Positions 1 to 64,000 of a stretch of 64,000 nt of DNA are shown piece after piece. Within the stretch, counting starts at the first letter, position 1. Each line of letters opens with the position of its first letter. The position numbers and the translations under genes were made by a program. The DNA lies in NCBI GenBank assembly GCA_965248695.1, contig CBDFKD010000002.1:2848001-2912000 (forward strand), written 5' to 3'. The stretch comes from Acidobacteriota bacterium. GTDB lineage: Bacteria; Acidobacteriota; UBA890; WLXD01. The notes below the pieces were generated by a model that was not told the DNA's origin, made no database searches, and was given only the letters and a program-made list of their open reading frames with translations.

Positions 1-1930
1 TTGCGTCTGGGTTGGTCTTCAACAGTCCGGCCGCGCCGGCAGCATCGAATCCTTCCGTCGCGAGGCGAGCCACCGCTTCGTCCACAGTCGAGCCCGTCAA
101 GAGCTGGTGCTCCTCTCCGGGATCTTGACTGAGGTCGTATAGCTCTCGAAGCTTGCCTGTCAGGCTTTCGGCCATGAGCTTCCACGGGCCCTTCCGGATG
201 CCTAGCATCTCGCGGCCATTCAATAAGACCAGTCTGTTTTCGTCGCTCTCGACAGTGACCGTGGCACCACGGACTGAATCGATAACCATCGGCTTGACGT
301 CAATCAGGGACCACAGCCCGTCGATCGTCCGACCCGTATCCTGTCCAGGGCGCTTTACCAGCAAAGGTACCCTCGCCTGCTCTTCATACGGACGCCATCC
401 ATGGGTCGGGAAGCCATGGGCCCCAAGCCCTTCACCGTGATCAGAAGTCACCACGATGAGCGACCGGTCGAACCTCTCCGTCTGTTGAAGATACGCGAAC
501 AGTCTCCCGATCTCCGAGTCCAAATATGCGATTTCACCATCGTATTGAGAACTGACGTGAGCGGCCTGGCGGCTTGTGTACGTCCCGGTCCGACGGTAAT
601 CGGATATCAGCCGCGAATCATAGCGAAGCGCAGGGTCATATCCGGGGAACCGACCGGTAAACTCAGTGGGCGGTCGATACGGATCGTGTGCATCCAACAG
701 GTTCAAGAAGAAGAACGTGGGGCCTTCCGAAGACTCGACCCAAGAGATCGCACTGTCGACCATCGCCGTCGCGCGCGGGTAGTACACGTCGCCGACTATC
801 CAGCGGTTGTCGAACCAATTCAGTTGCCCGACGAACGGGACGGGAGCCAGTAGCGTCCGCACTGCCGCATCTTGGTGGGCTCCAGGGAGGTTGTGAACTC
901 CGGGCGCGATGCGGTCGAATCCCCGATGCATGTCGGCCGGTAAAGCGAGGCGATTCGCCGAAAGCGCGATCGTCGAGTAACCCCGGCCACGAAGTTCCTC
1001 AGCGATTGTCTCCGCTTGTGAATGTTCGGCGTATCGTCCAGTGAAAAGGGATCGATGACTTTCTGGCGTGCGGGTGTGCGTCGAGTATGCGTTCTCGTAA
1101 CGATCGGAAATCTCCGCGAACCTGTCCAGGTTCGGGCTTACACGGCGCGCATAACCGTAGGACCCGAGACGGTCAGCGCGCACCGTATCGAGCACGATCA
1201 GCCATACATCGGCGCGGGTCTCCCCAGTTTCGACAATGCTCTCCACGTCCGGTCTGCCACCCGCATACCCGACCGTGCCCGCATAAAGGATCTGGCCCGC
1301 GGTAGCCAGGAGCACCAGGAGCGGGACCACTAGCACGGCCCAGTACCGGGAAGCCGGGGCGATGTGACGCGACCGCCAGATGAGAGCGAATCCGAGCCCC
1401 GGCAGAATCAAGAACCAGCTCGGATCCACGTCTACGAGCTGCGTCGCCACGGACGGGAAGCACAGCCAAACGCTAGCGATTGGCACAGAACTCGTGAGGA
1501 GCACTGTGACCGTTCCCTCCCGGTCGCGCGCGATCATTCGTGCCGCCGCTGCCCCAATAAGCAGCACGACGCTCATAGGAATCCAGGCCCAGCCTTCCCA
1601 CGATGCCGACGACCCGTCGGTTTGGCTGATCAGAACAACCAGAGATACGAAATTGATCGTGAACAGCATCGTCTCTGGATGCTGCCGCGATTCGCCTCGG
1701 AATCGACGGGTGAGCGCCGCCGCCAGAGCCGCGATGGCACCCATCGCGCACGACAACACGCCGTAGAAAGCCAGCGAAACGAGTACCTGGCGGAAGCCGA
1801 CGGGCTGATAGAGGTACCGCATTCGAAGCCCCTCGAACACGGCGAATGATAGCCAGAACAACAGCGACGCGGCGAAGAGGGAACTACCCTTGGGTGGCCG
1901 TGGTCGTGTGATCCAAGCGGGCATCCGCAT
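1..1930 (-). CDS. Membrane-anchored sulfatase/alkaline-phosphatase-superfamily protein, paralog 1 (3' end runs off the window)
   Basis: Not in the ORF track because it has no stop in the window. Manual translation from ATG 1930 (preceded by GAGAGGA) gives TM helices, then LIVLDTVRAD, AYSTHTRTPESHRSLFTG, LNLLDAHDPY and VTSDHGE, collinear with 2175..4157. Confidence 0.85.
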   Translation of the reverse strand, partial: MRMPAWITRPRPPKGSSLFAASLLFWLSFAVFEGLRMRYLYQPVGFRQVLVSLAFYGVLSCAMGAIAALAAALTRRFRGESRQHPETMLFTINFVSLVVLISQTDGSSASWEGWAWIPMSVVLLIGAAAARMIARDREGTVTVLLTSSVPIASVWLCFPSVATQLVDVDPSWFLILPGLGFALIWRSRHIAPASRYWAVLVVPLLVLLATAGQILYAGTVGYAGGRPDVESIVETGETRADVWLIVLDTVRADRLGSYGYARRVSPNLDRFAEISDRYENAYSTHTRTPESHRSLFTGRYAEHSQAETIAEELRGRGYSTIALSANRLALPADMHRGFDRIAPGVHNLPGAHQDAAVRTLLAPVPFVGQLNWFDNRWIVGDVYYPRATAMVDSAISWVESSEGPTFFFLNLLDAHDPYRPPTEFTGRFPGYDPALRYDSRLISDYRRTGTYTSRQAAHVSSQYDGEIAYLDSEIGRLFAYLQQTERFDRSLIVVTSDHGEGLGAHGFPTHGWRPYEEQARVPLLVKRPGQDTGRTIDGLWSLIDVKPMVIDSVRGATVTVESDENRLVLLNGREMLGIRKGPWKLMAESLTGKLRELYDLSQDPGEEHQLLTGSTVDEAVARLATEGFDAAGAAGLLKTNPDA

Positions 1931-2011
1931 CCAGGTGGGTCCTCTCCCGAATAGTTCGCTAGGCAGGCACGTCCGACACCCGCGCCCGTCCGCCTGGGCC
2001 AAGGTGGGCGG

Positions 2012-2024
2012 TCATCTTAGTACA
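2012..2024 (-). promoter_or_regulatory. 13-bp motif TGTACTAAGATGA shared upstream of both sulfatase paralogs (second copy 4233..4245); contains a TAAGAT -10-like hexamer
   Basis: Identical 13-mer 82 and 76 bp upstream of the two starts, within otherwise diverged spacers. Confidence 0.4.
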
Positions 2025-2174
2025 TCGAGTTTGCACACGGGCGGCTCATGGTGGAGCCGGTGAGCTGACTCGCGCGGGGACTGGGAACCTCGCAGCCCAT
2101 CTCTGCCGCCGTGCTACTCGTACTTGGACCGGTTCATTGCGCCACCGCGAAGATCAGCGCCAACAGGCGCGCGA

Positions 2175-4157
2175 CTACTGAATGTAGCCCAAGCTCCTGA
2201 GCAACTCGCGTTGCTGTTTGGATGGGGCCGAGCCCTGTTTCAACAACCCCGCCGCGTCAGCGGCGGCGAACCCTTCCGCGGCGAGCCGATTGGCCACCTC
2301 GTTGGTCGTCGAGCCTGCCAGAAGGTCTGTTTCCTCACCGGGATCACGACTGAGGTCGTATAGCTCGCGGAGCCTACCGTTCAGCTTGTCGGCCAACAGC
2401 TTCCACGGACCTTTCCGTACGCCTAGCAACTCGCGGCCGTTGAGCAGGACCACGTCGTCTCCGTCGCGGGCGGAGCTTGACTCGCCACCGTTGACCGAGT
2501 CCAGGACGATCGACTTAACCTCAACAAGGGACCACAAGCCACCAATTGTCCGACCCGCATCCTGCCCCGGGTGCTTTACGATCAAGGGTACTCGAGACTG
2601 CTCCTCGTACGGAAACCACCCATGCGTAGCAAACCCGTGAGCTCCAAGCCCCTCGCCATGGTCTGAGGTCACCAGTACGAGCGACGGCTCGAACCTCCCG
2701 GCTCGCCGAAGATACGAGAACAGCCGCCCCAGTTCCGCATCCGCATAGGCGATCTCTCCGTCGTATTGAGAAACCACGTGGGAGGTTTGAGCGCTCGTGT
2801 ATCTTCCCGTCCGCATGCCTTCGACCACCAACCCGGAGTCATAGCGCAGCATGGGATCGTAGCCTGGGAACAATTCCGCAAACTGTAGGGGGGGGCGATA
2901 AGGATCGTGTGCGTCCAATAGGTTCAGGAACAAGAACGTGGGCCTGTCCGATGCGTCGAGCCAGGACACCGCCCTGTCTACCATCGCGGTTGCTCGCGAG
3001 TAAAACACGTCCCCGATCACCCAGCGGTTGTTGAACCAGTTTCGTTCTCCGAGGAACGGGATGGGAGCCAGCAACGCTCGCACGGTCGAAGCGTGGTGAG
3101 CCCTGGGAAGGTTGTGCACGCCGGGAGCTATGCGATCGAATCCGCGATGCATGTCGGCGGGTAGGGCGAGGCGGTTTGCCGAAAGCGCGATCGTCGAGTA
3201 CCCGAGACTGCGCAATTCTTCGGCAATTGTCGTCGCTTCTGCGTGCTTGGCGAATCGCCCGGTGAACAGGGATCGATGACTCTCTGGAGTCCGCGTGTGT
3301 GTCGCGTAGGCATATTCATACCTGTCGGACAGGGCCGCAAGTTGGTCAAGATGCGGGCTCACTGGCCGCTCGTAGCCGTATGAACCGATGTGATCAGCGC
3401 GCACCGTATCGAGCACGATCATTAGGACGTCAGGTTGACGCTGCACGCCGTCGTTCTCCGTACCTCCATCGCTGACGAACTGTTCCGGCGCATGTCCTAC
3501 TTTGCCCGCATAGAGAATATGGCAGCTGGTGGCGACGAGAATCAGCAGCGGGAGGAGAAGTGCTAGCCCGTATCCCGATGGAGCTGCGAGACGCGGGGAG
3601 CGCCACAGCGCCGCGAATCCGACCCCGATCATGACCAAGAACCAGGCCGGGTCTAGCTCTACGAGTTGCGTGCGCACGGACGGGAAAGTCAGCCAAACAA
3701 TGACGCCAGGTACCAAGACGGTCAGGAGAACTTCGACCTTCCCGTTTGTCTGGTTCGCGATTGCTCCTAGTGCAACTGCTCCGACTAGGACTGCGACACC
3801 TGCAGCCACCCAGCTGAAGCCCTCCAGCGACGAACGCGATCCGTCGGCTCGACTAATGAGAATCAGCAGGACCACGGCGTTGAGGGCGAACAAGAGAACC
3901 ACTGGTCTTGCAGTCCACGAGGCTCGAAGTCGGGGAATCAAACACATGGTCAGAGCTGCAACGGCGGCCATGGCTACCGCGAACCCGGCGTAGAAGACCA
4001 GCGAGACAAGCACCTGGCGGAAGCCAAGTGGCTGGTACAGGTATCGACTGCGAAGGCCCTCGAAGACGGCGAAAGAGACCCAGAACAGGACCGATGCACC
4101 GAGCAAGCACCGCCCGGCCGACAGTCGTTCCCGATCGGCCCAAGCAGGCGACCACAT
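2175..4157 (-). CDS. Membrane-anchored sulfatase-fold protein, paralog 2
   Basis: About 7 N-terminal TM segments; IVLDTVRADH, THTRTPESHRSLFTG, DAHDPY, YDGEI, TSDHGE, ELYDL..DPGE, C-terminal LRSLGYIQ. Start moved to ATG 4157 by homology of its RBS region with paralog 1. Confidence 0.9.
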   Translation of the reverse strand: MWSPAWADRERLSAGRCLLGASVLFWVSFAVFEGLRSRYLYQPLGFRQVLVSLVFYAGFAVAMAAVAALTMCLIPRLRASWTARPVVLLFALNAVVLLILISRADGSRSSLEGFSWVAAGVAVLVGAVALGAIANQTNGKVEVLLTVLVPGVIVWLTFPSVRTQLVELDPAWFLVMIGVGFAALWRSPRLAAPSGYGLALLLPLLILVATSCHILYAGKVGHAPEQFVSDGGTENDGVQRQPDVLMIVLDTVRADHIGSYGYERPVSPHLDQLAALSDRYEYAYATHTRTPESHRSLFTGRFAKHAEATTIAEELRSLGYSTIALSANRLALPADMHRGFDRIAPGVHNLPRAHHASTVRALLAPIPFLGERNWFNNRWVIGDVFYSRATAMVDRAVSWLDASDRPTFLFLNLLDAHDPYRPPLQFAELFPGYDPMLRYDSGLVVEGMRTGRYTSAQTSHVVSQYDGEIAYADAELGRLFSYLRRAGRFEPSLVLVTSDHGEGLGAHGFATHGWFPYEEQSRVPLIVKHPGQDAGRTIGGLWSLVEVKSIVLDSVNGGESSSARDGDDVVLLNGRELLGVRKGPWKLLADKLNGRLRELYDLSRDPGEETDLLAGSTTNEVANRLAAEGFAAADAAGLLKQGSAPSKQQRELLRSLGYIQ

Positions 4158-4237
4158 CAAGCTGGGTCCTTTCGCAGAGCGTGCCAGGGCGCGCGCAGAG
4201 GCCCCCAACCGAGTGATCTCAAGACCGATCGCTCATC

Positions 4238-5320
4238 TTAGTACACCGACTGGACCGATTTGCGGAGCTCTTCGGCCAGCAACCGTGCGCCGATCGGGAT
4301 GGTGTATCGCCCCTCGACGAACGCGCGTCCCGCGGCGCCCATACGCTCACGCTGCTCCGCGCTATCAACTAGTCGGAGGATGCCGGACACCCATTCGTCG
4401 TGGGTCCGGGCGTGGAACCCAGTCTCCCCATGCTGGACCATCTCCGCCACCACTCCGACCGGAGAGGCGACAACTGGCACTCCGGCAGCCATGTATTGGA
4501 TGGCCTTCAAGCCACATTTGCCGCGTGACCAGTCCGAGTCCGGCAATGGGTAGAGACCTATGTCCGCGTTGGCGAAATAGCTCGTCTCGTCGGCCAGCCT
4601 CCAACGCGTGGCCTTCACCGGAACGCTTCCGAGTCGGTTCGGTGGCCTACTGCTGACGACCTCGAAGCAGAACTCTCGCTGCGACGCCACCTCCTCGAGG
4701 GCCGATCTGACCAACTCCAGATACGGCTGCGTCGTATGCGTGCCTACCCAGGAAATGCGAACCACGCCTTGAGCTGCGCGAGCCGCTGACGGCTGCAGCC
4801 GGTCGGCATCGACGACCGTTGGAACGATCTGAACCCGTTTGGCTCCTTCGTGCCGGGCAAACTCGGCGAGCCACCTGTTGCCAGCCAGGACGACCCGTGC
4901 GCCACGCACGATTGCCTTCGTATCCTTGCGCTCCTGACGCAATGGTCGGAGCCAACTCGTACCACCCTCTACCGGCAGGTAGACGGCATCATCGAGATCG
5001 AACAGGTATGGGATCCCGGTGCTCTTGAGGCTGCCAAGTAGCAAACGGTTGAAGAAGGGGGCCAGCTCTCGGTAAACGATCACCGCGTCGGTGTCGGACA
5101 AGCTCGATATCTGTCGTCGCCGGCGGCGGTAGCCGTGCCAGACCGCTTTCGCTCGTGTGGTGAGCCCTCGGCGGTAGAGCGCCTGGAACTCCGTAGGCGA
5201 GAAGAAGGGCCACACCTTGAGCTGAATGCCCAGGCGATTCAGCTCGTCCGTATACTGAACAAGCCGGTAGCGCGAACCGGGGCTCTCCTCGGGGTGAGTC
5301 GTTAGCGCCACTACCCGCAT
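4238..5320 (-). CDS. Glycosyltransferase family 4
   Basis: SRYRLVQY, FDLDDAVY, GKCGLKAIQYMAAGVPVVASPVG GT-B signature. Confidence 0.92.
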   Translation of the reverse strand: MRVVALTTHPEESPGSRYRLVQYTDELNRLGIQLKVWPFFSPTEFQALYRRGLTTRAKAVWHGYRRRRRQISSLSDTDAVIVYRELAPFFNRLLLGSLKSTGIPYLFDLDDAVYLPVEGGTSWLRPLRQERKDTKAIVRGARVVLAGNRWLAEFARHEGAKRVQIVPTVVDADRLQPSAARAAQGVVRISWVGTHTTQPYLELVRSALEEVASQREFCFEVVSSRPPNRLGSVPVKATRWRLADETSYFANADIGLYPLPDSDWSRGKCGLKAIQYMAAGVPVVASPVGVVAEMVQHGETGFHARTHDEWVSGILRLVDSAEQRERMGAAGRAFVEGRYTIPIGARLLAEELRKSVQSVY

Positions 5321-5341
5321 GCGTCTTGCCTGCGTCGGTGG

Positions 5342-7333
5342 CTACGCTGATCTGGCGGCACGGCTAGGTTGGTCGCTGTCTCGGGCGGGCGCCACGGACT
5401 CAGCGGAGTGCTCGAGCCACGCCTGGAACATCAAGACGGTCCATAGCTCGTGGTGGCGATTGAGCCGTTCCGACGTGTGCTCGTTCCAGGCCTTGCGGAT
5501 TGGCGCCGCATTCAAATATCCATCACCGCCCAGTCGACGAGCGTCTAGCAGCGACTCCGCCCAATCACGAAGTGGGCCGCGGAGCCACGTATCGATCGGC
5601 ACCGCGAACCCCATCTTCGGACGGTCTGTCAAAGCGACAGGAACGTGCCGATCGAGAACACGTCGGAGCACCCATTTGCCGGGTCCTCGGTCAGCTTTCA
5701 TGGCGGATCTGAGTCGCCATGAGAGCTCGACGACACGATGGTCCAATAGTGGAACCCGAGCCTCCAGCCCGACCGACATGCTGGCCCGGTCCACCTTGGC
5801 CAGAATGTCGTCCGGCAGATAGGTCAGCGAGTCCAGCAGCTGCATACGCTCCTTGGGGTCGGGAACGTCTGCCTCGAGATCGCGATCCCATGGAACATCG
5901 GACGCTGACTGGGCTCCGGCAACCAGGTCGTTGGGCCGTGTCCAACAGCTGACCAAGGTTTCGTAGACGGCTGCCTCGGACTCGAGGGCAATCAGGTCGG
6001 CCAGCTTGTGCATCTTCTCGCCCGGCAGTCGCACACGACGTCGCGCCGGGACGATACGCGCCAGCCGGTTCCATGCATCGGGAGACAGTGCCCGGAGAGC
6101 CGCCGCGCCGAATTGCCGGAACAAGCGTGGCACCTGAGCCACACCGTTGTGAAGCCGCGAGCCCCACGAGTACCGATTGTAGCCTCCGAACAGCTCGTCG
6201 CCGCCGTCCCCCGAGAGCGCCACCGTTACGTGCTTGCGCGTAAGGTGAGACACCAGGCTCGTCGGGACCTGCGAGGAATCACCGAACGGCTCGTCGAACC
6301 ACTCCGGCAACCGCGGGATAAGCGCCATCGCGTCGTCTGGCTCGACGTACAGCTCCGTATGCTCCGTGCCGAGATGTTTGGCGACAGCGGCGGCATGCAC
6401 AGCCTCGTTGTACAAATCCTGGCCGAAGCCGATTGAGAACGTACGTACCGGGCGAGAGCTCTGCGCCTGCATGAGCGCTACTACCGTAGAGCTGTCGATA
6501 CCGCCCGACAGGAAGGCGCCGAGCGGAACATCCGCGACCATGCGCCTTCCCACAGCGTCCAACAGCAGTTCCTCTAGCTGATCGGTCAGGTCGGAGTCAC
6601 TGCCCTCGAGTCGGTGACGGACCCCCTCGGCGGCGATTCTGCGCAGATCCCAATAGGTCGAGATCTGGTGGGTTCCATCAGGGTGAATCCGCACGAGCTG
6701 TCCCGGCGGGAGCTTGGCGATCCCCTCATAGATGCTCTGCGGCGCGGGGACATATCCGAAGCGTAGGTAGCTCGCCAGCGCGGTCCGATCGACCCTCGCC
6801 TCGAAAGCCGGATGCGCCAGAAAGCACTTCGGCTGCGAGCCGAAGAACACGACGTTCTGCTGTCTACCCCAGTAGAGAGGCTTGATGCCAAGCCGGTCGC
6901 GCGCGAGCGTCAGGGTCTGTGTATGGCGATCCCAAAGCGCGAACGAGAACATTCCGTTGAGCCGCTCCAGCGCGCCCTCGACACCCCATTCAACGCACCC
7001 TTCGAGAAGAACCTCGGTATCGGAATAGCCGCGAAACCGGGTTCCGCCCGCCCGGAGGTCGTCGGCCAGGGCGCGAAAGTTGTAGATCTCGCCGTTATAC
7101 GCAAGAACGAATCTGCCGTCCGACGACACCATCGGTTGGCCGCCAAGCGGCGACAGATCCACGATCGAGAGTCGCCGATGTCCGAGAGCAACGCCCACAG
7201 CGGGGTCTGCCCAGGTGCCACCGTCATCGGGACCGCGGTGTCGAACCTGGTCGGCCATGGCGTGGGCGAGCTGTTCGAGCTCGTGGCCCGAGGTCTCGGC
7301 CCGAAGATCTATGAACCCGGCGTAGCCGCACAT
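5342..7333 (-). CDS. asnB: Asparagine synthase (glutamine-hydrolysing), probable glycan amidotransferase
   Basis: MCG N-terminus, HRGPD, HRRLSIVD, YNGEIYN, LSGGIDSS, SGDGGDELFGGY, KMGF. Confidence 0.95.
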   Translation of the reverse strand: MCGYAGFIDLRAETSGHELEQLAHAMADQVRHRGPDDGGTWADPAVGVALGHRRLSIVDLSPLGGQPMVSSDGRFVLAYNGEIYNFRALADDLRAGGTRFRGYSDTEVLLEGCVEWGVEGALERLNGMFSFALWDRHTQTLTLARDRLGIKPLYWGRQQNVVFFGSQPKCFLAHPAFEARVDRTALASYLRFGYVPAPQSIYEGIAKLPPGQLVRIHPDGTHQISTYWDLRRIAAEGVRHRLEGSDSDLTDQLEELLLDAVGRRMVADVPLGAFLSGGIDSSTVVALMQAQSSRPVRTFSIGFGQDLYNEAVHAAAVAKHLGTEHTELYVEPDDAMALIPRLPEWFDEPFGDSSQVPTSLVSHLTRKHVTVALSGDGGDELFGGYNRYSWGSRLHNGVAQVPRLFRQFGAAALRALSPDAWNRLARIVPARRRVRLPGEKMHKLADLIALESEAAVYETLVSCWTRPNDLVAGAQSASDVPWDRDLEADVPDPKERMQLLDSLTYLPDDILAKVDRASMSVGLEARVPLLDHRVVELSWRLRSAMKADRGPGKWVLRRVLDRHVPVALTDRPKMGFAVPIDTWLRGPLRDWAESLLDARRLGGDGYLNAAPIRKAWNEHTSERLNRHHELWTVLMFQAWLEHSAESVAPARDSDQPSRAARSA

Positions 7334-7575
7334 TGATAGTTACCCTGCTGTGTTCATCAACGCCCTCGCCCAACACCTGTGCGGCGAAGCATGGCACCGA
7401 TGAATGCGGCGATCCTCCTCGAACTGAGCACGGCCACGGAGGAATCTTGACGTCGGTCGGGAGCGTAGCGAAGATTCATCCTATCTGGCAGTGTCCTCTC
7501 TGGCAGAGTTCTGTCCCGTCGGGGGCACCTACTAGACTGCCCGCATACCCTCGCCCAACCGAATCGGAAGAAACT

Positions 7576-8595
7576 ATGGCGATCCGCGGGAAGTCCTTCC
7601 GAGCGATCCAGAGCCGACTTACACGGTTCTGCGTCGCGACCGGTCACGCGGACCGTGCGTTCTTCCTTCTCCTGAGCTCCGGGCGGGCGATACCGGTGAA
7701 CGAGCTGCTCGCACCGAGGAATGTCGCGCGTCTTGCTTCCAGCGCACTGCGATATGGCCGACCGAGAATCCTGCGCATGCCCACGAACTTCAAGCTCAAG
7801 ATCAAGAACAATGCACAACTAGTCTACTCGGACACGTCCGGCAAGACCGGCGCTACCGATCGACGGCTCGTCTCCGCCAAGATCGGCCTTCCCTCGGAGT
7901 GGCGGACCGGCTCCCTGGCGCGTGAGATCAAGGCGCGGCAGATCCTGCGCGATTCCGATGCGGCTTCATTTTCCATGCCGACGTTGCACGGCTACGATCG
8001 ACAGAGCCTTACGTGGCTGGCAGAGGAGTTCATCGATGCCGATCCACAGGTCTCTCCGGATCAGAGATCGGCGATCTTCCTGGACAAGCAGGCTACTCGT
8101 TTCTACAAACAGTTCGCGCGGCCACGCCCCATCGCGGCTTTTCTGCGCAAGACCGGAATCGCCCCCGAGACCGTTCAGCAACTCTTGGACGATGCCACAG
8201 TGACGCTCGGCCCCGCCCACTCGACGGATACCTGGCCGGTCTCCTTGACCCACGGTGACCTCTCTACCGGCAACATGATCGCGTCCCACGACGGACGTCT
8301 GTATATCATCGACTGGGAGAAGTTCGGACGAGGACCGATCGCGTGGGATCTGCGCAAGCTGTATCGGAACAGCGTGACTTCCGTCCTCGACGTGCTACAG
8401 AAGACCAGCGCGGAGGGAGATGTCGCCCCCGCGATGCAGATGCGCCTCGTCTTTGCCGTCGAACTGGCGGTACTCCGCCGTGACCGAGATCAGAGGCTCG
8501 CCTACCTGAGGCGCCATGCGGGATTGAGCCGCACCGCGTCCCTCCGGAGGGTTCAGGATCAGGACAGGACCCTACGTGATCTAATCGCAGCCTAG
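7576..8595 (+). CDS. Aminoglycoside-phosphotransferase/choline-kinase-like protein
   Basis: THGDLSTGN catalytic loop and IIDWE metal-binding motif; likely start ATG 7576. Confidence 0.75.
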   Translation: MAIRGKSFRAIQSRLTRFCVATGHADRAFFLLLSSGRAIPVNELLAPRNVARLASSALRYGRPRILRMPTNFKLKIKNNAQLVYSDTSGKTGATDRRLVSAKIGLPSEWRTGSLAREIKARQILRDSDAASFSMPTLHGYDRQSLTWLAEEFIDADPQVSPDQRSAIFLDKQATRFYKQFARPRPIAAFLRKTGIAPETVQQLLDDATVTLGPAHSTDTWPVSLTHGDLSTGNMIASHDGRLYIIDWEKFGRGPIAWDLRKLYRNSVTSVLDVLQKTSAEGDVAPAMQMRLVFAVELAVLRRDRDQRLAYLRRHAGLSRTASLRRVQDQDRTLRDLIAA

Positions 8596-8664
8596 AGCGA
8601 TGTGGCACCGTCGGGTCAGGAACACAGCAGCTCGACGGTAGGTTCAAAACCAGACTCCAGGCGA

Positions 8665-9924
8665 ATGAGCATGGCTAGCACCACACAACCCTTTGTGCAG
8701 CGCACGCTGGAGGTGACGCTCGCCGGATTCTTGGTCGGTGTCGGCGGACTCTCCGCCGCCTGCAGCGCTCCACCCGATGCGGACGGCCCCGCAGCCAGCC
8801 TGTGGACCAACGGCGCTGACAACCGCAGCTGGGACGATCCAGACAACTGGGAACGGCGCATCCTGCCCGGGGTCGCCCGCGACGCGGATTTCCGCTCCTC
8901 GACACCTGCCATCGTCGACATCCAGCCAGGAGTCACCAACTCGGCGTTGGACCTCGAGATTCACGATGGCAGCCATGTGTTCGAGTTTCGGTCCGGCTCC
9001 TCCATCGAGATTGCAGACGAGGTGGAGATCGGTGATTCAGGCCCCGCCTCGCTGACGTTGAGGGGACCGGGGACCCTCGTCGGACACGCGGTTCAATTCA
9101 CCGTGGGCCACAAGGGCAGCGTCGACAACGTCGGGACCTTGAGGGTGGCGGGGGGTGCCACCATCGATTGGTCGAACGGATTTGTGCGCGTCGGACGAGG
9201 GCTGGAGGATCTCCCGATACCCGGCCACCTCGAGGTCGTGGCCGGCGGGAAGATGGTTCTGAACGGCAGTTCGCTGCAGGTGGGCCTCAACGGTCCTGGA
9301 ACGCTCGAACTGAGCGGTTCGCGCTCAATGATCTCTCTTGGCGGGGATCCCGACAGCGGTACCGGCGACCTACTGATTGGTACTGCCGCCAGCGGATCTG
9401 TGGTCGTCGAAGAACAGGCAGTGCTGAGCGGTATTGGCGAGCTCGTGGTCGGAAACGGGAGCTCGGCCAGTCTCTCCGTTCTGTCCGGTGGTTCTGTCCG
9501 AGTCACAGGCCCTCGGATTGCCGTCAACGGAGGTCAGGTCGCCGTGTCGGGTGGAGGATCGATTCTGGCCGGCGCCGGTACCGGCACGGCCCTGAGTATC
9601 GAGGCCGGCGGCTCCCTTTCACTCGCCGCAGGAGGGGTTGTGCAGGGTATCGGAAGCCTCTCTTTTGATTCCGAAGCCAGGTTCAACCTCTCGTTCGAAG
9701 CCGGCCCCGCTGGAGACGTGACCGTGAGCGGCGCGGTGAGCCTGAACGGGGCTCGCATTGTCGTTACCGGCGCGGGGGTCTCCGGCGAGGCCTATCCTGT
9801 TCTTCGCACCCAGGGCGACGATGTGATCAGCGGTCGTTTCAATGAAGAGGATCTTGCACCTGGGTGGTCCATCGAGTATCGGGACAGTCAGGTCCTCCTG
9901 CATTTCGAGTCTGCCGCGACCTGA
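8665..9924 (+). CDS. Putative lipoprotein with Gly-rich beta-helix (autotransporter passenger-like) repeats
   Basis: Lipobox LSAAC; WTNG..N.SWDDPDNW start motif; recurring (L/I)xVG..G.G.L.(V/L).GG repeats; no beta-barrel or PEP-CTERM tail. Confidence 0.65.
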   Translation: MSMASTTQPFVQRTLEVTLAGFLVGVGGLSAACSAPPDADGPAASLWTNGADNRSWDDPDNWERRILPGVARDADFRSSTPAIVDIQPGVTNSALDLEIHDGSHVFEFRSGSSIEIADEVEIGDSGPASLTLRGPGTLVGHAVQFTVGHKGSVDNVGTLRVAGGATIDWSNGFVRVGRGLEDLPIPGHLEVVAGGKMVLNGSSLQVGLNGPGTLELSGSRSMISLGGDPDSGTGDLLIGTAASGSVVVEEQAVLSGIGELVVGNGSSASLSVLSGGSVRVTGPRIAVNGGQVAVSGGGSILAGAGTGTALSIEAGGSLSLAAGGVVQGIGSLSFDSEARFNLSFEAGPAGDVTVSGAVSLNGARIVVTGAGVSGEAYPVLRTQGDDVISGRFNEEDLAPGWSIEYRDSQVLLHFESAAT

Positions 9925-9987
9925 CGCTCTGAGCGGGCTTCTGACGGTGACCCTCGCACCTCGCCTGCCCGGTAGGGGGCGCCCACT

Positions 9988-10923
9988 CTAGTCGTCAGCG
10001 GGGCCTCCGAACGAAGCACTTCCGTGAGCGTACGCGTTGCAATTGTGGCGCGGCAACGCGTAGCGAGCCGACTCGGCAATCGGCGTGTCGATGTCGGCAT
10101 CTTCGACGGCGAACGCGAACGGATGTCCGGCCTCCGCCACAACCCTCTCGGAGGTCTGATCGAAGGCCTCGTGGATCCCATGCGGATAGCAGTACCCCCA
10201 ATCGAGATGGCCAACGAGCGACTTGATGAGATCGCAGGAAGCTTCGACCTCCCGCCTCTGGGCGTCCTCTTGCAGGTGGCTGAGGATGGCATGGCTGAAG
10301 CCGTGACCGCCTACTCCCATGCCTGCCTCGCAGAGATGCCGCACATCAGCATCGTCCAGGTAGAGCGTCCGCCATTCAGGCAACGTTCCCTCGAAGGCGT
10401 AGTCGAACAAGCCTCGAAGCGCCTCGCGGCGCGACTCTGAAGAGAGCTCCCAGTTGAACAGCCGCTTGATGCGCTTCGTCGGCGTGTCCGAGGGCTGTCC
10501 GACGTAGTGACCCATCCGAGCCTTGTCGATCTCCGGGAGCAGCTCTGGGTGGGCCGCGCGGACCCAGTCGAGGGCTTCGGCGCCACCCAGTCGCCCTACT
10601 GCGAGATGCAGCTTGTGGACATCGAGGAACTCGCCCGTCGTGATGGGACCAGCCGGCACATAGAAGATGCCGAAGATCTTCCTGGCCTGCAGTGCCGGCA
10701 GGACATGGGCGACGTGATCACGGAACCCATCGTCGAACGTCAGCAGCACTCCGGACGGCGCCGCACCTCCGGCAGTCCACTTCTCGAAGGAGTCCCGGTC
10801 AACGAATCCGTACACCTCGGCAAGGTAGTCGAGCTGCTGCTCGAAATGCCGTCTTGCCAAGTACGGAAAGTGCGGAAGACCTGGAGCACTAGGTCGCACG
10901 TAGTGGTACATCAGCGGCTTCAT
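9988..10923 (-). CDS. Polysaccharide deacetylase (CE4/NodB-like)
   Basis: LMYHYVR, LLTFDDG, GGHGFSH, YCYPHG motifs; likely start ATG 10923. Confidence 0.9.
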   Translation of the reverse strand: MKPLMYHYVRPSAPGLPHFPYLARRHFEQQLDYLAEVYGFVDRDSFEKWTAGGAAPSGVLLTFDDGFRDHVAHVLPALQARKIFGIFYVPAGPITTGEFLDVHKLHLAVGRLGGAEALDWVRAAHPELLPEIDKARMGHYVGQPSDTPTKRIKRLFNWELSSESRREALRGLFDYAFEGTLPEWRTLYLDDADVRHLCEAGMGVGGHGFSHAILSHLQEDAQRREVEASCDLIKSLVGHLDWGYCYPHGIHEAFDQTSERVVAEAGHPFAFAVEDADIDTPIAESARYALPRHNCNAYAHGSASFGGPADD

Positions 10924-10984
10924 CACACACGGTCCCGTCGCATGGAGGTCTCGCCCGCCCGGGCGCCGACCGAAGATAGCCAAG

Positions 10985-13249
10985 CTACTCTACGAAGACT
11001 TCCTCTCCTGCCTCGATGGCGTCCAGGACCATGCGCGCGATCTCAGGACGCATGAACCAATCCGGAGGCGCCTCGCCGCGCTGGAACCTGCTGCGAGCCT
11101 CGCTGCCGCTGATGTGGAGTTTCTCGTTGTCGGCGTGATGGAGAGTCCCGTCTTCTTCCATGTGGGCCCCGTGTTTCCGGGAATAGAAGACCGAATCGAA
11201 CTTGACCACCTCAATTCCCAGGTCGGGAAACCTGTCGAAAATCTCGTGCGAGGCGTGCGGATCGTACGACGTCCCGGCGCCTGTATGGTCCCTACCAACG
11301 ATGAAGTGCGTGCAACCGAAGTTCTTCCTGCATATTGCCGTGAAGACCGCCTCGCGGGGCCCTGCGTAGCGCGAGAACGTCGACAGCGTGGCGAACACCA
11401 CTTTGTCCTTCGGATAGCAGTGCTGGACCATGTACTCGTAACTCTTGACGATGTACTCGTTGCGAAAATCACCGCTCCGCTTCTTACCGATTACTGGATG
11501 GACGAACAGTCCGTCGCAGTGCTCTTTCTCGAGCGCCGCAAGCTGAATGTACTCATGGCTCCGATGGATCACATTCCGCGTATGAAAACCGACGACCTTG
11601 GTCCACATCCGCTCGCTGAACAACCTCCGAACCTGCCGCGGAGTCAACTCGTACCCCCTGTGATCCGAGATACTCCTCCGGAAGAGGCTGATCCGTCCCC
11701 CGAGGAAGAACGGCTGCAGCGCTAGCGCCCATGCCACACCGGGGTGCGCGGTGTCCGTCGTTCCATAGATCTTGTCGCAGAAACGCTCCCTATCGAACAG
11801 GTAGCTGTCACTGACGTCCAGCGTCCCGACGATGCCCTCGTCGTCGGCTAAAGCGACGGTGTCGCCGGACGCGATCTGGTCTGCGGTCTCCTTGTCCACA
11901 TCCAAGACCAGTGGGACTGTCCACAGGACGCCCGAAGGAAGCCGCATGTCATCGAGCACGCCGCCGAGCTCGCTCTCGGTCATGAATCCATCCAGCGGAC
12001 TGAACGTTCCGATGGCGATTTGCTCGAGGTCCATCAGCTGGTTGGCGTTCAGCACTATCTTCTGCAGCGAGTCCAGCTGAGCGCTCCCGCCGGCGGGCTC
12101 GCCTACGAGTCGATCAACGAGGATACCCCCGTGCGGCGCCACCAACGTGGAGCCGCTGGCATCGTCGAGGAGATAACGGATGTCCCGAGGCTGCTTCGCT
12201 CCGGGTACCTGCTCGATCCCTTCGAGAATCCGCTGCGCGTCAACCGCCCGGACCTGCTCGAAGAGCTTGTTCATCATCGACACACACTCCATCGGGAATC
12301 TTCCGATCGCGGTCTCGGCGGAGAGAATGACCCCGCTCGCGCCATCGAGCAGCGTGGCAATGACGTCATGCACTTCCGCTCGGGTGGGCCTGTTCTTCGC
12401 GACCATCGTTTCCAGGAGATTGGTCGCGACGAACACGTCTTTGCCCATCCGGGCTGCACGCCCGAGGACGATCTTCTGCGCGATCGGGACCTTCTCGATC
12501 GGGATCTCTTTGCTGAGGTCACCACGATCCAGCAGGAGAGCGTCCGACGCTTCGATGATCTCATCGAGTCTTTGTAGCGCGTCGGTACACTCGATCTTGG
12601 AGATGATCCTCATTCTTGATTGCGTCGCTTGGCGTACTGCGTCAACCGATGCGCCACCACGGACGAATGACACGGCAATGTCCTCTACGTTCGCCGCCAA
12701 GCCGATCTCGATCGATTGATAGTCCTTCTCGGACAGCGGGGGAAGGGCGAGTCGCCTGTCACCAGACGCCTCGATCGCCACCGCTTTGTTGCTCCCCAAG
12801 CTCCCGGACGTCAGCGCCTTGGCGCGAATATGACCCTTGCTGCTACTGCTGGTGTCGAGAACCCTCAAGATGAGCGACTCGAAATCCACGTACAGGAGAT
12901 CTCCCTCTTCGAGCTGCTCCACGACATGACTCGGGTGCAACGAGATTCCCTGCTGATCTCCCATCACCTCCCGCGTGAGGATCCTCAGATCGTCTCCCTC
13001 CCGAAGCTCCAATGACCCTGTGCGAACGCGCCCCGAGCGCACCTGCGAGCCCTCGGTATCGATGATGAACGGAATTCCGACTTTCTTCGAGAGATCGATT
13101 GACCGTTGCAGATCGTCCAGGCTCGAATGCGACATATTGACGCGGACGAAATCCACGCCCTTGTCTTTGAGCTTCCGCAGGGCAGCCTCGGTATTCGTCG
13201 CAGGCCCGAGCGTGACGATGAGCTTTGGCTTTCTCCACATACGATTCAT
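10985..13249 (-). CDS. Pyruvate kinase-like::sulfate adenylyltransferase (Sat) fusion
   Basis: N-half: VTLGPAT, RVNMSH, ISKIE, DRGDL, PTRAE, LSAETAIGRFP (PK barrel). C-half: PHGG, FSPLDGFM, HTRNVIHRSHEY, YAGPREA, HFIVGRDH, FMRPEI (Sat). One continuous ORF. Confidence 0.92.
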   Translation of the reverse strand: MNRMWRKPKLIVTLGPATNTEAALRKLKDKGVDFVRVNMSHSSLDDLQRSIDLSKKVGIPFIIDTEGSQVRSGRVRTGSLELREGDDLRILTREVMGDQQGISLHPSHVVEQLEEGDLLYVDFESLILRVLDTSSSSKGHIRAKALTSGSLGSNKAVAIEASGDRRLALPPLSEKDYQSIEIGLAANVEDIAVSFVRGGASVDAVRQATQSRMRIISKIECTDALQRLDEIIEASDALLLDRGDLSKEIPIEKVPIAQKIVLGRAARMGKDVFVATNLLETMVAKNRPTRAEVHDVIATLLDGASGVILSAETAIGRFPMECVSMMNKLFEQVRAVDAQRILEGIEQVPGAKQPRDIRYLLDDASGSTLVAPHGGILVDRLVGEPAGGSAQLDSLQKIVLNANQLMDLEQIAIGTFSPLDGFMTESELGGVLDDMRLPSGVLWTVPLVLDVDKETADQIASGDTVALADDEGIVGTLDVSDSYLFDRERFCDKIYGTTDTAHPGVAWALALQPFFLGGRISLFRRSISDHRGYELTPRQVRRLFSERMWTKVVGFHTRNVIHRSHEYIQLAALEKEHCDGLFVHPVIGKKRSGDFRNEYIVKSYEYMVQHCYPKDKVVFATLSTFSRYAGPREAVFTAICRKNFGCTHFIVGRDHTGAGTSYDPHASHEIFDRFPDLGIEVVKFDSVFYSRKHGAHMEEDGTLHHADNEKLHISGSEARSRFQRGEAPPDWFMRPEIARMVLDAIEAGEEVFVE

Positions 13250-13289
13250 GCTGTACGCCGTCTGGCTCTGTTTGCCGTGGGTCGGTGCC

Positions 13290-14198
13290 TCAGATTTCCA
13301 CTTCGTATTTTTCGAAGACCTGGCCCCGCAAATCCGTCGTGGCCGCGTCAATTGCCTGTGCTAGATCCGCGGCAATGTGGTGCCGCCAATCGCCAGCCAC
13401 GCCCTTGCGCATGGATTCGCCTCGATCTTCCTCACCGCGCTTTCGGGAACCGTTCTCCGCATGTCGGCGAGTCATTTGCTCGAAAGAGGCGGCGTGGACC
13501 ATCTGTTCAACGACCGCGCCCGTGGCCTCTACTTCCAGGTAGTCGAGGACGCCCCTGGTAACCTCGAGCGGACTGGTGGACATCCGTTCATAGGTGATGC
13601 AGTGCACGCTTCCAGCGTATTCCAGTAGGGCCTCGTACTCCTTGATGATCCTGCTCTCCAAGTATTCGTGGGCGAACGCCGAGGTTATCTCTCGTTCCTT
13701 TTTTCTGCCCTTCCGCAGATTGCTGAAATGCCAGGAAGTGAGCTTGTCTTTGGGGTCTCGGATACAACAGATCTTCTTGATGGAGGGATAGAACGAGTCG
13801 ATGAAGTCGAGATGAAAAGTGTACGCGGGCGACGATTCACCCACTAGCGCCTTGTCGCCGCGTTGCTCGTCGCAATAGTCGCTATAGCGGTTCACCATCA
13901 GGCGGTAGAACTCCGCCTTCGAAACCTCGTCGGCAAGCGGAATGAGGTCGGCGAACACCTTGCCGAACTTGGTCAAATAGTCAGAGAGGGGGCGTACGAA
14001 CCGGTCCGCAGTATCCGGCTCGAGGCTGGCAATCGTGTTGAAGAAGTGGACCTCACCGGCGCGGCGCTCGTGGGCAGTGACCATGAACGGCAGGCTCGGG
14101 AAACTCGCAATGTTCGGATGCTCGTTCAACGTCGCAGACGTCCACAGCGTTCCGCTACGCTCGTGTCCGACGATGAGGAAGTCGGGGCGCAATCTCAT
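13290..14198 (-). CDS. PAPS-dependent sulfotransferase
   Basis: 5'-PSB loop IVGHERSGT, 3'-PB motif IRDPKDKLTS, C-terminal RKGVAGDWR. Confidence 0.9.
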   Translation of the reverse strand: MRLRPDFLIVGHERSGTLWTSATLNEHPNIASFPSLPFMVTAHERRAGEVHFFNTIASLEPDTADRFVRPLSDYLTKFGKVFADLIPLADEVSKAEFYRLMVNRYSDYCDEQRGDKALVGESSPAYTFHLDFIDSFYPSIKKICCIRDPKDKLTSWHFSNLRKGRKKEREITSAFAHEYLESRIIKEYEALLEYAGSVHCITYERMSTSPLEVTRGVLDYLEVEATGAVVEQMVHAASFEQMTRRHAENGSRKRGEEDRGESMRKGVAGDWRHHIAADLAQAIDAATTDLRGQVFEKYEVEI

Positions 14199-14403
14199 TT
14201 GACGTGCCTTATGGTTTCGGGACGTGGTCGGCGAGGCGATCCGATCGAACTGTCTGGATGAGCGCGGCCGTTCCTACTCCCAGGACAACATTGCTGGAGA
14301 GCTCTCGCGGCGCAGCAAGGCTTGCAGCGTGCACGCCCGACGAGGATCGCAAGCGGGGCGGACGACTGCAATCGGCTCGGTCCGCGCGGCTGGTGAACAG
14401 CGC

Positions 14404-15126
14404 TCAGAGGGCATCCGAGGATGCCTCTGTCGCCAGCCATTCGGCCAACCGGAGCTCGAATGGATCGTCAATGTTGACGACCGGACGCTTCACGATCACG
14501 GCGGCCGCGTCGCAATCGATGATCCGACCCTCGTCGAGCAGGTGGCGCCGGGTCACCGAGTAACAAAGACCGTTGCGGTGATAGTACTGCGGCACGCTTT
14601 GCCGCAAGCTGTGTTGCGAGCCGTCTTCACGGTAGAAGCCGATCAGCCCATCGTCAGACACAGTCAGGGTCTTGTGGGGAGTGTAGTGCGCCGGCGTGGG
14701 ACTCACCGTCGCAGCCGCCGGATGCCCTCCGTCGACCATGGTGCGCACCGTGCGCTCGACGTCCTCCGGACGACGCAGCGGACTCGTAGGCTCCAGCAAC
14801 ACGGAGATCTCGAAGGTCCGGCCCCAGTGCTTCTCCGCCTCTAGCCAGGCATGCCTCCAGGTCTCGACGGAGCCAGCGCGATCCCCGGAAAGTTCAGCAG
14901 GACGGAGGAACGGGACCTCCAGCCCGTGATCCCGACCCTCTGCGGCAATCTCTTCGTCGTCTGTCGAGAGCAGCCGCGCATCGATCCACGGCAGCGCCGC
15001 GGCCGTTCTCGCGGCCCGGGCAACCAGCGACAGACTCGCAACGGTGCACAGGTTCTTTCTTGGAATGCTCTTCGACCCGCCGCGCGCAGGTACGACGGCG
15101 AGCACCGCGAGTCCCTCCGGCGTCAC
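14404..15126 (-). CDS. neuA: Acylneuraminate cytidylyltransferase (CMP-nonulosonate synthetase)
   Basis: VPARGGSKSIPRKN, STDD, PFLRPAELSGD, LEPTSPLR, NIDDPFEL. Confidence 0.93.
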   Translation of the reverse strand: MTPEGLAVLAVVPARGGSKSIPRKNLCTVASLSLVARAARTAAALPWIDARLLSTDDEEIAAEGRDHGLEVPFLRPAELSGDRAGSVETWRHAWLEAEKHWGRTFEISVLLEPTSPLRRPEDVERTVRTMVDGGHPAAATVSPTPAHYTPHKTLTVSDDGLIGFYREDGSQHSLRQSVPQYYHRNGLCYSVTRRHLLDEGRIIDCDAAAVIVKRPVVNIDDPFELRLAEWLATEASSDAL

Positions 15127-16136
15127 GGCGTGGCTGCCTCGGCGCCGAGCTCGACGACGCGCCCTTCAGCGCTGCTGGCTCGAATAGCCTCGACGATTCG
15201 CATCACTCTCGCTCCATCGTCCAACGTACACGTACTCGGCTCGGAGCCCGCGATCACGTCCAGGAACTCGCGCGCCACGGCGACGAACATGTCGTTTCGT
15301 TCGCACGTGAAGACTTCCTCCTGCCACACCTGCTTCCATTCGTGGCCGTACGCAATGCGATTCGGCTCGGCTGACCAAACGAGCGTCCCGTCCTCGCCGA
15401 GCAGACGGATGAACTTCTCGTGCGGCCGGCCATAGAGATCCAGATGCAGGGAGACTTGCAACGAGTCATAGGAGCACAGCGCATCCACGGTGTCGTCGGT
15501 GTCGATCTCGAGGTCGGACAGCTTCGCCACCCTTCCCAGAACCTCACGCGGCATGCCATGAAATCGGACCATCAAGTCAATCCAGTGACTTTCATCGAGC
15601 AAGGCGCCCCCACCCAAAGCTCGACTCGACATGAAGAACTCCTGATACGGCTCCCAGGGGTGCCAGTCCGCAAGGTGGGCCGACATGTGGAACTGAACGT
15701 GCCGTGGAGCTCCAATGACCCCGGCCGCGAGCAGGCTTCGAACGCGCTCCAGGGGCGGCCACCATCGCCAGCAGTACCCTAGAACCACGGGCGTGCCGGT
15801 GGCTTGCTGCGCCACCATCACTCGCTCGGCGTCGGACAGGGAGATTGCGACGGGCTTCTCCAGTAGCACCGGCAGCCGGTCGCGAAGCGCGGCGATCGTC
15901 TGATCGGGATGGAAGCTCGTGGGGGAGCAGATCGCGACGCCGTTCAGACCGCCGGCTCCGAGAGCCTCCTCCATCGTCTCGTGCGCGGCTTCGACCGCGA
16001 CCTCCGCGGCGAGCTCCTCTCGCCGATCTGCCCGTGGGTCGCAACACGAAATGCGACATCCCAGCGCCGAGAGGTTGCGCGCATGCCGTTGGCCCACGCT
16101 GCCGCTTCCGACGACAAGAATGTGCTGTCTCTCCAT
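15123..16136 (-). CDS. Gfo/Idh/MocA family NAD(P)-dependent oxidoreductase
   Basis: VVGSGSVGQRH, LLEKP, GGGALLDESHWID. Confidence 0.9.
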   Translation of the reverse strand: MERQHILVVGSGSVGQRHARNLSALGCRISCCDPRADRREELAAEVAVEAAHETMEEALGAGGLNGVAICSPTSFHPDQTIAALRDRLPVLLEKPVAISLSDAERVMVAQQATGTPVVLGYCWRWWPPLERVRSLLAAGVIGAPRHVQFHMSAHLADWHPWEPYQEFFMSSRALGGGALLDESHWIDLMVRFHGMPREVLGRVAKLSDLEIDTDDTVDALCSYDSLQVSLHLDLYGRPHEKFIRLLGEDGTLVWSAEPNRIAYGHEWKQVWQEEVFTCERNDMFVAVAREFLDVIAGSEPSTCTLDDGARVMRIVEAIRASSAEGRVVELGAEAATP

Positions 16137-16151
16137 CTGCGTTTCTGCCCG

Positions 16152-17696
16152 TTACCTGATACCTGCGACCATGCTCTCGTAGGCGTCCGAGTCGAACGGT
16201 ACCTCGATGAAACCCGGGCCCGACTCCGGGTTCCAAGCCGAGAGTGCTGATTCAACGGCACCCTGTGTCTCTGCCCTTGTCCCGGGAACCCCGAACGCGT
16301 CGAAACCGGCCACCCACGACCGTCCATCCATGACGAGCGGCGATTGTGTCAGCCCATCCCGTAGCGCACGGGTGCGTATCGATCCGAAGGCATTGTCAGT
16401 CATGAGGAGGACCAGAAGGGGTAGTCGATGACGGACGGCGATTTTCAACTCCGAAGGGTACATTCCGACGCTGCCATCGCCGAGCACTACGACGGTGGGT
16501 ACGGTGGAGTCGTGTAGTGCGGCACCGATAGCCATGGGCAACCCGGTTCCCATATAGCGAGCCTGTCCCGACATGAGGCACCAATCTGCCCGGCGGGCGG
16601 GCCAAGCATGCTCCCCGACGGTGCAGAAATACCCCGTGTCCATGACGAGCCTGACGGTTCCCAAGAAGCGTCGGTCCAGGGCCGCGAATACGCTTCCGGG
16701 CAAGAACCCCTGGCTCAGATGGGCATCAAGGTCGGCCAGTGCGCTGCGTAGGCGAGCGCCTCCCCATGCCTTGCCCTGGAGAGCGCCTGCGAGCTCCTCG
16801 AACGCCGAAGCGGGAAGACGAGCCGCGAACGCAAAGCCCTCGACGCCGGGAGTTGCAATGACCTCCACGTTGATCGCCGGACTGGCGAACGGCCGTACAG
16901 CAAGCAGTTCGCGCGCCGTCAGCCCGAGCCCGACCACCACATCGGCCTCGGGCAAGAGACTCGCCTCTGGAGTGAGCTCGAGCCCGCTCCCGGTGTAAAC
17001 GCCTGCCGCGTGTGCGAGCGTCTCGTCCACCAAGCCCTTGGCTGCGGCGGTGGAGAACACCGGGACCTCAAGTCGCGAGAGCTCCCCGCCCCAGTTCTGA
17101 CGGATCGCCAGGCTACCCGCGATGATCGCTGGCTTCCGCGAGCGGCGCACGAGATCGAGGCCCGTTCGGAGGTCGCCTGCCGGTCCCACTCCTGCTGCGA
17201 TTGGCGGCGCTATCGGTGCAGCGCCGTCGGCAAGTTCCAGCAGCACCGGGGCTGGCTCCTCCCGCTCCGCCAAGCTCGCCATCTCGTCGAAGCCCGTCCC
17301 TTCCGGCGTCAGCGAACCCACCGCCTTCGTCACTGCCGAGCACAGCGCTCGATGGTCCAAGCGCTTGTGGGCAACCCACGGCGGCGCTTCTGGAGCGACG
17401 GCCTCGGCGAGGTGCACTAGCGGGAACGATTCGAACCACGCGGCAGCCATTCCTGGCAGGGTGTTGGTAAGGCCAGGCCCCTTGATCGACAGAGAGACTC
17501 CGGCGCGACCGCTGAGCCGGCCGACGGTGGCGGCCATGAGCGCGCCACTGCCCTCGAAGTGCGTGAGGTGAAAGGGAACACCTCGCGCCTCCAGGGCGTC
17601 TATCAACGACAATGTCGCGCCGCTCCCCGGGATTCCGAAGACCTCGCGCACGCCTCGCGCGGTGATGTCATCGGCAAGCTGCTCGAACCGACTCAA
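16152..17696 (-). CDS. Thiamine-diphosphate-dependent enzyme (acetolactate synthase-like)
   Basis: VFGIPG, THFEGSGALMA, GPGLTN, MGTGLPMAIGA, GDG...N ThDP motif. TTG start at 17696 overlaps the upstream TGA. Confidence 0.88.
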   Translation of the reverse strand: MSRFEQLADDITARGVREVFGIPGSGATLSLIDALEARGVPFHLTHFEGSGALMAATVGRLSGRAGVSLSIKGPGLTNTLPGMAAAWFESFPLVHLAEAVAPEAPPWVAHKRLDHRALCSAVTKAVGSLTPEGTGFDEMASLAEREEPAPVLLELADGAAPIAPPIAAGVGPAGDLRTGLDLVRRSRKPAIIAGSLAIRQNWGGELSRLEVPVFSTAAAKGLVDETLAHAAGVYTGSGLELTPEASLLPEADVVVGLGLTARELLAVRPFASPAINVEVIATPGVEGFAFAARLPASAFEELAGALQGKAWGGARLRSALADLDAHLSQGFLPGSVFAALDRRFLGTVRLVMDTGYFCTVGEHAWPARRADWCLMSGQARYMGTGLPMAIGAALHDSTVPTVVVLGDGSVGMYPSELKIAVRHRLPLLVLLMTDNAFGSIRTRALRDGLTQSPLVMDGRSWVAGFDAFGVPGTRAETQGAVESALSAWNPESGPGFIEVPFDSDAYESMVAGIR

Positions 17697-18655
17697 GCAG
17701 AGCCCTCGAGCGCATCCTTGATCTTGGCCGCCGCAACACGGCAAACGACCCGCACGGCGTCGGGACTGAAACCACCGCAATGGGGCGTGATCAAGAGGTT
17801 GTCATGCGAGCTTGCATAGGCCACCAGGGGATCGTCCCCGACGTCGGGCTCGGCCGCCAGGACATCGAGCCCCGCGGCAGCGATATGCCCCGAATTCAGA
17901 CCCCTCAGCAGAGCCGCTTCATCGAGGATCTGACCTCTCGAGGTATTGACAATGACGATACCGGGCCGCGCACGGGCCAGGAGATCTGCCGACACGAGCC
18001 CTTCGGTCTGCTCGGTCAGATGAACGTGGATGGAGACGAAGTCGGCGCGCTCGAACACTGCTTCCAGAGCCACCGGTTCGATGGTCTCGGGGAAATGCTC
18101 GACGAAGGGATCGTGTCCGATGACCTCCATGTCGAAAGCACGCCCATATCGGGCCATCCACGTCCCGATCCGTCCACACCCCACGAGCCCGAGGCACCTG
18201 CCCTTGAGCATTCGCCCGGGGAATTCCTCCCGATCCCAGCGACGCTCTCGGACGTGCCTGACCGCCCCGACCAAGTTGCGTGCACAGGCCATCAACAGGG
18301 CCCAGGAGAGCTCAGCCGCGGGGGTCAGCTCTTGGAGCACGTCCGGGTTGTCCCTGAGCGTCCGCACGACGATCCCGCGCTCGTCCGCCACGCTCTGAGA
18401 AATGTGATCCGAACCCGTTGTCGCGCACGAGATAATGCGCAGGCGGGATGCAGCTGACAGCATCGAATCGCTGATACGGACCTTCATGGATGCGTCGAGA
18501 AACCCCTCGGCGAGAACCAGGGCAGCAGCGACTGCGGCGGGTTCCGCCGCGATGTGCTGGACGTTGGCCACCGGCGTCAGCACCTCGGCCGCGGCCTCGT
18601 AGCCCTCGGTCGCACCGACGTACGCGACCATACGCTCGTCAGTATCGGAACCCAT
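17693..18655 (-). CDS. D-isomer-specific 2-hydroxyacid dehydrogenase
   Basis: GLVGCGRIG, VNTSRG, LDVLAAEP, ITPHCGG. Confidence 0.92.
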   Translation of the reverse strand: MGSDTDERMVAYVGATEGYEAAAEVLTPVANVQHIAAEPAAVAAALVLAEGFLDASMKVRISDSMLSAASRLRIISCATTGSDHISQSVADERGIVVRTLRDNPDVLQELTPAAELSWALLMACARNLVGAVRHVRERRWDREEFPGRMLKGRCLGLVGCGRIGTWMARYGRAFDMEVIGHDPFVEHFPETIEPVALEAVFERADFVSIHVHLTEQTEGLVSADLLARARPGIVIVNTSRGQILDEAALLRGLNSGHIAAAGLDVLAAEPDVGDDPLVAYASSHDNLLITPHCGGFSPDAVRVVCRVAAAKIKDALEGSA

Positions 18656-19482
18656 TAGCCAACCGGCTCAGGCCAGGCCAACGCTCGCTCACCGAGGCAG
18701 TACTGGAGCGTGGCTCGATTCGCCTCGCCAAGCGGTGCCTCCTGGAGCTCGAAGACGGTCACGTCTGCTGGCCCTGCCGGTTCAAACTTCCAGTTCCGGT
18801 AGAGGTGGGCGGCGAGGAAGCGACTCGTGGCGGTGCGCCCGTCGACGATGACGAGCGCTCCGGGCAAGAGCAACGGCTCGATGCGCGCCACGTCGGCGGA
18901 CATCACAACGTAGTCTGGGCAATCCCACGAGACGTTGGCGACATCGCCGTCCACAGCTGCCGGGTCGGGGCCGTCCAGATAGATCAGATCGGGCAGGACG
19001 GCCGGCAGTCGGTCGTAGTAGTGACAGACGCGCCCTTGGAAGGTTCCCGCTGTCGCACCTGAGTGGTGCATCGTGACGAAATCACCAAGGCGTGAGGGAA
19101 GCATCTCCTTCGTGCGCTCGATCCAAGTCTTCGACGTGTCGACAGCGTGCAATTCGAAAGGGGTGGAGTTGCGGAGAACCGGCGGGCTGGACAGACGATC
19201 CCAGTCGCTACGATTCTTCAACAGTGCATCAGCCATCACCACGGTCGAATAACCGAGGCCGAACTCCAGAATCGTAAGGACCCGCCGCTGACGGACCACG
19301 GCGTGCAAGCGTGCGAGATCCGGATAGCTGGGCCGAATACGTTTCGCGTCGCCCTCGCGACCCTCCAGCACCTCCAGGAGACCTTCTCCGCGTAGGTACT
19401 CGAGCGCCCCAGCCTCTCCGTCGGCTGAAAACAACGCGGCGACCTCGCGAGGCCCCAATCCAACCTCACTCACTTGCGTCAA
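18655..19482 (-). CDS. Putative class I SAM-dependent methyltransferase
   Basis: ILEFGLGYST motif I, HAVD, DLIYLDGP, LIVVDGR. Confidence 0.6.
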   Translation of the reverse strand: MTQVSEVGLGPREVAALFSADGEAGALEYLRGEGLLEVLEGREGDAKRIRPSYPDLARLHAVVRQRRVLTILEFGLGYSTVVMADALLKNRSDWDRLSSPPVLRNSTPFELHAVDTSKTWIERTKEMLPSRLGDFVTMHHSGATAGTFQGRVCHYYDRLPAVLPDLIYLDGPDPAAVDGDVANVSWDCPDYVVMSADVARIEPLLLPGALVIVDGRTATSRFLAAHLYRNWKFEPAGPADVTVFELQEAPLGEANRATLQYCLGERALAWPEPVG

Positions 19483-20680
19483 CGGCGGCGATGGGAGATC
19501 CGGAGGAGCTCTCCGCGTCGAGGTACGTCAACGTCTTGCCGACCCTCAGTGGCGCCGAAGCTATGACCTCGGCGATGCGCGCGCCGGCGGCGCCGTCACC
19601 GAACATCAACGAGCGCTCGTGGCGACCGTGCGCCATCTGGTGCTCGATCGCCGCGCCGATCGCATCTGCTTCGTGCGGAACATCCATGACGTTCTCGGCT
19701 CGTTCGCGGCCGTGTTGTCGACTGCCGATATTCACGCATGGGGTACCGAGGAAAGCTCCCTCACGAAGCCCTGAGGAGGAGTTGCCGACGACGCACACGG
19801 CGCTGCGCAGGAGCCGAGCGTAGTCTTCCGCCGAAAAGTGACGGTATAGCCTCAGGTAGTCGGGCTGGTGCTTCTCACGAAACACGCGCAACCCCTTCGA
19901 GATGTCGTCGGATCCGGCATCGACGTTGGGCCACAGCCAGACGACCTGGGTGCCCTGTCGCCCGATCCGACCCACCGCCTCGAGCGTCTGGGCGACCTGG
20001 TCCAGCCCCTGGCCGTACTCCGTGGTCACGGGATGCTGAAGAACGATCATGTACGGCTTGGTCGAATCGAGCTCCGCCCCGACGCCGCCGGGCCGCTCGA
20101 AGATATCCGCCGGCAGAGTAAGGTCGTTGTCGACAAGAAGGTCGAGAGAGGGACATCCGGTGAGGTGCACGGTGTCGGGATCCTCTCCGAGGCGAAGGAG
20201 GAAATCCCGAGCACGTTGGGTAGCGGGGAAGTGCAGGTGCGACAGCTTGGTGACAGCGTGACGCACGCTCTCATCGATCGAACCAGTTACCTCGCCGCCC
20301 TGAGTGTGGGCAACGGGAATGTTCATGTAGCTCGCCGCAATGGCGGTGGCAATCGTCTCGAACCGATCCGCAACGGTGAGCACGACGTCCGGTCGCAGGT
20401 TGTCGAAGTGGGTCGCCAGCTCGACGATTCCCAGGCCGGTTGATTTCGCCATTGTCGTCGGCGTCTCGCCTTCGACGATCGTGTGCACGACCCTGTCCGG
20501 TTCGAACCCGTCTTCCCTGATCAGGTCGACGACTCGGCCGAAGCGATACAACAACGCCGAGGCGCCGACAATGAGCTGTAGCTCGAGGTCCGAGCGAGCC
20601 TGGGCGGCCTCGAGGAAGCTCTTGATCCGAGCATAGTTCGCGCGGCTGTTGACGATCGCGCAGACCTTACGTGTCGGCAT
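19466..20680 (-). CDS. neuC: UDP-N-acetylglucosamine 2-epimerase (hydrolysing)
   Basis: SRANY, ADRFE, HTQGGE, DESVRHAVTKLSHLHF, LQHPVT, GNSSSG, NIGSRQ; start ATG 20680. Confidence 0.93.
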   Translation of the reverse strand: MPTRKVCAIVNSRANYARIKSFLEAAQARSDLELQLIVGASALLYRFGRVVDLIREDGFEPDRVVHTIVEGETPTTMAKSTGLGIVELATHFDNLRPDVVLTVADRFETIATAIAASYMNIPVAHTQGGEVTGSIDESVRHAVTKLSHLHFPATQRARDFLLRLGEDPDTVHLTGCPSLDLLVDNDLTLPADIFERPGGVGAELDSTKPYMIVLQHPVTTEYGQGLDQVAQTLEAVGRIGRQGTQVVWLWPNVDAGSDDISKGLRVFREKHQPDYLRLYRHFSAEDYARLLRSAVCVVGNSSSGLREGAFLGTPCVNIGSRQHGRERAENVMDVPHEADAIGAAIEHQMAHGRHERSLMFGDGAAGARIAEVIASAPLRVGKTLTYLDAESSSGSPIAAVDASE

Positions 20681-21707
20681 CCAGGTCCTCCCAGCGAAGC
20701 AACCTTGCGGGCTCCACGTCCCGCGCCAGGCGTCGGCCAATCAGGTCGTCGAGGGCGTCGGCAGAGATGCCGGTCGCCGGTTTCTTGAACGCGAGCATCT
20801 CGCGAGTCAATCGCGTGCCGGCGGCAAGCGGCCTCGCGGGCGCCACACTCTTACCGAACATCTCACGTGTTTCTGTGAGCAATTCTGCAATCTCATCCTT
20901 GTCCACCGGACGAGTGTCCATCTCGTGGAACGCATCTCGGGCACGCACAAGCTGTGCCAGCTCGTCGAAGGTGAGCGAGGCGGTGACATCCGGACCGAAC
21001 ATCGCTCGATCGAAAGTCACATGAACTTCGATCATCCGCGCCCCGCGAGCCAGTGCTGCAAGCGCAGGATACGGGGTACCGGAATGGTCAGAAAGCCCTA
21101 CCGGGCAACCGTACCGTGCGCTCATGTCCGCGAGCGCGTTGAGGCCTACGGCATCAAGCGGCGTCGGATACTGACTGGTGCACTGGAGCAGCAGGAACTC
21201 GGCGTCGCGCTGGCGCAGAAAAGCGACCACGCTATCGATGTCCGCCCAGCTGCTCATCCCGGTGCTGACCAGGATCGGGCCTCCTGCGACGAGCATGTCC
21301 TCGATCAAATCGCGACCGCGCACTTCCCCGGAGCCGACCTTCCAGGCAGGCACCCCGAGATCACGGAGCAGCTGCACCGCCTCCCGTGAGAAGGGCGAGC
21401 TGAGAAAATGCAGGCCGCGCCGGCGCGCGTGATCCGCCAGCTGTGCCCATTGCTCCGTCGAGAACTCCATGCGCTGCCAATAATCGTAGCGGCTGGCGTC
21501 CTGGGTACTGAAGCGCACCCGGAACGGCTCATCCAGCGTCGACTCGGCGGCCGCGATATGCGTCTGAAATTTGACCGCATCGGCGCCAGCATCGGCCACA
21601 GCGTCGACAAACGCGTGCGCTGTGCCCAGCGACCCGTCATGCGCCTGCGCCACTTCGGCGACAAGGATCGGCTTGCCCGAGGAGATGTCGAACGAAGGAT
21701 CTGTCAT
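20667..21707 (-). CDS. neuB: N-acetylneuraminate (nonulosonate) synthase with C-terminal SAF domain
   Basis: VAEVAQAHDG, AVKFQ, LSSPF, KVGSGE, QCTSQYP, GLSDHS, KKPATGI. Confidence 0.95.
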   Translation of the reverse strand: MTDPSFDISSGKPILVAEVAQAHDGSLGTAHAFVDAVADAGADAVKFQTHIAAAESTLDEPFRVRFSTQDASRYDYWQRMEFSTEQWAQLADHARRRGLHFLSSPFSREAVQLLRDLGVPAWKVGSGEVRGRDLIEDMLVAGGPILVSTGMSSWADIDSVVAFLRQRDAEFLLLQCTSQYPTPLDAVGLNALADMSARYGCPVGLSDHSGTPYPALAALARGARMIEVHVTFDRAMFGPDVTASLTFDELAQLVRARDAFHEMDTRPVDKDEIAELLTETREMFGKSVAPARPLAAGTRLTREMLAFKKPATGISADALDDLIGRRLARDVEPARLLRWEDLDADT

Positions 21708-21796
21708 TGCTTCCTACCCGTCATGCTGCGCCACTATTTGATCGCATCCGACGATTCTCTGCTGCCCCTGATATCGGCCTGAGGCCCACGAGCCCT

Positions 21797-23614
21797 CTAC
21801 GTAGCGTCCGAGTTGGTGACGCCGGCCGCCATGGTCCTGAAACGACTATTGTCGCGTAGCAGCTCGTCGAAGCTCCCGACGCCAACCAACCGACCCTCTT
21901 CCAGGAGAAATATCCGGTCGACATCCCGGACCGTCGTCAGCCGGTGCGCTATCAGGATAATGGTCCTGTCCTTCTCCAGCCGGGCAATGGACTCCATCAC
22001 GGCGCGCTCGGTGGTGGTGTCGAGGGAGCTGGTCGCCTCGTCCAAGATCAGAACCGTAGGATCTGCGTAGAGAGCGCGAGCAATACCGAGTCGCTGACGT
22101 TGTCCGCCGGAGAGTCGAACCCCTCGCTCGCCAACGACGGTCTCATAGCCGTGCGGGAGTTGCTCGGCGATGAACTCGTGTAGCTGGGCCATGCCGGCGG
22201 CTCTCTCGATCGCCTCGTAGTCGATCTCCCGCTCCGGAACTCCGAACGCGATGTTCGCAGCGACGCTGTTGTCCGACAAGTAGATATCTTGCGGAACATA
22301 GCCGATCGAGTCCTGCCACTGACGCATCGTAGCTTCGTCCAGAAGCACCCCATCGACTCGAATCTCTCCCTGTCTCGGACGCAGAAGGCCGAGAGTCAGA
22401 TCGACGACCGTTGTTTTCCCCGCGCCGGTGCCGCCGACAATGGCCACGCTGCTGCGCGCCGGAATCTCGAGGCTCAGATCGTGGATCACCACGTTTTCGC
22501 TTTCTGGGTAGGTATAGCTGACGCCGAGCCATTGAATTCGGTCATCGAGCGACAACCGCTGTCGTTGGCGCGCGGCCCCCAACTGCGTTCGAGATTCGGA
22601 GTACAGATCCGCGTGGATATTCGCCACCGTCGGTAGGCCGAACCGAAGGTTGGTTCCGGCGGTGTATATCTGCTGAACCGCAGGCAGCAGTCGGGACGCC
22701 GCCAGTGCGTAGACGCCTAGCACGGGAAGCACTCCGCCCAGCTCTTTGCCGGTCGCCATCAGAAAGACCGTCAACGCCAGGATCCCTCCGAAAGCGAGTG
22801 CTTCGACCACGTAGCGTGGTAACACCGACAGCGTGCCGACGGCGACCTTGTGTCGCGAGAAACGGAGTGAGGGGCGCAGGAACCGTTTCAGGTAGAACTC
22901 CTCGCGACCCGTGAGCTTGAGGGCCTTGATGCCGCCGAAGGCCTCGGACGCTGCGGTGAAGCGCTCCCGGTTGGCGCGCAACCGATCCTGCCCGCGGCGC
23001 TCGAGCATCCGGCTGACGCTGAAGTAGATGCCCAGATACACCGTACCCGCCAACAGGGCCACGACCCGGGCCACCGACGCGTCGACGATTACCAGCAGGA
23101 CGACCAGCGCGCCTGCGAGCAATCCGAAAGCCGGAATACGTAGACACGGACGGAAGACGTAGTTCACGAGGACGTCAACTTCCGATAGCAAGCTCTTCGA
23201 CAGGTCCGCAGAATTACGACCCAGGAAGAACGTGTATGGCCTTCCCAGATATCGTCGAAACAGCCGCGTGCTCAGGGAGTGGCGGCGCATTTCTACAAAG
23301 CGCACCATGGCGTACTCGGTGACCAAACGGATGAGCGCGCTGACGAGCACCATCGCCAGCGAAGCAACACCGAGCACGAGCAAGAAGTCGTCCACCGACG
23401 TCATGCCCAGGACCTCGTATGCGCTCCGCAGCCGTGGATCCGTCCGCGCAATCTCGGGACTCCCGAGCACGGCGAGGAACGGGATCACGGACGCCACTCC
23501 GATGGTCTCGAGCAAGGCACTGACGGCCATCAGACCGCCCACCAGAGTGCCGCGCCTGAGCTCCTTGGGCGTTAGCAACCCGAGGATCATTCGCAGACTC
23601 GTTGCCGTCTTCAT
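21797..23614 (-). CDS. ABC transporter permease+ATPase (PglK/MsbA-like lipid-linked glycan flippase)
   Basis: 6-TM domain, Walker A GGTGAGKT, LSGGQRQR, ILDEATSSLD; likely start ATG 23614. Confidence 0.92.
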   Translation of the reverse strand: MKTATSLRMILGLLTPKELRRGTLVGGLMAVSALLETIGVASVIPFLAVLGSPEIARTDPRLRSAYEVLGMTSVDDFLLVLGVASLAMVLVSALIRLVTEYAMVRFVEMRRHSLSTRLFRRYLGRPYTFFLGRNSADLSKSLLSEVDVLVNYVFRPCLRIPAFGLLAGALVVLLVIVDASVARVVALLAGTVYLGIYFSVSRMLERRGQDRLRANRERFTAASEAFGGIKALKLTGREEFYLKRFLRPSLRFSRHKVAVGTLSVLPRYVVEALAFGGILALTVFLMATGKELGGVLPVLGVYALAASRLLPAVQQIYTAGTNLRFGLPTVANIHADLYSESRTQLGAARQRQRLSLDDRIQWLGVSYTYPESENVVIHDLSLEIPARSSVAIVGGTGAGKTTVVDLTLGLLRPRQGEIRVDGVLLDEATMRQWQDSIGYVPQDIYLSDNSVAANIAFGVPEREIDYEAIERAAGMAQLHEFIAEQLPHGYETVVGERGVRLSGGQRQRLGIARALYADPTVLILDEATSSLDTTTERAVMESIARLEKDRTIILIAHRLTTVRDVDRIFLLEEGRLVGVGSFDELLRDNSRFRTMAAGVTNSDAT

Positions 23615-23690
23615 CTGCGGACGCCTGACAACCGTGCCACGGCGAACACCCGGCCGAAGCAAGGCACCCCGGGGCCGGCAACCGATTCGG

Positions 23691-24830
23691 TCACGCCACG
23701 CCACGGGATACGAGGTTGAGAAACATTTTCTCGTACTCGGCGCAGATCCTCTCGATTCCGAAGCGGTCGCGGACACGCGCCTCGATGAGCGCCGCATCGA
23801 GGGCGTCTGTCGCATCCAGCGCGTCCAGGATAGTCCGTGCCAGACCGCCGGGATCGTCGGGCGGCGCCAACCATCCGTTGCTCCCCTCCTCGACGATCTC
23901 CGTACCGCCGCCAGGGCAGTCGGTTGCCACCACAGGGATTCCCAGACCCAACGACTCGAGCATCGAGTTCGATAGCCCCTCGTATCGAGAAGACGACACG
24001 AACAGGTCGGCCGCACGAATCGCCGGGAACGGATTCTCGCAGAATCCCGGTAGATGAACCGACCCCACGAGACCCTCGGCGTCTATCTGCGCTTCTAGAT
24101 CGGCTCGGTCCTCGCCTTCGCCGAGGACCGTCAACGTCGCCTCGACCCGTTCTCTACGAACCGCGGCAAAGGCCTCCAAGAGCACATCGTACCCCTTCTG
24201 CCAACTCAGGCGTCCGACGGAAACAAGGTGCGGCCCAGTACCTCCGCGACCGATAAACTCGGCGCTCGACAGCGGCTCAGATGCCGCCGCCTTGATGCGG
24301 TCGATGTCCACCGGGTTGTAGATGCGCACAAAACGTTTCCGAGACGCCGGGAGACGTCCCACGGCGTCCTGAATCATGAAGTCGCTCTGGGCGACGACCC
24401 GATCGGCCCCCAGCACCATGAGGGTCGAAGCTAGCGTCTGGGCCCACCGAGCCCATGGCGCGCGCCGACCCGCTTCGTCGAGGAAAGCACCAATGGTGTT
24501 GCCGAGCCGAGTTATGACCCGGGTTCCCGATGGGTAACGAGGACGAGCGAGCACTGAGGCGACTGCCAAGCCGAGCGTGGCCATGACCACGTCTGGCCTC
24601 CAATCTCGAACGACTCGTGCGAGAGGAAGAACACAGCGCCGCGCTCGTTTGGCACCGAGCTCGAAGATACGGACGTCCTGTGGAACGTCCCGCACGAACA
24701 CCCCCTCGCGGAGACCGACCGCCAGGGCCACCTTGAACCGGTTTCGATCGAGACCACGGGCCAAGTGGACAATGACTCTCTCGGCCCCCCCGCCCTGGAG
24801 ATTGGGCACAACGAACAGAACCCGAATCAC
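23691..24830 (-). CDS. Glycosyltransferase family 4
   Basis: GGGAERV, VGRLSWQKG, SSRYEGLSNSMLES. Confidence 0.93.
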   Translation of the reverse strand: MIRVLFVVPNLQGGGAERVIVHLARGLDRNRFKVALAVGLREGVFVRDVPQDVRIFELGAKRARRCVLPLARVVRDWRPDVVMATLGLAVASVLARPRYPSGTRVITRLGNTIGAFLDEAGRRAPWARWAQTLASTLMVLGADRVVAQSDFMIQDAVGRLPASRKRFVRIYNPVDIDRIKAAASEPLSSAEFIGRGGTGPHLVSVGRLSWQKGYDVLLEAFAAVRRERVEATLTVLGEGEDRADLEAQIDAEGLVGSVHLPGFCENPFPAIRAADLFVSSSRYEGLSNSMLESLGLGIPVVATDCPGGGTEIVEEGSNGWLAPPDDPGGLARTILDALDATDALDAALIEARVRDRFGIERICAEYEKMFLNLVSRGVA

Positions 24831-24834
24831 GCGA

Positions 24835-25761
24835 TTACCCGGCTCGCGCCGCTGCTTGATCGCCGCCGCTCTTGACGAATCTCCCCTTCAGTGAGTCACC
24901 GAGCCGTGTGGCACTCAGGATTGCGTTGAGGCCACCCTTCACCCAGCGCAATCCGCGCCCACGCTCGAGGGCACGCCGTACCACCTCGTCGGCGTCGTTC
25001 TTTCCTATCTCGAGATGGCGCTGTCCGGCGCGACTCTTGCGAAACCGAGTCGGGCTGAAGCCGGTTGTTCTGATCGATTCGCTCCGAAGCTCTAGCTCCG
25101 TCAAGAGCCGTCTCAACGTGGATGCGGTGAAATAGCTCAGGTGCGCAGGATACTCGATGACGTTCCACGACTGGCGCAGGATTCGCCTGGAGACCGAATC
25201 GAAGTTCGGTGTGGTGATGTAGAGCAGCCCGCCTGGCCTGAGGGCCGTCAGAATCGCCTGCAGCCCGAGTCTCGGCTCCGGCATGTGTTCGATCACCTCG
25301 ATCATGGCGATGATATCGAAGTGGTCAGGATCGAAAACAGCGGGACTGTAGTCGCCTTCGACCATCACGAACCCGCGTTCGCGGCCGTGACGGAGCGCGT
25401 CCTCGGAGTACTCGGTGCCGTAACACTCCCACCCCCGGGCCTGCGCCGCTTCGAGCAACAACCCGCGCCCACAGCCAATATCCAGGATCCGGCCGCTCCG
25501 GCGGTAGGGCTCGAAGGAGTCGGCGAGCTCACCCAGTCTTCTGCGGGTAGCGTCCGAGACCCAAGCATCGGGATCGTACTTTCTCTCGTACTTGTGCGCG
25601 TAGTGCGCCTCGAGCTCCTCAGCAGACGGCGTCCTGGCCGCGTGGACAAAGCCGCAGCTGCTGCAGATGCCCAGATAGGCACGCTCGTAACCCTTGAGCG
25701 GTGCGAGCGCGCCGCGCCGACAGCAGGGACAATCGTCACGACCTAAAGGAGCCAACACCAT
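24835..25761 (-). CDS. Class I SAM-dependent methyltransferase with N-terminal Zn ribbon
   Basis: CPCC..CSSC, ILDIGCGRG, EVIEH, LRPGGLLYITTPN, HLSYF. Confidence 0.9.
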   Translation of the reverse strand: MVLAPLGRDDCPCCRRGALAPLKGYERAYLGICSSCGFVHAARTPSAEELEAHYAHKYERKYDPDAWVSDATRRRLGELADSFEPYRRSGRILDIGCGRGLLLEAAQARGWECYGTEYSEDALRHGRERGFVMVEGDYSPAVFDPDHFDIIAMIEVIEHMPEPRLGLQAILTALRPGGLLYITTPNFDSVSRRILRQSWNVIEYPAHLSYFTASTLRRLLTELELRSESIRTTGFSPTRFRKSRAGQRHLEIGKNDADEVVRRALERGRGLRWVKGGLNAILSATRLGDSLKGRFVKSGGDQAAARAG

Positions 25762-26162
25762 GTGCCTGTATCGTCGCTTCTACGGATCCGTCGGAGGTGG
25801 ACGGACGCTGATTGTGGCTGCTTGCGAGACGGCTTCGGTGGCCGTCAGACACTGGACATGAGGGGCGAATCGCGCCATCGGGAGGGCTGCCGGAGGAGCC
25901 AGTGCGTGCCGAATTCGAAACGCCCGCTTAGTCAGCCTAGCCTACAACGCTCTCGGGAACGTTAGCGTTCGGTTCACACTCGAGGAGTCTTCTGCGCGCC
26001 GGTTTGGTTTGCGGCAATTGTGACTCCCGGTAGGGGCGCTTGCCGCGCTCGGTCGTCGGATCCAACCTGGCCTAGCCGGAGTCCAAGCGAGAAGAAGGAG
26101 GTGTGAATCGAATGCGCCGCGCCGCTGGACTACGATAACGACAGGACCATGAAGACAACGAC

Positions 26163-27275
26163 ATGAACCGCCGCGAGGACCTCACGAGTATGGTCAGCGA
26201 GACTAGCCAGGGTCTTGCTCCAACGGAGCACACGGTGACCCGGAAACGGATGGCCGTCTTCGCCCTCCTGACGGCCGTCCTCTGCATCGTGTTGGTCACC
26301 GCGGCACTGCTGGCTGTCGACGTCTTCTATGTTCATCCCAAATTCGACGAGGTGATCGGCCTCAACATCTGGGGCTACAGAGGCCCGGTCGTCGGTCGCA
26401 AGGAGCCCGGCGAACAGCGCGTCGTAGTCGTCGGCGGGAGCACGGCGCTGGGGTACGGCGTGCTCTGGAGCGAGGCCATTTCCGCAGTCTTGCAAGACCT
26501 GTTGAGTCAGGAACAGAAGTCTGGTGCTGGCGAGGTGTCCGTGGTCAATCTCGCTTACAACAACGAGGGCTCGTACTCGCTCCAATTCACGTTACAGGAC
26601 TACGACTATCTCGAGTACGACGCAGTTCTGTTCTACAGCGGCTACAACAACCTCAAGGACTTCAACCCGCAGGTACATCGCCACAAATCTCCGATATTCC
26701 GTTTGACGGGCTACTACCCTCTGCTGCCGCTCGTGATGTCGGAGAAGGCGATGGCGATTCGGTACGGTGGCGACCTTGATGCTGCGTATCGGGACGACAA
26801 GACCGTTTTCAGACCCGGACTCGCGGAGCGCGCGACTGCTAGCGCTCTCGAACAAGCCAACGCTATCGGCGAGGCACTCGGGCGCCAGCTGGCGCGTGCA
26901 ATCCCAGACGCAGAAGGCGCCGATTCGGGGTTGGTCGGAGATACCTGCGGTAGGTGGCCAAGGTACTGCGATGAGATGTATGTAGCGGTCAAATCCGTGT
27001 TGGATCGCGGCAAGCGCGCGCTCGTCGTCTCCCAGCCTCTTCTTCGCAACGGTCAGGGCAACGTTGGCGAGAAGCACCGCGAACAACAACGCCTGGTGGT
27101 CGCCTATCTGCGTCAGCGGCTAGGTGAAGATCCGAAGCTCCGCTTCGTTGACTTGAGGTCGGCGCTGAATCTCACGGATCCGCTGCTGGCTTGGGACGGT
27201 GTACACCTGACGGTCGCGGGGAATCGCCAGGTCGCCGAGCGCCTCGTGGAGCCTGTTCGTCAATTGTTGCAGTGA
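26163..27275 (+). CDS. SGNH/GDSL hydrolase-family protein with N-terminal anchor
   Basis: VVGGSTALG, YSGYNN, DGVH catalytic blocks. Confidence 0.82.
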   Translation: MNRREDLTSMVSETSQGLAPTEHTVTRKRMAVFALLTAVLCIVLVTAALLAVDVFYVHPKFDEVIGLNIWGYRGPVVGRKEPGEQRVVVVGGSTALGYGVLWSEAISAVLQDLLSQEQKSGAGEVSVVNLAYNNEGSYSLQFTLQDYDYLEYDAVLFYSGYNNLKDFNPQVHRHKSPIFRLTGYYPLLPLVMSEKAMAIRYGGDLDAAYRDDKTVFRPGLAERATASALEQANAIGEALGRQLARAIPDAEGADSGLVGDTCGRWPRYCDEMYVAVKSVLDRGKRALVVSQPLLRNGQGNVGEKHREQQRLVVAYLRQRLGEDPKLRFVDLRSALNLTDPLLAWDGVHLTVAGNRQVAERLVEPVRQLLQ

Positions 27276-27352
27276 CGACAGACCTGAGTTGTTTCGTTCA
27301 AGCGCTCGCGAGTCCGTCGTTCCAGCTTTGCGCCAGAAGGTAGGGTCCCACC

Positions 27353-30172
27353 GTGTACATCCTCGGCATATCCGCCTTCTATCACGATAGTGCGGCGGTT
27401 CTTCTCCACGACGGCGAAATCGTCGCCGCAGCTCAGGAAGAGCGATATACGCGACAGAAACACGACGCGCGATTTCCCGCCCAGGCCATTGACTACTGCT
27501 TGGAGCAGGCCGGCATCACCGCCGACGAACTAGCGCACATCGGTTTCTACGAGAAGCCGCTCGCCAAGTTCGACCGCCTGCTGGAGTCCTATCTCGCGTC
27601 CGTGCCCGCGGGCTTCGAGTCCTTCAGGGAGGCTCTTCCTCTGTGGCTGGGGAAGAAGCTCTTTCTGCCACGGGAGATGGATCAAGAGCTAGGTCTCAGT
27701 CGCGAGATTCGGTACGTGTTTTGCGACCACCATGAATCCCACGCCGCCAGCGCTTTCTTCCCATCTCCGTTCGAAGAAGCCGCGATCATCACGATGGACG
27801 GCGTTGGCGAGTGGACCACGGCAGCCCTGGGGCATGGGAGCGAAAACCGCATCGAGCTCACGCGAGAGATCCGCTTCCCCCACTCGCTCGGATTGCTGTA
27901 CTCGGCGTTCACGTACTACACCGGGTTCAGGGTCAACGAAGGCGAGTACAAGGTCATGGGCCTCGCCACGTACGGCCAGCCAGTCTACAAGGACCTCATC
28001 CTGAGCCACCTGATCGACGTGAAAGATGACGGCTCCTTCTGGATGGACATGACGTACTTCAACTACGTTCATGGGCTGACCATGACGTCGGCCAAGTTCC
28101 ACGACCTTCTCGGCGGGCCGCCGCGGAAGGCCGATGAGCCGCTCGAGCAACGCCACATGGATCTCGCATCGTCGGTCCAGGCGGTTGTCGAGGAGGTGAT
28201 GCTCAAGGCCGCCGCGTACATACACCACCTGACCGGTTCCAGGAACCTCTGCCTTGCCCGTGGCGTTGCACTCAACTGCGTGGCTAACGGCCGGATCTTG
28301 CGAGAAGGGCCATTCGAGAATCTGTGGATCCAGCCGGCTGCCGGGGATGCCGGAGGCGCGCTTGGTGTGGCGCTGTTGATCTGGCACCAGCTCGTTGGCA
28401 AGCCTCGACAGACGCCGACGCCGGATGGGCAGCAAGGCTCCCTGCTCGGACCTGCGTACAGCAACTCCGAGATCAAACCGTTCCTCGACGAGGTTGGGGC
28501 CGCCTACGATGAGCTGGATGACGACGCCTTGATCGAGGCGGTGTCAGATCTGCTGGCTGCGGGCAAAGTGGTCGGTTTGTTCCAGGGGCGTTCGGAGTAC
28601 GGACCGCGGGCACTCGGCTGCCGGAGCATCATCGGCGATGCCCGAGATCCCGAGATGCAGAAGACCATGAATCTGAAGGTGAAGTTCCGCGAGTCCTTCC
28701 GCCCGTTCGCTCCGATCGTGCTACGCGATCACGCTCACGAGTACTTCGACGTGCGCCCGGACGAGGACAGCCCGTACATGCTCCTAGTAGCGTCCGTGAG
28801 AGAAAAGCGCCGCCGCCAGTTAACGTCGGAGGAGGCGCGGCGAACTGGAATCGACCTCTTGAACGTATGCCGCTCGGAGATTCCCGCGGTAACCCACGTG
28901 GATTATTCCGCGCGGGTACAGACCGTAGACCAACAACGCCACCTGAAGCTCTGGCAACTGATGTCCCGCTTCCATGAGAAGACCGGAGCGCCAGTCCTGG
29001 TCAACACTAGCTTCAATCTGAGCTGGGAGCCGATCGTGAACCGCCCGGTCGAGGCGTACCGCACGTTCATGTCATCCGACATCGATGCGTTGGTGCTGGA
29101 GAGCTGCATCCTCCACAAGCATCGTCAGGTTTCGAACGTGAAGGCCCGCAGAGGCGGATCGAGTGGCATCGAGGTCGACCCGGCCCTCGAGGAAGTCTGG
29201 GCCTGCCCGGCGTGTGAGGGATCCCTGGAGCGGGAGGGCGATGTCGCTCGATGCACACGGTGCCACGAGAGCTTTTCCAAGGAGGAGGGGATTTGGCGTT
29301 TGTTCGCGCCACACGAGAAGTACGACGGCGACGTGACCGAGCTGGTGAAGAGCTTCTACGAGGAGACACCCTTTCCTCACTACGACGAGGACGAATCTGT
29401 TCAGTCGCTGATCGACAAGTCCCGGAAGGGCGTCTACGCACGGCTGCTTGGCGACCAGATCCCATACAACGCTCGAGTGCTGGAGGTGGGGTGTGGGACC
29501 GGGCAGCTATCGAACTTTCTCGGCATCGGTTGTCGGACCGTTGTCGGGACCGACATGTGTTTGAACTCGCTCCGGCTGGCGGAGGGTTTCCGCAGCGCAC
29601 AAGGGTTGAACCGCGTGCGCTTCTTGCAGATGAACCTGTTCAAGCCCGCTCTGGCGGACGCCCGGTTCGACGTAGTTCTGTGTAACGGAGTGCTCCACCA
29701 CACGAGTGATCCCTACGGCGGGTACAAGGCCATTAGCAGACTCGTCAGGCCGGGCGGACTCCTGGTGGTCGGGCTATACAATACGTACGGACGGTTCTGT
29801 CATCAGGCGAGAGGCGCGGCCTTCCGATTGACGAACGGCCGGATGCGCAGCCTTGATCCGTACCTGCGAACGGCGAAGCTGAGCCGCGACAAGCAGGAGG
29901 CCTGGTTCAGGGATCAGTACCAGCACCCGCATGAATCGAAGCACTCCATGGGCGAGGTGCTCGGGTGGTTTCGAAACAATGGCTTCGACTTTGTCAACGC
30001 AGTCCCGAAGTTCAAGGTCTGGGATTCCTTCGATGCTCGCGAGATGCTTTTTGAGCAGGCCGACCCTGGATCCGCATTCGATCGAGCTCTCGCGCAAGCA
30101 AAGATGATCGTTACCGGAAACCGAGAGGGCGGCTTCTTCATCGTGATCGGGCGCAAGCAGGCGACCACGTGA
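27353..30172 (+). CDS. NodU/CmcH/TobZ-family O-carbamoyltransferase fused to a Zn ribbon and SAM methyltransferase
   Basis: YHDSAA, HHESHAAS, DGVGE, EYKVMGLA, EYGPRALG, KFRESFRPFAP, NTSFN; then CPAC..CTRC; then VLEVGCGTG and GVLHHT. Confidence 0.92.
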   Translation: MYILGISAFYHDSAAVLLHDGEIVAAAQEERYTRQKHDARFPAQAIDYCLEQAGITADELAHIGFYEKPLAKFDRLLESYLASVPAGFESFREALPLWLGKKLFLPREMDQELGLSREIRYVFCDHHESHAASAFFPSPFEEAAIITMDGVGEWTTAALGHGSENRIELTREIRFPHSLGLLYSAFTYYTGFRVNEGEYKVMGLATYGQPVYKDLILSHLIDVKDDGSFWMDMTYFNYVHGLTMTSAKFHDLLGGPPRKADEPLEQRHMDLASSVQAVVEEVMLKAAAYIHHLTGSRNLCLARGVALNCVANGRILREGPFENLWIQPAAGDAGGALGVALLIWHQLVGKPRQTPTPDGQQGSLLGPAYSNSEIKPFLDEVGAAYDELDDDALIEAVSDLLAAGKVVGLFQGRSEYGPRALGCRSIIGDARDPEMQKTMNLKVKFRESFRPFAPIVLRDHAHEYFDVRPDEDSPYMLLVASVREKRRRQLTSEEARRTGIDLLNVCRSEIPAVTHVDYSARVQTVDQQRHLKLWQLMSRFHEKTGAPVLVNTSFNLSWEPIVNRPVEAYRTFMSSDIDALVLESCILHKHRQVSNVKARRGGSSGIEVDPALEEVWACPACEGSLEREGDVARCTRCHESFSKEEGIWRLFAPHEKYDGDVTELVKSFYEETPFPHYDEDESVQSLIDKSRKGVYARLLGDQIPYNARVLEVGCGTGQLSNFLGIGCRTVVGTDMCLNSLRLAEGFRSAQGLNRVRFLQMNLFKPALADARFDVVLCNGVLHHTSDPYGGYKAISRLVRPGGLLVVGLYNTYGRFCHQARGAAFRLTNGRMRSLDPYLRTAKLSRDKQEAWFRDQYQHPHESKHSMGEVLGWFRNNGFDFVNAVPKFKVWDSFDAREMLFEQADPGSAFDRALAQAKMIVTGNREGGFFIVIGRKQATT

Positions 30173-30576
30173 TCGGGCCGAACTGGCATCCGACGCGTCC
30201 GCAACTTCGTCAGTTTGCGGTCGCCGCGCTCCTTGCCTCCGCTATCGTCGGGACAGCTCTACGCTGGCGCTTCGGCTCTGACCTCGCGCCGCTCCTGATC
30301 TGGAGCTTCGGTAGCGTGGTGTTCGTGCTCGGCATGCTCTCACCGACGCTCGTTAGGCCCGTGTATCGCGTACTGATGGCCATCACCCTGCCGATCGGGT
30401 GGGCGGTGTCCAACGTGTTCTTGCGCGTGATCTACTACGGTCTCTTTACGCCGATCGGACTCGTGCTTCGGCTCGTCGGGCGAGATCCGCTGCGGATGAA
30501 GAAGCCGAACACGAGCTCCTACTACCTGGAGCGCAAGCAGCCGCGTGATCTATCCAGCTACTACCGTCAGGCGTGA
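30169..30576 (+). CDS. SxtJ-family membrane protein
   Basis: LRQF, P.YR.LM, IGWAVS, YY.LFTPIG, GRDPL, C-terminal YYRQ; follows the carbamoyltransferase with a GTGA overlap. Confidence 0.85.
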   Translation: MIGPNWHPTRPQLRQFAVAALLASAIVGTALRWRFGSDLAPLLIWSFGSVVFVLGMLSPTLVRPVYRVLMAITLPIGWAVSNVFLRVIYYGLFTPIGLVLRLVGRDPLRMKKPNTSSYYLERKQPRDLSSYYRQA

Positions 30577-30600
30577 CGAAGAACCCCTTTGGAGCTAGCT

Positions 30601-30816
30601 GTGACTGACCCAGAACGCAACGAAGTTGATCAAGCGCAGGAATTCGAGCAGCTGGGAAAGGGTCGACGCCCGTCCTTCTTGCGTGAGTACCTCTACGTGC
30701 TCAGGACCTACAAGAAGCTGTGGATGGTGCCGATCATTCTCGTGCTGCTGGCCTTCAGCCTTCTGATGACTCTCTCGAGCTCCGGAGTTGCACCCTTTAT
30801 CTACACGCTGTTCTAG
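30601..30816 (+). CDS. DUF5989/SxtK-like small membrane protein
   Basis: KKLWMVPII...SGVAPFIYTLF signature. Confidence 0.85.
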   Translation: MTDPERNEVDQAQEFEQLGKGRRPSFLREYLYVLRTYKKLWMVPIILVLLAFSLLMTLSSSGVAPFIYTLF

Positions 30817-30894
30817 CCGACTGGGGATCGGTCTCCCCAGAGGCGGTCGGAGTTTGCGACGGGCTGATGTTGGTGGATCGCCTCGCCTCGGTAG

Positions 30895-32265
30895 CTATTC
30901 GCCCGACAGAAAGGCCGCGTTGCGAAAGGCGCGTCGGACGCGCACACCGCCGAAGCGACCGGTGAGATTGCGGTAGCGATCAACCAAATCCATGACTTCC
31001 CGGGTGGCAAGACCCGGGAACTTCTGGCGAACGTAGAGCTGCGATTCGCGGAATCTCGGGATCAACGCCGACGCTACAGCCAGGGCGAACTGCTCACCAC
31101 CGTCACGCACTCGTCCGAGTAGCGGGTAGCCACCTCCCGAGACACCGTTCGCGGCCACATCCGCCAGATGTCCTGCGATGCGGTCTGCCGCACCGAGACC
31201 TGTGCGGCCGGTGATGTACCGATCGACGACTGCCGCAACCGCGGGGTCGCTATCCATCGGAGCGCGGTATTTGCCGGCCAGCACCTCCTCTACCCCGCTG
31301 ACCAAATCATCGAAGCTCGTCAGGTTGACGCTCACCAGATTGGGCAGGTAGGAGTCGTAGGTTTCCGACTCGACCGTTCGGTAGGCCAGCACCGGTCGAT
31401 CGAGCAGGCAACTCTCCAGACCGGTCGTACAACTGTTGTGGATCGAGAGCTCCGCTCCGAGCACCCAGGGCACGACCCCGCCCTCGTAAACCACGCGAAC
31501 GTTGGGCATGTCAGCGGCGATCCGATGCCAGGTCTCATGATTCTCGGAAGGGTGCGGCCTCAACACGATCGTCTGACGCGGGAACTTGCGCGCCAGTCGC
31601 GGCAACATGTCGACGAACGACTCGAAGGCGCTGCGAAGGAACGCTACCCACCCCTCGTAGAAGCGTTCGTCCGCCTCGTGCCGGAGGATCCCCCGGGAAC
31701 GCAAGATCTCCAGCACCCGATCGCTGCCATAGAAGTGGTTGTAGCGTGAGAAATTCGTGTTGATCAGAATGTAGCTCCCGAAACGCTGACGCAGCGCCGC
31801 CGCGTCGGCCGCGTAGAACTCCCGCATCTCCGGTCGAAGCAGATCGAAACGAGGATTGCCGGTGAGGTGGATGCGGTCGTCCTCACCAACAACACTCTGC
31901 ACGTCGTCGGCCTGATTCTGACCCCATGCAAAGAAGGCCTCGGTACGGTTGAAAGCAGCCGGTGCGACACGCTCATGCAGGTACGAGTCGCGGTTCCGGT
32001 ACACAAGCCCCTCCTCGCACCACGCAACTACACGAAATCCGACGTCGTTCAGACGTTGGAATCCGGCCACCTTCGGACGGGCGACGCTCTTGTCGAGGTA
32101 GAAACCGGAAGGAAGCAACGCCAGGCGGCGCAGAATGGACTGCTGTCCACCGAGTATCACTCGGAAACCCGCTTCCGCAGCCACGCAGCCGAAGTATGTC
32201 TTGGCGTCCAGCTCGCGGGCCTTGGTCTCTACCGGGAGTATGAGCCAGGGTCGTTCTTGGCTCAT
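30895..32265 (-). CDS. Surface carbohydrate biosynthesis protein (TIGR04396-like, GT-B-like; candidate nonulosonate transferase)
   Basis: PVETKARELDAK, CEEGL, TGNPRFDLLRP, ILINTNF, LRPHPSE, HNSCTTGLE; start ATG 32265. Confidence 0.8.
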   Translation of the reverse strand: MSQERPWLILPVETKARELDAKTYFGCVAAEAGFRVILGGQQSILRRLALLPSGFYLDKSVARPKVAGFQRLNDVGFRVVAWCEEGLVYRNRDSYLHERVAPAAFNRTEAFFAWGQNQADDVQSVVGEDDRIHLTGNPRFDLLRPEMREFYAADAAALRQRFGSYILINTNFSRYNHFYGSDRVLEILRSRGILRHEADERFYEGWVAFLRSAFESFVDMLPRLARKFPRQTIVLRPHPSENHETWHRIAADMPNVRVVYEGGVVPWVLGAELSIHNSCTTGLESCLLDRPVLAYRTVESETYDSYLPNLVSVNLTSFDDLVSGVEEVLAGKYRAPMDSDPAVAAVVDRYITGRTGLGAADRIAGHLADVAANGVSGGGYPLLGRVRDGGEQFALAVASALIPRFRESQLYVRQKFPGLATREVMDLVDRYRNLTGRFGGVRVRRAFRNAAFLSGE

Positions 32266-33773
32266 TGTTGCGCTTGCCCGGCGGTGCAATCGAGGTCGGT
32301 CCGCTGCAGAACGGCTACCTGACGCGGCTCCGACATCCCGTCGGTGAGAGTCGCCTCGGCTAGTACCCGAACCGGCACAACCTCGTTGAGGGTTTCGACA
32401 TGCTCCCGCAGGGTTCCGTCTCGCTGATGGCCTTCGTAGAGCATCGTGCTCCAGGGCAGTCGTTCGAGCGCCGGGAGCCACCCGACATGCCCGCGGATCG
32501 CCAGATAGCTGACCAGCGCGTCGGCATCGCGCAGACCCGCCAGATGGTCCGGCAGCGAAGCGCACAGATCGACCTCCGGAACGAGATCGACCCCCCGCAG
32601 CGAGAAACGTGTACAACCGATCGACAGCAGTACGGCTCGGGCGGCAGTGACGACGTCGTCCTTGTCCCAGCCGTGAAGCCAGCGGGCGCCCCGGCGGAGG
32701 TACTCCGCTCCCATCAGGCCGAGATTGCAGCCCACGTCGAAGACCACCTTGTTCCGCAGATCCACACCGGCCTCGGCGAGCAGTAGATCAAAGACCTCCA
32801 TCCGCCTGCGTGGGGACCGCTTTCCCGGCAGGTCGATCCCGGGAATCTCCTGATACAGGAATCCGCCGTCCGTTCCGCCGAGCAGATAGCTCCCGGCGCC
32901 GAAGTGACTGGCCGCGGTCGCCTGCCGGGCGGTCTCGAGTAGATGATCCTGGTAGCGGTCGAGAATGAAGTTGTGGATGTCCACGTAGAACGGTTGGCCA
33001 TCTGCCTCGGAACGCAGCAGATTGCCGTTGCAATCGGGGGGCTCGAAGTCCGGCGTTCGCCAGCCATTCATGCTGATGAGCTCGATCAATCGATCGCGCT
33101 CCAGCGACTGCAGCCGTTCCACGAGGCGCCGGCAATCATCGGGCTCGAGAGGTGCCGGTTCAATGTGCCGGACGACGTAACCGGTCCACACGCATCCGGA
33201 AGCGTCGGCTAGCTCCACTAGGTCGTACAGGCGCGGAGCGATCTCCCGGAGGTGGAGGAAGTTGAAGGTCAGGGTCTGTTTGCGGTGCGAAAAGGAAACT
33301 TTCTGCGGCAGGGACCGACCAAAGCAACCGTCCATGTAGAACGCGTCGCTGTCGCCAGGCTGCTTGGCGATCTTCAGCCCCGCCCCGGCCGGATAGGTTT
33401 CTTGAAGATGACACAGGGGCGTTGCCGCCCACGTCTGCGGAGGTAGGTAAACGGCATCCCAACCGGCGGAGAACGCCAGGCTCTCCGCCTCGCACCACGC
33501 TTCAACGGTGCGCGCGTCAAGCCGGTCGACCTGGTGGGACACATCGAAGCGGGAGGGAGCTTGCACAGGCAGCTCGGCGCGCCACCGCTCGCCGCTCCGT
33601 GCGCCCGGGCGACGCCCCATGAGCAGCCTCGGTCCGAACCGTACCAGCGCGCGGGCCTCTCGCCTCAGCGCGCCGAAGTTGCCGTGGATGCTTCGCAGAG
33701 CGTTCAGGGCTCGCGGATGTCCGTGCAGGGCTTTCTTGAGCCGTTCACGCAGCGCGAATGAACTCCGGGACAT
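32262..33773 (-). CDS. Kinase-like::methyltransferase-like two-domain protein
   Basis: GLKIAK, IAPRLYDL, DCNGNLL and YVD in the N-half; LYQ, VFDVGCNLG and HGWD in the C-half. Confidence 0.6.
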   Translation of the reverse strand: MSRSSFALRERLKKALHGHPRALNALRSIHGNFGALRREARALVRFGPRLLMGRRPGARSGERWRAELPVQAPSRFDVSHQVDRLDARTVEAWCEAESLAFSAGWDAVYLPPQTWAATPLCHLQETYPAGAGLKIAKQPGDSDAFYMDGCFGRSLPQKVSFSHRKQTLTFNFLHLREIAPRLYDLVELADASGCVWTGYVVRHIEPAPLEPDDCRRLVERLQSLERDRLIELISMNGWRTPDFEPPDCNGNLLRSEADGQPFYVDIHNFILDRYQDHLLETARQATAASHFGAGSYLLGGTDGGFLYQEIPGIDLPGKRSPRRRMEVFDLLLAEAGVDLRNKVVFDVGCNLGLMGAEYLRRGARWLHGWDKDDVVTAARAVLLSIGCTRFSLRGVDLVPEVDLCASLPDHLAGLRDADALVSYLAIRGHVGWLPALERLPWSTMLYEGHQRDGTLREHVETLNEVVPVRVLAEATLTDGMSEPRQVAVLQRTDLDCTAGQAQQ

Positions 33774-33907
33774 CTGTCGACTTCGCGTGTCTGTTGCCGG
33801 TCACGGTCGCCCTGTACCGGACGAGCGCAGTTGGAGCGAAAATTAACATGCGCCGGAATCTACCGTCCCCCGCCTGGCCGGGCGGATGCAAGCCGACCGG
33901 CAACGCC

Positions 33908-35125
33908 CTAGCGGACGTGCCGACGCGAAGCACTGTGCTTCCGGCGTAGCTCGTTGCGATAGAGGGCGCTCACGTCAGCGACCAATCGCTCAGCAGAGAA
34001 GCGAGCCCGGACGACCTCGCGACCAGCCGAACCCAGCTCGTGTCGCTCCTGGGGCGTCGTCGCGAGCCGGACCATGGCGTCTGACAAGGCCTCGGAATCG
34101 CCTGCCGGAGCCAGCAGCCCGGTGTGCCCGTCTGCGACCACGTCGCTGATACCGCCGACGTCGGTCGCTATGACCGGGAGCGCGGCGGCCATCGCCTCGA
34201 TGATCGCCACCGGAGTTCCTTCATTGCGGGACGTGAGCATCAACACGTCGATAGCCCGGTAGACGTCTGGTAGAGACGGTTGCCATCCCGCGAAACAGAC
34301 CTGCTCCGCTATTCCCAGGCAGCGCGCCTGTTCCTCCAGCTCCGCTCTGAGGGGGCCGTCACCGACGATCAATAGCCGGGCGATTGGGACCTGTTTGATA
34401 ACCCCCGCAAAGGCTTCGAGCAGAGTCACCACGTCTTTGATCGGCACGAGCCGACCCACGAATCCAAAAACCAAATCGCCCATGCCCCAACCAGCGTTCG
34501 TATGCAGCGTCGATGCGCCCGGCTCCAGGCGAAGGAGCGATTGGAGTTCGAGACCCAGCGGAATCACACGAACTTTGTCGGAATCGGCGATTCGATGAAC
34601 GGAAGTGAGCTCGCGCTTCTGTGATTCTGAGATAGAAACCACGACATCGGTCGCCTTGGCGAGTAGACGTTCCGCTAGCCGGATCGCGGTTTCGACAGGG
34701 CCGACGAAGTAACCGGCGAAGACATGCCCGTGGAACGTATGAACTACTAGACATCGACGGCTGCGCCGCCTCGCTGCGTTGTAGACAAACGCCGCGAGCC
34801 TACCCAACGTGCCAGCCTTGGCCGTGTGCGTATGTACGACGTCGGGAGCCTCGACGAACAGCAAACGAACGAGTCGTAGCAAGGCACGAAGATCGCTCCA
34901 CGGACGCACTCGCCGCCCCAGCTCAGGCACTTGCGCCGCGTGCACGTGTCGTGCGCGTATCTCGTCGTGCAGATTCCCCTCGCGCTCGCCCGTCATGCCA
35001 TGGACGAGCAGAGAGCTGAACTCGAACCGGTCGAGACCCTCACAGAGAATGAGTACGTGGCGAGCTGGCCCCCCGATGTTCAGTCGAGCAATGATCCGAA
35101 CGACTTTCAGGGGACGGTCAGGCAC
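33908..35125 (-). CDS. Glycosyltransferase family 4
   Basis: ARLNIGGPA, HTHTAKAG, VGRLVPIK, SRNEGTPVAIIEAMAA. Confidence 0.94.
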   Translation of the reverse strand: MPDRPLKVVRIIARLNIGGPARHVLILCEGLDRFEFSSLLVHGMTGEREGNLHDEIRARHVHAAQVPELGRRVRPWSDLRALLRLVRLLFVEAPDVVHTHTAKAGTLGRLAAFVYNAARRRSRRCLVVHTFHGHVFAGYFVGPVETAIRLAERLLAKATDVVVSISESQKRELTSVHRIADSDKVRVIPLGLELQSLLRLEPGASTLHTNAGWGMGDLVFGFVGRLVPIKDVVTLLEAFAGVIKQVPIARLLIVGDGPLRAELEEQARCLGIAEQVCFAGWQPSLPDVYRAIDVLMLTSRNEGTPVAIIEAMAAALPVIATDVGGISDVVADGHTGLLAPAGDSEALSDAMVRLATTPQERHELGSAGREVVRARFSAERLVADVSALYRNELRRKHSASRRHVR

Positions 35126-36647
35126 CGTGAGAGGGTGAGCGTTTGGACTGCTTCAAATCGTCTCGTCGGCCGAGGTGCCCCCCGGCCGCGGTGAGAGCGA
35201 GCAAGGAGAGGGGGACGAGGATCATCAGCCGCAGGCGCACCAATGTGCCGAAGTTCGTCACGACGTACCCGAGTAGCAGTGCAGTAGCGACTACAAGCAT
35301 TGCCGAGAAGAAAATGAAGGGCAGATCACGAGATGTCAGTCGGCGTCGGCGGTAGATAAGAACGCTCACGCCGAGCGCAGTCAGCCCGAGCAGTGCGGTG
35401 TCGATGTCGGTGAAGAAAAGAAACCCCCGGCCGCCCGGGAAATCAACGATGGACAACGCCCTCAGTAGGCTGATCGGAAACGAGATCGCGGCCACGCCGA
35501 TCAGCAGTCGACGTGCGTACTCGGTCCAATCGTCCGCCTGAGCACGCGCGAAAACAGGACCGTCGGCCGGAACCATCAGGGGGTCTTCCTGCAATGCGAG
35601 GTGCTCGCTGAAGGTAATGATGTTGGTCCGACCACCGCTCGCTACGAACCCGCGCCGATGCCGCTCGAGGTGTCTCCCGATCTCACGGAGGACACTCATC
35701 GGTGACGGAAAGCTCGTGGTCGGCTGATCGTCGCCAGGGCCGCCCGTAATGCCGTTGATCGCCGCGGTGGCGTAGGTAGAGGCGTACAATCCGCCACCCT
35801 GGTACGTCGCTGCGAAAGACAGAGAAATGACGGTAGCCGCGACCGCCAGATAACGTGCCAGCGGTACGCTTCGCTGCCAAAAGATGAAGACGAACAATGA
35901 GAATGCCAGCCCCATGCACAGCATGAACGGATAGTAGGAGCGGATACCTGCCAGGGCCCACAAGGCGGCCATCAGCAGCACCAATCCGGATATCGGGACC
36001 CAGGGAGGCTGGCGCGCTGGGAGCCCGTGTACCACGGAGGCCAGAAGCAGGTACGCACCTGCACCGGCAACCACGAGCAGGAATGCAAAGACGCTGTTCT
36101 TCAAGGGCTGGGTGCCGTGGATGATGAGTACCGGCGACAGGCTGTACGCGCCCAACAGAAGCACTCCTGGCAGCCTCGCCTGGTTGTTTGTTCGAGGGGC
36201 GAGCAGATAAGTCAAGAGTCCGCAGGCCAACGTGTACGCGGCTAGGTTCAGGAACATCCCGCTGGCAGGACTCTCGCCGACGATTCGAATCCAGATTGCC
36301 AGAGACTTGACATAGGTCGGCGACGCGCTGCCTCCGGCTACCATTTGCAGCCCGTCCTGAGCTACGCGAGCGGCCCGCCGGAAATAACCTTGCGCATCCG
36401 GGGCAAAAACCCAGAACCCGTTCGAGAAATGCAGCCCGTCGACCAGCCTCCAGTCCAAGTACGACGACCAAAAAAAGAACATTCCGAGCGCTGCTCGGGA
36501 CAGAAACCCGGCAGCGACAATCGCGCCGCAAACCGGCGACTGCTCACGGATCCACCGGAGCAAGCGGAGCAGGCCGTACCCGACAGCAAGCCCGAGCACG
36601 ATTTGCAAGCCGGACTCGCCCGCGAAGAACCACAAGCTGCGGATCAA
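35118..36647 (-). CDS. Polytopic membrane protein (GT-C/Wzy/ligase-like)
   Basis: About 11-12 TM segments, DAQGY loop, large periplasmic loop, TNFGTLVRLR near the C-terminus. Confidence 0.6.
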   Translation of the reverse strand: MIRSLWFFAGESGLQIVLGLAVGYGLLRLLRWIREQSPVCGAIVAAGFLSRAALGMFFFWSSYLDWRLVDGLHFSNGFWVFAPDAQGYFRRAARVAQDGLQMVAGGSASPTYVKSLAIWIRIVGESPASGMFLNLAAYTLACGLLTYLLAPRTNNQARLPGVLLLGAYSLSPVLIIHGTQPLKNSVFAFLLVVAGAGAYLLLASVVHGLPARQPPWVPISGLVLLMAALWALAGIRSYYPFMLCMGLAFSLFVFIFWQRSVPLARYLAVAATVISLSFAATYQGGGLYASTYATAAINGITGGPGDDQPTTSFPSPMSVLREIGRHLERHRRGFVASGGRTNIITFSEHLALQEDPLMVPADGPVFARAQADDWTEYARRLLIGVAAISFPISLLRALSIVDFPGGRGFLFFTDIDTALLGLTALGVSVLIYRRRRLTSRDLPFIFFSAMLVVATALLLGYVVTNFGTLVRLRLMILVPLSLLALTAAGGHLGRRDDLKQSKRSPSHGA

Positions 36648-38569
36648 CGTTCCGCGGCCGCGGTTGGACCGGTCGAGACGACGCGCGTAGCGGGATCCAG
36701 ATCGGTTAGTGAGATCCGCAAACGGCGCGCGCGCGCATCGACGCCCAGAGCGCGAAAGGACTGCTGCGCCTTTGCGTCGTCAATCTTGGTAGTCGAGATC
36801 CAGATCTCTGGCTGCCTGGCGGCCTGCGTACCGTCTAGCCAGGCCCCGAGGCTCTGGACCGGCAGGCCGCTGAGTTGCCGGCCCCACAAGTCACGATCAT
36901 CGTCGATGAAACCGACGACGACGAACTCAGCATACAGGTCGTTGTACATGATCTCATCGCGAAGGAACTTCCCGCCGCTGCCCGCTCCGTAGATGAGAAC
37001 CGGAGTCCGATGGATTCGCTTGCTCGCGATGGTCAGCCGGTGAGTGAGACTGTCGAATATCCGGAAGCTGAGACGAGAAGCAGCAAGGGCCGAGAACAGC
37101 AAGATCGCGTGTATGAGATGCGCGCTCCTGCTATGACCTGGACCGAACCGATCTGCCAACGTAAGAGCGCTTACGGTGATCGCGGTGCCCAGGAGAACGG
37201 CGCTCCCATAGGCAGGTAGGTCCGCGACCGTGATGAACTTCCAGCGCTCCCGGTAGATGCGCATCACGAAGAAGGCCGCGATGTACGAGGAAACGACGAA
37301 CGGATACGCGAAGACCAGTGCCTGTCGCGCGCGAGGATCCAGCCATCCGTCGAACCGGAGTAGGTATGCTGCCTGGAAACTCAGGACGATCAGGATCAGG
37401 TCGAGGACAACCTCTGCGGCACGAGCCTTGTGGAGGAGTTGACTTACTAATGGCGTCCAGAACGCTGGTCGTGAGCCTGGTTCCGTTGTCTGGATGCTCA
37501 CCCGTGCGAGGTAGACGCCCATCAGAACCAAGAGCACCGCGTAGAGCCCGAACAGCGGCAGCGAAAGCTGGGGGGAACGTGGGATGAGTAGCGCAATTGC
37601 GCCTCCACCCGCCGCCAGCAAGTAGAGCATCCAAACAGCACCGCGCTCCGAGAGTCCCAGACCGACGAGCCGATGAGAAGAATGGTCCTGACCCCCGACC
37701 GTCGGAGCCTGAGCGCGAAGCTGGCGCGTGATCGTAACCAGAGTGGTATCGAAGATCGGAACTGCCAACAGAGCTACCGGTATCACCAGCGTCATCACAG
37801 GCGCGAATCCAAGACGACCACCCTCGACACCCCAAGAACCGTTCAAGCTACTGGGCATCGTCAGCGCCGCCAGGACGTAGCCCAGGAATAGTGCTCCGGA
37901 ATCTCCCATGAATATCGACGCGGGCGGTCGGTTGAATGCCCAGAAGCCGAGCGTCGAGGCGACCAGCACCAACCCTAGGTAAAACGCGATTTCGGGTGTG
38001 CCGTCGGCGGAGATCTCGTGGGCCAGAAAGGCCGTGCTACCGAGAGCTATGATCGCCACTCCGGAGGCCAGCCCGTCCATGTTGTCGAGCATATTGACGG
38101 CATTGATGATCCCTATGAACCAGAAGTACGTTACGAGCAGGTCGGCCGGAAGGAACCCCGTGACTGCGAAGACCCCACCGGCCAGGATGAAGGCGTTCGA
38201 TGCCAACAGCTGACAGACGAGTTTCGTCGCGGGACGAAATCGATAGATGTCGTCCAGCAGCCCCAGCACGAACATCGAGAGTGCCCCTGCCAGGAGAGCA
38301 AAGGGCAGCGGGATCCCGAGAGGTCCGGCAGCGACAGGAAAGCTGCCACTCCATCCAAGAACGAGCCAAAGGGAGGCGCCAAAGAAGGGCACGAAGATGC
38401 CGACGCCACCATGCATAGCGGTTGGCGCCTTGTGCCAGCGATCTGCACTTGGACGGGCTACCCACCCACGTCGAGCTGAGATGATCCGCACCGCCGCCGT
38501 CAGAATCAGGGCAGAAACCAACACAGCGCCCAGCAGCGCCAGCAGCCCACTGCCGCCAAGTGAGCTCAC
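36644..38569 (-). CDS. WecA/MraY-family undecaprenyl-phosphate sugar-1-phosphate transferase fused to a PglF-type TM and Rossmann (CoA-binding-like) domain
   Basis: GLLDD, NAVNMLDNMDGL, IFMGDSG, DHSSHRL; C-terminal AYLLRFD, LIYGAGSGG, GFIDDD. Confidence 0.9.
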   Translation of the reverse strand: MSSLGGSGLLALLGAVLVSALILTAAVRIISARRGWVARPSADRWHKAPTAMHGGVGIFVPFFGASLWLVLGWSGSFPVAAGPLGIPLPFALLAGALSMFVLGLLDDIYRFRPATKLVCQLLASNAFILAGGVFAVTGFLPADLLVTYFWFIGIINAVNMLDNMDGLASGVAIIALGSTAFLAHEISADGTPEIAFYLGLVLVASTLGFWAFNRPPASIFMGDSGALFLGYVLAALTMPSSLNGSWGVEGGRLGFAPVMTLVIPVALLAVPIFDTTLVTITRQLRAQAPTVGGQDHSSHRLVGLGLSERGAVWMLYLLAAGGGAIALLIPRSPQLSLPLFGLYAVLLVLMGVYLARVSIQTTEPGSRPAFWTPLVSQLLHKARAAEVVLDLILIVLSFQAAYLLRFDGWLDPRARQALVFAYPFVVSSYIAAFFVMRIYRERWKFITVADLPAYGSAVLLGTAITVSALTLADRFGPGHSRSAHLIHAILLFSALAASRLSFRIFDSLTHRLTIASKRIHRTPVLIYGAGSGGKFLRDEIMYNDLYAEFVVVGFIDDDRDLWGRQLSGLPVQSLGAWLDGTQAARQPEIWISTTKIDDAKAQQSFRALGVDARARRLRISLTDLDPATRVVSTGPTAAAER

Positions 38570-38575
38570 GCGAGC

Positions 38576-39676
38576 TTACCGCCCGGGGACCGCGTCGGGC
38601 GGATGGTATTGTCGCTCGTAGGCGACGACCCGTTCGAGAATGTCACGCAGAGACTTGCTCGGTCGCCAGTCGGTAAGCTCTCGCAGCCGCTCGGTGCTTG
38701 GAAGGCGTCTCTGCATGTCCTCGAAGCCTGGTCCGTAGGCTTCCTCATAGGGCACCTCGACGATCGACGATTCGCTTCCACACACCTCGCGGATCAGCTC
38801 GGCCAGCTCCCGAATAGAGATTTCCTCTTCGCCCCCGATGTTGAACACACTGCCTATTGCGTCTTCCTCTGCGGCAAGGGCCTCGATGGCGCGCACTGCA
38901 TCGCCGACGTCGCCGAACACGCGGCGCTGGCTACCATCGCCATACACCGTGAGATCCTCGCCGCGCAGAGCCTGACCTACAAGACGGGGCACGACCATTC
39001 CGTAGCTACCTGTCTGGCGCGGTCCCACGGTATTGAAGAGACGAAAAACCGTTAGCGGCAGCCCGTACTCGGCGTGATAGGCGAGGCCGAGAAACTCATC
39101 AATCATTTTACTTGCCGCATAGGCCCACCGGCTCTTGCTCGTCGGCCCCAGGAGAACCTCATCGTCTTCCCTGAACGGGATTCGGGCGCCCTTGCCGTAT
39201 ACCTCTGAGGTACTCGCTAGCAGGACTCGGCAACCGTAGCTTAGCGCCGCCTTCAATACGTTTTCTGTCCCGCCCACATTTGTCTCAATTGTATGCACGG
39301 GTCGATCGACAATGAGCTTCACCCCGACGGCCGCCGCCAAATGAACGACAACATCCGCCTCGGACGTCAACCGATCTAGCACAACCTGGTCGAAGACATC
39401 GGCGCGCGCGAAACGGAAGGCCCGGTCTTCGAGCAGATGGTCGATGTTCTCGATCCGGCCCGTGCTGAGGTTGTCGAGACCCAGAACCTGCTCGCCTCGT
39501 CCGAGCAACGCCTCAACTAGATGAGAGCCGATGAACCCCGCGGCGCCAGTTATCAGCCATGTGCGAGGTCGTTTGCCATCACCTGACTTTGCGACCAACG
39601 AGTATTCCTCCGGGTTGAGCAACCTTGCGGGGTCCGAGTACCGCGCAGCAACGTCGGATGCCGGGACGGGCTCCAC
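38576..39676 (-). CDS. NAD-dependent nucleotide-sugar epimerase/dehydratase (extended SDR)
   Basis: TGAAGFIG, HLAA, STSEVYG, YAASK, FNTVGPRQ; exact start uncertain. Confidence 0.92.
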   Translation of the reverse strand: MEPVPASDVAARYSDPARLLNPEEYSLVAKSGDGKRPRTWLITGAAGFIGSHLVEALLGRGEQVLGLDNLSTGRIENIDHLLEDRAFRFARADVFDQVVLDRLTSEADVVVHLAAAVGVKLIVDRPVHTIETNVGGTENVLKAALSYGCRVLLASTSEVYGKGARIPFREDDEVLLGPTSKSRWAYAASKMIDEFLGLAYHAEYGLPLTVFRLFNTVGPRQTGSYGMVVPRLVGQALRGEDLTVYGDGSQRRVFGDVGDAVRAIEALAAEEDAIGSVFNIGGEEEISIRELAELIREVCGSESSIVEVPYEEAYGPGFEDMQRRLPSTERLRELTDWRPSKSLRDILERVVAYERQYHPPDAVPGR

Positions 39677-39974
39677 GGGCGAAACCCCAGCGATGCTCGC
39701 GGGAATTGTATGCCACCGATAGGAACGGCGGCGTCTGCGTGAACGACGCTAGCGACGTTCCGCGAGGCGATCCCGCACTGTTTCGGATTCGTCCCGTGAG
39801 CGCTCCAGACAGGTGCTACGCGCGCTCTACGCTGTCGCGATCGGCGATCGCCCCCGATGTACACTGGCGTCCCGAACGGTCACTTTCTGCGCCGTCGCAA
39901 CCGCATTCCGTGCCCACGGAGGGCAATCGGTGAACAGGCGCGAGCAGGACCCTGCAAGTACATCCGCTGCGTCC

Positions 39975-41150
39975 ATGAGCGACACGCCGACCGAGCCACG
40001 AGATTCCGAGTACGCCGACGTCGTACGCGACCGCGTCGACAAGCTCCGCGGCAGCGCTGCCTTCCGCAACTACGAGCAGGTTCGCGACCACGTCCTGCAG
40101 ATGAAGGACCTTGACGCACGGCATTCAGGAACGGCGCTCGAGCCCAGCGACTATTGGCGCGAGGAGCTCGAGAACTTCGAGTACATGCTCGATGCGCATC
40201 CGCTCATCATCGACAAGCTCCGGCACCATTCGCATCACGTCACCGGTTTGCGGGTATACGACTATCGGTCCAACAAAGATGCAGCACGCCAGCTCTTTGC
40301 TCAGAAGCTCGAGAAGCTGATCGACCTGGGGGGCCGCGACCTTCTGGTTCCCGAGCCACGTGACATGGGCGGGTTTGGCTTCGAAATCGACGGCCAGCTC
40401 TACAACATCGACACCTTGAAGTTCTACGAGGTGTTGATTGCGATGCAGCGCGGCGGTGTTCTGAACCAGCTGCGCGAACCGGAGGAACGCAAGCTGGTCT
40501 GGGAGATCGGTCCCGGCTGGGGTGGCTTCCCTTACCAGCTCAAGACGCTCTGCCCCGATGTCACGTACGTGCTCATGGACTTCCCCGAGCTGTTCCTCTA
40601 CTCGGGCACGTACGTGAAGACGCTGTTCCCGGAGGCTCGCGTGGAGTTCCTCGACCACGGCTCGCTCCGCGACCTACTCTCGCAGTGGCGCGACATCGAC
40701 TTTCTCTTCGTCTCGAACGCCTTCCTGGAGGAGTTCGAGCCTGAGCAACTCGACCTGGCGATCAACATGGTCTCTTTTCAGGAGATGACCTCGGAACAGG
40801 TTCGGGCCTATGTCAACAAGGCCCATGATTTGCGGAGCCCGTACCTCTACAGCCTCAATCGCGAGCGCTCCCCGTACAACCGGGAGCTGTCCAGCGTCAG
40901 CGATGTCATCGCCGAGCGCTTCTGGCCCCACGAGATTCCTGTTCTGCCGGTCAGCTACACGAAAATGCTCAACAAGATCAAGGTGAAGAACCTCAAGGCG
41001 CGCCTCACGAAGAGGGCAAGCAAGCCCGACACTGGGTACAAGCACATCGTCGGTTGGAACCGCCTGATCTCGTCCGGTGAGGGCATGGCGGCGAGTACAG
41101 GGCGGGCGACTCCCGCATCGCGTCTGGCTGCCGAAGAAGTACCGCAGTGA
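39975..41150 (+). CDS. Putative sugar O-methyltransferase (TIGR04371-like)
   Basis: PSDYW, YNIDTLKF, VWEIGPGWG, INMVSFQEM; start ATG 39975. Confidence 0.8.
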   Translation: MSDTPTEPRDSEYADVVRDRVDKLRGSAAFRNYEQVRDHVLQMKDLDARHSGTALEPSDYWREELENFEYMLDAHPLIIDKLRHHSHHVTGLRVYDYRSNKDAARQLFAQKLEKLIDLGGRDLLVPEPRDMGGFGFEIDGQLYNIDTLKFYEVLIAMQRGGVLNQLREPEERKLVWEIGPGWGGFPYQLKTLCPDVTYVLMDFPELFLYSGTYVKTLFPEARVEFLDHGSLRDLLSQWRDIDFLFVSNAFLEEFEPEQLDLAINMVSFQEMTSEQVRAYVNKAHDLRSPYLYSLNRERSPYNRELSSVSDVIAERFWPHEIPVLPVSYTKMLNKIKVKNLKARLTKRASKPDTGYKHIVGWNRLISSGEGMAASTGRATPASRLAAEEVPQ

Positions 41151-42106
41151 GCTCACCGCTGGTTGCCGTCGGTATTCCGCTCTACAACCGCGCTGAATGG
41201 CTCGCCGAGACGCTGGAGTCCCTGCTGACACAGACCTTCTCCAACTGTCGCTTCATTGCGGTTGATGATTGCTCCAGTGACGATTCGCGCGGCGTCATCG
41301 AAACCTACGCGGCGATCGATGACCGGATCAGCTACGAGCGTAATCCGGCGCGCTTGGGAATGATCGACAACTGGCGCCGTTGCTTCGAGATTGCACGCCA
41401 ACGCTATCCCGATGCGAAGTACTTCGCCTGGGCGAGCGATCACGACCTCTGGCATCCGCGGTTGCTGGCGGCGCTGGTCGGTGAGCTCGAGAGCCACCCG
41501 GAAGCTGTGCTGGCATACTCGTCGCATCTGAAGATCTCCGAAACTGGCGAGCCCCGAGGGCCGGGGGGCTGGACCTTCGAAACGGCCGGAATCACACGCC
41601 GGAACAAGAGATTCGTCGAGACAACGTGGCGGATGTCGGCTGGCAACATGATCTACGGCCTGTTCCGATCCGACGCGTTGCTGCGGGCAGGGGTTTTCCG
41701 TCGAATCCTGCTGCCAGACCGGTTCCTGGTCGCGGAGATCGCGTTACAGGGCCAGTTCCGGCAGGTCCCCGAGCTGCTCTGGTACCGACGACACGAAGGC
41801 GTCTTCAGCCTCAAGCGGCAGCGTCGCTCGCTGTTTGGCTCGCAGCGGCCGTGGTGGGTGCACGTTCCGTGGTGGATCTGCCAGCCGACCATGCTCGGCT
41901 GGAATCTGTCTATTCGAGGCAGCGGACGGCCCGCCGTAGGCCGGTTTGCCGGGTTCTTCTACGCCATCGAGTACTTCTTCGTATCGACCGTCCTGCACTT
42001 CGTTCGAGGAGTCCGACGCTTCCAGAAACGGCGCTTGCCACGCTATATCGAGGCGGTCCGGGAGCGCTTCTCGCGTCGACCGCGCGCGACCGCGACGGGC
42101 GGTTGA
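41147..42106 (+). CDS. Glycosyltransferase family 2
   Basis: IPLYN, VDDCSSD, YFAWASDHD. Confidence 0.92.
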   Translation: MSSPLVAVGIPLYNRAEWLAETLESLLTQTFSNCRFIAVDDCSSDDSRGVIETYAAIDDRISYERNPARLGMIDNWRRCFEIARQRYPDAKYFAWASDHDLWHPRLLAALVGELESHPEAVLAYSSHLKISETGEPRGPGGWTFETAGITRRNKRFVETTWRMSAGNMIYGLFRSDALLRAGVFRRILLPDRFLVAEIALQGQFRQVPELLWYRRHEGVFSLKRQRRSLFGSQRPWWVHVPWWICQPTMLGWNLSIRGSGRPAVGRFAGFFYAIEYFFVSTVLHFVRGVRRFQKRRLPRYIEAVRERFSRRPRATATGG

Positions 42107-42118
42107 GCCCCGTATCCG

Positions 42119-43858
42119 GTGAGCGATCGATCCGACGGCGAGCCGAGCCCAGTCCGGCGCCACGTCTCGATCTTGCGCGAACAGATGGTCATCCGCGCCG
42201 GCAAGGGGTCGAAGCTCGTCCTCCACGGCGTGGGCATCCAAGGTGAGCTTCGGGTTCAGCTGACCGAGCCCGACGGGGCGTTGATCCCCGGCTTCACGTT
42301 CGATGACTGCGTTCCGCTCCGCGCCGACCGACCGATGATCGAGGTCGAATGGACGGCCGCGGCCGGCAAGACGGAGAGCCGACCGGGGCTCGTAGATCTG
42401 TCGCGCCTCGACGGCCGCACCGTACGCGTGGAGATCTCGGCCCCTGAGGGTGATCCTGAATGCCGAGCCGCCACGATCCTCAGCGGCGAGCCTCTTCCGC
42501 TGCGGATCGGTGGCGGTCCGCATCTGCTGGTCGATGATTGGCTCGTGGCTGAGACCGAGAACCTCGTACGCACGACAACCCAGCCGCAGCGCCGTGATGT
42601 CCCGTTGATCGGGGACCGGCCGGACCGACGTAGTCGCATTGCCCCCGGTGCCGTGATGCACGATCGGGAGAGCGGCCTGTTTCGCATGTGGAACTGGAAG
42701 GCGGGAGACTCGGTGCGCTCCGAGCTCGTTCATCGCGCCTCCGACAGCCCGAGCCGCTGGCCACAAGCCGGCGAAACCGTATTCAGCTTCGACGGGTTCG
42801 GCTCCAAGCTCATCGACGCCGCTCCCTACTGTGACGACGAGCTGCGCCGCTTCCGGTTCGGCTACTTCAACTACGAAGAACCAATGGGTACCTGCGTTGC
42901 CTTCTCTGCCGACGGTATCGACTGGCAGCCGTACGAGGCCAATCCCGTGCTTCCGTACCACCCGATCGGGAGCCCTCGGTGGGCCGCAGGAGTCGGTGAT
43001 ATCACCGACCCCTTCTGGGACCCGATCAACCGCCGTTACGGAGCCTTCGTGAAGATGCCGTCGGCGTCCGACCAGGAGTTCGGCATGCAGTCTCGAACGG
43101 TCGGAGACGGCCTCGGGATCCGGCTCACGGGGCTCTCCGCGAGCAGCGACTTCGTCCACTGGACGCTACCGCGACGCGTGTTTGTGCCCGACGAGCATGA
43201 CGAGGGCGTGACCGAGTTCTATGGCGCCGAGGTCATGTCCAGAGGGGACGTCCTGATCGCTTTCGTGCGGGTGCTGCGCGACGACCTGGCGGCCGATCCC
43301 CACTGTCCGGTCGAAGGGGTTGGCTACACCGCCATCGCCACCAGCCGCGATGGCAAAAGCTGGCAACGGCACCGCGACGTGTTTCTGGATCGGGGCGCGA
43401 CGGCAGGAGGCTTCGATCGGGCCTTTGCCTGGATCTACGCGGCGCTCGAGTGGCAGGACCTCGTGTACCTCTACTACGCGGCCTACGACGAGGGACACAA
43501 GGTGGGCCAACGCAGCATCGGCTTGGCCACGCTACCCCGCGATCGTTTCGTGGCGCTGCGGACAAGCGGCCCGACGGAAGGACGCCTCGTGACGCCCAGG
43601 CTGATCCACACGCGCCGCCAGGTCGAAGGGCTCTGGCTGAACGCCGACGCCCGGGGCGGCGAGTTGCGCGCCCAGATACGTGGCGCCGACGATCGAATCA
43701 TCAATGGGCTTTCGTTCGACGATTGCCAGGCGTTTTCCGGCGACGACATCTCGCACAGGATCGAGTTTGCCGGGGAGATGAACCGGTTGCGCGGCCGGCC
43801 GTTCCGGCTGGAGCTATCGCTGCAGAATGCCGCCGTCTATGCGTTTTCCCTACAGTGA
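42119..43858 (+). CDS. Five-bladed beta-propeller glycoside hydrolase-like protein (GH32/43/130-like) with duplicated flanking domain
   Basis: Asp-box-like motifs SADGIDW, SSDFVHW, SRDGKSW; ANPVL; GELRVQ..GFTFDDC repeated as GELRAQ..GLSFDDC. Confidence 0.65.
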   Translation: MSDRSDGEPSPVRRHVSILREQMVIRAGKGSKLVLHGVGIQGELRVQLTEPDGALIPGFTFDDCVPLRADRPMIEVEWTAAAGKTESRPGLVDLSRLDGRTVRVEISAPEGDPECRAATILSGEPLPLRIGGGPHLLVDDWLVAETENLVRTTTQPQRRDVPLIGDRPDRRSRIAPGAVMHDRESGLFRMWNWKAGDSVRSELVHRASDSPSRWPQAGETVFSFDGFGSKLIDAAPYCDDELRRFRFGYFNYEEPMGTCVAFSADGIDWQPYEANPVLPYHPIGSPRWAAGVGDITDPFWDPINRRYGAFVKMPSASDQEFGMQSRTVGDGLGIRLTGLSASSDFVHWTLPRRVFVPDEHDEGVTEFYGAEVMSRGDVLIAFVRVLRDDLAADPHCPVEGVGYTAIATSRDGKSWQRHRDVFLDRGATAGGFDRAFAWIYAALEWQDLVYLYYAAYDEGHKVGQRSIGLATLPRDRFVALRTSGPTEGRLVTPRLIHTRRQVEGLWLNADARGGELRAQIRGADDRIINGLSFDDCQAFSGDDISHRIEFAGEMNRLRGRPFRLELSLQNAAVYAFSLQ

Positions 43859-43904
43859 GCGCTCGTTCCGAGGCTCCGAGACATGGACCGTTGACCCACC
43901 CGGC

Positions 43905-44996
43905 TCATTCCCACCGAGGCTCGCTGACGGCGATACCGAGGTCGCGCCTGTCCTCTCCTGCACCCGCCCGCAGCGCGTTCCACGTGCGGCTTACCGCGAC
44001 GCTCAGCACGCCCGGCTCACTGGCGCGCGGCGGCGACTCGAGCCGAATCTGACGCCAGCTGCCATCGCTGAAGGTCTCTGAGGCCACCGCATCAGCGTTC
44101 CAATAAAAGGTCACCGTTACGGGCCGAGCACCGGCATCCGGTGCGGCAGTGCGGGCGCGAAAGAGCAGCGTTTCCGATCCCTGCGGCGCGGCGGCGATCG
44201 GCCAACTCGCCCGTCCCGAGCTCCAACGGTAGGGTTGTCCGCCGCCGTACTCGGTGACGTAGAAACCCAGGCCTTCGGACGGTAGGTTCGACTGCCAGAG
44301 GAACTCGCCGACCCCGACACCAAGTACCCGTCGGTCGAGCGAAAACTGCTGTTGGCGTGTCGCGATCGAGCTCGGATCGAGATAGTCCGCCGGAACGAAT
44401 GTCTCGCTAGCCTCGATGCGGAACCTCTGCGACGGTGGTCCCGGAGGTTCGTGCCACTCGGCGAAGACTCCTATGTAGTCCGGCGTGCGGCGCAACAACG
44501 ATCGGGGGCGCATAAACGGCTCTTCCCCCACGACTGGCTCGAGCTCCGCGGCGCCTTCAAGCGACACGCTCGGCGGATCCTGTTTCCACGGATCGACACC
44601 GAGAATCGGGGGTAAGTAGTAGTCGAACCGGTACCTGCCGTTGTGGTCAAGGCGTTGCTCATCGAACAGCGTCTCGTTGACGTACAGCCGTACAGCGATA
44701 CCACCCTCGGGCAACTGCGGGTGCGAGAAGTAGATGGGGATCCGCATTACCGAGCCCCAAGCGGGAATCACAATGTGACCGGCATCACCGTGAGTCCATC
44801 GGAACTCGCGCGGCCCCTCGGGCAGGCTGAGTCGCTCCGTCTGATAGAACCCGGCGGCGTATTCCTGGGGCCGATCGAAGAGCACGACCCGGACTAGTTC
44901 CATTGCCGAGAGCAGTAGATAGGCTCCGAGTAGCCCCGCGAGCACCCTATGCTCCCGAATCGTCGCCCTGAGCTGTTCCAAATGCCCGACGCTCAA
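43905..44996 (-). CDS. Hypothetical membrane-anchored protein with two tandem beta-sandwich-like repeats
   Basis: One TM helix, then repeats GFYQTE..FRWT..DRRVLGVGV and GFYVTE..YRWS..DRRDLGIAV. Confidence 0.6.
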   Translation of the reverse strand: MSVGHLEQLRATIREHRVLAGLLGAYLLLSAMELVRVVLFDRPQEYAAGFYQTERLSLPEGPREFRWTHGDAGHIVIPAWGSVMRIPIYFSHPQLPEGGIAVRLYVNETLFDEQRLDHNGRYRFDYYLPPILGVDPWKQDPPSVSLEGAAELEPVVGEEPFMRPRSLLRRTPDYIGVFAEWHEPPGPPSQRFRIEASETFVPADYLDPSSIATRQQQFSLDRRVLGVGVGEFLWQSNLPSEGLGFYVTEYGGGQPYRWSSGRASWPIAAAPQGSETLLFRARTAAPDAGARPVTVTFYWNADAVASETFSDGSWRQIRLESPPRASEPGVLSVAVSRTWNALRAGAGEDRRDLGIAVSEPRWE

Positions 44997-45478
44997 TCCC
45001 GCCTCACCCAGCCGTGATCAGGCCTTCAGCGTGGTCGCCATTGGGGATGCCCCCCCGGTCTCTAACTCGTCGTTGGCCTGCAGGGCCATAGAGTCTAGAA
45101 CCTGCCTCGGCAGCGTAGGGGAGCTCATGCGGCGAGTCGACCCCTGGGAGTTGGTCCTTTGCTGCATCCGACCATATCGACGGGACGTAGCGAATGCTCT
45201 TGCTCCGAGATCGATAGAAACCGCGCCTAACCTCGGCCCGGTCGCGCAGCCGCTGCCGCGCTTCTGCCTGCTCGTGATGGCGCTCCCGAGTCCCCGTCTG
45301 TGTCGCCAGGGCACCCATTGGCCGTGGCACCGCCATAGACGCGACCACCGTGTCTTGTGTGGGGTGCTTACGACAGGTTACCGTTCAGCGCCCAAGCGAT
45401 GGGGATGCGACGCGTGACGTGGCGGCGTGGTTCGGTAGCACCGAAACTAGAGTCACCAGATGGGCCATCGGCGAGCCT

Positions 45479-47274
45479 CATGTCGGATATCGATACTCCT
45501 GAAGCAAGTGGGAATCAGCCATCTAGCTGGTTGATACGCCTATACCGGCCGGCGCAGTTCGCGCTGGACCTCGGTGTGATTGCGGCAGCCTTCGTCGGCG
45601 CCTACTTGCTCCGGTTCGACTTCGCCCTGGACGATACTCTGCGCCGCTCGCTCGCCGCGCAGACTCCGTTTGTTGTCCTTGTCTATTTCGCAGCCCTCCT
45701 TCTTGCGGGGGCGCACCGCCGAAGCTGGCGGTATACCGGCATCCAGGATGTCCCCGTCTTCGCCCGCGCCGTGTTCTACGGGACGGCTGTCATCCTTGCG
45801 GTACGTTTGCTGCCGATCGATGTGCTTCGTCCGCTGAGGGTACCGCTGTCGATCATCGCGATGAACGGAGTGCTCGTCTCTGTCGGGGTCGTCGGCGCGG
45901 CACTTCGAGAACGCGGGAATCGACCCAGTCGCGTTCGTCGACGACGATCCGCTCAAGCACAACAGTGTGATCGCCGGTACTCGCGTGGTGGGAAGCACGC
46001 GAGACTTGCCCCGCTTGATCGATGAGCTTGGGGTCGAGGAGGTAGTCTTCACCGTGTCGGCCATTTCGCCGGCACAGAAAAAGCGCATCATCGCGATTTG
46101 CGATCGGATTCCGATTGGAGTTCGGGAGACACCGGGGTACTACGAGGTCCTGCGAGGCGACGTCGCGCTGACGCGGTTGCGCGAGGTGCAACCAGAGACG
46201 CTATTGGGTCGCGACCCGGTCCAGCTGGGGACAGCCAGTTCCGAGTGGCTGAGCGGGCGCCGCGTTCTCGTGACCGGTGCCGGCGGCTCTATCGGTGCTG
46301 AGCTCAGTCGGCAGATTGCGGCCAGTGACCCTGCCTCGCTGATTCTACTGGAACGATCCGAACACGCTCTGTTCCAGATCGACCACGAGTTGCGAGCCAA
46401 GTGGCCGGCAACAGACGTGGTACCTGTCCTGGGCGACGTCGTAGACGAAAGGCGCATGCGTGACGTTTTCCGCCGCTGGCTCCCAGACCTGGTCTTGCAC
46501 GCGGCGGCGCACAAGCACGTGTCGATGATGGAGCTGTATCCGGCCGAGGCGGTGATCAACAATATTCACGGCACTTCCTGCGTCGGACAGATCGCTGCTG
46601 AGTTCGGCACGACGAGTTTCGTCTTGGTCTCGACCGACAAGGCGGTGAACCCGACCTGTGTCATGGGCGCCTCCAAGCGCATGGCCGAACTGGTGATCCA
46701 GGACCTCGATCAGCGCCACGCGCCGAAGTACTCGGCAGTGAGGTTCGGCAATGTGCTCGGATCGGCCGGGTCCGTTATTCCGATCTTCCAGCAGCAGATC
46801 AGGAGCGGTGGGCCCGTAACCGTTACCGATCGAGACATGAGGCGGTATTTCATGTCGATCCCGGAGGCAGCACGGCTTGTACTCGAGGCCGGCGCAGTGG
46901 CTGAAGGCGGAGAGATCTTCGTTCTCGATATGGGGAAGCCCATCCGCATTCTCGATCTCGCCGAGAACATGATTCGTCTATCGGGGTTCGAACCCTACAC
47001 GGAGATCCCGATCGAGATCACGGGACGTGGGCGCGGGGAAAAGCTGTTCGAGGAGCTCGGCCAAGAGGCGGAGGATCTCAGCCTTACTCGGCACCCGAAG
47101 ATCTTCATCGGTCGGCTGTCCCCTTGTCCGAGCGCCGAGGTGGGGGCCGTGGTTCAGCAACTGCGGCGGTTGGTCGAAACCGGGGATGACGAGGCGATCC
47201 GGCGGTGCCTGACCGAGTTTCTTCCTGAAGCAAGACTCGAGCTAACTGACAGCGAAGAAGTCTCGGTGGTCTAG
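45479..47274 (+). pseudogene. PglF/CapD/WbpM-type UDP-GlcNAc 4,6-dehydratase with internal deletion and frameshift near 45897
   Basis: TM part (AYLLRFD, WRYTG) is in one frame. IDPVAFVDDDP and the catalytic part (TGAGGSIG, HAAAHKHV, STDKAVNP, MGASK, RFGNV) are in another. The first GAGxxG segment is absent. Confidence 0.8.
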
Positions 47275-47484
47275 CCTGGGGCTAAGATCCTGATACGAAC
47301 GCGGCCTGCGGCGCGCGTCGCGATCCCTGGTACATCGGCCAGACGGCGACGGTCCAGCGAGCACCCCATACCGCCGTGGGGTTCGCCGTCTAGTATTGGC
47401 GTATATGGCCGGGTCGCTGAATATTCTCGTCGTTTGCTACGGCAACCTCTTGACCTGCCCCAAGTGTTTGGGCCACTTCGTAAC

Positions 47485-48380
47485 TCATAGAATCGGTACT
47501 GGCAAGAGATTGTTGGAGCTGGCGAAGCGGAGCGTAGCCGGCTGCAACAACGTCGCTTCGGGTGCAGGCGGTCGATAGCCCAACGAGCTATGGGGCCGCA
47601 CCTGGTTGTACTGGCGGCGCCAGCGGTGCACCAAGCACTGCGCCTCCTTGAGCGTGTAGAAGATCTCGCCGTTCAGCAGCTCGTCTCGGAGCTTGCCGTT
47701 GAAGCTCTCCACATAGCCGTTTTCCCATGGCGATCCGGGCTCAATGAACAGCGTCTTCACACCGATTCGCTCGAGCCATTCACGCACTGCCCGAGAAGTG
47801 AACTCCGGTCCGTTGTCGGAGCGGATGTGATCGGCAACACCCCGGTTCACGAACAGCTCAGCGAGTCGCTCCAGCACGTTCTCGGAGTTGAGCCTGCGTG
47901 CTACATCGATTGCCAAGCACTCTCTCGTGTACTCATCCACGATCGTCAGTAGACGAAACGCTCGCCCGTCGTGAGTTCGTTCGTGCACGAAGTCATAGGC
48001 CCAGACGTGATCTTTCCTCTCCGGCCGCAGCCGCACGCACGATCCATCATTGCGCCACCAGCGTCCGCGCTTGGGCTGCTTTTTCGGTACCTTCAGCCCC
48101 TCACGACGCCATAACCGTTCGACCCTCTTGTGATTCACTCGCCACCCCTCACGTACCAACAGCGCCGTGATCCGCCGGTACCCATAGCGCCCGTACTGCG
48201 TCGCCAGCTGGGTCATCCGCTCCACCAGTGCCTTCTCCTCCTGCGGCACCTTGGGCCGATACTGCTGCGTCGAGCGCACCCGGCCCAGTACTCTGCAGGC
48301 TCGCCTCTCGGACACACCCAACGACTGCTGTGCGTGGTGCACTGCCCGGCTCCGTCGTGCCGGGCTCAGAAGTTTCCCGA
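47485..48380 (-). CDS. IS3 transposase OrfB (DDE integrase core)
   Basis: YGYRRI, WAYDF, IVDEYTRE, RSDNGPEF, ENGYVESFNGKLRDE, YNQVRPHSSL. Confidence 0.95.
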
Positions 48381-48608
48381 CGAAACCTCTTTGAGGATGG
48401 CGTTGTCGAGCATCGTCTCCGCCAGCAACTTCTTGAGCCGGCCGTTTTCCCGCTCCAGCTCCTTGACTGCTGTGCGTGGTGCACTGCCCGGCTCCGTCGT
48501 GCCGGGCTCAGAAGTTTCCCGACGAAACCTCTTTGAGGATGGCGTTGTCGAGCATCGTCTCCGCCAGCAACTTCTTGAGCCGGCCGTTTTCCCGCTCCAG
48601 CTCCTTGA
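48323..48608. repeat. Exact 142-bp tandem duplication inside the IS
   Basis: 48323..48464 equals 48465..48606, with GA microhomology at the junction. Confidence 0.95.
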
Positions 48609-48788
48609 GTCGCCGTGCCTGATCCACCCTCAGTCCACCGTACTCCTTGCGCCACCGGTAATACGTGTTCTCGCTGATTCCCAGCTTGCGGCATGCCTCC
48701 GGTGTCTTGGCCCCTTTCGCTAGCTCGATCTCTGCCTCCCTGAGCTTGGCGATGATCTGCTCTACAGTGTACCGCTTCCGCGCCCATT
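48508..48788 (-). CDS. IS3 transposase OrfA (HTH)
   Basis: RKRYTVEQII, CRKLGISENTYYRWRKEYGG, LKELERENGRLKKL; ends at the GGGAAAC slippery site. The start is approximate: the expected ATG at 48788 is one base out of frame with ARKRY. Confidence 0.85.
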
Positions 48789-48864
48789 CTTCCCCCTTCC
48801 CGAGCCATCCTGAGAGCCTCAAATCCTAACTCTCAGACTGGCCCGATTATTGGGGGGCAGGTCA

Positions 48865-49800
48865 GCCGAGCTTGACAGGGCAGGGAAGTTACCGGTCCGC
48901 TATGAAGGCACCTATCACATTTTCCTTCCCGGTCAGGAGGACGTGGCGGTCGAAGAGCTACTGCGCTTGCGCGACAGCTACGGTGGTGACCGGCTGCGCT
49001 TCAACACCATAAAGATCCACTTCGATGGTTCCAACGAGAACCGTACGGGCGCCGTGCTCCAACCGTTCAGTGACGATCCGGGAAACCGCGGCAATACGCT
49101 GTTGAGCACCGACGAGCTGCGCGATTTCCTTCTTCGTTTACACGACGCCGAGATCAACCTGCACTTACATACCGTCGGAGATCGGGCCGTCCGAATCGCG
49201 CTCGACGCAGTGGAGGCGGCCCGGGAATTGCTCAGCGGCGATCTCTACACGCGGGTCACAGTCTCCCATCTGGACATCATCGATACAGCCGACTATCCGC
49301 GCTTCAGGCAACTCGGCGTCATCGCGAGCTATACGCCGGCATGGCACGGCTTCACCGACGGCCCTGTTCCCTACGCCTTGGGTGATGAGCGATACAGCAG
49401 GACCTTGCTGACGCAACCGCTGCTGGATGACGGTGCCATTGTCACCTTTTCCAGCGATTCGGAAATGAGTCGGGCCAGCCCCTACCTGGGGATGCAGATC
49501 GCCCACAACCGCCAACACGAGAGACAAGGTGAGGCAGCCCCGATCCGACCGCCCCTGACCGAGCGGCTGGCGCTCGAGGATCTGATCAAGGGGTACACCT
49601 GGAACGGTGCCTATCAGCTGCGTATGGAGGAGCAGCTTGGCTCAATCGAGGTAGGCAAGCTCGCCGACCTGGTCGTGTTGGATCGCAACCTGTTCGAAAT
49701 CGATCGCTACGAGATCCATGAGGTTCGACCCGAAGCGGTCATCATGGAAGGCGAGATCATCAGGGGAAGCTTGGACGGTGGCCCGGAGATGAGACCATAG
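48865..49800 (+). pseudogene. 5'-truncated YtcJ-like amidohydrolase (Amidohydro_3)
   Basis: Begins at the IS end; KIHFDG, HLHTVGDRA, GSIEVGKLADLVVLD; aligns to the C-terminal half of 52047..53879. Confidence 0.88.
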
Positions 49801-50009
49801 CCGCAGCTTCGGCTTCACGCGCGCCTTGCGGGACCGCCCGGTGGCGTCGACGACGATGTCGATCAGCTCGTCGGGGGCCACGGCCAGCGAATCCCCAGCC
49901 ACCACGTCGCTCATCGAAGCCGCTCCAGCTCCTCGTTTCAGATGCCCCTCGATGGCTGACGACCGACAAGCTCGGAAGCTATGGGGCCGCGCACAGAAGT
50001 GTGATGCCC

Positions 50010-50225
50010 TGTTCAAATCCGCTGCTCAGGCGCAGCGGTTCTTGGCGGTGCGTGGCCTCGTTCGCAATCTCTTCGACCTAAGTCGGCACCGATTACGAGC
50101 AGCGGACTATCGGACGCTTCGAGGGCGCGCTTTTGCGGCTTGGGTCGAGGTCGCGGCTGACTGAGAAAGGCCAGCTCGATGCCAAGCAGTCTGACCTGAT
50201 CTCGAGGCGACGAAGTTGACGTGCC
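50010..50225 (+). mobile_element. IS6-family remnant (transposase C-terminus and right end)
   Basis: FKSAAQAQRFL...NLF...RHRL.AADYR.LR.RAF..W; ends AAGTTGACGTGCC (reverse complement GGCACGTCAACTT, IS6-type GGCAC end). Confidence 0.75.
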
Positions 50226-50272
50226 AGTGCCGGATAGATGGATCGCTCAGCCCGCGAGCTTACTGGACAACG

Positions 50273-51874
50273 CTACTGTTCTCTAAAGGCTGGTTTGACT
50301 CTTGCCTCCTCCTCCCACTGTTCACCGTAAAGAGACTTGAAAACTTGAACCTGGTCGGTCGATCCTTTTACAGTGCCGCCCCGCCAAAGGTCGTACTCGA
50401 CATCAGAATAGGTGTCGAAGAACGCGGTGAGCTTTCCATCTAGTTCCGAAACCACTTCGGCGTAGCCGGGAGTCCCGAATAGATCGTGCATTTGCTCCGG
50501 ATCTGCTTGTATATCGTAGAGCTCATGCTCACCCGTACCTTTGAGCCGTTTCCAATATGAATAACGATCGGTTCTGATTGCACGAGTTGCCCCTTCTTCC
50601 ATATACACGGCATCGGCCCATGCCTCGAGCTTCCTCCCTTCCAGGTGTCCGGCAAAACTCCTTCCAGGGGAGTTGGCTATTTCCACATCCCCAAACCCAG
50701 CCAGATCAAGAATTGTGGGCATAAGGTCGTATTGCCCAACGAGCAGATCACTTACTTGCTCTGTGTTAATGGTGCCTGGATAGCGAGCAATGAACGGTAT
50801 GTTCATCGGGGTATCGTAGAGGCTCGCTGGAAATGTGCCAGCGGTATGGCCCCAAAGACCATGTTGTCCGAAGAAGTTTCCCTGATCACTCGTGTAAATC
50901 ACTAACGTGTCTTCTTCGAGTCCGGTTTCCTTCAGTGCTGTCAATAGACGGCCGACACCATCGTCCACCATCGTATTTTGTGACGCTACATTGGCCATTG
51001 ATGCTTGGTCGTTATGCATGCGAGCCAAGCTGTCGTACCATCCGGAGTAGGGTGGCGTTAACCGCTCGAGTATCCTGTCGCTGACCCTGTTTCTGGGAAA
51101 CGAAGGAAACTCTTTGCCCTTGTAGTATTCATAATGCGGGTTCCTGGCGGGACCGAGGTTCGTTGGTGGTTGCATATAAGGACCGTTGAAGGTAACCAGC
51201 AGGAAGAAGGGCCTCTGGTGATCATAGTTCTCCAAGTATGCGACTGCTTTGTCGGCAAAGAACTCGACACTGTGCTTATCCTCTAGTCTGTATGTTCTGC
51301 TGTTGTCATTGATTTCATTGGACCAGAAATCGACCGTATGGCCCAAATTGAACGTCACCCAATAATCGAACCAGTCGTCCGGCGGACGTGGCTGGCCTAG
51401 GTGCCATTTACCGATTAATGATGTCTGGTATCCTCGATTCTTTAGTGTATGCGGTAATGTTCTATACTCTCCGATCGCATTCCAGTCTTCGGGCCAATTC
51501 TCCATCTTTCCGTCATCTAGCCAGTCGTGAACGCCGTGTTGAGAAGGTACAAGCCCGGTCAGCAGTGTGGCACGTGTTGGAGAACAATATCCGTGCACGG
51601 CGAAAACACGCGTAAGACGTATTCCTTCGTTGGCTAGTCGATCGATATTGGGCGTCCTGACATCCGGATTTCCATAAGCCCCCAGGATCGAGGCGGGCTG
51701 GTTGTCGACCACTATGTAGAGAATGTTTGGCCTGACTTGCGCTCCTGCGGACATTGCAGAAGAAACTTGTGGTCCTGCGGCTATTGCAGAAGAGAGGAGG
51801 AGTAGGGAGGTAAACAAATAAGGCTTCCTATGAGTGCTGATACCACGAATCGTTGCCAACACGTGACCCTGCAT
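50273..51874 (-). CDS. Secreted Cys-type sulfatase
   Basis: Signal-like N-terminus, PNIL, TPNIDRLA, CSPTRATLLTG, GKWHLG, TSDQG; visibly lower GC than its flanks. Confidence 0.92.
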   Translation of the reverse strand: MQGHVLATIRGISTHRKPYLFTSLLLLSSAIAAGPQVSSAMSAGAQVRPNILYIVVDNQPASILGAYGNPDVRTPNIDRLANEGIRLTRVFAVHGYCSPTRATLLTGLVPSQHGVHDWLDDGKMENWPEDWNAIGEYRTLPHTLKNRGYQTSLIGKWHLGQPRPPDDWFDYWVTFNLGHTVDFWSNEINDNSRTYRLEDKHSVEFFADKAVAYLENYDHQRPFFLLVTFNGPYMQPPTNLGPARNPHYEYYKGKEFPSFPRNRVSDRILERLTPPYSGWYDSLARMHNDQASMANVASQNTMVDDGVGRLLTALKETGLEEDTLVIYTSDQGNFFGQHGLWGHTAGTFPASLYDTPMNIPFIARYPGTINTEQVSDLLVGQYDLMPTILDLAGFGDVEIANSPGRSFAGHLEGRKLEAWADAVYMEEGATRAIRTDRYSYWKRLKGTGEHELYDIQADPEQMHDLFGTPGYAEVVSELDGKLTAFFDTYSDVEYDLWRGGTVKGSTDQVQVFKSLYGEQWEEEARVKPAFREQ

Positions 51875-51956
51875 AATCAGTTCCTCCGCAATGTGTATTC
51901 CAGCGCGGTAACCTTTAGCAGGCCGTGGTGGAAGTGTGGTGGCCCGTAGAGGTTGT

Positions 51957-52032
51957 TGACCTGACCCCGCGGTTAGTACCACGTCTTATCTCAGTAACTC
52001 GGTGCTGACAAGAGGTTGTTGCGGCCGGCTTC
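51957..52032 (-). mobile_element. IS3-family right-end remnant
   Basis: TGACCTGACCCCGCGG...; near-identical to 59002.. and homologous to 47451.. Confidence 0.75.
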
Positions 52033-52046
52033 CCTGGATCCTCTGG

Positions 52047-53879
52047 CTACTGCTCTATGGCCGGCGGCGACGCAACCGGTAGCTCGCCGTGCACCAGCAC
52101 GCCTTCCATCATCACCGCCGTAGGCTGCAACTCGGGGATATCGGCGGGATCGAGCGTGAAGAGGTCCTCGTCGAGCACCACCAGGTCGGCGAGCTTGCCG
52201 ACCTCGAGTGAGCCAACGCGGTCCTCCATGCGAAACGGATAGGCGCCATCGATGGTGAAACCGCGCACGATCGTGCGTAGATCCATGCGCTCGGTCGCCG
52301 GCGGTCGAGGGCTCGCGCCCTCGCCCCCGGGCACCTCCCGCGTATGGGCACCGTGCATGTTCAGATACGGGCTGATGAATGCAAGCCGCCAGTCGTCGCT
52401 CGAGAAGGTCACGCGGCCGCCGGCATCGAATAGCGACTTGGCCATGTAGATCCGCGTTGCCCGCTTCGGGCCCAGCGCCTGCAGCTCTGTCTCTTCGGGG
52501 TACGCAGCGCCGACGCCGAACCACCAGGCCGTGAGGTTGGCGGAGACGTCGAGTGTCGCCAGGCGCGGCATGTCAGCGCGATCGATGACCTGGACGTGCG
52601 ACAGCGTGACACGCGGGTACAGCTGTCCCGAGACTGCCGCCCTCGCCGCCTCCACAGCGTCGAGCGCGGTGCGAACGGCGCTGTCGCCGATGGTGTGCAA
52701 GTGCAGGTCGAGCTGCGCCTCGTGCAGCTCGAGCAGGAAGTCGCGCAGCTCGGCGACCGACAACAGGGTGTTGCCGGCGAAGCTGGGATCATGAGCGTAG
52801 GGCTCGAGCAAAGCGCCAGAGTGGTTCGAGAAAATGCCGTCCATGAACAGCTTCACCGTACGAAACCGCAGCCGCTCGCCGCCGTACTGCCGCTGTAGCC
52901 GACGCATCTCCTGCACTGCCTGAGCGCGGCGCTCGGGGACGAACACCTGATAGGTGCCCTCGTAGCGCAGCGGCAGCCTCCCGTCGCGTTCGAGACGGGC
53001 CAGCAGGCCGTAGACCTGGTCCTCGTAGCCGAAATTGCCACCGTCGTAGACCGTCGTGACGCCGTTCTCCAGCAGCGTCTGCAGAAACGCCACCACGGAG
53101 GCCTCGTGCACTTCGGTATCGACGTCGAACTGCGAAGCCAGGTGCTGCCAGCCTGCACCCTCCTTGACCCAACCGGTGGGAACACCGTCAGCGTCGCGAG
53201 CGTACGTGGCGAGCCCGGGTCGCGGATCGGGGGTGCTGGCGTCGATCCCGAGCACCTCCAGCGCCTTCGAGTTCAGCCAGTTGCTGTGCCAGGAGCCGCT
53301 GCCGATCCACACGGGCCGATCTGCAACGATGCGGTCGAGGTCCCGTCGGTGCGGCCCGCTGGACCCGTCGACGAATAGCCCGTTGGGCCAGCAGCAAAGT
53401 CGGATCCACCCCTCCCCTGGATGGCTCTCGACGTAGTTGCGCAGAGATTCGAGGAACTCCTCGCGGCTGGAACCGCCGACGGACCCGTCGTAGTCCTCGA
53501 GGTTGATGTAACCCGGATGCGTGTGACCGTCGATGAGGCCCGGGATTACCAGACGGCCCGCCAGATCGACCGTGCGCGTCGCGTCCGACACGAAGGCCGC
53601 AGCGCCGGCGTCGTCCCCGACGTAGACGATCTCGTCGCCTTCGATCGCGACCGCAGTAGCCGACGGGTTGCCGTCGTTCATCGTCACGATGTCGCCGCCG
53701 GTGAGCACCCAGTCGGCGACGGTGTGGGATCCACCACTCCCCTGGTCCCCGGCGTCGCAGCTCGCCGTCAGCGCGATCGTTCCCACGAGAGCCAACAGGA
53801 GGCTACAGAGGGTCGCGCCGCGGGCTCGGCTAATTCCGTGGCCCCTCGCCAACATGCCGATCTGATCCCACTCCTTCAA
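52047..53879 (-). CDS. YtcJ-like amidohydrolase, putative lipoprotein
   Basis: LTASC lipobox, PGLIDGHTH, KLFMDG, HTIGD, GSLEVGKLADLVVLD. Confidence 0.92.
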   Translation of the reverse strand: MKEWDQIGMLARGHGISRARGATLCSLLLALVGTIALTASCDAGDQGSGGSHTVADWVLTGGDIVTMNDGNPSATAVAIEGDEIVYVGDDAGAAAFVSDATRTVDLAGRLVIPGLIDGHTHPGYINLEDYDGSVGGSSREEFLESLRNYVESHPGEGWIRLCCWPNGLFVDGSSGPHRRDLDRIVADRPVWIGSGSWHSNWLNSKALEVLGIDASTPDPRPGLATYARDADGVPTGWVKEGAGWQHLASQFDVDTEVHEASVVAFLQTLLENGVTTVYDGGNFGYEDQVYGLLARLERDGRLPLRYEGTYQVFVPERRAQAVQEMRRLQRQYGGERLRFRTVKLFMDGIFSNHSGALLEPYAHDPSFAGNTLLSVAELRDFLLELHEAQLDLHLHTIGDSAVRTALDAVEAARAAVSGQLYPRVTLSHVQVIDRADMPRLATLDVSANLTAWWFGVGAAYPEETELQALGPKRATRIYMAKSLFDAGGRVTFSSDDWRLAFISPYLNMHGAHTREVPGGEGASPRPPATERMDLRTIVRGFTIDGAYPFRMEDRVGSLEVGKLADLVVLDEDLFTLDPADIPELQPTAVMMEGVLVHGELPVASPPAIEQ

Positions 53880-55861
53880 GTGCGCTCGACCCAGGGATAT
53901 TGGAACTCGGGCCGGATGACGTCGGTGATCAGCTCTTGGACCGCACGGTGCGCCTGGTCGAACGCCGCCTGGGTCAGACAGCTCGCGGCCGCGTCGGAGT
54001 TGGCGATGGCGATCCGTCCGAACCGCTTGCGACCCACTACCCAGGGAGCCTCGTCGTACCCCCAGTCGGGGTCGAAGAGCTCATTGCCCGCTCCCGCGTA
54101 CCCATGGGGCCAGCGGTTGACGAAGATGGCATCGATGTCCCGGGCTGGATCGAAGCCCCCCTCCCCAAGGGCACGATCAAGTTGATCCCTGATGCCACGC
54201 TCGAACGTCTCGAACGACATGGCCAGGAGCTCCTCCCGTGAGGCCCGCCACTGGTCCCGTACGGGGAGCCCGGGAACGATCGGAGATCCCCAAAGCCCTA
54301 CAATGGCCGGTTCGTCGGGCGATTGGGCGGTCTGGTAATCCCCGAAGCTGTTGCTGTAGGTGTCGATACCAACAGCTTCGAAGTACGCGCCCGGGAAATG
54401 GATGCTCCGCACACCGAGCCGCTCGAACGCTCGCCAGTTGCGAACCACGACGTTGGCCGCAACGAAGGGTCGGCGCACCGCCATGTGCAGGTTCTCTTTC
54501 TGCTCCTCGGGCAGCTCGGGACACAGATACGGGATCACCGAGTTGTAACACGCCATCACGCAGGTGCCCCCGCGCACGCGATGCGCCTGGCCGTCCTGGA
54601 CGTAGGTCACATCCACCGCTCTCGCCTTTGCCCGATCGCCGACATGGTGAGCGTTGATCACCGTGCTGTTGAGACGGATGCGCACGTCGTTTTGTGCCCG
54701 GTCGAGGGTCGAGTACCGGACCCGCGTCGACACCGAATCGTTCATCGTCTCGCCCGGTAGCGAACCGGGAATCAACCAGCGCACGAGCAGCCGAGCGATG
54801 CCCGCATTTCCGTCGGGGAAGTGCATGCCATCGAACGGATTCTCCAGCCCCGGGAACCCGTCTCTCGGCGGCCGCTTCCCGAGCCCGAGGCCCTGCAGCC
54901 CGGGCAAGCTGCTGTACCGGTACGCAGCCCATCCGCTCATCGTCTCGATACCGGCGATGCCATTGCCGTCTGGGGCGCGGCGCTTGAAGAAGGGAATCAC
55001 GTCCGGGTGGACGCCGACGACACCCAGCACATAGTCCTGGTAGCTCATCTTGCGGAGCCGAGCGATCTTCTCCTCCACGGACAATCCGGGGAAGTAATCC
55101 TCGTGCGTCTGGTACAGCCTGGCGATGCCCTCGCGCGCGTTATCCGAGAGTGGCGTCTTCTGAAGCCATTCGGTCCACGCCTCCGGCTCGTTCGATCCGG
55201 GTTCTCCTACGACCAGCCGATCCTCACCGAAAGTCTCCTCGTCGAACAGGATCGCACTGCCCAATCCCATGGCTCGCGCCGGGTGGTTGTTACCCACGTT
55301 TGCACGCTTGTACACCTCGGCATCGAGACCGATGTCGTGCATCAACTCGAGGCCTTCGTACGTGTAGGCGCCCGTGATGTACGTCGTGCCGCCCCAGGCG
55401 AGGACCTGGCGCCCGTCGACCACGTGCTCGTTCCGCTTCGCGTGCCCTCCGAAGTCGTCGTGGTTATCCAGAATCAGGACCCGAGCCTCCGGCATCGCCT
55501 TGCGGAAGTAGTAGGCCGCCCCGAGACCGCTCAACCCGCCACCCACCACGATCAGGTCGTACTCTTCCCCGGTTTCTTGCGGGTCGTCCCACGTCTCGCC
55601 GATACGCATGCCATGAGCGACCTCGAACGACCCCGGGTGGCTGCCCCGCATACCCGTACGTGTCGGCGGGTAGTAGGTCTCCTGGCTCGCAGCTTGATCG
55701 ACAACTGGAGATGCGGCCGGCGCCGGCCGGGCATCGCGCCCCTGCGCCCCCACATCGCCCGGTACGAGGACCGCTCCGGCGATCGCGACGCTCGTTCCGC
55801 CCACGAAGTCGCGACGGGTGATGTCCCGGTTCATGCCCAACTCACGATCGCTCTTCTTCAT
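53876..55861 (-). CDS. Tat-exported FAD oxidoreductase, spermidine dehydrogenase (SpdH)-like
   Basis: DRELGM.R.ITRRDF, YYPP..TGMRGSHPGSFE, VVGGGLSG, DNHDDFGGHAKRNE, HFPDGNA, NRWPHGYA, IANSD. Confidence 0.85.
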   Translation of the reverse strand: MKKSDRELGMNRDITRRDFVGGTSVAIAGAVLVPGDVGAQGRDARPAPAASPVVDQAASQETYYPPTRTGMRGSHPGSFEVAHGMRIGETWDDPQETGEEYDLIVVGGGLSGLGAAYYFRKAMPEARVLILDNHDDFGGHAKRNEHVVDGRQVLAWGGTTYITGAYTYEGLELMHDIGLDAEVYKRANVGNNHPARAMGLGSAILFDEETFGEDRLVVGEPGSNEPEAWTEWLQKTPLSDNAREGIARLYQTHEDYFPGLSVEEKIARLRKMSYQDYVLGVVGVHPDVIPFFKRRAPDGNGIAGIETMSGWAAYRYSSLPGLQGLGLGKRPPRDGFPGLENPFDGMHFPDGNAGIARLLVRWLIPGSLPGETMNDSVSTRVRYSTLDRAQNDVRIRLNSTVINAHHVGDRAKARAVDVTYVQDGQAHRVRGGTCVMACYNSVIPYLCPELPEEQKENLHMAVRRPFVAANVVVRNWRAFERLGVRSIHFPGAYFEAVGIDTYSNSFGDYQTAQSPDEPAIVGLWGSPIVPGLPVRDQWRASREELLAMSFETFERGIRDQLDRALGEGGFDPARDIDAIFVNRWPHGYAGAGNELFDPDWGYDEAPWVVGRKRFGRIAIANSDAAASCLTQAAFDQAHRAVQELITDVIRPEFQYPWVERT

Positions 55862-56138
55862 TTCATGTCTCCTCGAGCGTCAGGGTGTGGGCAGTGAGAC
55901 AGCGCCGCTGACGCGGTGATCGAAGGATTCCCTTGACACACAGCTGTAGCAGTCTGCCGTAGCCAGGCGATCCCAGTCCACCTCGATGCCCCGAGGGATC
56001 CGGACCGAGTCGCGAGGCGGCCGACGACCCGGGCTTCGTTGCTAGGGTCGGCGCCCCGTTGAAAGGCCATCTGAGCCAGCGGTAAAGTACCGACACGCAG
56101 GGATACGGTACTGCTGAGCGTACATCCGCGCCAAGAGC

Positions 56139-57470
56139 ATGGAGAACGAGATGAGCAAGAGGGAAACTGGCCCCACCTCGACCCGCCGCGACCTGGCCCG
56201 CACCGCCGTCGTCGCATACGCCGCCGCCGCCATGGGCGTGCCGAGGAACCTGCTGGCGCGCGCGATTCGGGATCCAGGGCAGATGGGCGGTGGGAATTCG
56301 GCCGCAGCGCCGTTTCTGAGAGACACGATCGACGCGAAGTACTACACGGACGAAGAGCGCTACCTGATCGATGAGCGCCTGGTAGCCGACCATTTCTGGC
56401 AGATGGTCGATCACGAGAGCAGGATTCCCAATGCGGGCGATTTCTTCGTGTTCGAGTACGGCCGCTCCGAGAGCATCCTGATCGTGCGCGGGCGGGACAA
56501 CGAAGTCCGCGGCTTCTACAACGTGTGCCGCCACCGCGGTTCGCGCCTGTGTCGTCACGATGCGGATCCGATCCCTGGGGATCCGCGCCTGTCGGTCAAG
56601 CAACTCAGCCAGTCGGGCAGCTCGCCGGTGTTCCGCTGCCCGTATCACGCCTGGACGTACGACACCGAAGGCAGCCTGATCTATGCCTACGGCATGCAGG
56701 AGGACTTCGACCCGGCGGACAACGGTTTGATCCCCTGCCACCTGCGCATCGCGGACGGCATGATCTTCGTGAACCTGTCGCGTGAGCCGGAGCCGCCGGA
56801 GTTCGAATCGGCGATCGAGCCCTTCCGCACCCAGGTGGGCAAGCGCCACGGAACGGCGGACCTGAAGGTCGGCGCACGTGTCTACGTGCCGATGCACGCC
56901 AACTGGAAGCTGGCGCTGGAGAACTTCCTGGAGTGCTACCACTGCGGGCCGTCGCACGAAACCCTGTGCCACGTCTATCCGAGCTGGGACATGGCGCTGT
57001 CGGGAGAGCAGCAAGCCGGGCTCCGGTCCGGGTTCGTCACCGGCACGATGGACGGCAAGCCGGCGGCGCCGTTGCTGCCGATCTTCGAGGGCGTCGGCCG
57101 CCAGGGCACGTCGTCCGAGACGGCGACGGGTTGGTCGACGGGCTACTGGCTCGGGTATGACGACTACGTCTTCACGGTGAGGTTCACGCCGCGGGACATC
57201 AAGCTCACCGACGTGGAGTGCACGTGGCTCGTCCATCCGGACGCGAGGGAGGGCGTCGACTACGACCCGGAGAGGGTCAAGGAAGTGTGGTACGTCACGC
57301 TCCTGGAGGACATCTGGGTGTGCGAGAACAACCACGAGGGCGTTCTCTCCGGCGGCTACCTGCCTGGGCGCTATGCCACCCACGAGATCGGCACCATTCT
57401 GCCGGCGAACTTCGCCCACTGGTACATGAGCGCCGTGGAGGGAGACGTGGGCCGCGTGATGCCGTACTGA
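56139..57470 (+). CDS. Rieske non-heme iron oxygenase alpha subunit (GbcA/choline monooxygenase-like)
   Basis: CRHRG...CPYHAWTY, ANWKLALENFLECYHC..H, EDIWVCE. Confidence 0.92.
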   Translation: MENEMSKRETGPTSTRRDLARTAVVAYAAAAMGVPRNLLARAIRDPGQMGGGNSAAAPFLRDTIDAKYYTDEERYLIDERLVADHFWQMVDHESRIPNAGDFFVFEYGRSESILIVRGRDNEVRGFYNVCRHRGSRLCRHDADPIPGDPRLSVKQLSQSGSSPVFRCPYHAWTYDTEGSLIYAYGMQEDFDPADNGLIPCHLRIADGMIFVNLSREPEPPEFESAIEPFRTQVGKRHGTADLKVGARVYVPMHANWKLALENFLECYHCGPSHETLCHVYPSWDMALSGEQQAGLRSGFVTGTMDGKPAAPLLPIFEGVGRQGTSSETATGWSTGYWLGYDDYVFTVRFTPRDIKLTDVECTWLVHPDAREGVDYDPERVKEVWYVTLLEDIWVCENNHEGVLSGGYLPGRYATHEIGTILPANFAHWYMSAVEGDVGRVMPY

Positions 57471-57561
57471 CAGATCGCGACTCCTCGAGATCGCGCAGGC
57501 GATCGAGCGCTGGCGCCGGGGTAACGGCCGGTTTGGCGCGACCGTGCTTGCGAACGGCGGG

Positions 57562-58752
57562 TTACGCCTCGGCCGCCAGCGGACCGGTAGGAATCGAGGT
57601 GTCGAGGCCGCGCGAGATCTTCTTCTCGGGGTCGTAATAGGGCAACTCGACGACCTCGGCGGCATGCTCACGCCCCTCATCGTCGTGCACCGTGACGGTG
57701 CGGCCGACCCAGTCGTAGGCCTCGTCGAAGCTCACGTAGCCGGTGCCGTGCTCGAGATAGGGTGACCAGGCGCTGGCCGTGATGAACCCGACGTCGCGGC
57801 CCTCGTGCAGAACCGAGCTGTTCCCCGCCGGGGCGCCGCCGGGGCACTTGATGCCGAGCAGGCGCGGCCGGCGGTCGGCGGCTTCGAGCGCCGCCTTGCC
57901 GATGAAGTCGTCCTTGCTCAGGTCGACGAACTTCCCGAGCCCGGCCTCGAACGGGTTCATTGTTGTGTCGAAGTCGCTACCGTTGTTGAGGATGCCAGCC
58001 TCGATCCGACGAATGCCCATCGAGTCGAGGCCGGTAGTGGTGATCTCGTGCGGCTCACCGGCCTCGAGGATGTGGTTCCACAGCGCCGGACCGTCGACGT
58101 CGGGGTCGCGCGTGTACACCTCCCAGCTCATCTCGCTCGTCCAGCCCGTGCGCGACAGGTACAGCGGCTGTCCGCCCATGGTGCACTCGGTGACCGCGAA
58201 GTAGGCGAAAGGATCCGGCGCGCCGCCGTCGCAGGCGGCGTCGAGAACCTCGAGCGAGCGTGGCCCGCCCACCTGCAGTACCCACGACTCCGGGTCGCTC
58301 ACGGTCACGTCCATGTCCATGCCGTGCGCGACCAACCAAGTGAAAATCTCGCCGTTGGCGAGCACGTACCAGAAACGGTCCTGCTCGATCCGCATCAGGA
58401 TGCCGTCCATGAGGATGCCGCCGTCGGGCTGACAGGCGATTCCGTAGCTGCAGCGGCCCGGTCGCAGCTTGCTGATGTCGCGCACGAACACGCGATTCAG
58501 CAGGCGCTCGGCGTCCGGCCCGGCGATCTCGATGGGGTGTTCCGGCACGTTGTAGAGCACGACCTTCTGGCGTAGGTGCCAGTACTTCTCCACCGGGTCG
58601 TCGCCCACGGACACGATCGCCATGCGGCCGCTGTACGGCCCGGCGTAGATCGTGTCGGGGCTGTTGTGGCACTCGAAGAACGGCGTCGGCGCGGCACCGT
58701 GGAAGGTCAGCGGAGCGGAGGCACGGGGCGGTCGGGGTCGGCGGCGGGGCAT
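57562..58752 (-). CDS. GcvT/DmdA-like tetrahydrofolate-dependent aminomethyltransferase
   Basis: GPDAERLL, GGILMDG, SRTGWTSE, RRIEAG, WSPYL, LPYYDPEK. Confidence 0.9.
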   Translation of the reverse strand: MPRRRPRPPRASAPLTFHGAAPTPFFECHNSPDTIYAGPYSGRMAIVSVGDDPVEKYWHLRQKVVLYNVPEHPIEIAGPDAERLLNRVFVRDISKLRPGRCSYGIACQPDGGILMDGILMRIEQDRFWYVLANGEIFTWLVAHGMDMDVTVSDPESWVLQVGGPRSLEVLDAACDGGAPDPFAYFAVTECTMGGQPLYLSRTGWTSEMSWEVYTRDPDVDGPALWNHILEAGEPHEITTTGLDSMGIRRIEAGILNNGSDFDTTMNPFEAGLGKFVDLSKDDFIGKAALEAADRRPRLLGIKCPGGAPAGNSSVLHEGRDVGFITASAWSPYLEHGTGYVSFDEAYDWVGRTVTVHDDEGREHAAEVVELPYYDPEKKISRGLDTSIPTGPLAAEA

Positions 58753-58886
58753 GGCAGTCTCCGGGATGCGAACGAAGATCAGCGGTGCGCGAGTGGGCGC
58801 ACACACTACATCGTCTCGGGCCCACGGTCACAGGGCTCTGTGGCACACTGCCACGGCCTGGCTCAGCGTCTGCCCGCGGGAGCGCG

Positions 58887-60345
58887 ATGTCCGAAAGCCG
58901 CGACGGTGTCCTTCAGCAGCCGAGGCAGGTTTCCGCGCTGGCGCACGTGCACGCCTGGCACATCGGCGGCTACGCCGGAGTGATCGGCCACCTGGTGCTG
59001 ATGACCTGACCCCGCGGTTAGTACCATGTCTTATCTCAGTAACTCGGTGCTGACAAGAGGTTGTTGAGGCCGGCGAAGCGGAGCGCAGCCGGCTTCAACA
59101 ACGTCGCTTCGGGTGCGGGCGGTCATCCTCGAAGCGGACGTGCCGATCGCTCGCCTGGCGCTCGACGAGGGGGCCTCCCAGCGGCTCTCCGAGGCAACGG
59201 CCGCGCGCGCCGACGGCGACGCCGAGGCAGCGGCCCTGCTGAGCACCGTCACCGGCACCTACAGGGCCATGACCGCGGGGTTCTACCTGACGCTGCTGGC
59301 CCTGGCCTTCGGGTACGCACTGGACGCCCCCACCCTGTATGCGATGGTCGGTCGGGTCTACGACCGCGTGGGTGGCAACCGCGCCGCGGGCTACACCCTG
59401 ATGTTCATGGCGGGGATGCTCGGGTTCTTCCTCGGCGGCATGCTGTCGGGATCGGTCGCCACGAACCTGGGCTGGCGCGAGGCCCTGGCGGTCTCGGGCG
59501 CGATGTGCGTGGTGGCCGCAGTGGTACTCATGCGCGCCCGCATTCCCTCGTCGCGCGGCAGCAGGACCGACGCTGCTGAGGGACAAACGACACAGGGGGC
59601 CGTCGAGGCCTCGAGCACCCAACCGCAGGCCGGGCTGATGGCCCTGATGTCGCTGAGCCGCCCGGAGCGGCGTCGCGTCGGCGCCATCGGCGCGCTCGCT
59701 CTCGCCTACATGGTGTTCGTCGCCGCGTTCGAGCAGTGGGGCGGCACCTTCAGCCTCTACGTGCAAAGCACGAGCGACCGCACCCTCGGGGGATTCGAGG
59801 TGCCGACCCTGTGGATCCACTCAGCCCAGGCGCTGTTCGTGGTCATCATCGGCCCGATCAACCTCTGGTTTTGGGCCTTCCTCGAACGCCGCGGCCGCCC
59901 TCTCGTGCCGCCGACGAAGATGGCGATCGGCCTGTTCGTGACCTCGATGTCGTTCCTCGTCATGTGCATCACCTTCACGGAAGTGGGCGCCATGGGCGCC
60001 GACCCGGGCAAGACGCACCTCTTCTGGCCGCTGGCCTTCTACTGGGTGGTCACCTTCGGCCAGTGTGCGCTGTTGCCCATCGGCCAGGCGTTCGTCAGCC
60101 GCGCAGCACCGAGGCGCCTGCTGAGCACGTGCATGGGCGTTTGGGGGGCGATCGCCGCCGTCGGCGCCTGGCTGTCGGGGCAGATCGGAGCCCTGGTGCC
60201 CTCGTACGGGATCAACAGCGTCTACCTGGGCATTGCCGTCGGTACAGCCGTGGCCGGCGTCGCCATGCTGGCCGCAGGCCGCTCCCTGATGGGCCTGCTC
60301 CACACGCCGGAGTGGCCGCCGGCCGAGGCGACGTCCGACGCGTAG
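58887..60345 (+). pseudogene. POT/PTR-family (DtpA-like) MFS transporter split by an IS3 remnant
   Basis: The N-terminus MSESRDGVLQQP...W..GY.G..LVL (58887..59001) is cut by the IS end. The remainder from about 59125 has FY..L...P...MVG.VY, FEQ.G, KMAIG and P.G..FVS..AP. Confidence 0.75.
59002..59124 (-). mobile_element. IS3-family right-end remnant with 15-bp-stem hairpin
   Basis: Collinear with 47451..47573; GTTGTTGAGGCCGGC-13 nt-GCCGGCTTCAACAAC. Confidence 0.85.
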
Positions 60346-60414
60346 GCCACTTTCAACACATGCATGGCCTCTCCGCGCGAGCACGGTGGAGCGGCGTAGC
60401 CGAGGAAAACGACA

Positions 60415-62412
60415 ATGCAGCGAAGACGAATTGCCGCCATCCACCTGTGCCTGCTGTTGGTCACGAGCAGCGCGTTCGGTGAGGTGGTCGGAGTAGAGGT
60501 AATCGAGGTCGAATCGCCGACCTTCGATGGGCGGACGTTCGGCGAGGTCGGCCCCTACGAAAAGGTCACCCTGCGCGTCACGATGGCCGTGGACCCGGAG
60601 GATCTACACAACGCCGAGATCGTGGATCTGGGTTTGGCACCCCGAGATGCCGCCGGAAGAGTGCGATTCTCCACCACCGTCGTCGTCGTCAAACCGATCG
60701 ATATGGAACGGGGAAACGGGCGCGTCTTTTATGAGGTGGTCAATCGCGGCAACAGGTATGGGCTCGACTTGTTCAACGACGCGCCGTGGACCAACGACCC
60801 CTCCGCGGCACGACACGCCGGCAACGGCTTCCTGATGCGTGAGGGCTACACGCTTGTCTGGTCCGGCTGGCAACACGACGCTCCACCCGGGCAAGCGCGT
60901 CTGTTCCTCGAGTCGCCAACGGTACCCGGTATCGAGGGCGTCAGTCGCGAGGAGTTCATCTTCAATCATGATAGGAACCCCACCGTCGCGTCGCTGACCT
61001 ATCCGGCGGCCAGCCTCGATCCGGCCGCTGCACGACTCACGGTGCGTCAGTTCGCCCACGACGTTCGGCAAACGCCGCCGGGCCTGTCGTTCCGTTACCG
61101 GCCGATGACCCGTGGTGGAACGTATTTCACCAGCGCCGACGAGATTCTTATCGAGCGCCCGGAGGGCTTCGACGCCGGCGCGATCTACGAGCTCATCTAC
61201 ACGGCGCGCGATTCCGTCGTTGCCGGCCTGGCGTTCGCGTCGGTGCGGGACGTCGTGTCGTTCCTCCGGTACGACGCCGGAGACGGCGAGGGCCACACGA
61301 ACCCACTGGCTCCAGGCGGCGTGCCGGCAATCGAGCGCGCGTACGCGCTCGGGATCTCGCAGAGCGGCCGTTTCGTCAGGGACATGCTGTACCAGGGGTT
61401 CAATGAAGATGAGCGCGGTCGTGTGGTCTTCGACGGCATCATCCCGGACGTGGCGGGTGCGCGGCGGACGTTCATCAACGAGCGCTTCGCCCAGCCGGGT
61501 CGCTTCTCCCGTCAGCACGAATCGCACCTGCAACCCGGTGATCAATTCCCGTTCACCTATGGAGTCCTAACAGATACGTACACGGGCAAGCGCGACGGCG
61601 TCCTGGCGCGCTGTGAGGCTGCCGGAAACTGTCCGAAGGTGATGCACGTCGATGCTTCTACGGAGTTCTTCCAGGCCCGCTCGTCGCTGATCGTGACCGA
61701 CACCGAAGGAAGCCCGATCGAGCTACCCGACAACGTGCGCGCCTACCTGATCTCGAGCACGCCGCACTCTGTTTTCTTCGAATCCGAACCGGAGCCGAGG
61801 CGCACTTGCGAGCATCTGAGCAACCCGCTGCATCGTGGCGGGCCGGCTCGCGCCTTGCTGGTTGCGCTCGATCAGTGGGTCAGCAGAGGGGTGCCACCCC
61901 CGGCTAGCCGCTACCCGTCGCTGACTGATGGCACTTTGGTCCCGCCGGGCGAGGTTGCCCTCGGGTACACACGAATCAGCAGCGACTACGACGGCCAGGT
62001 CAATCAGGTGCACTTGGTCGACTACGAGACGCAGCCCCCGACGGAGGGCGAGCCGTACCCGATCTTCGTGCCGGCTGTCGATGACGACGGCAACGATGTT
62101 GCGGGAATCCGCATGCCAGAGATCGAGGTGCCCAGGGCCACGTACCTGGGCTGGAATCTCCGCAGCGAGGGATACGCCGAAGGCGCCCTCTGCGGTGTCA
62201 CCGGCTCCACGGTCCCGTTCGCGCGCACGAAAGCAGCGCGACTCGCGAGTGGCGATCCGAGGCCGTCGATCGAGGAACGATATCCGACCGCCCAGGCCTA
62301 CATCGACGCTGTTACCGAGGCAGCACGCCGCCTCGTAGACGAGCGGCTACTTCTGGAAGAGGACATGAAGCGGTACGTGGAGCGTGCGAGATCTACGGTC
62401 ATCGCGCACTGA
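60415..62412 (+). CDS. Secreted alpha/beta-hydrolase-domain protein (Abhydrolase_10-like)
   Basis: Signal peptide, FGEVGPYE, YEVVNRG, WSGWQ, GISQSG nucleophile elbow, VDDDGN, DPRPSIEERY. Confidence 0.85.
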   Translation: MQRRRIAAIHLCLLLVTSSAFGEVVGVEVIEVESPTFDGRTFGEVGPYEKVTLRVTMAVDPEDLHNAEIVDLGLAPRDAAGRVRFSTTVVVVKPIDMERGNGRVFYEVVNRGNRYGLDLFNDAPWTNDPSAARHAGNGFLMREGYTLVWSGWQHDAPPGQARLFLESPTVPGIEGVSREEFIFNHDRNPTVASLTYPAASLDPAAARLTVRQFAHDVRQTPPGLSFRYRPMTRGGTYFTSADEILIERPEGFDAGAIYELIYTARDSVVAGLAFASVRDVVSFLRYDAGDGEGHTNPLAPGGVPAIERAYALGISQSGRFVRDMLYQGFNEDERGRVVFDGIIPDVAGARRTFINERFAQPGRFSRQHESHLQPGDQFPFTYGVLTDTYTGKRDGVLARCEAAGNCPKVMHVDASTEFFQARSSLIVTDTEGSPIELPDNVRAYLISSTPHSVFFESEPEPRRTCEHLSNPLHRGGPARALLVALDQWVSRGVPPPASRYPSLTDGTLVPPGEVALGYTRISSDYDGQVNQVHLVDYETQPPTEGEPYPIFVPAVDDDGNDVAGIRMPEIEVPRATYLGWNLRSEGYAEGALCGVTGSTVPFARTKAARLASGDPRPSIEERYPTAQAYIDAVTEAARRLVDERLLLEEDMKRYVERARSTVIAH

Positions 62413-62467
62413 GGTCGCTCGACGGACTGACAGCAACGTCACTTCCAACTCGAACAGGAGGGTCGAT

Positions 62468-63775
62468 ATGAACGTGAGTCCATTGACTCGCCTCGGAGCG
62501 GCGCTACTGTTTGCCTCCGTCATCAACTGCGCGTCCCAGCCGGACCCAGTTCCGCCGGCTGACATTCTCATTGCCAACGCGCGGATCTGGGACGGCACCG
62601 GGGCAACGATCGGAAACGGTTCGGTGCTGATCACCGGTAGACGAATCACGTCGGTCACGCCGGGCGCGTCGAGCATCGCCGCCGCGGTCGAGATCGACGC
62701 CAGCGGGATGACCGTGCTTCCGGGGCTGATCGACACCCACCGTCACCTTCTCGCAACGCTGATGATGGACGCGAGGTTCGCGTCGTCTCCGGGTCCGGCC
62801 TTGGAGAACTGGCTCGAGAACGACCTTGCCGGTGCGCTGATCGCCTACCTCGAGGCCGGATTCACCTCGATTCTGTCGAACGGTGACTTCGTCCCCGAGA
62901 TACTCGACGTTCGGCAGCGCCTCGCGGACGGTGTACTCGTCGGCCCAAGGCTGCTCACGGCGGGGCCGGTGTTCACTGTTCCCGGCGGGCATCCAGCGAC
63001 AACGATCTGTGGATCTGATCCCTGGTGTCGAGATCGGCTAGCGGTCGAGGTTGACAACGCCGCAACAGCGCGTACGAAGGTCAGGGAGCTGCGCGAAGCC
63101 GGCATCGATGTCGTGAAAGTCGTCAACGACGGCGATCTGGGCGTCAGCATGGGCCCGAAGCTCGACGACGCAGTGCTCGCTGCGATTCTCGACGAGGCAG
63201 CGGAACTGGGCCTACTCTCGATGGTGCACGCGAACGGCGTCGACGACATGCTCCAAGCCGTCCGCCTCGGCGTACGCAGGCTCGTACATGCTCCGACGAG
63301 AGCGAGCGTAAGAGGTGTCACCGAGCCGCTGCTGGAGGCCGCGGTCATGGTGGCGACGACCGCATCGACCCACGCCGCCGTCATCGACGACTCCGGAGTG
63401 GCACGCACACCCTACGGACGCCCCTATGCACCAAGGAACAGGGCGCTGCTCGAGCAAAGGCTGTCGAACGTGCGTCAGCTTTGGGACGATGGCGTGCTGG
63501 TGGCGTACGGCACCGACCTTCCCTGGGGACCGCGTGAGAGCCTGGAGCTGGAAACCAGAACGCTCGGCGCCGTGCTGTCGTCGGTCGAGATCCTGCAAGC
63601 GCTCACTCGCAACGCGGCGCTCTACCTGGACATGGGAGCGGAGCTCGGCACGCTCGCTGCGGGCAAGATAGCCGATATTCTTGTCGTCGACGGTGACCCG
63701 GTTGCCGATATTTCCGCCCTGGCGAACGTACGCTTCGTGATCGAAGACGGCGAGATCGTCGTCGACAATCGCTGA
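62468..63775 (+). CDS. Metal-dependent amidohydrolase (Amidohydro_1), putative lipoprotein
   Basis: AGGAGG RBS, VINC lipobox-like motif, PGLIDTHRH, VHA, YGTD, GKIADILVVDGDP. Confidence 0.9.
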   Translation: MNVSPLTRLGAALLFASVINCASQPDPVPPADILIANARIWDGTGATIGNGSVLITGRRITSVTPGASSIAAAVEIDASGMTVLPGLIDTHRHLLATLMMDARFASSPGPALENWLENDLAGALIAYLEAGFTSILSNGDFVPEILDVRQRLADGVLVGPRLLTAGPVFTVPGGHPATTICGSDPWCRDRLAVEVDNAATARTKVRELREAGIDVVKVVNDGDLGVSMGPKLDDAVLAAILDEAAELGLLSMVHANGVDDMLQAVRLGVRRLVHAPTRASVRGVTEPLLEAAVMVATTASTHAAVIDDSGVARTPYGRPYAPRNRALLEQRLSNVRQLWDDGVLVAYGTDLPWGPRESLELETRTLGAVLSSVEILQALTRNAALYLDMGAELGTLAAGKIADILVVDGDPVADISALANVRFVIEDGEIVVDNR

Positions 63776-63858
63776 ACGGTCGGCCGTTCGCTTCCGGCGT
63801 CGCGCGGTTGTCCAACTCGGCCCGGCCGTTACCCGCGGATTCGAGTCCCGCTGTGGAA

Positions 63859-64000
63859 CTACGACCGGTCCAGGTTCCAGACGTCGACCTGGACTTGCCA
63901 CTCGCGTCGTCGTCCCGGGTCCAGACGATGACGAACGGCCCGGTGATCGTGGAGACGTCGGCACCACGGACGACCTCGTACTCGAAGCTGCCAACCAGGT
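63859..64000 (-). pseudogene. 3' end of an NTF2-like/DUF4440 gene with a 1-bp frameshift (5' end outside the window)
   Basis: LVGSFEYEV...GPFVIVWTRDDD, then in the shifted frame EWQVQVDVWNLDRS*. Adding one G near 63905 restores DGEW. Confidence 0.6.

What the first reader, a model, noticed from the sequence alone, without database searches (positions are those of the whole stretch)
10985..13249. Pyruvate kinase-like domain fused to ATP sulfurylase, directly downstream of a sulfotransferase, with no APS kinase in the window
Seen: one ORF with a PK barrel (about 13249-12250, lacking the C-terminal allosteric domain), a linker of about 35 aa, and a full Sat (about 12145-10985). The PK motifs deviate at active-site positions: ARGD to DRGD, TQML to TNLL, DTKGPEIR to DTEGSQVR. 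Sat has FHTRNV for the usual FQTRNP. Established: Sat makes APS, is thermodynamically unfavourable, and is normally partnered or fused with APS kinase (CysC) to give PAPS for sulfotransferases. Inference: the PK domain either regenerates ATP from PEP to drive sulfate activation, or is a repurposed PEP-dependent kinase standing in for CysC, which would be a new type of PAPS synthase. I do not recognise a characterised enzyme with this architecture.
Basis: partly seen in the sequence, partly recalled or inferred. Interest (0 to 1): 0.9.

Follow-up and report, generated by a model that had tools for sequence, protein, structure and literature searches.

The report
Pyruvate-kinase domain fused to ATP sulfurylase
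A real, widespread but unstudied enzyme fusion joins a stripped-down pyruvate kinase to the enzyme that activates sulfate; it most likely recycles ADP to ATP from PEP while the cell makes the sulfate donor PAPS for a sulfated surface sugar, and it works with the usual APS kinase, not in its place.

Summary
Window 10985-13249 (-) is one 754-aa ORF: a full pyruvate-kinase (PK) barrel without the C-terminal domain, a ~47-aa linker, PUA_2 and ATP sulfurylase. It sits between a sulfotransferase and a polysaccharide deacetylase in a long glycan cluster.

The architecture is not a one-off. All 119 other listed homologues have it, as do 80 of the 80 genome loci kept, across many bacterial and archaeal phyla.

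APS kinase (CysC) accompanies the fusion. Of the 80 loci, 24 have it fused and 32 have it in the locus; 17 of the remaining 24 genomes have it elsewhere. This genome has sat-cysC 1.6 Mb away.

The PK part belongs to a separate clade lacking the C domain. It keeps all catalytic residues and carries invariant signature changes. Free-standing members lie next to cysC in 38 of 67 loci. Fusions with CysC, and with CysC plus CysQ, also exist.

The best reading is a PEP-driven ADP-to-ATP recycler built into PAPS synthesis. That is inferred, not shown. The reading that PK replaces CysC is not supported. No paper on this fusion was found.

The parts
10985..13249 (-). PK-Sat fusion gene (754 aa, P0001), stop codon included
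   Evidence: Open frame. Three Pfam domains. NCBIfam sulfate adenylyltransferase models over their cut-offs: NF003166 411.8 against 387, TIGR00339 342.7 against 322.95. AF2 model pLDDT 91.1, pTM 0.88.
12281..13234 (-). Pyruvate-kinase barrel (A and B domains), residues 6-323; no C-terminal allosteric domain
   Evidence: PF00224 E 1.3e-72, profile 2-328 of 328. TIGR01064 scores 286.3, below its cut-off of 306.4. Catalytic residues R36, N38, S40, H41, D64, R71, K155, K218, E220, D244, T276 and E312 are kept; signature residues are E66, S68, Q69, C221, D241, N277 and L278.
12140..12280 (-). Linker, residues 324-370 (three short helices, then a low-confidence stretch)
   Evidence: No Pfam domain. 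AF2 pLDDT is below 50 at residues 349-352 and averages 54-63 over 341-360.
11678..12139 (-). PUA_2 domain of ATP sulfurylase, residues 371-524
   Evidence: PF14306 E 2.2e-43.
11024..11653 (-). ATP-sulfurylase catalytic domain, residues 533-742, of the FHTRN / GRDHTG subtype
   Evidence: PF01747 E 4.8e-76. Closest solved chain is 8a8d, E 1.3e-96. H556, R558, N559, H562, H565 and GRDH 652-655 are invariant in the family.
13290..14198 (-). Sulfotransferase, the gene directly upstream in the same operon-like row
   Evidence: PF00685 E 9.3e-26. Homologues of it lie in 44 of 80 PK-Sat loci elsewhere.
9988..10983 (-). Polysaccharide deacetylase, directly downstream; its TTG start lies 1 nt after the PK-Sat stop
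   Evidence: PF01522 E 7.2e-13. Junction sequence read. The same neighbour family occurs in 10 of 80 loci.
14404..25761 (-). Rest of the minus-strand glycan cluster: CTP_transf_3 cytidylyltransferase, GFO/MocA oxidoreductase, TPP enzyme, 2-hydroxyacid dehydrogenase, methyltransferase, NeuC-like 2-epimerase, NeuB, ABC exporter, GT4 and methyltransferase
   Evidence: Pfam scans.

Best explanation
The gene encodes a working ATP sulfurylase whose N-terminus carries a catalytically competent pyruvate-kinase barrel with no allosteric domain. That barrel belongs to a distinct PK clade dedicated to the PAPS pathway.

Proposed mechanism, inferred:
1. Sat makes APS from ATP and sulfate.
2. An APS kinase makes PAPS and releases ADP. 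In this genome that is the unlinked canonical CysC.
3. The PK domain uses PEP to turn that ADP back into ATP on the spot. This keeps ATP high and ADP low. ADP together with APS traps APS kinase in a dead-end complex.

The net reaction would be ATP + sulfate + PEP -> PAPS + PPi + pyruvate. The PAPS feeds the neighbouring sulfotransferase, which sulfates a surface glycan containing a nonulosonic acid.

The gene was acquired horizontally as part of a variable glycan cluster.
For: Shown by calls:
- Domain architecture.
- All residues that align with the catalytic, Mg, K+ and nucleotide-phosphate ligands of solved PKs are invariant in 119 family members.
- HxxH and GRDH of Sat are invariant.
- CysC is fused in 24 of 80 loci and is a separate gene in the locus in 32 of 80. 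Of those 32, 22 lie within 70 nt or overlap.
- CysC is elsewhere in 17 of the other 24 genomes.
- Fused and neighbouring CysCs keep the P-loop and DGD.
- In 4 Chloroflexota loci the neighbouring Sat-CysC has lost the Sat motifs, so PK-Sat is the only intact Sat there.
- Neighbours in the 80 loci: sulfotransferase 44, CysQ-like PAP phosphatase 23, NeuB 17, NeuC 20, CMP-sugar synthase 21.
- The PK clade (65 rows) separates from 19 canonical PKs of the same genomes with SH-aLRT 100.
- Free-standing members of the clade have cysC within 150 nt in 38 of 67 loci. That is 43 of the 50 loci with usable flanks when in-locus cases are counted.
- Fusions PK-CysC, PK-Sat-CysC and PK-Sat-CysC-CysQ exist.
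- The own genome has canonical pyk, sat, cysC and a CysQ-like gene elsewhere.
- 0 of 40 relatives have the fusion.

From a paper: PMC9885120 (passages read). [quoted passage not shown]
Against: - No assay exists. The direction and acceptor of the PK domain are inferred from residue conservation only.
- The clade carries invariant changes next to catalytic residues that canonical PKs never show in my sample of 19: A->D241, Q->N277, M->L278, P->S/A68, K/R->Q69, G->S/T42. These could mean an altered substrate.
- The PK is fused to Sat, which makes no ADP, more often than to CysC.
- In this genome cysC is 1.6 Mb away, so any local ADP hand-over would have to be in trans.
- 7 of 80 genomes showed no convincing CysC, although 5 of them have a sulfotransferase beside PK-Sat. 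All 7 are MAGs of 0.6-1.3 Mb.
- In 27 of 50 genomes the fusion is the only PF00224 match. There the domain may also serve as the general pyruvate kinase.
Confidence: 0.55

Rival explanations
1. The PK-like domain is a PEP-dependent kinase that phosphorylates APS at the 3'-OH. It would stand in for CysC, making the protein a new type of PAPS synthase.
For: There is no cysC in the window. In 7 of 80 genomes no convincing CysC was found. The 5 of them with full flanks carry a sulfotransferase 1-3 genes from PK-Sat, and one also has a CysQ-like gene. The clade has invariant active-site-proximal substitutions.
Against: - CysC with an intact P-loop and DGD is fused to the same protein in 24 of 80 loci and lies in the locus in 32 of 80.
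- PK-CysC fusions and PK|cysC gene pairs are the commonest form of the free-standing clade. That would be redundant if PK did the CysC reaction.
- The own genome has cysC.
- The residues that hold the nucleotide phosphates in canonical PK are unchanged.
- The 7 genomes without CysC are MAGs of 0.6-1.3 Mb whose completeness is not given.
Confidence: 0.07
2. The PK-like domain catalyses a different phosphoryl transfer tied to the PAPS cycle. It might use another acceptor nucleotide or another enol or hydroxy-acid phosphate. In that case it is neither a plain pyruvate kinase nor an APS kinase.
For: Clade-wide invariant D241, N277, L278, Q69, E66 and S/A68 are absent from the 19 canonical PKs compared. 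The combination T/S113, E114, Q117 (rabbit numbering) fits neither the K+-dependent nor the K+-independent signature described in the abstracts of PMC8835810 and PMC4284704. The TIGR01064 score is below the equivalog cut-off.
Against: Every first-shell catalytic residue of PK is kept. No candidate alternative substrate emerges from the neighbourhoods, whose constant partners are Sat, CysC, CysQ and sulfotransferases.
Confidence: 0.13
3. The PK-like domain is mainly regulatory or structural. It would be a PEP or adenylate sensor, or an oligomerisation scaffold for Sat and CysC, with little catalytic flux.
For: There is precedent for dead domains in this pathway. The APS-kinase-like allosteric domain of Penicillium ATP sulfurylase and the inactive Sat-like domain of Thiobacillus and Entamoeba APS kinases are described in the introduction of bioRxiv 10.64898/2026.04.02.716029 (passages read). 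Dead Sat domains were also seen here. A pTM of 0.88 suggests a fixed PK-Sat arrangement.
Against: Dead domains in this pathway lose their catalytic motifs. Here all catalytic residues are invariant across 119 sequences at a mean column identity of 59% and across free-standing members.
Confidence: 0.15
4. The PK domain is simply the cell's glycolytic pyruvate kinase that happens to be fused, with no special link to sulfation.
For: In 27 of 50 genomes carrying the fusion it is the only PF00224 match, and only 17 of 50 have a PK_C domain anywhere.
Against: The window's genome has a separate canonical 499-aa Pyk. The fused domain forms a clade apart from canonical PKs. That clade's partners are consistently PAPS-pathway genes.
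Confidence: 0.05

Closest known systems
Bifunctional PAPS synthase (ATP sulfurylase + APS kinase; human PAPSS1/2, Aquifex SAT/APS kinase, PDB 2gks)
   Same: It has the same Sat fold (2gks E 1.2e-63), the same pathway and the same logic of fusing consecutive steps. Of 80 relatives, 24 carry the APS kinase on the same chain.
   Different: The window protein has no APS kinase domain. It has an N-terminal PK barrel that no described PAPS synthase has. No PDB chain covers both halves: Foldseek TMq is at most 0.48, and no sequence hit spans both.
Canonical pyruvate kinase (e.g. E. coli PykF, PDB 1pky; rabbit muscle PK)
   Same: The full A+B barrel aligns (E about 1e-51, residues 6-336 against 2-338). 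Catalytic Lys, Glu, Asp, Thr and Arg and the K+ ligands are retained.
   Different: It lacks the C-terminal allosteric and tetramerisation domain. It forms a separate clade. It has invariant D241, N277, L278, Q69, E66 and S68. It scores below the TIGR01064 equivalog cut-off.
Methanothermococcus thermolithotrophicus ATP sulfurylase (PDB 8a8d; PMC10322725)
   Same: This is the closest solved Sat: E 1.3e-96, and 40% identity with TM 0.93 on the target.
   Different: It stands alone and has FQTRN and GRDHAG, where the fusion family has FHTRN and GRDHTG.
Other accessory-domain arrangements of the pathway: the trifunctional fusion with pyrophosphatase in stramenopiles, the Penicillium ATP sulfurylase with an APS-kinase-like allosteric domain, and the Thiobacillus/Entamoeba APS kinase with a dead Sat-like domain (introduction of bioRxiv 10.64898/2026.04.02.716029, passages read)
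   Same: In each, a helper enzyme or regulatory domain is fused to Sat or CysC to pull or control an unfavourable pathway.
   Different: The helper here is a PK barrel. The passages read of that introduction mention no fusion with a pyruvate kinase.
Engineered PK/PEP ATP-regeneration coupled to PAPS synthase in vitro (PMC9885120)
   Same: It has the same proposed chemistry: PK removes the ADP made by APS kinase and restores ATP. That was required for PAPS accumulation (passages read).
   Different: That is a laboratory mix of separate commercial enzymes. Here the coupling would be natural and genetically hard-wired, and it is unproven.

Membership tests
Pyruvate kinase (EC 2.7.1.40, Pfam PF00224 + PF02887) | Full-length PK barrel domain over the Pfam cut-off | tested here: met
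   PF00224 245.1 bits against a cut-off of 30, profile 2-328 of 328.
Pyruvate kinase (EC 2.7.1.40, Pfam PF00224 + PF02887) | Catalytic and ligand-binding residues. By E. coli PykF numbering, recalled from memory: R32, N34, S36, H37, D66, T67, R73, K156, K220, E222, D246, T278. | tested here: met
   The aligned residues R36, N38, S40, H41, D64, T65, R71, K155, K218, E220, D244 and T276 are present (alignment to 8eq3). They are invariant or at least 90% conserved in 119 sequences. The roles of these residues are recalled, not taken from a call.
Pyruvate kinase (EC 2.7.1.40, Pfam PF00224 + PF02887) | C-terminal alpha/beta (allosteric) domain PF02887 | tested here: not met
   No PK_C hit. The PK part ends at about residue 336 and is followed by the linker and Sat.
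Pyruvate kinase (EC 2.7.1.40, Pfam PF00224 + PF02887) | Score over NCBIfam equivalog TIGR01064, and placement among canonical PKs | tested here: not met
   286.3 bits against a cut-off of 306.4. It forms a separate clade from 19 canonical PKs, SH-aLRT 100.
Pyruvate kinase (EC 2.7.1.40, Pfam PF00224 + PF02887) | PEP + ADP -> pyruvate + ATP activity | not testable with these tools
   Needs an enzyme assay.
Homo-oligomeric ATP sulfurylase (Sat; PF14306 + PF01747) | PUA_2 and ATP-sulfurylase domains, with NCBIfam models over their cut-offs | tested here: met
   NF003166 411.8 against 387 and TIGR00339 342.7 against 322.95.
Homo-oligomeric ATP sulfurylase (Sat; PF14306 + PF01747) | QxRN motif, HxxH motif and GRD(H)xG loop | tested here: inconclusive
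   R558, N559, H562..H565 and G652-R-D-H655 are present and invariant. The Q is H556 and the loop Ala is T656. The two changes travel together: 103 of 120 hits have H+T and 10 of 120 have Q+A. That these two positions line the sulfate pocket is recalled from the yeast enzyme, not tested.
PAPS synthase (Sat + APS kinase on one chain) | APS kinase domain PF01583 in the same polypeptide | tested here: not met
   Absent from P0001 and from the window. Present in 24 of 80 related loci and in 19 of the 119 other listed homologues.

The most novel reading that the evidence does not exclude
The PK clade without a C domain that is wired to Sat, CysC and CysQ is not an ordinary pyruvate kinase. Its invariant D241, N277, L278, Q69, E66 and S68 substitutions retune the PK fold to a new PEP-dependent phosphoryl transfer in the PAPS cycle. 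In the small genomes where no CysC was found beside PK-Sat and a sulfotransferase, this could include making PAPS from APS without a classical APS kinase.
Probability: 0.12. Interest if true: 0.85.

Novelty: new variant of a known kind. Interest (0 to 1): 0.6.

Why it matters
PAPS is the universal sulfate donor. Its synthesis is thermodynamically uphill, and APS kinase is easily trapped by ADP plus APS.

A natural PK module hard-wired to Sat, CysC and CysQ would make PEP the effective phosphoryl donor for sulfation. It would be a new accessory principle for the pathway, alongside the known pyrophosphatase and regulatory-domain fusions.

It would also define a functionally distinct, unannotated subfamily of pyruvate kinases. 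Pipelines now name it either 'pyruvate kinase' or 'sulfate adenylyltransferase'. That can mislead metabolic reconstructions of CPR and DPANN genomes, where it is often the only PK homologue.

The module marks glycan-sulfation clusters across many phyla. That is relevant to sulfated and sialylated extracellular polymers. It could also give a compact, self-regenerating PAPS synthase for enzymatic sulfation.

Cultured carriers make it testable: Flavobacterium sp. Leaf82 and [Flexibacter] sp. ATCC 35103 (loci L081 and L083).

Tried and rejected
- Artefact or frameshift reading: rejected, because the uninterrupted architecture recurs in other organisms.
- CysC remnant downstream of the gene: none found (tblastn best E 0.36).
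- Redundancy puzzle. In some loci a second 'Sat-CysC' gene lies next to PK-Sat. In 4 Chloroflexota loci its Sat half has lost the QTRN, HxxH and GRD motifs. In the NC10 locus it keeps QTRN/HxxH but has GPD for GRD.
- H556/T656 of the Sat half as a special adaptation to the PK fusion: rejected. Free-standing Sats of 383-409 aa with the same pair exist.
- Complex prediction with a free-standing PK-like protein and its neighbouring CysC (the L110 pair, alignments A3 and A4) returned 'no answer' with score 0.00. It is evidence neither for nor against binding.
- Foldseek against the PDB gave only the two separate folds.
- I could not read the coordinates of the AF2 model. Whether the PK and Sat active sites face each other is therefore untested.
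No earlier findings were seen.
- The search of protein representatives, the protein-atlas search and the second structure job were not used.
- Supplements of papers were not asked for.
- Six literature searches found no paper on a PK-Sat or PK-CysC fusion. The library lacks most subscription journals, and InterPro could not be queried.
- Gene calling in the fetched loci was a simple longest-ORF heuristic. One locus (L082) lost its PK-Sat call in the greedy step, so counts made on that gene set use 79 loci.
- The sulfotransferase counts use one jackhmmer seed and are lower bounds.
Full report
**1. What is in the window.**
The minus strand of window 10985-13249 is a single open frame of 754 aa starting at ATG, MNRMW.

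Pfam finds three domains:
- a complete pyruvate-kinase barrel, residues 6-323, E 1.3e-72, profile 2-328 of 328;
- PUA_2, residues 371-524;
- the ATP-sulfurylase catalytic domain, residues 533-742.

No PK C-terminal domain is found. NCBIfam sulfate adenylyltransferase models pass their cut-offs. The pyruvate-kinase equivalog TIGR01064 falls just short, at 286.3 against 306.4.

The AlphaFold2 model built on 119 homologues is confident: pLDDT 91.1 and pTM 0.88. Only the linker around residues 341-360 is weak.

The gene lies 39 nt downstream of a Sulfotransfer_1 gene (13290-14198). Its stop is 1 nt before the TTG start of a polysaccharide deacetylase gene (9988-10983).

All three sit in a long minus-strand glycan cluster. 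The cluster holds:
- NeuB, a NeuC-like 2-epimerase and a CTP_transf_3 cytidylyltransferase;
- GT4 glycosyltransferases, an ABC exporter and methyltransferases;
- a TPP enzyme, a 2-hydroxyacid dehydrogenase and a GFO/MocA oxidoreductase.

No APS kinase is in the window.

**2. The own genome.**
G000 is 5.89 Mb in 2 contigs and 96.4% complete. Far from the window it has a canonical 499-aa pyruvate kinase with a C domain.

About 1.6 Mb away it has a canonical sat (FQTRNP, GRDHAG) next to a 199-aa cysC and a short way from an ORF that looks like an inositol-monophosphatase/CysQ-type protein; I did not scan that ORF.

So neither half of the fusion is the cell's only copy, and APS kinase is available in trans.

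None of 40 relatives has a match spanning both halves. These were 4 of the same genus, 6 of the family, 15 of the order and 15 of the phylum. The best homologue is 63% identical. Within those searched, the gene looks like a horizontally acquired part of a variable glycan cluster.

**3. The architecture is common but unnamed.**
- All 119 other proteins listed by the homology search carry PF00224+PF14306+PF01747 at 54-63% identity and 99-100% coverage.
- 19 of them also carry APS kinase, and one carries an extra nucleotidyltransferase.
- Sources call them 'sulfate adenylyltransferase' or 'pyruvate kinase'.
- A scan of one genome per species found 401 stretches encoding a relative. Only the best 80 were kept, and I checked only those.
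- All 80 carry the PK-Sat fusion. By record title, 60 are bacterial, 19 archaeal and one unassigned.
- They include CPR/Patescibacteria, DPANN, Chloroflexota, Gammaproteobacteria, Planctomycetota, Acidobacteriota, Omnitrophota and two cultured Bacteroidota.

**4. CysC travels with it.**
- In the 80 loci, APS kinase is fused to the C-terminus in 24.
- It is a separate ORF in the locus in 32. Of these, 22 are within 70 nt or overlapping.
- It is not in the fetched flanks in 24.
- Of those 24 genomes, 17 have a strong PF01583 match elsewhere (E at most 1e-40). The other 7, all MAGs of 0.6-1.3 Mb, have none or only weak P-loop hits.
- The fused and neighbouring CysCs keep the P-loop and DGD.
- In 4 Chloroflexota loci the neighbour is a 'Sat-CysC' protein whose Sat half has lost QTRN, HxxH and GRD. 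There PK-Sat is the only intact Sat.

Other recurrent neighbours in the 80 loci:
- sulfotransferases, 44 loci (a lower bound);
- CysQ-like PAP phosphatase, 23;
- NAD-epimerases, 35;
- DegT aminotransferases, 26;
- NeuC 20, NeuB 17 and CMP-sugar synthase 21;
- the same deacetylase family as in the window, 10.

**5. The PK half is a clade of its own.**
I built a tree of 84 PK barrels. The rows were 24 PK-Sat, 12 PK-Sat-CysC, 4 PK-CysC, 21 short free-standing, 4 others, and 19 canonical PKs taken from genomes that also carry the fusion or from G000.

All 65 forms without a C domain fall on one side of a branch with SH-aLRT 100. The window protein is sister to a triple fusion, with support 98. This was a quick search with the LG+G4 model.

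All first-shell PK residues are invariant. The clade differs from the canonical set at positions beside them:
- D241 for Ala;
- N277-L278 for Gln-Met;
- S/A68 for Pro;
- Q69 for Lys/Arg;
- E66;
- S/T42 for Gly.

In rabbit numbering the clade has T/S113, E114 and Q117. That fits neither the K+-dependent signature (T113/K114/E117) nor the K+-independent one (L113/Q114/K117) described in the abstracts of PMC8835810 and PMC4284704 (search listing). The functional roles I give to PK residues are recalled from structural literature, not taken from a call.

**6. Free-standing members point to CysC.**
- Searching with the PK half alone found PK-CysC fusions without Sat (P0156, P0158, P0218, P0235) and many proteins of 330-365 aa with the barrel only.
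- A metagenome scan with these short forms returned 80 loci: 67 free-standing and 13 PK-Sat.
- Of the 67, cysC lies within 150 nt in 38 (33 downstream, 5 upstream) and elsewhere in the locus in 5.
- It is absent despite flanks of at least 700 nt in 7. The other 17 could not be judged because the flanks were too short.
- One such locus has a sulfotransferase and a TauE-type permease directly upstream.

Further fusions tie the module to the whole PAPS cycle:
- PK-PUA-Sat-CysC-CysQ in one ORF of at least 1075 aa (L079);
- CysC-CysQ;
- CysC-sulfotransferase;
- PQ-loop-CysC.

**7. The Sat half.**
FHTRN with GRDHTG is a subtype, not an accident. Among the 120 best hits to the Sat half, 103 have H and T together and 10 have Q and A together. 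Free-standing H/T-type Sats exist. The solved Sats aligned here all have Q.

From memory of the yeast enzyme, these two positions line the sulfate pocket. What the change does is unknown.

**8. Mechanism.**
The partners of this PK clade are the enzymes that make, use and recycle PAPS. The most constant partner of the free-standing form is the only ADP-producing step, APS kinase.

The PK residues that bind PEP, Mg, K+ and the nucleotide phosphates are unchanged.

In vitro, a PK/PEP system was needed for PAPS accumulation by human PAPSS1, because APS kinase is trapped as enzyme-APS-ADP (PMC9885120, passages read).

I therefore think the domain recycles ADP to ATP from PEP for PAPS synthesis, with confidence 0.55. 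In this genome it would act with the unlinked CysC.

Each mechanistic step is inferred. The points against it are listed in the Against line, above all:
- the invariant clade-specific substitutions;
- fusion to Sat rather than CysC;
- the 7 small genomes without a detectable CysC;
- the 27 of 50 genomes in which the fusion is the only PK homologue, and only 17 of 50 with a PK_C domain anywhere.

**9. Comparison and novelty.**
- No PDB chain joins the two folds.
- The passages I read from the introduction of a 2026 preprint describe several fusions in this pathway. None involves a pyruvate kinase.
- Six full-text searches found nothing on this fusion.
- The proteins are in public databases under generic names, so the architecture is not new to databases.
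- As a functional unit it appears undescribed: a new variant of PAPS-synthesis machinery and a new functional subfamily of PK.

The ATP-regeneration reading is supported, but only by inference. Interest 0.6.

Noticed in passing
L014:9842-11605, L015:14093-15787, L027:2828-4519, L036:4494-6251 (and L037:2175-3965): Next to PK-Sat in Chloroflexota loci lies a 563-587-aa 'Sat-CysC' protein. Its Sat half has lost QTRN, HxxH and GRD, while the CysC P-loop is intact. The NC10 version (L037) keeps QTRNPLHRVH but has GPD for GRD.
   Followed up: partly
L079:3-3230; L023:5652-7028; L048:15057-16379; L070:12246-13580; L043:12257-13648; L024:2391-3311; L039:12258-13058; P0011: Further fusions of the sulfation toolkit: PK-PUA-Sat-CysC-CysQ in one ORF, CysC-CysQ in both orders, CysC-sulfotransferase, PQ-loop membrane domain-CysC, and nucleotidyltransferase-PK-Sat.
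   Followed up: partly
Alignment of CysC domains: CysCs fused to or next to PK-Sat share 'DI[RK]ENN[RK]LIA', where the window genome's canonical CysC has 'DRDTNIRRIG'. The Arg after the Asp is shifted by one position, which points to a distinct CysC subfamily travelling with the PK clade.
   Followed up: no
window 16152-18655 (-): A TPP-dependent enzyme (three TPP domains) and a D-2-hydroxyacid dehydrogenase sit inside the nonulosonic-acid and sulfation cluster. This pairing is not among the recurrent neighbours in other PK-Sat loci. Its role in the glycan is unexplained.
   Followed up: no
window 27353-30172 (+): A 939-aa fusion of a carbamoyltransferase (N and C domains) with a class I methyltransferase, next to a GDSL-like protein on the opposite strand of the cluster.
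   Followed up: no
window 2-2002 and 2175-4208 (-): Two tandem proteins of 667 and 677 aa have a Sulfatase-family domain only in the C-terminal half (residues about 260-570). An asparagine synthase and a GT4 lie beside them.
   Followed up: no
window 30895-33773, 35118-36647 and 39813-41150: Four large ORFs (573, 503, 509 and 445 aa) in or beside the glycan region have no Pfam match at E at most 0.001. In a sequence with about 63% G+C, some may not be genes.
   Followed up: no
G033:C1:66056-67012, G036:C2:19274-20212, G017:C25:53862-54821: Three small genomes carrying PK-Sat also have a second PK barrel in an open frame of only 343-348 aa. It scores like a canonical PK (335-387 bits), and no PK_C domain was found anywhere in these genomes. 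These may be canonical-type PKs without a C domain.
   Followed up: no
L081 and L083 (Flavobacterium sp. Leaf82; [Flexibacter] sp. ATCC 35103): In these cultured Bacteroidota the triple fusion PK-Sat-CysC (925 aa) follows a CysQ-like gene and a 2442-aa protein of unknown family, not a NeuB-type glycan cluster.
   Followed up: no
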